Made by a program: the position numbers and the translations under genes. From NCBI RefSeq assembly GCF_040938485.1, contig NW_027270987.1, positions 2,232,001 through 2,296,000 of the forward strand: a stretch of DNA of 64,000 nucleotides, read 5' to 3'. This document shows, in pieces, positions 1-64,000 of this stretch. The stretch comes from Diadema antillarum (taxonomy: Eukaryota). How positions within the stretch are numbered: the stretch's first letter is position 1; each line of letters starts with the position of its first letter. Below the pieces are notes generated by a model. The model was given only the letters and a program-made list of their open reading frames with translations. It had not been told where the DNA came from and made no database searches.

Positions 1-2912
1 GATATTAAGTACAGGGGTTACATTGTATAAAATGTCACTGATAAGTACACTGACTGTTTGCCATGTGAATACATAACTTTACAAGACGGATATTCTCCAT
101 TGCATCTCACTTTCCGGAAGGACTGCACATAAATTAATGTGATGGCATTACATCTATTCTGACACTTTATAGGGAAGACTTAATCAACATCGCTTTACTC
201 AATTTTACAGCAGAGTTTACCGTTCCGATTAGTCCCATGTGTAGCAATTTTCACAATGTTAAAGGGTATTCAATGCGCAAACATGAACTAAACTATAATT
301 GACATTCGCAATGAATATGAGTTGAATATGTAAACAACTGATTTTTGAAAATGTTATCCACACATTGTCTTTTTAAAAACTAATGGTATCTCTAATATGA
401 ATGAGTCACCTATAACAGGGTCTTTAAAGCACCTCAAAATAATCGAATTGGTCACTTAGTGTCTGCTGCATATACTCCCATGTTTGCTGATTCTATTAAA
501 GAGACTGGAGCAAGGACATACATGTAAGGTGGCTATGAATGGCTGTGTACTCACAGAAAACTGAATGTACAAGCATATATGTACATGTATGTCTGTCCAG
601 AGATGATATCATATCCTGGCTGATCTGTGTGAAATTTGTGTCATTCATAAAAATATAGCAATTGTTTGAATCACTTGCTCAACATTGTCCTGCTGTCCTT
701 GCTTGCATACCACTTAATCCAGCATACAAGATTTAACAAACAAAACAAATCTGGTTAGCCACAAAGATTTTTCAACCTAATGTGTGCATGATAGCAATCT
801 TAGATTCAGTTAAGTTAACAACCATACATTTAGCATGTGGACTTACACTTTACTATCTGTGAACAACTAATATATCTTCTCATGGACCTCAGAAAAGGGA
901 AATAAATTTTGGCACCATTGAGCGCAATTTCAGTTCAATCTACATGATTTTCAATCATCTCCATCCACTGCTAAACATCTAAAGACAGTCTTCTATGACT
1001 AAATATTTATCACAAGAAAAAAAAATGGTTCAATGATATCATATGAAAGGCAAGGATTGACATCAGCATACAATATTTCATGCAATAAAAAAAAGGTACC
1101 TACTGCCTCATTTAGAGCTAACAATAAATATTTGGAATGAGCAAACATTATGCATACTGCACACTCATTTCCAAGCACAAACACGATGTGAAGTGCCACA
1201 TAAATTGACACAGGTATTTGGTTCTACTTACTCACTGAAGTTTAGATGTATTTGTGGTGTACCAAGAGAGAAATTCCACAATTCTGCCTATAGATACACC
1301 AGGCAATGAGCTTTTCAATCTAATACATTGTACAGGTACTCAGTCCATTATTAACAGCATCACGGACAGAACTATAAAAAATATTTAAAAAAAACAATGG
1401 CATTTGAAGAACATTTGATTGTCACACACCTCAAAAGTGTCGAATTGAAAGCATAAAGCAGAGACACTCAGACAGTTAAATAACTTATAAAAGTGTCCAG
1501 TTGTTATAAGCCAGCCATGATGCGAGCACGAGAAAAGCTTACAGTGCCAAGTAATACCCAATTCTTGTAAGTAATACATTCAGTTTCTCTCTCTCTCTCT
1601 CTCTCCATCCCCATCTACCCCCCCCCCCCCATTTCTCCCTCCCTCTCACTCTCCTACGGCACTTCTTCTTCTCTTCTTCATTCATTCCTCCCTTGTGTTT
1701 TCCATTGAAATCTTATTTCACACACACATTACTAAAAAAAGTCCTTTCCCTCACGAGTAACTGTAAATGCACAAATTTTCATGGTGTATTAATTTTCAAG
1801 CATTTTGTGCTACTTTTGGCTATCACGAATTCTAACACCAGCGAAAATATCTTCACAACTTTCTCTGCACATACTGAATGCGTTGACAATTGTGCAGCGT
1901 GAATTCAAGAGCCTGCAAATACGTGTTTGAGCCGCTCAGCACGAAAGATTAATCATGCAAAAATATGGACGTTTACAGTAATCCAAACTGAATTTTGTTG
2001 TTTCTGTGCTAAGAGGTGGGGGTTCCATCTTCAGGAAATACTGTTCCAATAAATACTCCAGGCACACACTAACAGCATCCACAGCAATGAGTGAGATTAG
2101 TCCACTACACGGAATGCAAAAAATACCAGACATTAGAGGACTAATTCTTAAATCTACGGCAAGATGGCGAACAGGCTCGCAAGCCACACAGTATGTGGTG
2201 GCATAATATTTCATTGCAATATATAGACTGCCATTTGGATAAGTCATGGAAATGTAATAAGCATCAAGAGACTGGCGCCATTTTTCATAGTCGAATAATA
2301 TAATGCATGAAACTTGTTCATTGCATTTGGTGTTCATTTCAGAGCAGGATGTGTCTTTTTGGGAAGTTTCCGTTTATTCATCCTCTGGATGAGGAAAAAA
2401 CAGTGGAAGTTCAAGGTTCGATAGCTTCGATCAGCCTCCTAACAGGTCTGCCGGCAAAATGAGGAAACATCTCAGTAGAAAATAAACTGAGACTTCATAT
2501 GTCATATTGACCAAACATCATTTTGAATGCATGAAACTGTCTAAAGTCATGCTGTTAAGACATTAGAAAACTTGCATTGAGTGTACCAGTTATGAGAGTT
2601 CCTATGTGATGGCTTCCGCAAGTACATTGTGCAGCTAAAATACATTGGGTCATTGAGATTTTTAGCTGACAACAGAGGGTTAGCCAAAACTACGCTCTGC
2701 AATACAAGATGAAGACTGCATGGTATGTGTATGTAGAATATTTACTTGCAATAAATCATATGATAATCATAACATCAACGCACAGAGGATTAACTTGGTC
2801 TTTAAAAAACAATGTTTAGAAAGTCAGCCCTAGCATCAAACCTCATAAACAGCAACAAGCCTTCCTACACTTGATACATTTCCAAGACGAGGCCACCAAC
2901 CAACACACGTCT

Positions 2913-3460
2913 CTACGACTTGACCAGCTTGAAACCGTGGCCGGTATTGATCACTTTGGGCGGGAGCCACATCAGCTTCCAGCGCCGTATGCAGTGCAGG
3001 CAGGATGAGCACAGAGACAGGACGTCGAGGGCGCTAGGCAGCTGGAGGAGCTTGATAAGAGGGTGCGTGGCCCGTGGGAAGTTGCTCTGCCAATGGCTCT
3101 CCATTTCAGCCTCGGTGGGCTGGTGGAAGACAAACTCCCCCCAGCGCCCTGACACTGCGTAACTAGCCTTGATGCGCCGCCCTTGCTCATGCCACGTGAT
3201 GTCGGTCTCCTTGGTGCAGTTGAAGTCAACCCACTCTTTGGTGAAGTCGCCCACAGAAGTCGTGACCCCTGTCTCTGGATCCGTTGACTTGCTCAGGACG
3301 GAGGTCTGTATTGCAAGAAAGTTGTCCCCGTCTTTCTGGACGCGCTTGGGCCAGTCACCACTCGTCCGTGTGTCCATCATTATGATGAGCCTTGAGCCAC
3401 TCTGCTGGTCAAGTGATGACCATAGCTCCAACAGACTGTCAAATTTCAATATTCCATTAT
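2913..3460 (-). CDS. TMEM168: TMEM168 last coding exon
   Basis: ORF 2913-3449 ends VINTGHGFKLVKS*, matching the recalled vertebrate TMEM168 C-terminus (..DTGQGFKLVKS). Acceptor cttcccacag| at 3463-3461, and phase 1 fits the upstream exon (G+AT=D). Confidence 0.92.
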
Positions 3461-4016
3461 CTGTGGGAAGAATGAGATAACATCATAAAAATACCACGGA
3501 AACACCGATTACATACAGGAAGCATTCATTTGTAACCATCCATACATCATTCATACAGCATAACAATTTGTGACACTCTTAACTACAGTAGGAAGGTCCA
3601 GTTTCATGTAACCAACAAGGGACAAATGAAAGAGAGTCTATGAAGAACCTATGAAGAGTTTAAATGTAAGAAACGATACATACATTTTTGTCCAATAAGA
3701 GGGCAAAATAAATCATATTGTTTTAACAATTTGTAAGAAATACATTCAATAGTACAATAACAATATGCACATGTGACATGTTTACAAGAACAAAAAGTAA
3801 AACCTTAAGAGTAGTCTGCAAATGGGGTCAAGGGAGCAAGTTGTACCTCAGGGAAGTGTAAGCCAGACAAAATTGCAAATACTGAAGGAAAAACTACAAC
3901 TGCATGTTCTTATCTGTCACTTGCAAGAATGTTATCATCAGTCAGACAACATACAGACTGACTCTACCAGTACACAGGGCTACACTTTGTATTGCCTAGG
4001 AACATTGCTGGTACAC

Positions 4017-4187
4017 CAGGGCCCCATTTCATAAAAGATGTTAGGATAGCAACTCTTGCTGGACTACCAACTTCCAATAGCACAAGCAAATTAGGAAGTT
4101 GGATTCTTGTCGTTACCGTGAAAAATTGCCATTTCAGCAAGAGTTGCTATCATATCGACTTTTTACACTTGTATGAAAGGGGTCCAG
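4017..4187. mobile_element. Short MITE with imperfect GGGCCCC.. terminal inverted repeats (PIF/Harbinger-like)
   Basis: Left end gggccccatttcataa versus right end gtatgaaaggggtcc; inner inverted segments gatagcaactcttgctg / cagcaagagttgctatc. Confidence 0.55.
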
Positions 4188-4367
4188 TAGAAACTAATAC
4201 TAGTAGACTGTCCATTGAATTGAACTGAATTGAATTTATTTTCCAAACTCATTGCAATATACTATATACAACCTCCAATACCAGTATGAATTGGTCACAA
4301 ATAACAAAGACAAACATAATAAATGTACACGTAATGTCCATTCATATAAACATGTGGTCACTCTCAC

Positions 4368-4642
4368 CTGCCAATGCCCAGTCCCCACTGGGATGTACAT
4401 GACCACTGTAGTACACAAAGTAGGTGTCAAAGCGCGGTCCGTCGCTGGTGGCCCGGGAAAAGAAGCTCCTCAGTTTCATGTCCAGAGCATCCGCCGTCAG
4501 CCCACTGGTGGAGAAGTCACAGCTGTAGGTGTCGATCATGTGATAGAGGAAGAAGCGCTGGATGGTGTTCAGGAGGCCCATGGAGCGGTTGCTGTGCTCC
4601 TCAGCGGCACTCATCGGCAACGGCATCGCCGACCCATCAGCC
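4368..4642 (-). CDS. TMEM168: TMEM168 internal coding exon
   Basis: Encodes ..LLNTIQRFFLYHMIDTYSCDFSTSGL..DGPRFDTYFVYYSGH..WALA. Acceptor ccacag| at 4645-4643, donor |gtgag at 4367. Phases 2/1 are consistent with the neighbouring exons. Confidence 0.92.
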
Positions 4643-4756
4643 CTGTGGATGGACATAACAACTACATGTCTTTAATTGACTATCTTTACACATGTCTGAC
4701 AACTAACTGAACAAGAACACTAAGAGACCTGTCGGCTGTTTCAGTAGTGCTAAAAC

Positions 4757-4926
4757 CAGGGGCCCGTTGTATAAAACTTACCGTTGAATTTCAATGGTAA
4801 CTTCCATCAAAATTAGGCATCACAGCCAATCAGCATCAAGGATTCTAAAATTTACCGCTAATTTGAAGACTTACCGCTAGAAAGGAGGGGTAAGTCCAGC
4901 GGTAAGGGTTTTATGCAACAGGGCCA
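4757..4926. mobile_element. Short MITE, PIF/Harbinger-like
   Basis: Terminal inverted repeats ggggcccgttgtataaaac ... gttttatgcaacagggcc. Confidence 0.55.
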
Positions 4927-5502
4927 AGTTCAAAGTTCAATTCAACTAATCTTAGGAGCATTTCTGGGATCAAGCAGTCCTCAGAAGTTAGGAAATATTT
5001 CAATAAGCCATTTGGGAACAATATCTTGTGCCCATCTTGCCACATTCTAGAATACATTTTGTATGTCATGTATTTTTTCCAACTAGATCTGATCTACATA
5101 AGTAAATCTGTCCCAACTTTGGATTTATCATCTGGCCCAATACATGTATACCGGGGTACAAAAAGCAAAAAAAAACACTCTTATAATGCAGGTCCTAACT
5201 CTTTATATATATTATATAGATAAAAAGTTAGGACCAGCAAAACTCCCTCATCATAAGAGGGTTTTTTTTATCTATTTATAACAGGGTTTCCCTACAGTAC
5301 CTATCAGCACTTTATGTTGACTAAAATGGCCATGTCCTTGACCTGTTTCTTACAAGATTCTAAAATCCCAAAAGACTTCATAAAGGGCTCCACAGTGTTC
5401 TAATTATACGCATTGGCAGTGCAGATATCCCTATGACCTTTTCTCAAACATGTGGTGAAAGAGTCCCATGCAAAGCATGACAGAATGAGGTCTTTCATTT
5501 AC

Positions 5503-6767
5503 CTGCAGAATGAGGATGGCCCAACCACAGCATAGGAAGTGCAGGTGCCTCCCAGGGCTCCAGCCAGCTCATACAGCAGTCCGTGCAGCATCCCCTCCAT
5601 GGGCAGGACAATGAGCCAGCCCGCCATGAAGGCAGCATTGTGGTTCTGCCACATGACGGCGCCAAGGAACAGGGTGCTGAGGAGGGCGGACGCCACCAGC
5701 CGCCGCGAGATGGTGGTGAGGTAGCGCAGACCCCGGGAGGCCATGATCACGCTCAAGCTCTTGTTGGTCTCCCCGCTGATGGAATGGTACGCGCGGTTGC
5801 ATTCACGGAGCTTGCCGATGAAGCCCCACGCTGTTATGACGAAAACCACGTGGAGACTTATCCAGAGGATTCCAAACACTGCATAGGCAGGGATGGCAAA
5901 GTACCACTCCTCATGGATAATGGTAGCTTGTCCGGCCAGCCCTAAGAACAGGAGCTGGCATGCGATGGCAAGCAGGAGTATGAGTCTGTGCACCAGATGA
6001 CTGCGATTAATGATGCAGTTCCACCGCTCAAGTACCGACAGCCCACAGAAGTAAAAATCAAGAATGGGATCAATAAGCAGGCGACCGGCGAAGCAGCTCA
6101 GTGCAAACGGGTTGAAGAGAATGTTGACGGCTTGAAAGAAGAAGGTGCTCGATAAGAGAATGAAGAGGGTCAGGATAGGGATGGAACAGGCCACTTTTAA
6201 CCGCAGCGACATGATGTTGAACGCCAGTGCAACCACGAGTAGCCATAAGCTTGCCATATACGAAGACTTAATCATGCAGGCTATTCCAAATCCTACACAC
6301 TCATATTTTTCCACGGTTGTCAGGAGGCGGGAAGTGTAGCCTATTTGGCCCGACACACGCTCTGCAAAGGATCTGATAACTTTGACGATGAGGCTGGTGA
6401 TAAGAAGTCCGTTGGTTGCCTTGGTGATTGGTTCAGTCATGTCCAAGTTTACATCCATGAAGGAGATTATGCCAAGCAGACATCCAAACCAGAGGTGTGT
6501 GAAGCTCAAGGTGTAGTCCACGAGGTCAAAGTAGTAGTAGAGGATTGCGGAGAGGGAGAAGATGAGGAGACCGAATGCCGTCAGGAGGATGATGGTGGAA
6601 TCTCCGGTCAGCTGCCAACAGGTGTACAGCCCGAGGCATACGGAGGCAAAGAGGATAATACCATCGAGGATGGTGATGACTTGCAACCTGCATCGAACAT
6701 TGAGGGACTTCATGACAAAAAAGGGCAGGACTAAACAGTGGCTGGTTAGATACTTGACTGACGGCAT
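5503..6767 (-). CDS. TMEM168: TMEM168 first coding exon (multi-pass membrane region)
   Basis: 422-aa ORF MPSVKYLTSHCL..HLWFGCLLG..DPILDFYFCGLSVLERW..IMASRGLR..LGGTC, with many hydrophobic helices; donor AG|gtaaat at 5502. The three exons total 2088 nt = 695 aa plus stop. Confidence 0.93.
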
Positions 6768-8000
6768 TGGTTCCCCGGGTTAGGGCAATGGTGAAGCAGG
6801 AATGCTACTGGGTAATTTACTGACAGGTCCAACAGCACTGTAAAGGACTTCTATTCAGCAATGGCCTCCATCCATCTTCATAGGCCTGGACGATACAGTT
6901 GTGTCAAATCAAAATCCAAAATCGACAGATTTATGACCTCGATGTGTGTTCTGAGCAACCTTTGTTTGGTGGCACAATCCTTTCTCTGTAGAGCAAAGAA
7001 TAAAAAATGAAAAATACAGTCAAGCATAAACAATACATCATTCAGAGACTAAAATATTCCCTTCTTTATGATAGGCATTCCCGTCACCAAAAAATTTTAT
7101 CATAATAATGGCCATCAAATCACAGGCTGATGATTACATTAACCCTATAAAGCCCAAGCTACATTGTATTTTGAACATTCCCTGTGTTCAGCACCATAAC
7201 TTTTTGAATTGAGTAGATGATTGTCTGATTTTCCTCAAACTTTCACTGACGTTTTCTAATAATATTATCGCTGCTTTCACTCAATCCACATTTGTATTTG
7301 TGTTTTGGTTTCCTTTCTGGCTTTAAACTCTCTGTAAGTACTAGACTAGTAGATCTAACAACATAAATTTGCTCGGGTTTTTTCCCCTTCTTTTGACATT
7401 TCTTTTTAGGATATCATATAGGACATCTACAATTGTAACTTTATATTTAGGATCTAACGTTATTGATCTAATGTTACTAATACTAGATCTAAATTTTACA
7501 GCTCAAAATAAAAGCACACTTGTGGTTCTGATCAATAAACCTTCTAGATCTACAAGTGCCTTGTAAATACATATTTTACATTTATCTTGAATAGTTCAGC
7601 AAACATGAAATGAGGAAGGAGAAGAAGCTAGCTAGACCTAGATCTAGACGGATCTAGGAAAATTTATCTAGGCCCCTACATAAAAATTGCAGTTTACCAT
7701 AACATGACAGAAAAGCCAGTAGGTGGGGCCATGTTGTACTAGACCTATACGACATACTCGTAGTCTACAATTAATTGTCACACCCTGCACCCGCCCGCCA
7801 CCCGCCCTACTTAGCTGCATTCAGTCAACTTCTAATAACGTAGAAAAAAATAGATTGATTCTATGACGAGGTAACTCTGTAAAGAAATTTTTAAAAGCGT
7901 ACCTTCTAGACAGCACTTTCGTCATTGCTACAAGAAACTGCCTTTTGAGGACATTAAACTTCAACAACTTTTTCCGAGAACGTCTCACTCCATGTTTCGT
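6768..8000 (-). other. TMEM168: Probable TMEM168 5' UTR: exon part 6768-6985 and a candidate non-coding first exon ending at 7811
   Basis: Acceptor ..tttgctctacag| at 6988-6986, with all three frames closed upstream of the ATG; donor |gtaggg at 7810. The upstream boundary (8000) is a guess. Confidence 0.4.
7195..7322. mobile_element. Fragment of the Kolobok-like TIR family (see 37116-37684)
   Basis: cataactttttgaa..gattgtctgattttcctcaaactttcactga..ctcaatccaca matches the right TIR of the full copy. Confidence 0.7.
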
Positions 8001-8054
8001 CAATAAACAAATTGAGACAAGATTGAACTACGCCCTCACGCGATATATCATTTC

Positions 8055-8097
<43 letters not shown>

Positions 8098-8199
8098 GGG
8101 GGGGGGGGGGGGCAGCTATTCACCTCGTTCTGCATTTTACATTCGAAATTATTTTTGTTTTGCGACGGTTCGCATTAGCACTGTACCCCAAACACGACA

Positions 8200-8203
8200 C
8201 AAC

Positions 8204-8276
<73 letters not shown>
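8200..8276. repeat. (CAA)n microsatellite
   Basis: Direct read of about 24 CAA units. Confidence 0.95.
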
Positions 8277-10544
8277 TAACGATAACGTCGACAACAACAG
8301 CCCAAAGACAAAACAAACAGAACAAACATAAAGTAACTTACAAAATAATAAAGGGAGTTTTAGAAAGCTAGCCAGACGGTTGTCGCCTCATTTTAATAGT
8401 ATCAAGCACTACTAGTATGTAATGCTGTATAATGCTGAGGAGTCACATCTGCAGCCCGAGCAGAATAATGCAATTTCTATCACCGAGGAATTCGTAATTT
8501 CACTAAGTGGCTCGAAATAGTGCGTGATTTTTAGGCCTGCATGCATTCATACACCGTAGCACACGCAGAAATCATGTATAGCAGTCGTTCGGGTTTGTTT
8601 GGTCTTTTTTTTCTTTTCTTTTTCTTCTTTTGCCTACCAATATTTTCCCATTTCTTAGGATGGTATAACAAGTATGAAGCCCCTATGTTTAGCTATTCTT
8701 TCCTCTCGTTAATTTTCAATCAATCTTTGTTTAACTTCTTGAGAAGTTGAGAGTTTTATTTTTTAGTTTTCCTATAAACGGAATCGATACTGAATTAAAA
8801 GTACCATTATTATGTGAGTAATTGCTCCTCCCTGCATTATTTCATCAACATGGATTTCTCTCTCAATTAATATAACAACAGATTGAATAAATCACCACAA
8901 TCTCTCAAAGGACTCTTTTTTTTTCACAAGTGAAAATCAAAGTGCTCTAAGGTCATATACCGATAACACATTACACTACATCCAGTATACATGCCTGAAA
9001 AAAAAAATATGGTAAAGCGCACTATACGTGAATACTACATCACGATATAGCACACTTTCTTATAACGACATTGTGTCTTCAACACCATAGCAATGTTATG
9101 TTTGGTCACATGACTATGTAAACAAATCACTGAAAATGATATTATCAATAAAGGCTATAACAATAATTATAACACATGCAAATAATATATTCTGAGCACT
9201 GAAATGGATTCAGCTGCAGGGGGGTAGAAAAGCTTGTTGTTATAGGTGCTGAGAGAATAACAATAGATAGGTATTGATAAGTGCGTATGGCGATATGGAG
9301 TTACCAGGAAAAAAAAAACCAAAAAACAAACCTTCGTGGTTCTCATCGGTCTCACGTGATACAAAGATTCGCTTTGCTTAATTGTGAGTCACTAATTGAG
9401 GTCACCTAAACTGCTAGCTGCTTATTGGTTATTTTCAAATTCCACCATCCGTGATCATTAACTTGTGATGAGCGTGTATAATTGTTGTATTTTTACACTT
9501 AAGGTGCACGAAAAGGGACAGTGATTGGTCGAGTTAAGGTTTGAAATATTGATGCTTGTTTATTTTGTGGGATTTCAGTTTTCTTTTTCTTTTCTTTTTT
9601 CTTTTTTTCAATAACAAACTGAGTAAAACTTATTGACAGGTCATGGAGGTAATATCTATACCAATATAATTGATGTTGTGCTGATGGTTCTATGAAAATT
9701 CATATGACACATTATGGGCTCATCATCACCATATCAACAGATTGTCTTAATCCCTCTTTGTTGCTTTGCTTTTACTTAATTTTTAATCATGGTATTTTTA
9801 CGCCATGTTTATAGCAGACATTAATCTCACATCACATATTATATCATGACCTAGGCGCTACATGAATTGAAAAAAAAAGCAGATATCTTTCTGAAAAGTT
9901 TGGCTCGTGTTGGCGAATATTATAGCGGAGAAAGTATTCCAATAAAAAGTGGACATACAGTCCTTACCAAGAGGATGAATGTTGTGACCTTCCTCCCCCG
10001 CCTACTTTTTATTACTTAATTATTATTAGCAATTTGTCAGCGGTTCTAGCGGTAATCAGTGATTCATGGTTTGTTTTATCAGGGAATTCACCTCCCTCGT
10101 TTGAGCGTGGGCTGTTATAGGTATACGTTCTTGAATGAGTTATCCATAGGTGCGTGCCTGGGGAGGGTATTACGCATGGAAGGTACCTTCATGACTCGGC
10201 AGGTGATGGAATATACAGGAGTTAATGTGGCCGAGAACACCGGGAACTCCCTATACCCTGGACAGCAATTATCATTACATGACCATCTCAACATTAGTCA
10301 CAGCGTGTCGGTGTATATACTTTTTCTAGCAGTGATCATTAGGCCTACTGGCCTGAAGTCTTACTGGCTCCTGGTCAGCAGTTTCAATATTTCAAAATGT
10401 GTTTTGTGTGTTTTCTTTTTACCTTATATATTAATGGTATATCAATAAATTTCATTAATCATATTTTTTAATGTCGATATAAAATGCACTTATATCGTCT
10501 GCAAAAAAAATCGCATTTACATGTTTTTTTGAGATACAGTGTAT

Positions 10545-10628
10545 TAATGAATGAATGAATGAGTGAATGAATGAACGAATGAATAAATGAATGAATGAAT
10601 GAATGAATGAATGAATGAATGAATGAGT
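10545..10628. repeat. (GAAT)n microsatellite
   Basis: Direct read. Confidence 0.95.
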
Positions 10629-10674
10629 GAACAGAATCAAGGTAAAAGCTGACAAGTGCTCTCCTCAAATATCC

Positions 10675-11120
10675 TTAAAGGGAACAATTTTTTGGAGCCG
10701 TCATTGCTGGATAAGGAGATACTATACTTCATGACGTCATCATGGACACCAATGTAAAGAAAAGAGAATTCCACAAAATTTGATTTTTTTCATGAAAAGT
10801 ACACATTCCACTGACTTGCTACTGACATTATGATAAGTGTAATACCATTCCCCTACTCTCTGATAGAGGTAAATCAAGTGCTCTTTCATTGTGCTAGAAA
10901 AGTGAAAAATTTGCTGAATTTTCTTTACATTTTCTTCATGATATTGTTGACCATAATGACACAATGAACTATAGTAGTCTCCTTATCTAGTGATGACGTC
11001 ACCAAAAATGTAAAAATCTTTTGAATCGATTGCCCGATTTTCCTCAAACTTTCCCTGATGTGTTGTAATGATATTGCTGCCTTCACTCAATCCACATTTA
11101 TAATTTGAGCTTTGGTCCAA
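10675..11120. mobile_element. Degenerate copy of the Kolobok-like TIR family
   Basis: Starts ttaaaggg; shares gctggat..gagatacta, gaaaagtacacattcc and gattttcctcaaactttc..tcactcaatccaca with 37116-37684. Confidence 0.7.
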
Positions 11121-11203
11121 TCCGGGTCGATGCATGTGTGTCTTTTTTTTTTCTTTCGACTTTGTAGGCTGCCACTTACCTGTGCATTATGCTGCAGTAA
11201 GCA

Positions 11204-11344
11204 NNNNNNNNNNNNNNNNNNNNNNNNNNNNNNNNNNNNNNNNNNNNNNNNNNNNNNNNNNNNNNNNNNNNNNNNNNNNNNNNNNNNNNNNNNNNNNNNN
11301 NNNNNNNNNNNNNNNNNNNNNNNNNNNNNNNNNNNNNNNNNNNN
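11204..11344. other. Assembly gap (N run)
   Basis: Ns in sequence. Confidence 1.
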
Positions 11345-12044
11345 AAATTGAATTGAATTGAAACGAATTGAATGCGATTGATTTCATTCTTCGATGCTTC
11401 CATCAAGAAAACGTAAGAGTCCTCTTACACCTCCCTCAAGTCCCTGATTGCACTGTCATTTCACCATCCCTATGAGGCCACCCCATCCCATGCACCCCAC
11501 ACAAGGACTTGGATAGTAATATAAGATCCTTCATTCTGCTACAGCACAAAATGACTCTATAAAGTTACACTGCGCCACAGAATCTTCCCGTCATGCCTCT
11601 CTGGCTGCCCGTCAAAACTCCTTTACAAAGATTAAGGACGTGTTTGATTCCCTCATGCAGAATTCAAGTCTTCTAGCTCTTTTATAGAGTAAAGCCATAA
11701 GGACCATTTGATGTGCGTTCGTAAGGATGCTATACTCGCACAAATTGTATGGCATTAATTTGCTCGCTGAAGACATTAGTTACCATTCGTGACTTTGTGC
11801 ATTATTCAAGAATAAGTGAACACCTCATTATATTTTGAAATGACTACATTACTATAATATCATGCGAAACCAAATCAATGGTAGGCCCTACCCTTGTTAT
11901 GTTTTACAGTATAATCATGAATTATGTTCCATGTATTTACTCGCCATTGGATTGTATTTGCCAAACTGCGGAAGTGAAATACATCAAAACAAACCTTCAG
12001 TTCAATGGCATCATTCTCCATACGAAAGTTTACTGAGGTTATAT

Positions 12045-12108
12045 CAGTTCTAAAATTTGCACACAAAGTGAGAATCGGTGCTCACTTTGTGTGCAAATCT
12101 TAGAACTG
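12045..12108. repeat. Near-perfect inverted repeat (28-bp arms, 8-nt loop)
   Basis: cagttctaaaatttgcacacaaagtgag-aatcggtg-ctcactttgtgtgcaaatcttagaactg, one mismatch. Confidence 0.9.
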
Positions 12109-25887: not shown

Positions 25888-26810
25888 ATGAGCTCTAAAG
25901 AGCAGCACGATCCATCCCTCGCTTTACGAGCTACACGTGGACAAGAGGTCTGTGCCACGTTACCACCACCAGCGCCTCCCTCCGGCGATGCCGGTACGGC
26001 GCACGTACAGAAGAATGTGAGCATCGGCAAGAATAAGGCTCCAGATTCAGGGAAGAAGCCGATGAAGAAAATCCCTAAAAAAGCACCTCATACGGTATCA
26101 AAAGCCCCTTCCGAGGATCGGGCGTCTACCTCCGGGGATGTTAGTTCTCGTCTAGACAAACTTGAAAATCTCCTCGCCGAAGTGGTGAAACACCTTCCCC
26201 AATCGCATGATAAAACCACTAGCCGTGCTGCTGTGGTACATTCAGGCGCGTCTACATCTAGATCTACTGCGGAGGAATTTTCCCGCTTGCCTACTGACGT
26301 CCGCCATTTTGTTGGGGACGATTTTGATACGTCCGACGACACAGAGCGTGATGGACCGTTCGATTTTGACGAAGGGGTGGAAGAGGTTCCCCCTGCTGCA
26401 CAGCTACCCCCGTTGGCAGCCAAGTATGCTATCCCCATAGGAATAGGGGAGGCAGTTGACGAGGAAATCGCAAAATCGGTGAATTACTTCATTGGCAACA
26501 AACTGGAAGATAAAGCCATCGAGGAAACGGTTGGAAAATACCCCCCTCCGAGCAACTGCCCCCACCTCGATACACCTAAAGTGAACGCTCCCATTTGGGA
26601 ACACTTGCAATCCGTCACGCGTAACCGTGATCTGAAACTACAGAGAGTGCAGAAATGTCTGACTCGCGGTATTGGGGCTCTTCTTCGCTCTCTCGACGCG
26701 CGAGATATCTCCGAGTCTCAGCAAGACGCACTTGCTCTTTTGAGTAATGCGCATTTCGAACTGAATTGCGTGCGGAAAGATCTGATTAAACCTGACATCA
26801 ACTCGGAATA
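25888..26810 (+). pseudogene. DIRS gag-like ORF1, 5' part (interrupted by insertion)
   Basis: Open frame with LDTPKVNAPIW..RNRDLKLQRVQKCL..NAHFELNCVRKDLIKPDIN, typical of DIRS gag; broken at the TA of the Tyr codon 26809-26811. Confidence 0.85.
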
Positions 26811-29623
26811 CAGTCAAACTCGGATACCTCGAATTCGTCGGGACTGAAGAAAGTGGTTCGACGTACGCGAATTTCGAGGTACGCGTACGTCGAATTTTCT
26901 TCGACTTGTCCGATGTTTATCGATGTTCAACGTTTATCGATGTTCAACATGGTGTCTGTTATAGTGCCTAGTGATTGTTTGCATGCTTGTCAATTTGAAT
27001 TGAATCAACTTTTATATGAATGAATTGAGTGAAAATAGGAAATGAAATCAAAATTTCAGAAATAAAGATTTTGGTGGCCCGATCGCGCCACCAAAAAAAA
27101 AAAAAAAAGTCGGATGTTTGCCTTCACTTTTCAAAATGAACAGCGGTAACAATCGGTTACGTAAGATGCTAAAATAAATGTCAGAGTTTTGCGTTTAATT
27201 GTGGAAATGAATGACGGTAATATTCGACTCGGTATGATACTAAAATAAATGTCGGATGTTTGCTCATACTTTTGGAAATGAAATAACGATAAGACTCAGC
27301 TCCGTATGGTGCTAGAACTAATGTTAGATATTTGATTTTGCGTTCGGAAATGAATAAGGATAACATTCGGCTCCGGAAGACGCTGAAATAAATGTCGAAT
27401 TTTTGCTATGACGTTCGGAAATGAAAAACAATAACATTCAACTCCGTACGATGGTTAAATAAATGTCGGATGTTTCCTTATACTTTTGAAAGTAAATAGC
27501 AATAGCATTCGGCTCCGGAAGATGCTAAAATAGATGTCAGATGATCGTTTTTATGTTCGGAAGAAAATAGCAGTAATATTCTGCTCCATCATGTCCATAT
27601 GATGCTAAAATAACTGTCTGATGTTTGCTTTTAAATTTCGAAATGAATAACAGTAACATTCAGCTGCGTTTAATGGTAAAGTCAATGTTTGATGTTTGCT
27701 TTGACGTTCGGAAAAGAGTAACAATAATATTCAACTCCTGACAATGATGAAATAAATGCTGGATGTTTGCTTCTATGTTCGAAAGTAAATTGCAATAACA
27801 TTTAGCTCCGAAAGATGCTAAAATAAATGTCGAATGTTTGCTTTGATGTTCTGAAGTGAATAACAATAACATTCAACTCCGTACGCTGATAAAATAAATG
27901 CCGGATACGTCCGAAAGTAAATGTCAATAGCATTCAGCTCCGGAAGATGCTAAAATACATGTCGAATGATTGCTTTTACGTTTGGCATGTTTGGAAGTGA
28001 ACAGCAGTAACATTCTGCCCCATACGATGATAAAAAAATATATATATATTAGATATTTGCTACGGTACATTTCAAAATAAATATCAGTAACATTCAGCTA
28101 TACGTTTCATAGTCCAAAATGTCTGATGTCTGCCTTTACGTTCAAAAATGAACAGTAACATTCGGCTCCGTGCGATGATAAAATAATTGTCAGATGATTC
28201 ATTTCACTTTCGGAAGTGGACAGCAGTAACATTCGGCTCCGTTCGATAATGAAATAAATGTCGGATGTTTGAAATGAATAACGGTAATATTCTGCTCCGT
28301 ACGATGCAAAAATAAATAACAGATTGTTGCTTTAAATTTTGGAAATGATTAATGGTATTAATCCGCTCAGTTAGATGCTAAAACAAATAGCGGATGTTTG
28401 CTTTCACGTTTGGAAATGGATTACGATAGTATTCAGCTCCGTAAGATTCTAAAATGAATGTCGGTTGTTTGCTTTTACATTTAGAAATGAATAACGGTAA
28501 CTTTCGGTTTTTTACAATGCTAAAACAAATGTCGGATGCTAACAAATGTCAGCAAATGCTCCCATTTTCTCATTTCAAACGTAAGTTTTGACCTCCTCAA
28601 TATATTGGCATCAACTTTTATAATAATATCTACGCCTATTAACTTGTCAAATCTTTAAACACTAAGTAAGATGATTGAATTTTCTATTCATTTGTTTTAG
28701 ACATGGACATCTGTATCACTTCAATAATGCTTAATATTAATTTGTCTATGTTTAGTAGGACCGATTTAGTTTTTCTAATGTTTTTCCTGATTTTTTTTTT
28801 GTCACCAGATTTTACTTTCGACCACCAGAAAATAAAAATCAATGATATTGGTGGCCCGATAAAACTTAGTGCGGAGCCCTGTGTATTCTATTCTTCATTG
28901 TGATCGGCCTATACTTCCAGATTTTCATAATCGCATTGCTGGAAAAAAAAGTTTCAGTGCTTGCGTTCTCGGGGAAGTAAACTTCGTGAAAGGCAAAAAA
29001 AAAAATAGTTTAAAAAAAGGCACTACGAGGTAGATTGATGTTTTGACAGTGGAGCGTGATTAATGGCAAAGATATAACTGTCAACGTAAGCAGGTGCGCC
29101 CCGACGGTTGAGAAATCTACGCGCACGGTATGACTGTCTCGATCAAAAATCAAAACACAGTGGTTAAAGAAAAGCAAATGATGGGGCAGCGCGTAGTGCT
29201 CTATCGTAAAGCACTCCATTGGCACGGGTGCTATGTGCATACCCATGTACGTGTGGTGTTGGGGATTTTCCTTGTCAGCTGTGTATCGGGTATTTCTTCT
29301 TGGGCGCGCGATTGTTCTGGTCTCAGAATATTTACAATCGAGTGTGAAAACATGTGACACGTCTTCGCTGTCCACGCGCGCTTAATCGGAGATGCTGAGT
29401 GATGTTTACAATTTCGATTCGAGCAACATGCTGGGAAAAACAATAAGTTAATTAAGATCGGGACATTAGATTTCCCTTCGAGGTAACCGAACTTCGAGTT
29501 ATCTTTTTCGAGCTACGCGAATTTTAATACACGGAAACTCCATAGGAACAATCGGGACTTTCATTTTGCCCCGAGGTAAGTGATATTCGGCTTATCCGAT
29601 GTCGAGGTATCCGAGTTTGACTG
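26811..29623. mobile_element. Non-autonomous Tc1/mariner-superfamily (pogo/Tigger-like) DNA element, 2813 bp
   Basis: Perfect 22-bp TIRs cagtcaaactcggatacctcga / tcgaggtatccgagtttgactg; TA target duplication at 26809-10 and 29624-25; no transposase ORF in the ORF track. Confidence 0.88.
27105..28545. repeat. Degenerate tandem array, ~71-bp unit, about 20 copies
   Basis: Recurring unit similar to aaataaatgtcggatgtttgctttcacgttcggaaatgaataacggtaacattcggctccgtacgatgcta; starts at about 27385, 27456, 27525, etc. Confidence 0.9.
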
Positions 29624-29625
29624 TA

Positions 29626-30001
29626 CGTGCATCTCTGTAAGCCCTCAACACCAGTCACGCAGCTCTTGTTTGGTGATGATCTCACAAGACAGATGAAAGA
29701 TCTAAAAGAACAACACAAGGCCTCTGCTGGGGTCATGAGGACCCAGCAGAAACACATTTCTCGCCCGAGCGGCTCTTTCCATCCGTACAGACGACCCTTC
29801 TACAGCGGAGCTCGCCGGCAGGCTCGCGATGCGGGCTGGACGGGCGCACGTAGTGCTGCAGCCTCACGCTTCGTGCATGGAACGGCAAATCGTCCTTTTT
29901 TAGACCAGCGCTACCAGGGGAAGTCGCGACCTCCCCCACAGCAACGGCCGCAGAGCAGAGCTCATCCACAGGCCAGAAGCAAGGCTCCCCACAACAAGTA
30001 A
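29626..30001 (+). pseudogene. DIRS gag-like ORF1, 3' part
   Basis: Removing the insertion plus one TA restores GAA TAC GTG CAT CTC TGT AAG (..EYVHLCKPSTPVTQLLFGDDLTRQMKDL..). Reconstructed gag is 432 aa. Confidence 0.85.
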
Positions 30002-30060
30002 ACCAACAGCCCTCCTCTGAAGAGGTAGGAGACAATGATTCAACAGATTGCTCATTTGAC

Positions 30061-32073
30061 ATGTCAGTAACTGACCATGATGCATTTCTATCTTGTCTAG
30101 AAGAACAGTTTTCTAGATCTACTCCTCGATTTACTAGATCTATAGAATCTAGACCTACCACTTCATGTGTAAATGACCATCCAGTTGGAGGTCGACTGAG
30201 GCTTCATGCATGTAATTGGGAGAAGTTAACTTCAGATCCCACAATACTACAAGCTGTGAATGGCTATAAACTTGAATTCAAACCTGAATGTTTTCCACCT
30301 GAAAGGCTGAAACCTTTGGTTCAGTACAAAGTAAAGAATGAAGATTTGGCCAATATCCAAGCTGAAATTGATTCACTGGTAGCCAAGAATGTTATTGAAC
30401 CTTGTTCACATGAAGCGGGAGAGTTCATCTCTAACATTTTTACCCGCCCCAAGAAGAATGGCAGCCTTCGGGTCATTCTTGACCTCTCAGAGTTGAACAA
30501 AAGCCTAGTCTACCAGCATTTTAAAATGGATTCCATCCATACAGCAATGCAATTCATTACACCAGATTGCTTTCTAGCCTCAGTCGACCTTCAGGATGCT
30601 TATTATTCAGTACCATAGGAAATACCTGCGATTTGTGTGGCTGGGCCAACTTTGGCAATATCGTGCACTGCCAAACGGGCTTAGTACAGCACCGCGTCTG
30701 TTCACAAAGCTTCTCAAACCAGTTTTTGCTCATCTGAGAAGAGCAGGCCATATGGTAGTGGGATACCTTGATGATACTATCATTATTGGGAAGAATGAGG
30801 CTTGCACTCAAAGAGCAGTCGATGCTACGACTGATCTCTTCGAAGATTTGGGGTTTCTTGTCCATCAGTCTAATCAGTGTTAAAACCCACTAAAGAATTC
30901 ACCTTTTTGGGATTTGTCCTTAACTCTGTGAACATGAAAGTTACTCTCCCTGAATCTAAGAAGGAAGATATCACTGCTGAGTGCATAGACCTGTTGAATG
31001 CCACAGAGTCCTCTATTCGAGAAGTGGCTAGAGTAATAGGGAAGCTTATTGCTACATTTCCCGCAGCCCAATATGGACCCCTCTACTACAAACTCTTGGA
31101 AAAAGAGAAGATTTTGGCATTGAAGGCCAATAAAGGTCACTTTGATAGGAAAATGAGCCTGTCTAATAGAGCCAAACAGGAACTTAAGTGGTGGATTGAC
31201 CACATACAGTACACCTCTAATCCTATCGATAGACCTAGGCACACAATAGAATTGCGTACAGATGCGAGTGGGTCTGGTTGGGGAGCAACAGACATGTGCA
31301 CAAACACAGGGGGACGATGGAATGAAGTGGAAAGAGAAAAGGCTGTTAACAATGAGATCAATTATCTAGAAACCCTTGCAGCAGGATTGGCATTGAAGTC
31401 CTTTTGTTCTAGCCTGAGAAATGTTCATGTTCTCATTAGACTGGATAATACTACTGCAGTCTCATATATCAACAATATGGGGGGCTTCAGATCACAGGAC
31501 TGCAACAAATTGGCACATGACATTTGGGAATGGTGCATTGAAAGACAAATTTGGATCACAGCCGCCTACTTGCCAGGACGGCTCAATACCACAGCAGACT
31601 TCATGTCAAGGAAGTTTAACGATCAAACAGAGTGGATGCTTAACAAAGTTCAATTCACTGAAGTGGTAGAATATTTTGGCCTCCCTGAATTAGATCTTTT
31701 TGCTTCCAGACTTAATGCACAACTACCCAGGTATATCACTTGGCAGCCTGATCCTTCGGCAGAGAATGTAGATGCATTTACAGTGGATTGGGGTCCATTA
31801 TGGTTCTATGCTTTCCCTCCTTTCTGCCTTATCCCTAAATGTCTGCAAAAGGTAAGGGCAGATAAAGCCACAGGGTTGTTAGTAGTACCAAACTGGCCTA
31901 CACAATCATGGTTACCAGCACTTCAGGACATGCTGACTGAAAAACCACTTGTTCTACGTAGACATGCACAACTTCTTGTTCAACCTGTGTCTTTAATGCC
32001 CCACCCCTTACACAAACATTTGGATTTGCTCTGTTGCAGGCTTTCGGCCAACCCTTCAGGTCGCAGGGATTGA
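30061..32073 (+). pseudogene. DIRS pol (reverse transcriptase, RNase H, DAM-type methyltransferase-like domain) with two frameshifts
   Basis: RT motifs LRVILDL, VDLQDAYYSVP, ALPNGL..APRLFTKL, YLDD; RNase H TDASGSGWG, INYLE, DNTTAVSYIN; DAM-like DLFAS..YAFPPF. Frame breaks at about 30616 and 30872. Confidence 0.9.
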
Positions 32074-33008
32074 GTGCAGGGACCGTCAAGGTCATCGTAG
32101 CTTCTTGGAGGAAATCTACACGACAACAATATCATAGCTTCATCAGCAAATGGAAAGTTTTCTGCACTGCCAACAACATTAACTATCTCCAGACATCATC
32201 AGAATGGGCACTAGAATTTCTTTCAGACTTGTTTCACAAGGGAGCCAGCTACGGTACCATAAACTCTGCTAGAAGTGCACTGGCATCTTTTCTGACTCTC
32301 ACAGACAGTTCGCTTTCCATAAGCGCACATCCTCTAATAACTAGATTTGTGAAGGGAGTTTTTCACTTACGACCCCCCAGACCTCGCTACACGGAGGTGT
32401 GGGACGTTAGAACTGTCCTCAACTATCTGAGGAGGAAATCACCTGCAGGCGAATTGAGCTTGAAAGAGCTAACGTTGAAAGTGACAATGTTGTTAGCGCT
32501 TCTCTCAGCACAACGGGTACAGTCATTGAATGCTTTGAGAATAGACAAGATGATGTTCAAAGACAATTCCGTCAAATTCTACATCGATGACTTGTTAAAA
32601 CATCACAGACCTGGTAATACAGGCCATGTCGTGAGTCTAAGAGCGTACCCTCCAGACAGACGAGTTTGCATTGTACGATACCTTCGAGAGTATCTGAGAA
32701 GGACTCAGATTATTAGGAAGGACCAAAAGTATCTGTTAATAAGTTTTCGTAAACCTTATCACAGGGTTTCTACCCAAACTTTGTCTCGTTGGATTAAGAC
32801 AGTTATGGCAGAAGCTGGGATTGACACCAGCTTGTTCTCGGCACACTCCACAAGAGCAGCTGCAGCGTCTGCTGCCCAGAGGAAAGATCTGCCTGTACAT
32901 GAGATTTTGGCACAGGCAGGCTGGAGTAATGAGAAGACATTTCAAACTTATTACGCGAAACCCCTCAGGGATGAGAATGGGGGTTTCAGCCAAGCAGTGT
33001 TATCGTAA
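32034..33008 (+). CDS. DIRS tyrosine recombinase (apparently intact)
   Basis: 324-aa ORF with R (SAQR), HxxR (HSTR), W (AGW) and Y (TFQTYY) catalytic pattern; overlaps the pol 3' end. Confidence 0.9.
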   Translation: MQAFGQPFRSQGLSAGTVKVIVASWRKSTRQQYHSFISKWKVFCTANNINYLQTSSEWALEFLSDLFHKGASYGTINSARSALASFLTLTDSSLSISAHPLITRFVKGVFHLRPPRPRYTEVWDVRTVLNYLRRKSPAGELSLKELTLKVTMLLALLSAQRVQSLNALRIDKMMFKDNSVKFYIDDLLKHHRPGNTGHVVSLRAYPPDRRVCIVRYLREYLRRTQIIRKDQKYLLISFRKPYHRVSTQTLSRWIKTVMAEAGIDTSLFSAHSTRAAAASAAQRKDLPVHEILAQAGWSNEKTFQTYYAKPLRDENGGFSQAVLS

Positions 33009-33084
33009 AAGGTAAAGCCTTACCCCTCAGTGGTAAAAACGGTCATTGGTACAGTTCTGTATGGCCAAAAAATGTGCTTTAAAG

Positions 33085-33215
33085 TCTCCTATTATTACTC
33101 ATTATGCATCGTAGTCTCTTTCGAGACTTCCGAAATAAAATAGAAAATTTAAATGAGAACTTACCTGTTTGAAATTTAAATTGTATTTTATGAGGAAGGT
33201 GAAGGAAGAGACTAC
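33085..33215 (+). repeat. DIRS internal complementary region (ICR)
   Basis: 5' half is complementary to the start of the left ITR, 3' half (76 nt) to the end of the right ITR; junction ..cttccgaaataaaatagaaaatt.. Confidence 0.93.
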
Positions 33216-33312
33216 AGTCCCTCCTCTCCCACCCTTCTTCATAATTTCAGGTAGTTCTCAATAGCAGTAGGATGACTGTTTGATTGGTAGTCACATTTTT
33301 CGGAGCTACTAA

Positions 33313-33437
33313 TATTGCTGGACGCGCGTGCGGGCTCTCCTATTATTACTCATTATGCATCGTAGTCTCTTCCTTCACCTTCCTCATAAAATACAATTTA
33401 AATTTCAAACAGGTAAGTTCTCATTTAAATTTTCTAT
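33313..33437 (+). repeat. DIRS right inverted terminal repeat with right extension
   Basis: See the ITR and ICR matches above. Confidence 0.93.
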
Positions 33438-35997
33438 ATATATCCATACATAATCAATATTTTTCCTAGTGCCTATGGCCGATCTTAAGGATGACAGGTA
33501 CTAACCTGTCAATTTAAACTACAAGTTTTATTGGATAAAATATGGTTGCTGTGCTCTTGTTTATAACCAATTATATCTGAATTGTGACTTAAGCAACAAA
33601 TCTGCAAATAAGCATAAAATGAGCCAAAAACTGAGATCCACACCTATGATTGAAATAAACACAAATGTAAACATATGCTGATCAAAGTTCTTTAAAGAAT
33701 TTATTCATTCATTCCATAACTTCAATTCCATTCATTTTCATTCAAAAAACCTTCATTCAAACGCTTCAATTCTTTCTTAAAAGAATACATAGTGCAAAAC
33801 ATAAATTACAAACACTCAATACCCAAAGCTCTTGCACAACTTCTTCGTGCAACATTTATGTGATAAAGCATAATGACTGCCTTGTGTGTTGGTGTATGTG
33901 TGCACGTTTCTGAGAGAGAGAGAGAGACAAGAGAGCTAGAGACAGACAAACATGTAGACAAACGAATATAGACAGACTGAAAGACTAGCAGCAAGGCACC
34001 AGTACTGAAAAAAAGGTTTACAAAGTGACAGACACATAAGAAAGAAAAATTAAACCTGACCAATAGAAAACTCCCGAGTGACCATGACTCCCAGCAGGTG
34101 TTAATTCCATGAGTTAATCCATTATTTGACTTTCTCAAGTTTCTGCAAAAACCATGGAAGTCTACTAATGGGTAGGACTCTACAAAATGACAATTATAGA
34201 TTGGCGACAGAGAATGAACTGTTAGAATACTCATCCTAAAAATACCCTTGTAAAAAAAAATCCTTTTCATTGCATAACCCTATCAACCTTATGAAATATC
34301 ATTTAGATGCCATGATTTAGATTTTAATGTATAAGAAAAATATAGAAGTCATTACCCGGTATACCATTGTATTTTTACCACTGTAACACTGAAAAACTGA
34401 ATCCACCCAAGTGAACAAATGTATTTAGTGCCATCGAGTTTGTAAGACATCAAATTCAGTACTACATGTCCATTATCATCTCTGCTGAGATGACACCTTT
34501 TGAGTATTTTACCCGTATATTAATGAAAATGACACAGTCCATAATTTTGCCATCATTCAGAAGGATACACACATGATTTCACGCAAGAAAAACATCACTA
34601 AGATTGTGAAAGAATTTAAATTGAAAAGGGAAGGTTATTATCTTTTTTTTAATAGCTTTTAAAGCATCACATATTGCGTGTACTGGCCAAATGTCTACAC
34701 TACATAAGCTGAACTCATTTTTTTTTTTGCACAGAAGTACTCAAAAATATTTGGATTTCAATTTATATAAAGGAATTTACATTAACAACAAGCACACTAT
34801 ATCTGATGCAGCATTGCTGTGAAAATATCACTATCAAAGAGATCGAAAATAACGTTCAATTCATAAGCACTACACTGCATTTTTCCCATGAACTCTCGCA
34901 AATGTTGGAGCCCACTATCCCTGAGGTATCATGAACTTTGGGTATCACTTGTGTTTTGTGATTGGTCATTTCAGAACCAATGAAAATATCTGATACTTTG
35001 TTACTGTCAGTATAATATAAGGAATGTAAATTGATTTTCAGGTAGACATTAACAACATGAGGTGTGATCATATCATATGTCAATAAGACAGTCTCCATTT
35101 GAGTATATTGCAGTCTCCCATAAAGTTTAGCAAAGATGAGATCTACCCTTTCCAGTAGAGGTACAAATATCTGTTATCAGCAATTTATCTAAATTATCAA
35201 ATTGCCACCTACAACTGTATGCATTTGCAGTGCAACAGATGTATACAAGTGCGAATTCTGACTGAATTTAAATTTCATTTTCCATTAAAAGAATAAAAAA
35301 TCATCTAAGTATTAATAGAAGACAAAGTTTGAACAGTTGACTACATCAATCTACTTCATCAGAAGTAAGTTATGAGCCATTAGGTTACATTATCACCATT
35401 TGTCATGATATCATATTCTATTACAAGCCAACTCAAGATTTAGACTTAAATCAATCGTCAGGCTCTTATTACACATGGTAGGCAAGGAATACAAAGTATG
35501 TAAAGAATATTAAAGCCTCTCAAAAACACAAAAACAAGCTCCTACACATTTCAGACTTAATATGAACTAATAATCCCATCAAAATATTCAACTTGTTTGC
35601 CTTGCAAAGACATTGAAGTCCAGAAACTCACCCCATTCAGTTACTAGTAATCTATTCATTTGAAAAGGTGTTTTTACAATTATCTGCTTGCCGGTGTGAT
35701 GATACAATTATGTGCATAATCAAAGGTTTATCGTATGAACTTCATCTACAGGTTCTTTGCATAACTTATTGAGCTGTAATTTTGCAAAATTGACAGTCCA
35801 ACAATTGTTCTAATACATTGTTAAGGCAAGGACACTTTCTGTTAGTACATCAATCCCTTTCATGTGACATGTGTGCGTACCACAATTCTAGATAACTTTG
35901 TTTCATGTGATTTTGATGTGTCTTTAATCGTTGATTTTTTTTTTCTTTGGTCATATCTGCACATCAGAGGACACACCAATGCACATGTAGGGAGTAT

Positions 35998-36509
35998 TCA
36001 AGGATAGATTGGGAAAGATTCCATTGCAGTGCTCTCAAACCCGCACTCGTCCACCCCTCGTAGGATTCGGAAGTACCCATTCTCACCCCACGTGTCGCCC
36101 CAGCTGTTCTGCACAATCCAGAACTTCTGTCCCGTCGCTGCATCTGTGCCGTATCCCACCAGGAGCACGGCGTGGTTGGTGATCTCGAAGGGGTTGTACT
36201 TCAGCATCGAATTCTTGACGCCGGTGTGGTGGTAGATCCCACTCTTGTAGTTGAAGAAGTCATCATAGACCATGAAACCAACGGCAACAGGCCCATTTTT
36301 AACGAGAGCGGTACGCATGAGCTCGTCATTGCATCCTCCGTAGAAGCCACCGATGTAGCGGTAGTTGGTGGCAAAGTATCGACGGCAATGCGGCTTCTCT
36401 TTGCTGCACGACATATCTTTACCCTGGTAGGGGTAGCAAGATTCTTCCACCACACCAAAGTCCTCTGCATACTTGCCAGCGGTCAGGTAGGCAAAGCCAC
36501 CCTCACAAC
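35998..36509 (-). CDS. CTSC: Cathepsin C exon 6B (distal catalytic cassette; catalytic His and Asn)
   Basis: 512 nt; acceptor ctgttcag| at 36512-36510. [35 protein letters not shown]. Confidence 0.9.
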
Positions 36510-36744
36510 CTGAACAGCACCATGAACAGATGAACAACACCATTATTAAAGTCTGACACGTACAGTAAAGACCACTGCATGATGACCAATCATTACATAC
36601 TAACTTTTCCATAGTTATATATTATATAGTGTACCACTCGTTCATTTAAGTCAGTCACTTTTGCTTTGGTCAGCAATTTTTTGTTCCCTCTGCTTTACTG
36701 TAATCTTAACATATGCACATCAAAAGTCAAAATACAATAATTTT

Positions 36745-37792
36745 GTTTCTTGTTTGTTGAGGACAGACAATCCATTCAAAGAGTTTTTAAAGTTTCAGTG
36801 CCCCCATCGCTGGATGGAGAACACTACAACAGTTTGTGACGTCACTGCAGGATAACAAGAGAGAGAAAATATACACAATTCAACATATTTTCATATTTCT
36901 AGCAAAGTGAAAGAGCACTTGACTTATACCTCTATCAGGAGGAACAATATTACCCTTCAACATGGGTCAGTATCAAGTCAAAAGAATGTGTGCTTTTCAT
37001 ATAAACTGAAATTTTGTGAATTTTGGTTTCTTTATATTATGGTCCTGCAGTGATGTCACAAACTATTTGTGTTCTCATGCAGCAATGGCGGAACCAAAAC
37101 CTTAAAAATTCTTAAAGGACAAGTTCACCTTCATAAACATAAGGATTGAGAGAATGCAACAATATTAGTAGAACATATCAGTGAAAGTTTGAGGAAAATT
37201 GGACAATCGATGCAAAAGTTATGAATTTTTAAAATTTTTGTGTTGGAACCGCTGGATGAGGAGACTACTACAGCTTGTGAGTCATATGCGTACAACAGTA
37301 TAAAGAAAATGTAAAAGAAAATTCAACATATTTTCACTTTTTTCGCAGAATAAAAGAGCTCTTGACTTGCCTCTTTTCTAAGGCAGGGGGAATGATATCA
37401 CCCATAACATTTGTCGGTAACGAGTCAGGGGAATGTGTACTTTTTTCAAAAGATGGCATTTTGTGAAATTCTCTTTATATTTTCCTTATATTGTTGTACG
37501 CATGTGACATCTAAGTTTTTCATACACTGCAGTAGTCTTCTCATCCAGCGGTTACTGCACAAAAACTTCAAAAATTCATAACTTTTGAACGGATTGTCTG
37601 ATTTTCCTCAAACTTTCAATGATGTGTTCTACTAATATTGCTACATTCTCTCAATCCTTATGTTTATGAAGGTGAACTTGTCCTTTAATCTTTAAACGGA
37701 ATCTCTGATTTTCCTAAAACTTCAATGATGTGTTCTACTAATACTGCTGAATTCACTCAATCCACACATGTACTTGGGTGAGCTTGTCCTTT
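36745..37792. mobile_element. Older degenerate Kolobok-like copy hosting a younger copy
   Basis: Family motifs on both sides of the inner element; right end gagcttgtccttta at about 37790. Confidence 0.65.
37116..37684. mobile_element. Complete non-autonomous TIR element with TTAA TSD (Kolobok-like)
   Basis: TTAA|AGGACAAGTTCACCTTCATAAACATAAGGATTGAGAGAATG ... CATTCTCTCAATCCTTATGTTTATGAAGGTGAACTTGTCCT|TTAA, with long imperfect TIRs. AG..CT ends with a TTAA TSD fit Kolobok. Confidence 0.8.
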
Positions 37793-37834
37793 ATTATCAC
37801 ACAGTAAAAGAAAGAGACGTGGACTTCATATTAC

Positions 37835-38082
37835 CTTGTGCATACTGACTGCATGCCACAACATCCTGCGGGCTGAACACCTTTTTTACCGTGTTGTTGG
37901 TGGCGACCTGGAGTCGTGACGCCAGCATGCCCATGGAAGCGAAGGAGAAGCAGCTCCCGCACTGTTCCTGGTTCCGCACTGGCGTTACGAAGTTCTGACC
38001 GTTCACGTTGCGCCAGTCAAATTCAGCTGGCAGGGCGGAGGCCGCAAGCGCCACGTCAGGAGTTACCGGAATCGCTTGTGGT
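37835..38082 (-). CDS. CTSC: Cathepsin C exon 5B (distal catalytic cassette; catalytic Cys)
   Basis: 248 nt; acceptor aatgcccag| at 38085-38083, donor G|gtaata at 37834. RPQAIP..FDWRNVNGQNFVTPVRNQEQCGSCFSFASM..CSQYAQG. Confidence 0.9.
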
Positions 38083-38521
38083 CTGGGCATTGGGTAATCA
38101 AAAAATGAAACAAGAAATTCTGAGAAGTCACAGACACCTTCTTGTTTAACTGTGTTTTTGTGGGTTTGTTTGTTTTTTAGCAACAAGCTATTATGAACAT
38201 TGATTGGATGATCTTCATTTATGTTTTATATTTCTATCTCACATACAAATGCATGCAGGTGCATCATTCACCCACACATTCTTTCACTCTGCAGTTCGTT
38301 GTTCCTGCACACAACTGTGAGTAGTATTTGATTAAGTGTAGTTGAATAAGCTCCTCTTTTTGTACATCAACCAAGATAGCATTCAAACGGTAAAAAGAGA
38401 CCATAATTTCGTCTCACTTTTTGTCCTCACTGAAATGATTGTGTGAATTCAAATTGTGATCTACACTGTAAACTGTGACCGTGATTTAAATAGAAGCTGT
38501 TGACCCAACATAAAAGTCTTA

Positions 38522-38689
38522 CGGAGTGTTGCAAGAAAGTTGCAATAAATTGCAACTCCTGAAAATCAATCGCAAGTCTTTTAATTGATCAATTGCAAAT
38601 TGTAATCAATTGTAAGACTTGCGACTGAATTTTTGCAATCAACTGCGAGACTTGCAATTGATTGCAACTAGACTTTCTTGCAACGCCCC
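38522..38689. mobile_element. MITE, PIF/Harbinger-like
   Basis: TIRs ggagtgttgcaagaaagt / actttcttgcaacgcccc, with internal palindromic gcaatt repeats. Confidence 0.6.
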
Positions 38690-38717
38690 ATTATTCTTTC
38701 TCTCGTTCTCTCCCAAC

Positions 38718-38728
38718 TCACACATACA

Positions 38729-38792
<64 letters not shown>

Positions 38793-38802
38793 CAGACACA
38801 CA
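38718..38802. repeat. (CA)n microsatellite
   Basis: Direct read. Confidence 0.95.
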
Positions 38803-39339
38803 AATAATGGGCTTAGAATTTATGCAAACTGTAATTTATACACACAATGTTTACTGCAATGACCATGCCTTTCTTTGCATGTCATTGAGAACACTTCTTC
38901 AAATGATTCTACCCTTCCCTTCAAATCACAGGAATCAATCAAACCAGGCAGTACAAATTCTTTGGGTCTTATTTTCTCTGCTGATTTTGGTTTATTACAA
39001 TTGAATAGACAAAACAAAGAAAACATCCATAGCTATCTGTTTATATTGCAACATAGACTTTGCACTCTGAGAGTTTGGCTGTCTTTTTGTCCAATATATT
39101 TTGGCAAATATATGATGTACATGAAAAGTATAACATACAATAATTTTGCACATAGGTATTCTCAAGGAATCATCTTTGTCACAACTGAAAAAAAAGATAA
39201 AAAAAGATAAAAATTAATTCATCTGAGTAAGTTTTATCATTCTATAGTGTATAAATTATACAGTATATTTTAACATTTTCTTGAAATCATTGTCCTTTCT
39301 ATCCACTCTCTTCTCACATTTTAGACTGCTCCTTTTGTT

Positions 39340-39610
39340 TTCCATTTCAATTGCACCATTTCTTTGGAACAGACTCCCCTATCTAATTGTAAACACTCAA
39401 GGTTTTTTATCTAATGTTAAAACTCACTTGTTTAATCAATCATACTGTTTTTCTTTGGTATATTAGATACCCAACTGTATGTATCACAATGTTTATAATC
39501 ATATTCTATATCTCAATTCAACTTTTCAGTTCTGCATCAATGTGCTATGTAAAATCCGTATGAAGTGCTATATAAATGTTAATTACTATCATTAGTATTA
39601 TCATCAATAT
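39340..39610 (+). mobile_element. L2/CR1-clade LINE 3' remnant
   Basis: Translates SIAPFLWNRLP..FLSNVKTHLF, like the ORF2 C-terminal 'AP.LWN.LP..FK..LKTHLF' motif; followed by a gtgctatataaat..(tat)-type tail. Confidence 0.6.
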
Positions 39611-41634
39611 AATCCTTTTCATTGTTGCTATCATTATTGGTATCATCAGCATTATCAATGGGTGGAAACCTTTCTAAACATCAAAAGTTCATTGATGAAT
39701 TCAAAATCCAACTCTTTTTTTTAATACAATGCTAATTGGCTCGAGGCTGAAAGTAGATTCTTCTGTAGCAAGAAAATCAAATAACGAACTCCTTGCAGAA
39801 TTGGATGTGATGCAAAACCACAAACAAAAGGAGTTGCAACAAAAAGACTAGATATGTCACTATGGCGACTGGTATGCCTATGTCATCTTACATTATTAGA
39901 ACTCAGAATAGGTCTGTAGGACATCTTGACAATGGACACAACACTTTCCCACAATTAGAAAAAAAAAATTGCAATGACATGTTGGAAAGTTTGATGGCAC
40001 AAACCCAAATGTCTTTACTGTCAATAAATTTCATGAACCAGATTTCATCTGGATGACTGAAATGTTTCAAAGAGCAAATATTCAGGAATTTAAGCCTTTT
40101 CACTGGACCTTTGACTCTTTAACTTTGACACCACAGCCAACAGCTTTCTTCAAATAATCACAACGGGTAATAACCAGCAACATCCAATTTTCACAATACT
40201 TTGAGCTATTTTCAAAATAAGTGGGAAAATAATGACATGTTAACATTTTCACTTGGCCTTTAACCCCATGGCAAAAAACTTTTAATCTTTGTAAATCCTC
40301 TAAAGAATAAATCCTTATATGTCCAACTTACAGTAATATTTCAAATACCTAGCAGTACTTGAAGAAAATATTATTTTCATGATAAGATGGTTGTTCTAAA
40401 CCTCATATCAAAATATATCTTCAGCACACTTTGATTATACTGGCATCGTGAAAATTAACAAGGTGTACACAATCTTTTTTATAACATTCCCTGAAATACA
40501 TTACATCATACTAAATCCTTGCATAAGCTAATTTCTAGACAAACCTGATTTTGTTAGAAAAATATAATGTTTATTAACATATGATTTTTTGAAGCCTCTG
40601 AAATACATCTGTAAAATAAAGAAACAGCTGATGTATGATTTGGACGTGTGTCACACTTGTAAAATTCTGCTGGTCAAGAAATTGCTAACATTTTCCGTCA
40701 TCTTATCAGTCCATAAAAGATTTGTCTTTTTGTTATACCTGAGCATCAGGTATGAAATCAAAAGGGCATTGTGTGCAATACATCCATATTGATAGTAAAA
40801 ATGATTTCAAAAATTGAATTCAATTCAATTCAATTTTTATTTCACGAACATATAGATATCACTTTTTGGGGGGTTACAGAAAATAAGGTGCATAAAACTT
40901 TAAAGTGTGTTAAAAAAAAATTGTTGACATATTAATCATCTCCTGTAAGGACGGAAGTGATCTTTTATCTTATCAGGAAGCTTTCAGCACAATTAGGAAG
41001 ACTTGATAGCTTTGTAAAGAGGGGAAGGCTTGCAATCAATGCTTCCAATACTGCATTAGGCCAAGTAAAAAGAGAAATTAGTTTCTTGTTCTCACATGCT
41101 TCCTATTTTTGTGCCGCTTCAAATTTTTCACTGTTTACAATTTTTCAAATGCACAACCCCGCTCACATCTTTTTAGAGATGCCACTTCCACTTTATAGTA
41201 TTTACTACTTTTGGGCAGCCGAAAAAAAGAAAGCATCGGAAATTCATCTAGGCTCTACCTATCACGATTTAATGAATGCATTGTGTTAGAATCTCTAATT
41301 TTGTGTATAAACTGTTGATCATATCACGGCCGCCAGCAAAGAATCCTACACAGCAGCCTCTATATAGTACTGTGGACTTGGACAGCATACTGTTGAGAAC
41401 ATTAACTGAACGTTCTTTGTGAATGGACAAGTTTCAACACACACTCATACTCGTGTGTATGCATATGCATAAGACCTCCCGCATCACCTCTTTCCGAAAA
41501 TCCGGTCAAGAAACTACATTCTTTTTTTCACTTTGCCTTATCATTCTGAATTTTCATTCTTTTTTTTCTTTTTTTTTAATAGGAAAGATTGGATACATTA
41601 TAAATTTTCAATTGTGAACCCATTTTTTGGAATC

Positions 41635-42146
41635 TCATTGGATGATGGGGAAAGACTCGGCAGCAATGCTCTCGATGCTGCATTCATCGGTGCCTCGGCG
41701 GATGCGGAAATACCCCTCCTCTCCCCACTGTTCCCCCCAGCTGTTCTTCACGCTCCAAAACTTCTCCCCTGTCTTCGCGTCTGCCCCAAACCCAACTACC
41801 AGCACCACGTGGTTGGTGATCTCGAAGGGGTTGAACTTGAGCTGAGCATTGCCGATGCCGGTGTGGACGTAGATGCCCCCTTTGTAACTGAGGAAGTCAT
41901 CGTAAACCATGAAACTGACAGCGATGGGTCCATTCTTGACCAGCTGAATTCGCATCAGTTCCTCGTTGCATCCTCCGTAGAATCCTCCAACGTAGTTGTA
42001 GCCCGTGGCGTAGTATCGCCTGCAGTCCGACTTCTCCTTGGAGCAAGACCGTTCCACTCCTTGGTAGGGGAAGCAGGATTCTTCCACCACCCCAAAGTCC
42101 TCTGCATATTTCCCTGCCACCAGATAGGGGAAACCCCCTTCACAGC
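41635..42146 (-). CDS. CTSC: Cathepsin C exon 6A (proximal catalytic cassette; catalytic His and Asn)
   Basis: 512 nt; strong poly-T acceptor ..catgtatag| at 42149-42147. [35 protein letters not shown]. Confidence 0.93.
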
Positions 42147-43749
42147 CTATACATGTTCACAAAAAAAAAAAAAAAAGATATCATAATTAATGAAGCTTCC
42201 TGGATTCTTGTTAGGAATTGTACTAGAATTTGTGGCGGATTTTTTTTTTCTTGAAACAAAAGAAAAAAATGAAAGGAAAATGAAAGGGGGCACTTGTGCT
42301 ATAGTGGTACCAGAAAAATTGCACTGAAACCTTATTTTCTTTACTTGTATTTTTTTTTTATTGCTTGTCAGGTGATTAACCCAGAAGTGGCACCAGAAGT
42401 ATTTTTTTTTTGCACCCCGCCCCCTTTACGGAATTCCTGGATCCGCCCCTGAGAATTTCCCAATGCAAAATGAAAAGGAAGTACAACATCACCTTACAAG
42501 TACTGTAGTCCCATTGTGAACCATATTAAACATAACTTTATTTGATGCACATTGTGCAAAGTCTTTTTCAGAGAGGTAGGTTAAGTAAATTTGCTTGCAA
42601 TGTACTCCAGTACCTAAAGTAATTGAATAAAATCATGGAAACTTCACAGAAGATTGAATAACACAGAAAGCACATGTTTATAATAGATTAATCTATTTCC
42701 TGATTTCTTTATTTGCAATTAAATGATTCATGAATAGAATGTAAAACTATCAGCCATAACATATCTTTGTTGTTTCTTTGTATTATACCTCCCAATTCAC
42801 ATTGTAGTATCTATCATGTGATATCTTCACGCCCATGAGCATGAATAGGACGCCATATCCAATCACACTTCCTGACAACTTGAATAGGTTTCAGAAAATC
42901 ATCCTTTCATTCCTCTAGTTGCAGTTTCTGCTTAAAATGAAACCTTATTCATGTTTCAGTTTCTGTATTAGATGAACCCCTGTCCATGATTTCCTACATG
43001 TGAGTGACCTCCAGCAAATGTTGGTCTATATTTGAGTTCGCTATAAGAGGATTTAGCGCAGCACCATACAAGGTTATATTCATCTTTCAGCAACATTCAT
43101 TGTCCAATAAAGATATCAGTTTATATTCAATGGCATAGTTACATGTACTTGGACTCATGCAGTCAATACATCTAAGAATGTCTCACATTGCCAACTACTT
43201 GGATGGCAAATTAATCAAATCCACACTTTCGGTGATTTTACGTGACAAGTTCAAGAGCTGTATTTGCAGTTGTGTAACAAACACAGAAGATTACATTGAA
43301 TTCATTTCTGTTCCATCTCTAATCTAGTCCCTGTGGCCATTCTCACGATTTCTGATTGATCGATTTATTGGTTTGTTGATAAAAACATATACAGTAAAAC
43401 ATAGCAGCGAACAGGATGAATTGCTGTTTACATTTTGTATGCTTTACAATGATTCAAAAAAACATTGAATTACACACTGAAAACTCGAGGTATAGATATA
43501 AAACAATTGATAAATATGGACTTATCAGTATGTTTTGTATGTACAAACTAAAAATTTCATTGGTATGTCAAATTATCAAGATATACATAAAAAAGCAACA
43601 TGAATCTGGTTTCTAACTTACTTTTGATGTATAACAACAGCAAAAAACATTCATTTTCTACTGACTTCCAAGATATTATAGGGTTTATGAGTTTGACGTA
43701 CATGAGTTTTACAACAAAGGAAGCAGCAAGTATTGTATGCGTGCCATAC

Positions 43750-43997
43750 CTTGAGAATATTCGCTGCACGACACCACATCTTGAGTAGAGAGGACTAGCT
43801 TCATGCTGTTGTTGGTTGCTACGCGGAGGCGCGACTCCAGCATCGCCATGGAGCCGAATGCATAGCAACTGCCACAAGACCCCTGGTTACGGACGGGTGA
43901 CACAAAATTCTGCCCACCGACGTCACGCCAGTCAAATGACTCCGGAAGTAAGGAGGCCTTCTGTGCAACCTCAGGTGTAACGAGGGCTGGTTTGGGT
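43750..43997 (-). CDS. CTSC: Cathepsin C exon 5A (proximal catalytic cassette; catalytic Cys)
   Basis: 248 nt; acceptor gtgacag| at 44000-43998, donor G|gtatgg at 43749. [43 protein letters not shown]. Confidence 0.93.
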
Positions 43998-44712
43998 CTG
44001 TCACACATACACGAAGTGCCCTTCAATTGCTTTGAATTCTTATGTGTGTCTGTGTGTCTGTGTGTGTCTGTGTGTGTTTATGTCTGTAAGACCTCTTCTA
44101 AAGCTCTCCTGTACCAAAGAAGCCCCTGCATTGTCATTTCTCAGTTTTTATTCCTTTTCTGAATAAGTTGTATTTATAAGGCACATCACTGAAAACAATT
44201 TGTAAGTACAGTGTAGCATAAATTTTAAGTCTATAACTATGATAAATCTCTGTTTTGATTCTTTATGAATTATTGGAATAACAAGGTGTATAACAGATGA
44301 GGTTGTATTTTGAAGAAGTTAAAGAATTACTCCCAAAAGCTCTATCAATGTATGGTACTGATTCCACGAAAAAAAAATCAATATGAAGCTTTGCTACAGC
44401 AAATCATTCATCTTATTTATAGATTGTTTTCATGGTACTAACATCAGCCACAGCTGTCTTTCAGTTAGTCACTGCATCACTGATATGCAGTTACATTCCC
44501 TGCAAAACTAGCCTGCGATAAAGATCAAGTAAAATCTAATCTGAATGGGTGATGTTTATAGTGGCACACAACAAGTACTTGATCGTGTGAGGGATGAAGG
44601 TTTTCTGCTTGATTTTGTGTCTATTATGAAAACTCAGGAAAGACTTGTGTATGTGCAGATCGATGTGAGAGTTTTGAGTTTTGAGGTGACAAAAGACAAA
44701 AGCCCCTCTTCC

Positions 44713-44898
44713 TTAGCCCGTTGAGGATGAGTCCTGAGTATACTGGGTCAGGTGTCTATGGGAAATGCGTGTTGTAGCAAAATCAAACCGTCCTCAATGG
44801 GTTAACCCTATACATGAAGACTAGTCCTTCGTATACTCAGGCAGGTGTCTATGGGAAATGCATGTTATAGGAAAATCAGCTCATCCTCAACGGGTTAA
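44713..44898. mobile_element. Two tandem ~90-bp piggyBac-like MITEs sharing a TTAA
   Basis: ttag|cccgttgaggat..gtcctcaatggg|ttaa|ccc..tcctcaacggg|ttaa; CCC..GGG ends with TTAA. A third copy lies at 56774-56872. Confidence 0.7.
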
Positions 44899-45158
44899 AG
44901 AGCATGGGTGTGACTTGTATCCTCACTGCTTTGTGATAACATACCATATACAAGTATTCCTGCTCTGGTGCAAGTTGCCAACTCCCAAACTGTCCTATAT
45001 CAAATGTGCTTGCCACAGACAGACTTTTTAGACATGGTACAGTGTTGTACTGTAGCATGGGGATTCCATCCAATAGGAAAGCTGACTTTTCTCTAGTTGG
45101 GGATCCCCTACATGTATGTGTATTAAGTGAGAACCAGGTACTGTGGGGAGAGTGTGAA

Positions 45159-45545
45159 GGTGTCATGGTTGAGTGGATAAGAGCGCTCATCTCCAAATGA
45201 CATGAGCACGGTATGGATGGGTTCATGAGTTAGAGTCCAGATGCCAAGCCTGGCATGTTTGCCCATCAGCAAATAAGGCACTTTGTCCACATTGCTGTTC
45301 TCCACCCAGGAGTATAAAAGTTTATGTTGGTTAATCAGCATGTGCGCGCTTATAAAATGGCTGTGACTGTCTGGAATGCTCCCCAGGGAGTGGAGAGTGA
45401 ACACTATGTCAGTGCTGGTTGGAAATAATGTATCCAGTAACCGGGGTAATAATAATCTGTAAAGTGCATTGAGATGCTTAACAAGAGTAAAATGAGCTAT
45501 ATAAAAACTAGCTAGTATCATCATTATTTTTATCATCATAGCTTT
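45159..45545 (+). mobile_element. tRNA-derived SINE with L2-type tail
   Basis: A-box-like tggttgagtggataag head; body ..ggaatgctccccagggagtggaga..ccagtaaccggggtaataat; tail tgtaaagtgcattgag..gctatataaaaac..(atc/att)n. The body recalls Deu-type SINEs (from memory, unverified). Confidence 0.6.
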
Positions 45546-45809
45546 ATCACTGATCTCTATGTAAGTATATGCACACAGCTGAGGAGTCTTACTTTGAGTT
45601 AAACATTACTGATGAGCATACACTTTGATGCTCATATTTATTGACAGGCAATTCTATTTTAGCAGGCATTTGCTAGTTGTTGTTTTCCAATGTACCCCAG
45701 CGGTAGCGAATGAAAATCAATTCAATCAGGCCAACATTCTCTCCCCACACTACAGGGTCTATGAAAGCACTGATTGAAAGTGGGAATGGTAATGACCCCC
45801 CGGTCTTAC

Positions 45810-45977
45810 CTCATGGCACCGACGTGATTGTTCGCTCCTGCTCGCCTCCGCATTTCCTCCACCGTGTATCCCTCGTGTTCTGGATACACAGCGGCACGCC
45901 ATGACTTCTGGACTCTGTTGATCTCGGCCACCATCCTCTCATCGTTGTGGTACATCATCTGGCTGAAGTCCGGGTGT
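45810..45977 (-). CDS. CTSC: Cathepsin C exon 4 (propeptide)
   Basis: 168 nt; acceptor cctcatcag|, donor AG|gtaaga. HPDFSQMMYHNDERMVAEINRVQKSWRAAVYPEHEGYTVEEMRRRAG, like the CTSC 'Y..N..FV.AIN..QKSW.A..Y.EYE..TL..M.RR.GG' segment. Confidence 0.92.
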
Positions 45978-46411
45978 CTGATGAGGGGAAAGAGAAAAGG
46001 ATGAATGCAAATTTTGTCCCTGACATGAAATCACAGACAAATAGACACATTCACACTCAAAATTTGGGGTGAAGATTTTGTTCGTGTTTCCCATATGTCT
46101 CCAAAAACAAGATTATTGCTATCAATTACCAAACGGAAACCACTTTTGAACAGTTTGGGGGCTTTCTGACAATGGTTCTGTTTTGATATCTGTTGGGTAC
46201 CAGTACCATAAATAAAGGTTATCAAACACACAAATAAGCACTCATGAAGATTTCAATACATAAAGAGAGTGCCTTTAAATGGGCAAATGTACATTTTGGC
46301 CCTCATTCCACTTCAGAGTGTGATAAACTTCATGAAGAAACATTCAAGTGTATCAGAAATATACAATTTGGGATTCAGAAGGGTTCAAATAGAACATTTA
46401 TAAAAATCTTG

Positions 46412-47563
46412 AAACTAGAAATGTCGCTATGGCAACAGGTATGCCTCCGCAATAATGCATGTTTCTCCTAATAGGTCTATAGTACATGTGGACAATGTGT
46501 TATTATATTTTCACAAAATTGGCAAAATATTAAAACAACATGTTTGTCGCAATTGTGTTGAATGTTCACCTTCCTTGACCTAGGTTTATGGATGAATGGG
46601 AGAGCATGTATTTGGGGATTTTAGGACTTTTACTTGACTTTGACCCTTTCATAAGTCTATGCATTGAGTAATTTTCAAGGTATGGAGAAAAAGTGCAATT
46701 TCTGTATTGAATACCGGTAGTATATTGTTAGGCTACCATTTTCATCTGGCCTTTGACCCTTGACCTTTGACCCTAAAATTCATAAGAGAATCACTGTCAG
46801 GCAGAACATGCATAAATATGTACTCTAGGTTTCAAGATAACTTGAGCCACTTCCGAGATATGGGGGAAGAGGTAAAGTTCAGCACTTTCACTTGATTTTT
46901 GACCTTTGACCTTTTTGGCAAAAAAAAAAAAAAAAACTTCCCAGAGAATCTCTATTGGGTTATACATGCATATGCCAAGTTTAAAAAAAAAAAATAATCC
47001 TGCATGCATTGCATGAATAATGAGGGAAATAGTTAAATTTTGAAGGGTTGCCCCTGACCTTTGACCCCATGAACCCAAAATTCCCTAGATAATCACTGCC
47101 AGTCAGTACATGCACTATACTATGTTCCATGAAGATACCTTGAACAATTTCCAAGATATGGAAAAAAAAGTAAAATTTTAACATTTTTACTCGACCTTTA
47201 GACCTTTGACCTCATGACCCCAAACTTTCACCAGGGAATCTTAATGGGGTGATACATGTATACATCAAGTTTCAAGAAAATATCTTCAGGCATTGCATAG
47301 ATATGGGGGAAATAGTGAAATTTTGTGCATTTGACCTTGACCTTTTGGCCTTTGACCTTGAGCATGTGCACCCAAAAGTTGATAGGCACAACTTCACCCC
47401 CTAATACACAGACATGCCAAGTTCCATTAGGATACCTCAAAAGGTTTTTTAGTTACGCTGTCCACAGAATTCATTACGGGCGGACAGAAGGACGGACGGA
47501 AGGACAGACGGACAACCCGAAAACATGCCTCCAGCACCACTTCGTGGTGGAGGCATGAAAAAA
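46412..47563 (+). mobile_element. Helentron-associated non-autonomous element (HINE/DINE-1-like)
   Basis: 5' aactag; subterminal atgcctccgc at 46441; internal gacctttgacc repeats; (GGAC)n; 3' hairpin atgcctcc..ggaggcat followed by an A run. Confidence 0.75.
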
Positions 47564-48969
47564 CAAATCTTGAATTTTTAAAATCTGAATTTTCAACTAA
47601 GTAACTGCACATGGTTAAATATGCATTGCAGTATCCTTGCCTTGTACATTGTAAGGGGTGTGGGGATGGGAGCTGGTGATGTGAAAAGGTGTTATAAAAA
47701 GAGGAAACAGTACACATACTACGGAGGTAAGTTTAAATACTCTAAACATTCCACGCATGGTCACTTTCACTTAAATCCCCATCAAAGGCTTTTTCTTCCT
47801 TTTATCACCTTAACTCCTTTTATCACCTCTTGTTCTGTCTTTGTTTCATTTCCTCTTTATCTAATGCACTCATTCATCTCTAGTTTGAATTGATATTACA
47901 CTGTCTCTATTGGTCTTTAAGAATGTTTCAGTTGCACATTAGCATTTAATTTCATTTTATGGTATTAAAATATGTTCTTTCTTTTCATAGCCTTCAAAGG
48001 TATGATCAATATGACTCTCTCTTACAAGGACCATTTACATTTCTTAGAGTTTGACTTTTAGAACTTGGAAAAAAAAAAGCTTGCTTAAACACAAGCTTTA
48101 TTCCGTACACAGTTTATTATCATTGCTCTCATTAAATTCCTTTTGAACGTTAGACCTCACTTCCTTGCACATTTATCATCATCTCAGTTTTCTTTTATTC
48201 ACGTGGGAGGAACTGTTCATGCTAGGACATTATGGTAGAAAGAGAGAGAGAGATTTTTTTTTACAAGATACTGATACTCTCCCACCTCTTTGATCTAAAG
48301 TGGACAGGCATTGTAAAGGAAGTGGTGCTTATTAAAGTGCAAACTAGGTTGAGACCGGGAGAGTAAAAGACATTTATCTCTTCCAAAAACAAACACTGCT
48401 CAGCTTGCTATGGGCCATTAGCCATGTTTTAAGATGGTGTCAATGCTACAGTTATTGATATCATAATCCATCATAATAAATGCAGCATGCTAAGGAATAG
48501 TTTCCTGTAAAAGTGGAAATTTTCGCAGTGGTGAAATTTTTGCGCATTTCGCGCAATCAGAAGCTAGTGCGAAAAGCATCCAAATATTTTTGCTTGCTGC
48601 ATGATCCAGTAGGTGATGTTTTAATTCCGCGGAGTAACACGCAAATCTCTTTTTGCCCAGCCAAGCGCGAAATATTAACAACCTGTCCGCGTCTGTTGAC
48701 TTCCAAAAGAATCTCATTTAGGGGCATGGGAGGCTCTCTGAGAATTGCCGGAGGAACGGGGTAACTGTCTGTCACTTCAAGAAAACAGCAAGTTCATTTT
48801 CCAAAGCATCTGCTAAGAGTTTGGTAGAACGCATGACATAGTCTTCAACATGTATCTTCATGTTCTCTCAGGCAGCCCACATGTAGACTATATCAAGGCT
48901 TTTGGGATGTCTTTGTGGCCTTGCCTTGCATCAATCCAAAGTTTGGCCTCCATGGTGATCAATTCTTAC

Positions 48970-49097
48970 CTTTCCTTCTTGTAGGTGTATGCCTTTGCAT
49001 AACCAGATGAAACTTTCTTGCCAACGTAGCAGGCCCAGTCAGATCCAACAACATTGTGAGCCCACCCAGGCAGAGTTTCAGAACAGTTCATCGTCAC
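48970..49097 (-). CDS. CTSC: Cathepsin C exon 3 (exclusion domain)
   Basis: 128 nt; acceptor tttcag|, donor AG|gtaaga. VTMNCSETLPGWAHNVVGSDWACYVGKK. Confidence 0.92.
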
Positions 49098-49131
49098 CTG
49101 AAACATTATATGAATTTAGAAAATAAAAAAT

Positions 49132-50140
49132 AAACTAGATATATCGCTACGGCTACTGATATGCCTCCGCCATAATGCATGGTTCTCCTAATAGGTCTAT
49201 AGTACAATGTCTTGACAATGTGTGATGACAGTTTCACACAATTGGCAAAATATTAAAATGACAGGTTTGACACAAATGTGCTGAATGTTCACTTTCCCAG
49301 AACTAGGTTCAATTGGATGAATGATTAAAATGTCAGAGTGCAGGTATTTGGGGGACTGATGATTTTTACTTGACTTTTGACCCTTTTATAAGTTTATGCA
49401 TTGAGTAATTTTCAAGGTATTGAGAAAAAGTATGATTTCAGTATCAAATGGGAAAATAGCATTATCTAAACCTGGCCTTTGACCTTTGACCTCACAGTTC
49501 CAAAGAGAATCACTGTTAGGTTGAACATGCATAAATATGTAAGTTTCATGATGATACCTTGAGTTACTTTCGAGATATGGAGGAAAAAGTGCAATTTAGC
49601 ACTTTCACTTGACCTTTGACCTTTTGGCAAGAAACTTCCCCAAAAATATATATTGGGTAATACATGCCATACATCAAGTTTAAAAAAATAAAACCTTCAG
49701 GCATATTGCATTTTAAGGAAAGTAGTGATATTTTGAGGAATTGACCTTGACCTTTGACCCCCTGACCTTTGACCCATGACCCCCAACTTCCCTAGATAAT
49801 CACTGCCCATCGGTACAAGCATATATACTAAGTTCCATGAAGATACCTTGAACCATTTGCGAGATATGGAGAAAAACATGAAATTTCAATTTTTTTTTTC
49901 CACAAAATAACCTGAGACCTTTGACCTTTGACCCTGTGACCCTAAAATCCACACAAAGTATTATCCCCCAAGGATATACCCTCATACCAAGTTTGATGTA
50001 AAACCACTACACGGTTCTTGAGATATCGACAAAAACAAAACGGGACGGACGGACGTACGGACGGACGTACGGATGGACGGACGGACGGACGACCCGAAAA
50101 CATAATGCCTCCGGCCACTTCGTTGCGGAGGCATAAAAAA
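49132..50140 (+). mobile_element. Second HINE/DINE-1-like copy
   Basis: Same 5' end (aactaga..tcgcta..atgcctccgc..ctcctaataggtctatagtac), (GGAC)n and 3' hairpin atgcctccg..cggaggcat as 46412-47563. Confidence 0.75.
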
Positions 50141-50835
50141 GATCATGAACTAAAAAGCATTTCTTTTTCTTTTTCATTTTTTTAATAGCACGATTTAATA
50201 ACACCTGTATTATCGAAGGCTATGTCACGCATTCTGCATCTGTTTTCTTGAACTCAAGTCATGACTCCTTCCACACCCCACCCCATTCCTTGCTGAGAGA
50301 AGGCAACCTTATAAAGGGCTTTGTAGGTTTTAGTTTTATCCACAATGTTTGATGTGTTGTTGTGATTTCATACATATTATACGTTTCTCTGCCTATACAC
50401 AGTTACTTTTTTCCGTACCTTGTAAATAATGGTTTTGAGGAAATTGCATCTTTTGAGCTCTGCATTTTAGTTTCCCCTCCATTTTCAACATTATCTAGCT
50501 TTCTCAACTTATTGTGTTTATATTATATTTTGATGTATGCAGACTATGTATATTGCTTCTTTTCATATGTATTGTATACCGATATTCTTCGCTGAAAATG
50601 AAATGAAATTAAAAAAAGACAGCATGTTATCAGTATTTGTTTCCTGGCAAGGTGTATTTCTCAGCAAACTCAGATAATAGTCAATTTTTATCTAATTTAA
50701 ATTCCAAACAGGGTGCACATTTTGAACTGCCACAAAGATTACTCCACTAGGTGCTGCCAACTGAGAAATCCCATTGGCATCTTACACAGGGCACTTGGCA
50801 GTGTGAGTATAAGAATTAAACAACACAGTTCCAAC

Positions 50836-51005
50836 CTCAGATCCAGATCCGCTGTACTTGGAAAAGGCAAAGTATTTGCGGTTGTTGAGGACCACTTCAA
50901 ACCCCTGGTTATAGATGAGGGTCCAGAAACCTTTGGTACCGTACGTGGCATCGACAGCGACGTCAGGAAACATGAGCTCAACTGTGACTGTGTCAGTCAC
51001 TGGAC
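50836..51005 (-). CDS. CTSC: Cathepsin C exon 2 (exclusion domain)
   Basis: 170 nt; acceptor ttttctgacag|, donor GAG|gttgga. G..GFWTLIYNQGFEVVLNNRKYFAFSKY signature. Confidence 0.93.
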
Positions 51006-53159
51006 CTGTCAGAAAATACACGATGGGAAAATGACTTCTAATACTGCAAGAGTGTGTGAGTATAAACATTGTAAGGGTGGAGAAGGCTGGGCAGCCATGT
51101 CCTCTAACAGGGTATTCTATAAAAAGTCATGCTTTGGGCTGCTGTGGCATCTAAATAATTTGGAGGAATGGGATCATAGCTCAGGCTTCAGTCAATCACA
51201 AGGCAATATTGTATGTACGCCTTTGTAAGTGCAATGCAATGTAACTCAAACAACCCTAATTCTTATTGCACTGCAATTCTGAGTATAATTATCATTGTCA
51301 TTAAATAATAGTAGAAGTACACATTTGTAGTAACTATGACTAAGTTTACTATATAAACATTGTGCCTGTCTACAACTAACCCTCCTAAGATCTCAGCCAT
51401 CGATCGCACAATCGCCATCGGTGAAAATTAGCACATATGTTACCTGTGACTTAATCTATCAGAACCAGAGTTTTGAAAAAAAGAATTTACATTTTCATTT
51501 TCCAAATTTTATAACTATTAATAATGCTACTATATGCATGAAATCATATGTTTTGCTCTAGATCAAAAAATAAAGCTCTTAGAATTCTAATTTTTAGTGT
51601 AAACATTCTTGAAATAGCAAATACGTATATCTGGTATCAAAATTAATTTCTCATGTATTCCTTTGTTTTCGACCTTTTGTTTTTGTTACTTTCTTTGCAA
51701 AATTTATCACAGAACTTTTTCAAGCATAATTATGCTAAAATAAAATGAACTGATTTCAGCCAGTGGAAGTGAAAATAATCATACCTTTTTGAGAAAGGTG
51801 AGAAAAATCCAACTGCATTGACCTTGTGCAAAAAAAAAAAAAAAAAATCCTGTTTTTGAGCCATTTTCAGTCTGACGAGCATGTATAAAAGGTTGTGCAG
51901 CATCATAACAGTATGCCTGATTTTTGCAAAAATTGGTGTTATGAGATGTGCGAGACTAGAAAATAAAAAGTCAGTGAGCAGTGTGGTCAATTACATTGTA
52001 CATGTATTTTGTGCAGAGGAATGGTCATGGAAAATGTCAAGGGGGCGTGATTCAAGCCCCTGGCCATTTTAGGGTTAAAGAAGTAACACAGAATTCACTT
52101 TGAATCAAACAACAGAACAATTTTGTGGGCAATAACTGAGCAAAATTTGGAAATCAGACAAACACTAAAGATGTCACGAATATTTGTGTCAATACAGCCA
52201 TAATCTCAAAATACTGTAGCCCATGCAATCAATATCATTCACATGTACATCTTGTACATTGCAAAGAAGTCATTTACTTATTTCTGCATGTATTATGCTC
52301 ATGATTTTGAAGAATTTGCATGCATATTATGTCAAATGTGATTTCCATGGATATGTATACTGTATGTCAAATGTGTATGAAGATTAGATCTTTATACTCA
52401 GTGTAACATCATGTAAATCAAGAAATGTATTATAAACCTCGCATTGCAACATCAACCACATACTCTTTTTTCTGTTTGGCTGCAATACAGTTTAACATAT
52501 TTTTGAGATTGAGCAACTGGCTTGCTGTATTCTGACGAATCTAATTGTAAAATTTCTTAATTTCCATTGCAGCCTACAGTACAAATACATTTTACTTTGA
52601 TACCTACTTTGCAGTTGTATTAGTCTAGAGAAGTTGTAGTACATTTAAGCAAGTACATTTTTATGTATATAATTGTCCAAAAATGACATTAAAACTGCAA
52701 TGTAGTAGTAAGGTATTCCTGAGACAAGACCCATGAATATCATTGAGGGGGTCACAGGGCTGTCAAACTCGGTGAACTCTACAGACCAAAACTTGTCAGG
52801 TGCTCTGGTCAGGTCATGGCATTGGCGATAATCACCATGGGTTAGTGATTACCAACCTCAGATTGGCAACAATAAAAGGAATAGCATATTTACTGAGATT
52901 CAAATGGTAGTTATATAGTGTTTGATTTCATTTTATTTTGAAATTTCCATCTGTATTTTGTCTTCAGCTCTGGGCTCAGCTTTTTGTTTTCCTGCTCCTT
53001 TACTATAGTTATCTTCATTTTTTTCAAAGCCATTTTTGCTCTTCCTTTTCTCACATTTTTTCGCTCTGCAATCTAAATGGATATGATACACGTAAGCCTG
53101 CCTAGCAACCAGAAAATTGTGGTGTGGAAAATCCCATCCCCGCCCACCCAAGGATGTAC

Positions 53160-53322
53160 ACTGTACACTTGACCGAAAGATCGGTCTGTATCTGTCCGTC
53201 GGGGAATGTTCCGCGGAGACTGCGTCTGGCTTCATGGATCCCCTCTGTCTACGGAGGACAGCGTTAATGGCAAAATATAAAAGAATCCTCCGGACAGACG
53301 GATCTTTCTGTCTAACTGTACA
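53160..53322. mobile_element. Probable MITE
   Basis: Imperfect inverted ends tgtacacttgaccgaaagatcggtctgt / acagacggatctttctgtctaactgtaca. Confidence 0.45.
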
Positions 53323-53880
53323 CCTGCTATATAAAGTTACCAATGATTTTTATTGTGTAATTTAATTACTCTAATTACTGAATAATTGGTGTTTATTTGC
53401 ATCGATGAAAGACAATTGTCAATCAGCAGCAACTCTTCCCTTGCGGCAAATTCCTGCTTTAGATCTAACATGTTGTTAGACTCTACAAATGTATACCGGT
53501 ACTAAATTACCGATTGGGGGCCATGAGGTGCCACATGAATCCAGCCACTTCCTCAGAGCTTATCCATCCATAATGATCCAAGATGTCAACATTTCCCTTT
53601 CCCTACTTTCATTGTCATATATATAGATCCCTAATTATACAGTAGAATAGCTTTATTTGAATTTAATTTCATTTCATTTTCACTGTAATTTTGATCTCCT
53701 CTGAACATGGCATTTAAACCTTATGGTATGCCTTGAAAATAATTTCGTTGACAACAGCAGCGGAATGCTAACCATCAGGGTAACATGATTATGCGGTGAT
53801 CAGATTACTGTATGAGTGTTCAGTGTTGACATAGTTTACAGTAGACCGTCTGGTCTACACTGGTCTAGTGCCCCACCAAC

Positions 53881-54037
53881 CTGGATTTGTACAATCAAGC
53901 GTGTTGTCCCCGCCATATCCACTGATCTCAAATGTCCACAAACCAGCAATGTCTTCATAGGTACAGTTAGCCGGGGTGTCAGCTGCTGCGAAAGATAAAG
54001 TAATGGCGATTAGGATGACTGCCCGAACATCCATCAT
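53881..54037 (-). CDS. CTSC: Cathepsin C exon 1 (signal peptide and start of the exclusion domain)
   Basis: MMDVRAVILIAITLSFAAA|DTPANCTYEDIAGLWTF, with the conserved N-terminal Asp; donor G|gttggt. Exons 1-4 plus 5 and 6 total 1383 nt = 460 aa for either cassette. Confidence 0.93.
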
Positions 54038-54726
54038 TATACGCTACTTCAGCTGACGTCTTTCGTTGAAATCCTGGGAGGCAGACAGTGTTCTTTTGCA
54101 ATGTGTTGTCGCTTCACTCAGCTCAGCGAATGTAATGTCAGCTTCAATCCCGCGAAACACCGTGAGCTAGCTACATGCTGTATGTTGGAGGAAAGTGTAA
54201 AGCCGTGTGGTGTAAAGTCACAAGACAAAGAGTCAGGTGACTCAGTCATATGACTTTTACGGGGGTGGTACAACTAGACTTTAAACGGAGTCAATAAAGA
54301 CGCACTTTTTTGACAGGAAACAAAAAGAAGCATTTTTTAACAGCTAGCAATATTTTTTTTCCCATCAATTATATCTTATTTAGATTTTTTAATATGATTC
54401 TTTCAAATCAAGACTATAGTGATATTTTACTACTTCAGCTGTAACACAATATTACCGAAGAGACAATAGGGTCATGAGATCATTTTGGGTTGATCATTTA
54501 TTGTACATTGTATACACACATAACAGTAACCCGTTGCGTGGAACATAGTCGCAGTGTGAAGAAAGGCAGTTCGGATACGGATATCGGCTCGGCGTTTCTT
54601 ATGTATGGTACAAGACATCGATTTACAAGACACAGTGTATACACTCCTTAGTCAAACGCTTGTTTGACTGCTAGTCGACAGGATTTGCAATTTATCACCC
54701 ACTTGACTATCTTTTCATCAGTCAAG
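54038..54726. promoter_or_regulatory. Candidate bidirectional promoter CTSC/ARL8 with CLEAR/E-box-like and AP-1 motifs
   Basis: The ATGs diverge 689 bp apart. GTCAGGTGAC (54232-54241), TGACTCA (54238-54244) and GTCATATGAC (54245-54254) form one cluster. Confidence 0.65.
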
Positions 54727-54849
54727 ATGTTAGCAGCCATCAACAGATTTCTTGACTGGCTTAAAAGCCTTTTCTGGAAGGAAGAAATGGAGCTTACATT
54801 GGTTGGGCTGCAATACTCGGGGAAAACAACGTTTGTCAATGTGATTTCG
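54727..54849 (+). CDS. ARL8: ARL8 exon 1
   Basis: [41 protein letters not shown] (P-loop); donor |gtaggt. Confidence 0.95.
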
Positions 54850-56773
54850 GTAGGTGTTAGCTATCTGCATCTCTACTGCATACTGCAATGCAAGTGCATG
54901 TGTACTAATGCGTATGAATAAATTTTACACGTATGACTACAACAGTAAACTTTATTCTTTCAGTATCAACTGCATGCTGCATGCTGCATAGCCTAATTAA
55001 ACATGAAATCGATTCTAGTGTCAATAAAATTTCCTCACTGTCCCCATTCGATGATGCTCTTGTTTATCAATTTTCTTGATTATGATCATGCCAAGAAATG
55101 TGTCACTGTTTACCACTGTTAGACCCCCTCTACCATTGAAAATACCATGTCTACGTAACGTGAGACCCTAAATTTACATTTGCCCAGATGTAATTTATTA
55201 TAGGCTAGTATAGCTGATCCAAGAGGCTGGTGTAAGTAATTACAGTAAAAATTTAAGTCTGTAAAGTTGGAAGACTAGTAACTAACTAGTAACTAACCGC
55301 TAGTAACTGCGGCAGTAAGCGGCCGTGCAACATACGGCATCGGTAATATACCATTAAACACAGCATTGCACTGTTAGTGTTACATGCACACTACACACAC
55401 ACTAACACACTACCAATCAACAAAAACCAACCGATAAAATGGGCACGATCTGTAATAAAAGTGAAATTTTCTCACCTAAAGGCTAAATGACAACATATCA
55501 CATCCAAAAAAAAACAATTTCGGTACTTCTTAACATAACAATTAAGAAATAATGCTCCGAGAAACTTGATTTTTTGTCGTTTACTCGATGTTCATGGATT
55601 TTATGACAGATATATGGCGCCATACAAATGCTGTGGATCATCATCATCATCATCATTTTGAAAACATATCCTCACATAAAATAGGACTTTCGCGAGCCGA
55701 TGTGGGCCGCCATTTTTGTTCGGAAAGTGAATGTTACCATCGAAAAAATTGAGAAAAACACGAGAAAGTCATCAACAACACCGCCAGAATTGCGATCTTG
55801 TTTGCTGCCAATGCATGCACGCTCGCTATTTTCACATGCTTTCGCAACAGGCAATGTTCGTGAGACATGTGAATGCGTTCAGCTAGAGATCGCGGAGCAC
55901 GCGCGTATTACATAGGGATTGTACATCGTGCCGCAAGCAGAACCACTACGTCGCATACTGCCCTTATTGGCAAAAATTGTGCTAGGTTTTGCCCTGGTAA
56001 ATCATGAAAACTGCGTTTGTCAGTGGTAAATTTATTTTATGAAAAACATTGCGTTAATGAATAATCTTGTCTATGATATATGAAATGGTTGAAAATAATT
56101 TGCCTGATTTGTTTACAAGTTGGAAAAACCCTTAATAATTTTTAAACTGCCGCAAACTGGATATTTTACTCTACACGATGCCTTCTGTTTGTGTCAAAGA
56201 AAAAAAAAAGAGGCACATTGCACTGCTTTCTATTTATTTGGCATTGATAGGCCATTGGGCATTGTCACATGCTTGTTAAAAGATCCTCCCTGACCCTAAC
56301 CCCGGGGCACTCCTTGTACACAGTCAGTTAGGACGCTTCGCATTCGGACTGGTCACAGTTGAGTTACCCTGACCCTTGAACCCTGTCTTGTATATCTAGA
56401 GACTATAAAGCAAAAATGCCAAGGTTCGACTTCCTGTGCCAAAATTTAACCAAAGGTTTTACATGTAGCAGCCGGTCGAATTTTGTAAGGCGTTATGGTC
56501 AAATCATGGGCAGCTTGCTTTACAGTACATCTTACAAGAATACTTGCATTGCTTAGATTTTCTAGTACCAAAGGTAATCATAATTCTAGTGATCATGGCC
56601 AATAATTAATAATGTAGAAAATAAAATCACTGGAATGCATTTGAACATATTATTTTATTCTTACAGTGTCTTAGAACATCCAAAATGAATGCGTGCTGAC
56701 ATGCTCAGCAGGGTAGGCCTCGTGTATCCATATTTCTGACCTACACTGTATTTCAGTCCATGGACTCAATTTC

Positions 56774-56872
56774 GTAACCCATTGAGAACGAGTCTCGAGT
56801 ATACATGTACTTTGGCAAGCGTCTATGGGAAATGCATGTTGTAGCAAAATCAGCCCGTCCTCAATGGGTTAA
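56774..56872. mobile_element. piggyBac-like MITE (same family as 44713-44898)
   Basis: gtaa|cccattgagaac..gtctatgggaaatgcatgttgtagcaaaatcagcccgtcctcaatggg|ttaa. Confidence 0.7.
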
Positions 56873-57363
56873 GCCAAGGTTTTTTATTTAAATTCCCTTG
56901 TGTATTTGGGCCTTCATGCAGCATGAGCACATGTGGTGAACATACAGCATAGTTATACATTTTGTTTATTTCTCGGAATGAGTCTGTTCATTGAGTTGGC
57001 AGATGGCAGTTTTGCAGAGTATTAAAATCAACATGCAGGTATTATTACTTTATTGATAAGCATTGATTGTGTCAACTGTTTATGGCTGATGGAATATCTT
57101 AATTTACATGTATATCACTTTCTTTTAAGGGTTTCTTGAAAAAAAAATCATGTGTTGCTTGAATTTCAGTTTTAATATTTGTTGATTTTTGTTTTCTTTG
57201 ATGTATGATTTGGTTGGTTGTTTGTGTGTTTTTTATTTATTTTTTGTTTTGTTTTTGCTGTGATTGGTCATGTTGAATAAATGGATGAAATTACAGAGAA
57301 TTTTTATCATGCCTTATGACTTAATGTTCTCCTACTTCCCATCCCATCCCATCCCATTTGCAG

Positions 57364-57444
57364 TCAGGACAATTTAGCGAAGACATGATACCCACAGTAG
57401 GCTTCAACATGAGGAAAGTCACGAAAGGAAATGTCACAATAAAG
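57364..57444 (+). CDS. ARL8: ARL8 exon 2
   Basis: [27 protein letters not shown]; ttgcag| and |gtaagt. Confidence 0.95.
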
Positions 57445-58685
57445 GTAAGTTGTACACTTGTATGCAGTTTGGTGGAGGAGATTCATCTCATACAGTAGTG
57501 CATGATGCTGGGTTAACTTCACATCCAGGGTTTATTTCTTGTTTAATAACACTATATGTGCCATCATGCACACACACACAAATTATCATATACAGTATAT
57601 CACATCTGAGTTACTACAACCAAATACTGGAGAGAAAGAGAGAGAGATATAAGAAGCTTTTTACAATTTCATATTTAAATCTGAAGTGCATTGTTGGAAA
57701 TTCAATGAACACCATTCTGCCAGCCAATATAGATCTTCTTCAGTGTAATTATGACTTCAGTTGTGCTTCTGTCAGTCTGGAAAAATGCCTAGGAGAGAAA
57801 TTTAAGTTTCAGTGACAGCAGTTCGAAAGCAGTGTTTGTATTAATGGTCATTTTTAAGAATCTGTACAATGAATACTGCATACAAGTACATGTACTTGTA
57901 CAATTGTATATAGGCCTATGGTAGAAGGAAAGTACCGGGATGGAGTATTTGTCATACCCAATCAATGTGTAGATAGACAAGTCTTTATTTTAAAATTTTT
58001 TGCCTTAATTGTTGAATGTGTTCTGTGAAAGCAAAATTTTTCAGACATTTAATACTCTTGCACTCATCATGGTTAGATGACATTTTTTTGTTTTTCGTTT
58101 CAGTTTCACTGACTTTGGATGCCTTAGTACTACTGATAATTTATCTCAAAATCATGTAGCTTGAATAATGTTAGCAAAATGAGTGTGAAGAGTACAAAAT
58201 GTGCAGTAACTTCCTCACCTCAAAAATATTCCATGATATCAGTAATCTATTGTATGACTTGTATAGAAGTTGGCCTGAATGAATAGAGTCAATCAAATGG
58301 TGTAAATATGAACAATATTGGACAAATTTTCAAAAAAAAATGTCTGTATCTAAATGTTACTGTATAATCAGTGTTTACTCTCCTTCAATTCAATTCAATT
58401 CAATTCAATTTTATTGTCCATTTCTGGAAATTTCAGACTTTTGATGAGCTGTTGCCATCAATTTTAGTGAAAACTCATGCTTTTTTTGTATTTTTTCTTC
58501 TTTTCTGGATTTTTTTCTTCTTCTTCTTTTCTGGTATTTCTCTTGCCTGCAAGAAAGCAAACAAGTACAGTAATTTTTGATTGAGAGACAAAGCAATTTG
58601 AAAATGGACAAATTGTCCACTACCATCTCGTAGCTTGTTGGTCTTGTTGTTGAGAGCGATATTGTCCATGTCTTGTTCATTGCAG

Positions 58686-58759
58686 CTCTGGGATATCGGA
58701 GGACAACCAAGATTCAGGAGTATGTGGGAAAGATACTGCAGGGGGGTCAACTGTATTGT
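58686..58759 (+). CDS. ARL8: ARL8 exon 3
   Basis: [25 protein letters not shown]; ttgcag| and |gtaagt. Confidence 0.95.
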
Positions 58760-59938
58760 GTAAGTATGAATGCCTTTGACTGTACATAATGCAAATGGAT
58801 TTAGTTTTTACCGTTTATGTTTAAAACACAGTTCGAGTGTAGCTCAATCAATGGTTTTGTTAGTTGAACTATTCTATTTTCAACTTTATGTTCAACTTAT
58901 CTTCCGGATACTGCTACCTCTTGGAAGATTCTCTATTGCTTTGGTTAATCATTATTCACATTCTTTCACAGATTTTGAAACTATCCAAGAGATTGCTGTT
59001 ATCTAGCAATGAGTTTAGCTTTAATAGAATGTTTACCTTGAAAGATTTTTGATGCTCAACTATTTGTGTTCACATGAAAAAGGCACCCTAAACTTGTGAA
59101 CAGTTTTTTCTTTTTGTGTGTTTGTTTTTTTGGGAGGGGGGATAAAGTGACTGTAAGACTGACACAAATTTGATTCATCACTTTACAACGTGCAAATCTC
59201 ATTTGATAGGGAATCCTTATTATGAAATAGCTGGAAAAAAAATGTTTTGTCCTCTTCTTGTGATAGAGACTTTTGACCCATTCACAGTACACTAGTGAAC
59301 AACTTCATTATGAGCATAAATTTGATCCATCACTGTAGAACCTTCACAGTGTAGTTCTACATGTCATCAGTTGTCAGTAGTCATTTGAATTTACTACCTG
59401 TCAATCATCATTTTCTTTGCATTGGAGAAAATGGAATCTCCCATCTCATCAAGTCAATTGCTTTACATTCATTCTTATCCATTCATTGTTTTAGATAACT
59501 GTCGTGGTAATAACGATAATGATCATAATAATGATAGTAATAATCAGAATAAAAATAATGGTAGTAGAAATACAACTACTACTTCTAATAAATGATTATA
59601 ATAGTGAAAATTCTGATTAAAATGCATGTGATAATGAGGATTGTTATAATTTGGTAACAATAAGCTATATTGGTTTGGTTTTATATTCCACAGATACAAA
59701 GATGTACATGTACCTTCTTCCATTGCTTTTATAGAGGGCCCTGACGATTTTAGAAATCAGAAGTCCTTTTTATAGGAGCAGCTCCTTGAATGATTTTAAC
59801 AATACTGCCTGGGATGTTGTGTACATGTTGCATACATGTATACATTGTAAGTTGTATCTGTTTCAAATTTTTGTGCATACAGGAATAATATTCTCATCAA
59901 AACATTTCTCATCTCATTCACTGTGATCCATTCCATAG

Positions 59939-60032
59939 GTACATGGTAGATGCAGCCGATCACGAAAAGTTAGAAGCATCACGGAATGAGCTGCACAATC
60001 TTCTCGACAAACCACAATTGCAAGGAATTCCA
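59939..60032 (+). CDS. ARL8: ARL8 exon 4
   Basis: [31 protein letters not shown]; ccatag| and |gtaagt. Confidence 0.95.
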
Positions 60033-61799
60033 GTAAGTTGATTCAGGTCTCTTCGTACTACAAACGGACACTCCATTATGAAGGGAAGTTCAAGTGCGTA
60101 CAGTTCGTCCATCTCGTGTGACTGATTGAAATTCTTCATACCATGACGCCTTAGTGTATTTGTTCGATAGAGTTCATAATTGTGCATAAATTGTGATTTC
60201 ATTATCAAGTATACCCTTAGCAGAGATAGGTACAGTGCTATTGTTTGATCGGGAAAATGTCAGCAAAGTGCCTGGGTGCTCTGAAATAAACAGATGGAGA
60301 GTCACCTCAGTTTAGCATCAATCGTCCGTCTTACGAATGCAGAAACATGATATTATGCTGGAGATTATTTCTGTGCAAAGAATATCAATGTGCTGTGTAT
60401 ATAATATAAAAGAAGATTTTGGTATAGACTCAAGTTTGACGAAATGACAGCACCACCAGCAAAGTCGTACCGACATTACTTTCCACAGAGCACATCATCA
60501 CAATTATGAGAGCATGTATATCTTCGTCATACACAGCTTTTCATTTGTGAGCCTGCTTTAGTTGATTTAGCTTTGATACTGGTGAATGGCCAAGTAAGTA
60601 CTACAAAAGTGTCTGCCTTGCTTCATCATTTTGGAAAAACATTGTTTTTCAAACCATGTACAACTGTAACATTTGATAGAAACTTTCATGCTAGAATCAC
60701 AGTACAGCAAAGTTGTGGGGAAAATTTCAAGCTTTGCTGTGTTGTTAATCTTGCAACAAAGCTATGGTATTCTTCCTTGCAAATTGTCAGTATTCAAAAC
60801 ATTATCCCAAAGGTACATGTAATGCAAAATTTTATTCTTGGTCACAAGCACTTATATTTTTAGGCGTACATGTAGCTCTGGGAGACAAGACTTTCTGAAG
60901 TCACAACCACAACAGAAAATTGGAGTTTTCTCGAAAAATCCCAAGAAAACACGGCTATTCCATCACCACACAGCGTGATAGATACATGTACATTGTATGT
61001 ATGTCATAAATGCACAAGGAAATGCGTGTGACACTTTCAATTCACTGTGGCAATTTATTGAACGGTGTGTGTGTGTTTTTGTTAAAGCAAAATATGCAAA
61101 CTTGGCAAGCCATCAACTGAGTCGGGCATACAAAGGTGGCACATGAAGGGTGAAACCATAGGCATTGCCAAGAGGATTGAAAGATCTGCTTTAACTCTCA
61201 GGGGACCAATGATTCAAAATTCCATAGACACAGTACTCAAACAAGTTGCTCATGGTAATGAAAGAGTCAAAGTTAGAACTGATGTGTTGATAACTGGTCA
61301 GAAAGTAGAATACTGATGTAAAGTATCGATCCCCTAGGATATATTCTGAATCCAGTCCTGAATAGTGAGTGATTTGTTGTACAAGTAGCCCTCACATTTG
61401 CCATAAGTTGTCTTCTAACATATCTTTCCATCAAGGTCTATAATGCAACATAGAGACCATCAATGTGGTATTGAATATATCACTGCCTAATTTTTCGAAG
61501 AAATACTACCTATCTTTTGTGGCAGTATCGTTTATTTGATTGTGAATTTTGTGCTCGACATGTGTTGAGAAAAATGTGATGATTGATGCAGAGTTCCTTG
61601 TTAATATGTCTTGACTTCAACTATATCACCAAAATTATATCGGAAATTCGAGTACTATTGGAGAGCGGAAAGAACACACGTTCACACAATGACTTGTGTG
61701 TAGTCAAACTCATATAATGTGGCAATGCACGTGTGCAGCAGCGAGATGTACATCACACTTGTCAACTCTCTCTGCCTGTGAATCTGTTGATATTTGTAG

Positions 61800-61938
61800 G
61801 TACTAGTGCTGGGTAACAAGAGAGACATCCCCACAGCCTATGATGAGAAGGAGCTTATCGAGAGGATGAACCTCTCCGCGATCCAGGACCGGGAGATCTG
61901 CTGCTATTCCATCTCGTGCAAAGAAAAGGAAAACATTG
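61800..61938 (+). CDS. ARL8: ARL8 exon 5 (terminal exon not found in the window)
   Basis: [46 protein letters not shown]; ttgtag| and |gtaaat. Confidence 0.95.
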
Positions 61939-63312
61939 GTAAATTACTTATTGAAACTGAAACTAAAACTGAAATTGACCCCTACAGATAATCTTTGCAC
62001 CCATTTATTTCTCTGTTTCAGATCAAGAGGTGATGTCATAAACCCATAATATGATCATACAGAGAACTTCATGTTGAAAAGACTAAAAGAATTGTTTTTT
62101 TAATGAAAGTACAGACACTATTGATTGAAGTGTGTAGATCTAGAAGAAGGATATAAAGCAAAACTCAAAACGGAAATTCAAAAGCAATAACACTTAATTT
62201 TCAAAAAGATATACATGTAATCATCTTCTTTCCTGGTAATTGCACACACATACACAAAGATATGTTCATTTACAATATGTACATACATTTGCAAATCAAG
62301 GAGTTTGTTCTTACTGGAGAGGCCAATTTTGATAGCTCTGCCATGACATTGGTTAGATGTCCTTTTAAGTTTTTGGAAACTGGCTGTTCTATTTTTCCAT
62401 TGAATGCCCAACAGCTCAATGTCATTCACATGTTTGTCAAGCCCTAGTGTCTGTCTCGGTTTCCTTCATGTGGGCTGTGAACCCCCACCCATCCCTACAA
62501 ATACAGTGGAACCTTGTCATAAAGAGGTCGGATAGAATGAAACCTTCTAACAAGACGACTTTGTAGGTCTTAAAGATGGGCCATCCCTTCTGCATTCCTT
62601 CCCAAATAGCACAGAACATGATATATTCCACCAGAATGACAAGACTATTGTAAAGCTATAACATTTCTGTGATATTTGAAGGTTGTTAGCTGTTAAAATT
62701 CAAATAATGCACCAAATGCTCACCGCAACATATTCTGTGTACAAGGCACAGCTGCGTATACTAATCCTCCTGTGGTTGTAATATGATACTTACACTTCGA
62801 ACAATAGATATGCATGTTAAAGCAGTCAGAAAGGAAGAATTCACTAGCTTCTTTTACTTTGTTATCTATGGCAATTAACAACACACCACTTACATGAACT
62901 ACATAAGTGCATCACACAGGTCTGTAAAACTAGACTAGTAGTTTAGATTTGTAATTTTTTCGTAGTCCGAAAAAATTATTCGAATCTTAATGGTCAATTT
63001 AACTCAACAAATAAAGACCCTCTTGAGTTCAAAATTTACAGGAGGTTTCCAAATACGGTAGTGTTTTCTTCAATACCTAAGTGTTCTCACCAAATTTTCA
63101 AAAATTTCATGCAAAAGGGATGATATGTCTTTAAATCTTCATATTTCTTTGGTTGTTGTACCCTGATATAGCGAGATAATTGTTGCAACTGTGTATTTAG
63201 GCATGTGCAGGACCTTTTTCAATCATTGCCTGACAACACTCTTGAGTGTACTCGTTTACCTGGACTCGTCTGTGTATGCACATTGATACATGTAAAGGTG
63301 AATGTTATCTCA

Positions 63313-63315
<3 letters not shown>

Positions 63316-63361
<46 letters not shown>
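63316..63361. repeat. (CA)n microsatellite
   Basis: Direct read. Confidence 0.95.
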
Positions 63362-63364
<3 letters not shown>

Positions 63365-63849
63365 CAAGCCAGAAATCTCAGGAAGGCAGTGAATAAATTT
63401 TTGATGAAAGTTCTTTCCCAGAGCTGTCAAGATATGTCTGGATATTATCTGCATCCCCTAATCATATCAAATATATCTACAATCAATAGACAGTGAACAG
63501 GAATGCCTCAGAGTAATACACCTTGTAATTTTGTTTGTCGTGGTTTGCTGCTAGCATTATGCCAGTTAAGTTATATACAAAGCCACTGTTCTCTGTCAGC
63601 ACTTTCAGAGTTCTTGTTCTAAATGAGTTGCCCCAATCAAAAGTGTTCCATTCCAGTATTTGCATGTGACATCCAAGTTTCTCGTCAGTGTTAGTATGGC
63701 TAGAATCACGAAAATCTTCTTGCTGTAAAGTTCTACCACATGGCTAGAATCATGAAAATCTTCTTGTTGTAATGACACATTGTGAATATTGCATCTGAGA
63801 TAAAGTATGTAATATACATTGATTAAATCCATTGCACACTCGGTTCCCT

Positions 63850-64000
63850 TATAGGGAACCCAAACCCAAAGAACAGTGTGGATTGAGTGAAAGCAGCAAC
63901 ACTAGTAGAACACATCAGTGAAATTTTTAATAAAATCGGACAATCGGTGCCAAAGTTATGAATTTTTGAAGTTTTGGTGTTGGAACTGCTGGATGAGGAG
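63850..64000. mobile_element. Left end of another Kolobok-like family copy (runs off the window)
   Basis: gtggattgagtgaaagcagcaa..tagtagaacacatcagtgaaa..aaagttatgaatttt..gctggatgaggag matches the left TIR of 37116-37684. Confidence 0.75.

Follow-up and report, generated by a model that had tools for sequence, protein, structure and literature searches.

We found that a 64-kb window of Diadema antillarum contig JBFRCO010000099.1 carries a cathepsin C (CTSC/DPP-I) gene on its minus strand. In the most probable reading (we put the probability at roughly 0.85), this is one gene with a single promoter and two alternative tandem terminal cassettes, A and B, giving rise to two proenzymes of 460 aa. 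Its features, in the order of transcription, are:

53881..54037, minus strand: exon 1, with the start codon at 54037, the signal peptide and the start of the exclusion domain; 100% match in tblastn
50836..51005, minus strand: exon 2, exclusion domain; identified by sequence reading and tblastn
48970..49097, minus strand: exon 3, end of the exclusion domain and start of the propeptide
45810..45977, minus strand: exon 4, propeptide; residues 1-207 are shared by both RefSeq isoforms
43750..43997, minus strand: exon 5A, last ~17 propeptide residues and N-terminal part of the papain-like domain (Gln, catalytic Cys); pyrimidine-poor acceptor
41635..42146, minus strand: exon 6A, remainder of the papain-like domain (His, Asn) and stop; terminal exon of isoform A, XP_071486247.1
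41575..41580, minus strand: candidate poly(A) signal of cassette A, ATTAAA, 55 nt past the 6A stop; a consensus match only
38083..41634, minus strand: 6A-5B spacer, 3.55 kb; serves as the intron upstream of 5B in isoform B
37835..38082, minus strand: exon 5B, homologue of 5A with equal length and phase; pyrimidine-rich acceptor
35998..36509, minus strand: exon 6B, homologue of 6A; terminal exon of isoform B, XP_071486246.1
35923..35928, minus strand: candidate poly(A) signal of cassette B, ATTAAA, 70 nt past the 6B stop; a consensus match only

Both cassettes consist of 248 + 512 nt, with AG preceding every exon and GT following each exon 5, and the coding frame runs without internal stops to the stop codon that terminates each exon 6. 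The donor of exon 4, a single GT at 45809-45808 in phase 2, is common to both. An earlier note on this DNA had given the coordinates, lengths, phases and splice sites of 5A/6A and 5B/6B and the absence of stops, all of which were reproduced base for base; the length of 460 aa that it gave for both products likewise agreed with the joined coding sequences (1383 nt each). A tblastn search of the whole protein against the 64-kb window matched exons 1-4 once and exons 5 and 6 twice, in keeping with the single upstream exons and the tandem duplication described before, and returned no further match with E <1. Even at word size 2 and E up to 10, tblastn revealed no hidden copy of exons 1-4 in the window. 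The spacer between 6A and 5B, already described as gap-free and devoid of such a copy, was indeed so: the three N runs (11204-11344, 23697-23888 and 25235-25367) all fall outside the gene, and the open reading frames of the spacer encoded nothing protease-like. The spacer also contains a (CA)42 microsatellite at 38719-38802, detected by a tandem repeat scan.

The encoded proteins share full-length homology with vertebrate cathepsin C (human 3pdf and 1k3b, rat 1jqp; E 8e-163), and Asp1, exclusion domain, propeptide and the four catalytic residues all align. The exclusion domain (PF08773) spans residues 20-137 and covers profile positions 1-121 of 121 (E 6e-42 and 9e-42 for the two isoforms). 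The Asp at residue 20, which directly follows the signal peptide and opens the stretch DTPANCTY, aligns with Asp1 of human 3pdf_A and residue 1 of rat 1jqp_A; Asp1 of DPP-I anchors the substrate N-terminus (PMC11337848). The papain-like domain (PF00112) was recognised with E 9e-60 in B and 1e-59 in A. Residues Q246, C252, H403 and N425 of cassette B align with Gln228, Cys234, His381 and Asn403 of human DPP-I and are the same in A, so that both cassettes retain the active-site residues, as had been claimed. Both Diadema cassettes are three residues longer than the human enzyme at the point of separation between its heavy and light chains. The two predicted products are identical over residues 1-207, and the cassettes exchange the catalytic domain as a whole (253 of the 460 residues), whereas the solved human and rat enzymes have one catalytic domain per chain. 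The literature search yielded no vertebrate example of alternative catalytic cassettes.

According to the proposed model, exons 1-4 would provide, from a single promoter, everything from the signal peptide through the exclusion domain to the larger part of the propeptide, and each cassette would supply the last ~17 propeptide residues and the complete mature papain-like domain (equivalent to heavy and light chains) together with its own stop and a nearby ATTAAA. Splicing of the exon 4 donor to 5A would give a transcript ending after 6A; alternatively, the donor would skip cassette A and join 5B, and the transcript would end after 6B. The two predicted proenzymes would then be identical over residues 1-207, with catalytic domains that are 71% identical. 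Which of them is made may depend on how a weak proximal acceptor, together with the proximal poly(A) site, competes with a stronger distal acceptor: the pyrimidine fraction over 35 nt was 0.69 for the distal versus 0.43 for the proximal acceptor in Diadema, and 0.86 versus 0.51 in Strongylocentrotus purpuratus.

Public gene models agree with this architecture. RefSeq XP_071486247.1 (isoform X2) corresponds residue for residue to exons 1-4 + 5A + 6A and XP_071486246.1 (isoform X1) to exons 1-4 + 5B + 6B, and the locus record derives both products from one start, with spans of 12,403 and 18,040 nt. Homology to S. purpuratus may in part underlie these Diadema models. In that species the exons follow the same order as in Diadema (1-4, 5A, 6A, 5B, 6B), so the 1:2 arrangement that the earlier note proposed to look for in related genomes is present there too; isoforms X1 and X2 are annotated (XP_011676840.1/XP_001201161.2), and a divergent Arf-like neighbour gene is common to both loci. 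The pairs of Lytechinus variegatus (XP_041459307.1/XP_041459308.1) and L. pictus (XP_054751556/XP_054751557) are identical up to residue ~208-210 and ~73% identical beyond. Like the S. purpuratus pair, they represent orthologous A/B isoforms with a break point near residue 208 as in Diadema. Altogether, RefSeq models in five urchin species join one cassette or the other to shared upstream exons; the sea urchin pairs are automatic (Gnomon) models without functional description. In a spliced Logan RNA-seq contig from another echinoid (SRR6173504_20122, L003, 2748 nt), an uninterrupted ORF of 458 codons runs from an exclusion domain into a B-type domain. The suggestion that B is expressed by splicing exon 4 past A is thus consistent with the Diadema X1 model, the urchin X1/X2 pairs and this contig.

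The whole region is present twice in the assembly, in diverged copies on contigs 94 (JBFRCO010000094.1) and 99, and the haplotypes are therefore incompletely collapsed. Both copies contain cassette A followed by cassette B. On JBFRCO010000094.1 the same pipeline modelled cassette B as a separate gene of 255 aa (XP_071485947.1, starting MPRPRP) from an ATG 8 nt upstream of the 5B acceptor. This raises the possibility that cassette B forms a downstream gene in its own right, under a promoter of its own; the product would be a papain-like protease without exclusion domain, translated either from this ATG, which is in frame in both Diadema copies, or from an unrecognised first exon in the 3.5-kb spacer. 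We consider this improbable and rejected it on several grounds. B-type domains are joined to the exclusion domain in S. purpuratus, both Lytechinus species and the Logan mRNA, and the ATG is missing from S. purpuratus, where the frame ahead of 5B contains a stop and no Met. Secretory-pathway papain-fold (C1A) enzymes need a signal peptide and a propeptide, but the 255-aa product lacks the former and almost entirely the latter. Moreover, 5B retains an AG acceptor and a phase fitting the exon 4 donor, and tblastn detected no exon 1-4-like sequence in the spacer. For annotation, the locus is instructive in that one pipeline split off what is probably a spurious 255-aa gene on one contig and modelled the cassette correctly on another.

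Comparison of the cassettes revealed deep divergence. In a gap-free alignment, A and B are 64.6% identical at the amino-acid level in exon 5, 73.4% in exon 6 and 70.8% overall, the two exon values matching the manual estimates of ~65% and 73%; DNA identity was 69.8%, dropping to 47% at third codon positions. We obtained dN of 0.19-0.21 and a saturated dS of 1.8-2.6, corresponding to dN/dS of ~0.09-0.11, close to 0.1 and not near 1. Between the two D. antillarum copies, cassette B showed dN 0.014, dS 0.11 and omega ~0.12. Together with the shared layout in S. purpuratus, these values bear out the idea of an old duplication under purifying selection and show, at the level of sequence evolution, that both cassettes have been kept by such selection since. 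Residual homology between the introns of the cassettes was also considered and rejected: within the introns and the 3.5-kb spacer only CA/GT microsatellite matches linked the cassettes, in line with the lack of visible similarity recorded earlier.

The same comparisons bear on whether cassette B might be a recently silenced relic in Diadema, its X1 model merely projected from other urchins. Such a relic could explain why the two Diadema copies are less alike in B (8 aa differences) than in exon 6A (0 aa changes, dN 0), and why Diadema B is further from its camarodont orthologue (72-74% identity) than A is from A (80-81%). However, the 25 nucleotide changes that separate the two copies of B include no stop, frameshift or splice-site loss and give the low omega of ~0.12; all four catalytic residues are kept, and the 5B acceptor tract is strong. 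We therefore regard silencing as slightly less probable still than a separate gene. An assembly or haplotype artefact, which the two diverged copies on contigs 94 and 99 might bring to mind and which had been held unlikely from the outset, can practically be dismissed, because A and B are just 70% identical with saturated synonymous sites and unrelated introns, and A is followed by B in both assembly copies and equally in S. purpuratus.

Returning to the reading of one gene with two terminal cassettes, phylogenetic analysis grouped the A cassettes with support of 98/94 and the camarodont B cassettes with the SRR contig at 100/98. Placement of Diadema B with the other B cassettes received weak support in the free tree search, in which it was found weakly with crinoids (60/80); trees uniting all B cassettes, or A and B together, were not rejected (p-AU 0.54 and 0.55), and the constrained trees were as good or better. 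In a C-terminal tree of 120 columns, urchin A grouped with sea stars at just 83/86. Comparative sequence data show the layout and the A and B orthologues to be conserved across sea urchins, and both papain-like domains have been kept since before the divergence of Diadema and camarodonts. Across the cassette alignment of sea urchins, 11 differences between A and B are fixed, among them human-numbered positions 230, 235, 236, 238 and 382, which flank Cys234 and His381. Because these differences are fixed across urchins and several adjoin the catalytic Cys and His, we infer that the A and B enzymes may differ in specificity or regulation.

The earlier note knew of no described case for CTSC. This stands as far as publications are concerned, in that our literature search found no paper on alternative catalytic cassettes in CTSC, but not for public gene models, which already carry both isoforms; for this reason, the sea urchin layout counts as a further, still uncharacterised case within a type of alternative splicing that is already known. 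It resembles the substitution isoforms derived from tandem exon duplication (PMC9741552, PMC4465641, PMC8373072) in having tandem homologous exons of equal length and phase that are probably used alternatively, in its ancient origin with both copies under purifying selection, and in isoforms that differ in the homologous region only; CTSC is not mentioned in these three papers. The classic cases concern one internal exon and mutually exclusive splicing, whereas urchin CTSC would exchange a two-exon terminal unit with its own stop and putative poly(A) region, so that 3' end formation would be part of the choice as well. For other genes, events of this type are reported to have arisen convergently (PMC9741552).

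The view that CTSC is normally a gene with a single catalytic domain did not hold for several invertebrate lineages with RefSeq isoform pairs. In genomes of a sea star, amphioxus and mussel we found a shorter version, in which the last CTSC exon alone is duplicated. RefSeq X1/X2 last-exon pairs were present in Acanthaster planci, Patiria miniata, Branchiostoma floridae, four Mytilus species, Aplysia californica and Lineus longissimus, and these isoforms suggest the same duplication in Patiria, three further Mytilus species, Aplysia and Lineus. As in urchins, the terminal coding exon has a tandem duplicate, and the isoforms are 60-84% identical in the swapped block. Unlike in urchins, which swap both halves of the catalytic domain, only the last exon (~107-171 residues, with His and Asn) is exchanged, and the half bearing the catalytic Cys is therefore shared. 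Most isoform pairs grouped by lineage in the C-terminal tree, which suggests either separate duplications or concerted evolution. Judging from the last-exon duplicates of sea stars, amphioxus and molluscs, CTSC may have a general tendency of this kind that has so far gone undescribed.

DPP-I, a tetrameric, chloride-activated dipeptidyl aminopeptidase, is the activator of granule serine proteases and is being pursued as a drug target; one exclusion domain docked on one papain-like domain gives it its specificity. The two urchin papain-like domains must both fit one exclusion domain and propeptide, and comparing A with B could reveal the residues that determine dipeptide specificity as well as those under constraint from the exclusion-domain and tetramer interfaces. 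A wider reading, which we put forward tentatively and with appreciably less than even odds, is that alternative terminal cassettes in tandem arose repeatedly in CTSC, in no fewer than five invertebrate lineages (sea urchins, sea stars, amphioxus, mussels, and Aplysia and/or Lineus), that these cassettes exchange the catalytic domain in part or completely while the exclusion domain stays constant, and that the urchin isoforms are enzymatically distinct forms of DPP-I. The differences would lie in S1/S2 preference, in the dependence on pH or halide, or in the tissues where each isoform is used, and A and B forms may even be mixed within one tetramer. If this is true, the CTSC family would represent a natural experiment in re-tuning an exopeptidase by splicing. 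As a minor observation, ENA contig ERZ26222911 also bears a B-type exon 6.

Re-reading of the minus strand confirmed the cassette exons of the cathepsin C (CTSC) gene: the coordinates claimed in the earlier note for 5A, 6A, 5B and 6B, as well as their lengths of 248 and 512 nt, matched exactly. We refer to 5A and 6A as the proximal cassette A and to 5B and 6B as the distal cassette B.

CTSC exons and candidate poly(A) signals in the window
54037-53881, minus strand: exon 1, phase 1
51005-50836, minus strand: exon 2, phase 0
49097-48970, minus strand: exon 3, phase 2
45977-45810, minus strand: exon 4, phase 2
43997-43750, minus strand: exon 5A, 248 nt, AG before, GT after
42146-41635, minus strand: exon 6A, 512 nt, AG before, stop codon at end
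55 nt after the 6A stop codon: candidate poly(A) hexamer ATTAAA, consensus match
38082-37835, minus strand: exon 5B, 248 nt, AG before, GT after
36509-35998, minus strand: exon 6B, 512 nt, AG before, stop codon at end
70 nt after the 6B stop codon: candidate poly(A) hexamer ATTAAA, consensus match

As claimed, both cassettes were free of internal stops in the coding frame, and exons 1-4 joined to either one gave a 1383-nt CDS of the expected 460 codons. A permissive tblastn search of the 64-kb window with the full-length protein gave one match to each of exons 1-4 and two matches each to exons 5 and 6, with no further match at E < 1, in agreement with a single set of exons 1-4 and no copy of them between 6A and 5B. 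The three N runs in the window all lie far from the gene. A dispersed repeat is present in introns 2 and 3, with one ~800-nt copy in each (at 49132-49920 and 46412-47212, respectively); the two copies share 77-89% identity and the same orientation and lie 2.7 kb apart, and related fragments with the motif TGACC(T/C)TTGACC recur nearby.

The exon 6B query retrieved a 98% identical D. antillarum protein of 255 aa. By cluster look-up we found two further RefSeq proteins, both located on JBFRCO010000099.1 (GCA_040938485.1), the contig that the window belongs to: XP_071486246.1 ("dipeptidyl peptidase 1-like isoform X1") is identical, residue for residue, to exons 1-4+5B+6B, and XP_071486247.1 ("isoform X2") to exons 1-4+5A+6A. 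The two share the same start base and span 18,040 and 12,403 nt, respectively, lengths that equal the window intervals 54037-35998 and 54037-41635 to the base. The gene structure is thus already in public annotation, and isoform X1 has precisely the structure proposed for expression of cassette B, with exon 4 spliced past cassette A. In Diadema setosum, the RefSeq "dipeptidyl peptidase 1-like" protein XP_072174351.1 comprises only 152 aa and stops at the exon 3/4 boundary, indicating that CTSC is annotated in fragments there.

The signal peptide and most of the propeptide are encoded by exons 1-4, as is the exclusion domain, which PF08773 matches at residues 20-137; Asp at residue 20 aligns with Asp1 of human DPP-I. 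Each cassette adds ~17 propeptide residues and the entire papain-like domain (PF00112); the active-site Gln, Cys, His and Asn said to be retained in both indeed align with human 228, 234, 381 and 403 (domain limits and roles of Asp1, Cys234 and His381: PMC11337848). Since 6A closes with a stop codon and lacks a donor, no single reading frame can run through both A and B, and the choice between them must fall at the exon 4 donor. Two outcomes would compete: exon 4 could be spliced to 5A, with the transcript ending after 6A, or read-through could allow it to be spliced to 5B. The pyrimidine fraction over 35 nt was 0.43 at the proximal versus 0.69 at the distal acceptor in Diadema, and 0.51 versus 0.86 in Strongylocentrotus purpuratus; such a pyrimidine-poor proximal and pyrimidine-rich distal acceptor would agree with regulated use of the distal cassette. 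A TG-rich microsatellite (44043-44087), 46 nt upstream of the 5A acceptor, makes the sequence there purine/GT-rich, and a (CA)42 array (38719-38802) lies in the spacer between 6A and 5B, upstream of 5B.

The cassettes align without gaps at 70.8% protein and 69.8% DNA identity, and the manual estimates of about 65% (exon 5) and 73% (exon 6) were close to the computed protein values of 64.6% and 73.4%. Identity at codon positions 1, 2 and 3 amounted to 79%, 83% and 47%. Introns and the 3.55-kb spacer have only CA/GT microsatellite matches in common, bearing out the reported lack of intron similarity. With dN of 0.19-0.21 against a saturated dS of 1.8-2.6, the duplication is old and its coding parts are under strong purifying selection, as the earlier note had proposed.

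On a second D. antillarum contig, JBFRCO010000094.1 (locus L001), the region occurs again, collinear and at 87-99% nucleotide identity. Several indels distinguish this copy, among them ~4.4 kb and ~1 kb extra in a longer spacer; it most likely represents the other haplotype. Between the copies, cassette B differs at 25 nucleotides and 8 amino acids (dN 0.014, dS 0.11, omega ~0.12) with AG and GT sites intact, so purifying selection on B continues in Diadema. Exon 6A shows four synonymous differences and zero amino-acid changes. Inverted ~400-nt stretches with near-identical ORFs (2137-2523 and 6147-6557 of L001) flank the extra ~4.4 kb, suggestive of an inserted transposon bounded by terminal inverted repeats; the window copy lacks it.

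The arrangement recurs in other urchins. In S. purpuratus (Spur_5.0), exons 1-4 occur once, followed by 5A, 6A, 5B and 6B, and two products are annotated from one start: X1 (459 aa), orthologous to cassette A in its catalytic part (A-type), and X2 (458 aa, B-type). L. variegatus and L. pictus likewise have X1/X2 pairs, and in all urchins compared the isoforms are identical to residue ~208-210 and 71-73% identical thereafter. Moreover, a 2748-nt contig from the Logan assembly of RNA-seq run SRR6173504 (SRR6173504_20122), from an echinoid other than Diadema, contains an uninterrupted 458-codon ORF in which an exclusion domain is continuous with a B-type catalytic domain; a 1.27-kb 3′ UTR comes after the ORF. 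This is direct evidence of a spliced B-type mRNA in another echinoid. The catalytic-domain tree recovered an A clade of Diadema and camarodonts (support 98/94) and grouped camarodont B with the SRR6173504 contig (100/98), with Diadema B weakly placed; topologies in which all B, or A and B jointly, were forced into one group scored slightly above the unconstrained search and were not rejected (p-AU 0.54 and 0.55). Together with the common genomic position, these results imply that the duplication predates the Diadema-camarodont split, and they fit an origin inside the echinoid lineage. When four A and six B sequences from urchins were aligned, 139 of the 254 columns were invariant and 11 held fixed A/B differences, including human-numbered positions 230, 235, 236 and 238 around Cys234 and 382, which adjoins His381. 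Such positions are consistent with, though no proof of, differing catalytic properties of A and B.

Cassette B could also be read as a separate gene with its own promoter and an ATG just upstream of 5B. On JBFRCO010000094.1 it is annotated in this way: beside a 459-aa A isoform, cassette B is modelled as a 255-aa gene (XP_071485947.1, 10001-11525 of L001) whose start ATG lies 8 nt before the 5B acceptor. This reading is unlikely, as the product would lack signal peptide and propeptide, S. purpuratus does not have this ATG and shows a stop in the frame upstream of 5B, 5B retains an acceptor and phase fitting exon 4, and all other lines of evidence connect B-type domains to the exclusion domain. 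The stand-alone gene is probably a mis-split model. That cassette B is a silent relic is likewise unlikely, given its omega of 0.12 and the intact sites in both Diadema copies. An assembly artefact, already thought improbable in the earlier note, is excluded by the 70% identity of the cassettes, the two independent contigs and the same layout in S. purpuratus.

Tandem duplicated exon isoforms are a well-described kind: they are of ancient origin, recur and are well expressed (PMC9741552, PMC4465641, PMC8373072); CTSC is unmentioned in these three papers. The statement that no case had been described for CTSC held for papers, as full-text literature searches found none on alternative catalytic cassettes in cathepsin C, but not for annotation, where both isoforms are already in RefSeq. 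The urchin cassette pair is thus annotated yet undescribed.

RefSeq CTSC isoform pairs from Acanthaster, Patiria, Branchiostoma floridae, four Mytilus species, Aplysia and Lineus differ solely in a C-terminal block, where they are 60-84% identical. In three genomes, the tandem duplicate was the last coding exon only (74-82% identical), and RefSeq X1 and X2 use one copy each.

Duplicated last coding exons of CTSC
Acanthaster planci (locus L005): 13002-13508 and 15611-16123
B. floridae (L006): 13809-14165 and 14975-15334
M. trossulus (L007): 28943-29263 and 29338-29679, with 75 nt from the first copy's stop codon to the start of the second

The protein comparisons suggest the same duplication in Patiria, the three other Mytilus species, Aplysia and Lineus. 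The pattern goes furthest in urchins, in which the whole mature domain is exchanged. In a C-terminal tree (120 columns) the copies paired mostly by lineage (Aplysia 99/97, Branchiostoma 93/89, Mytilus 82/76, sea stars 99/94), a pattern suggestive of recurrent duplication or of concerted evolution.

Next to CTSC, and oriented divergently to it, lies an ARL8-like small GTPase gene (Pfam Arf; 54727-64000, plus strand, start at 54727); 690 nt separate the start codons. S. purpuratus has the same divergent CTSC/Arf-like pair, 608 nt apart, and the two genes, both lysosome-related, may have a bidirectional promoter in common.
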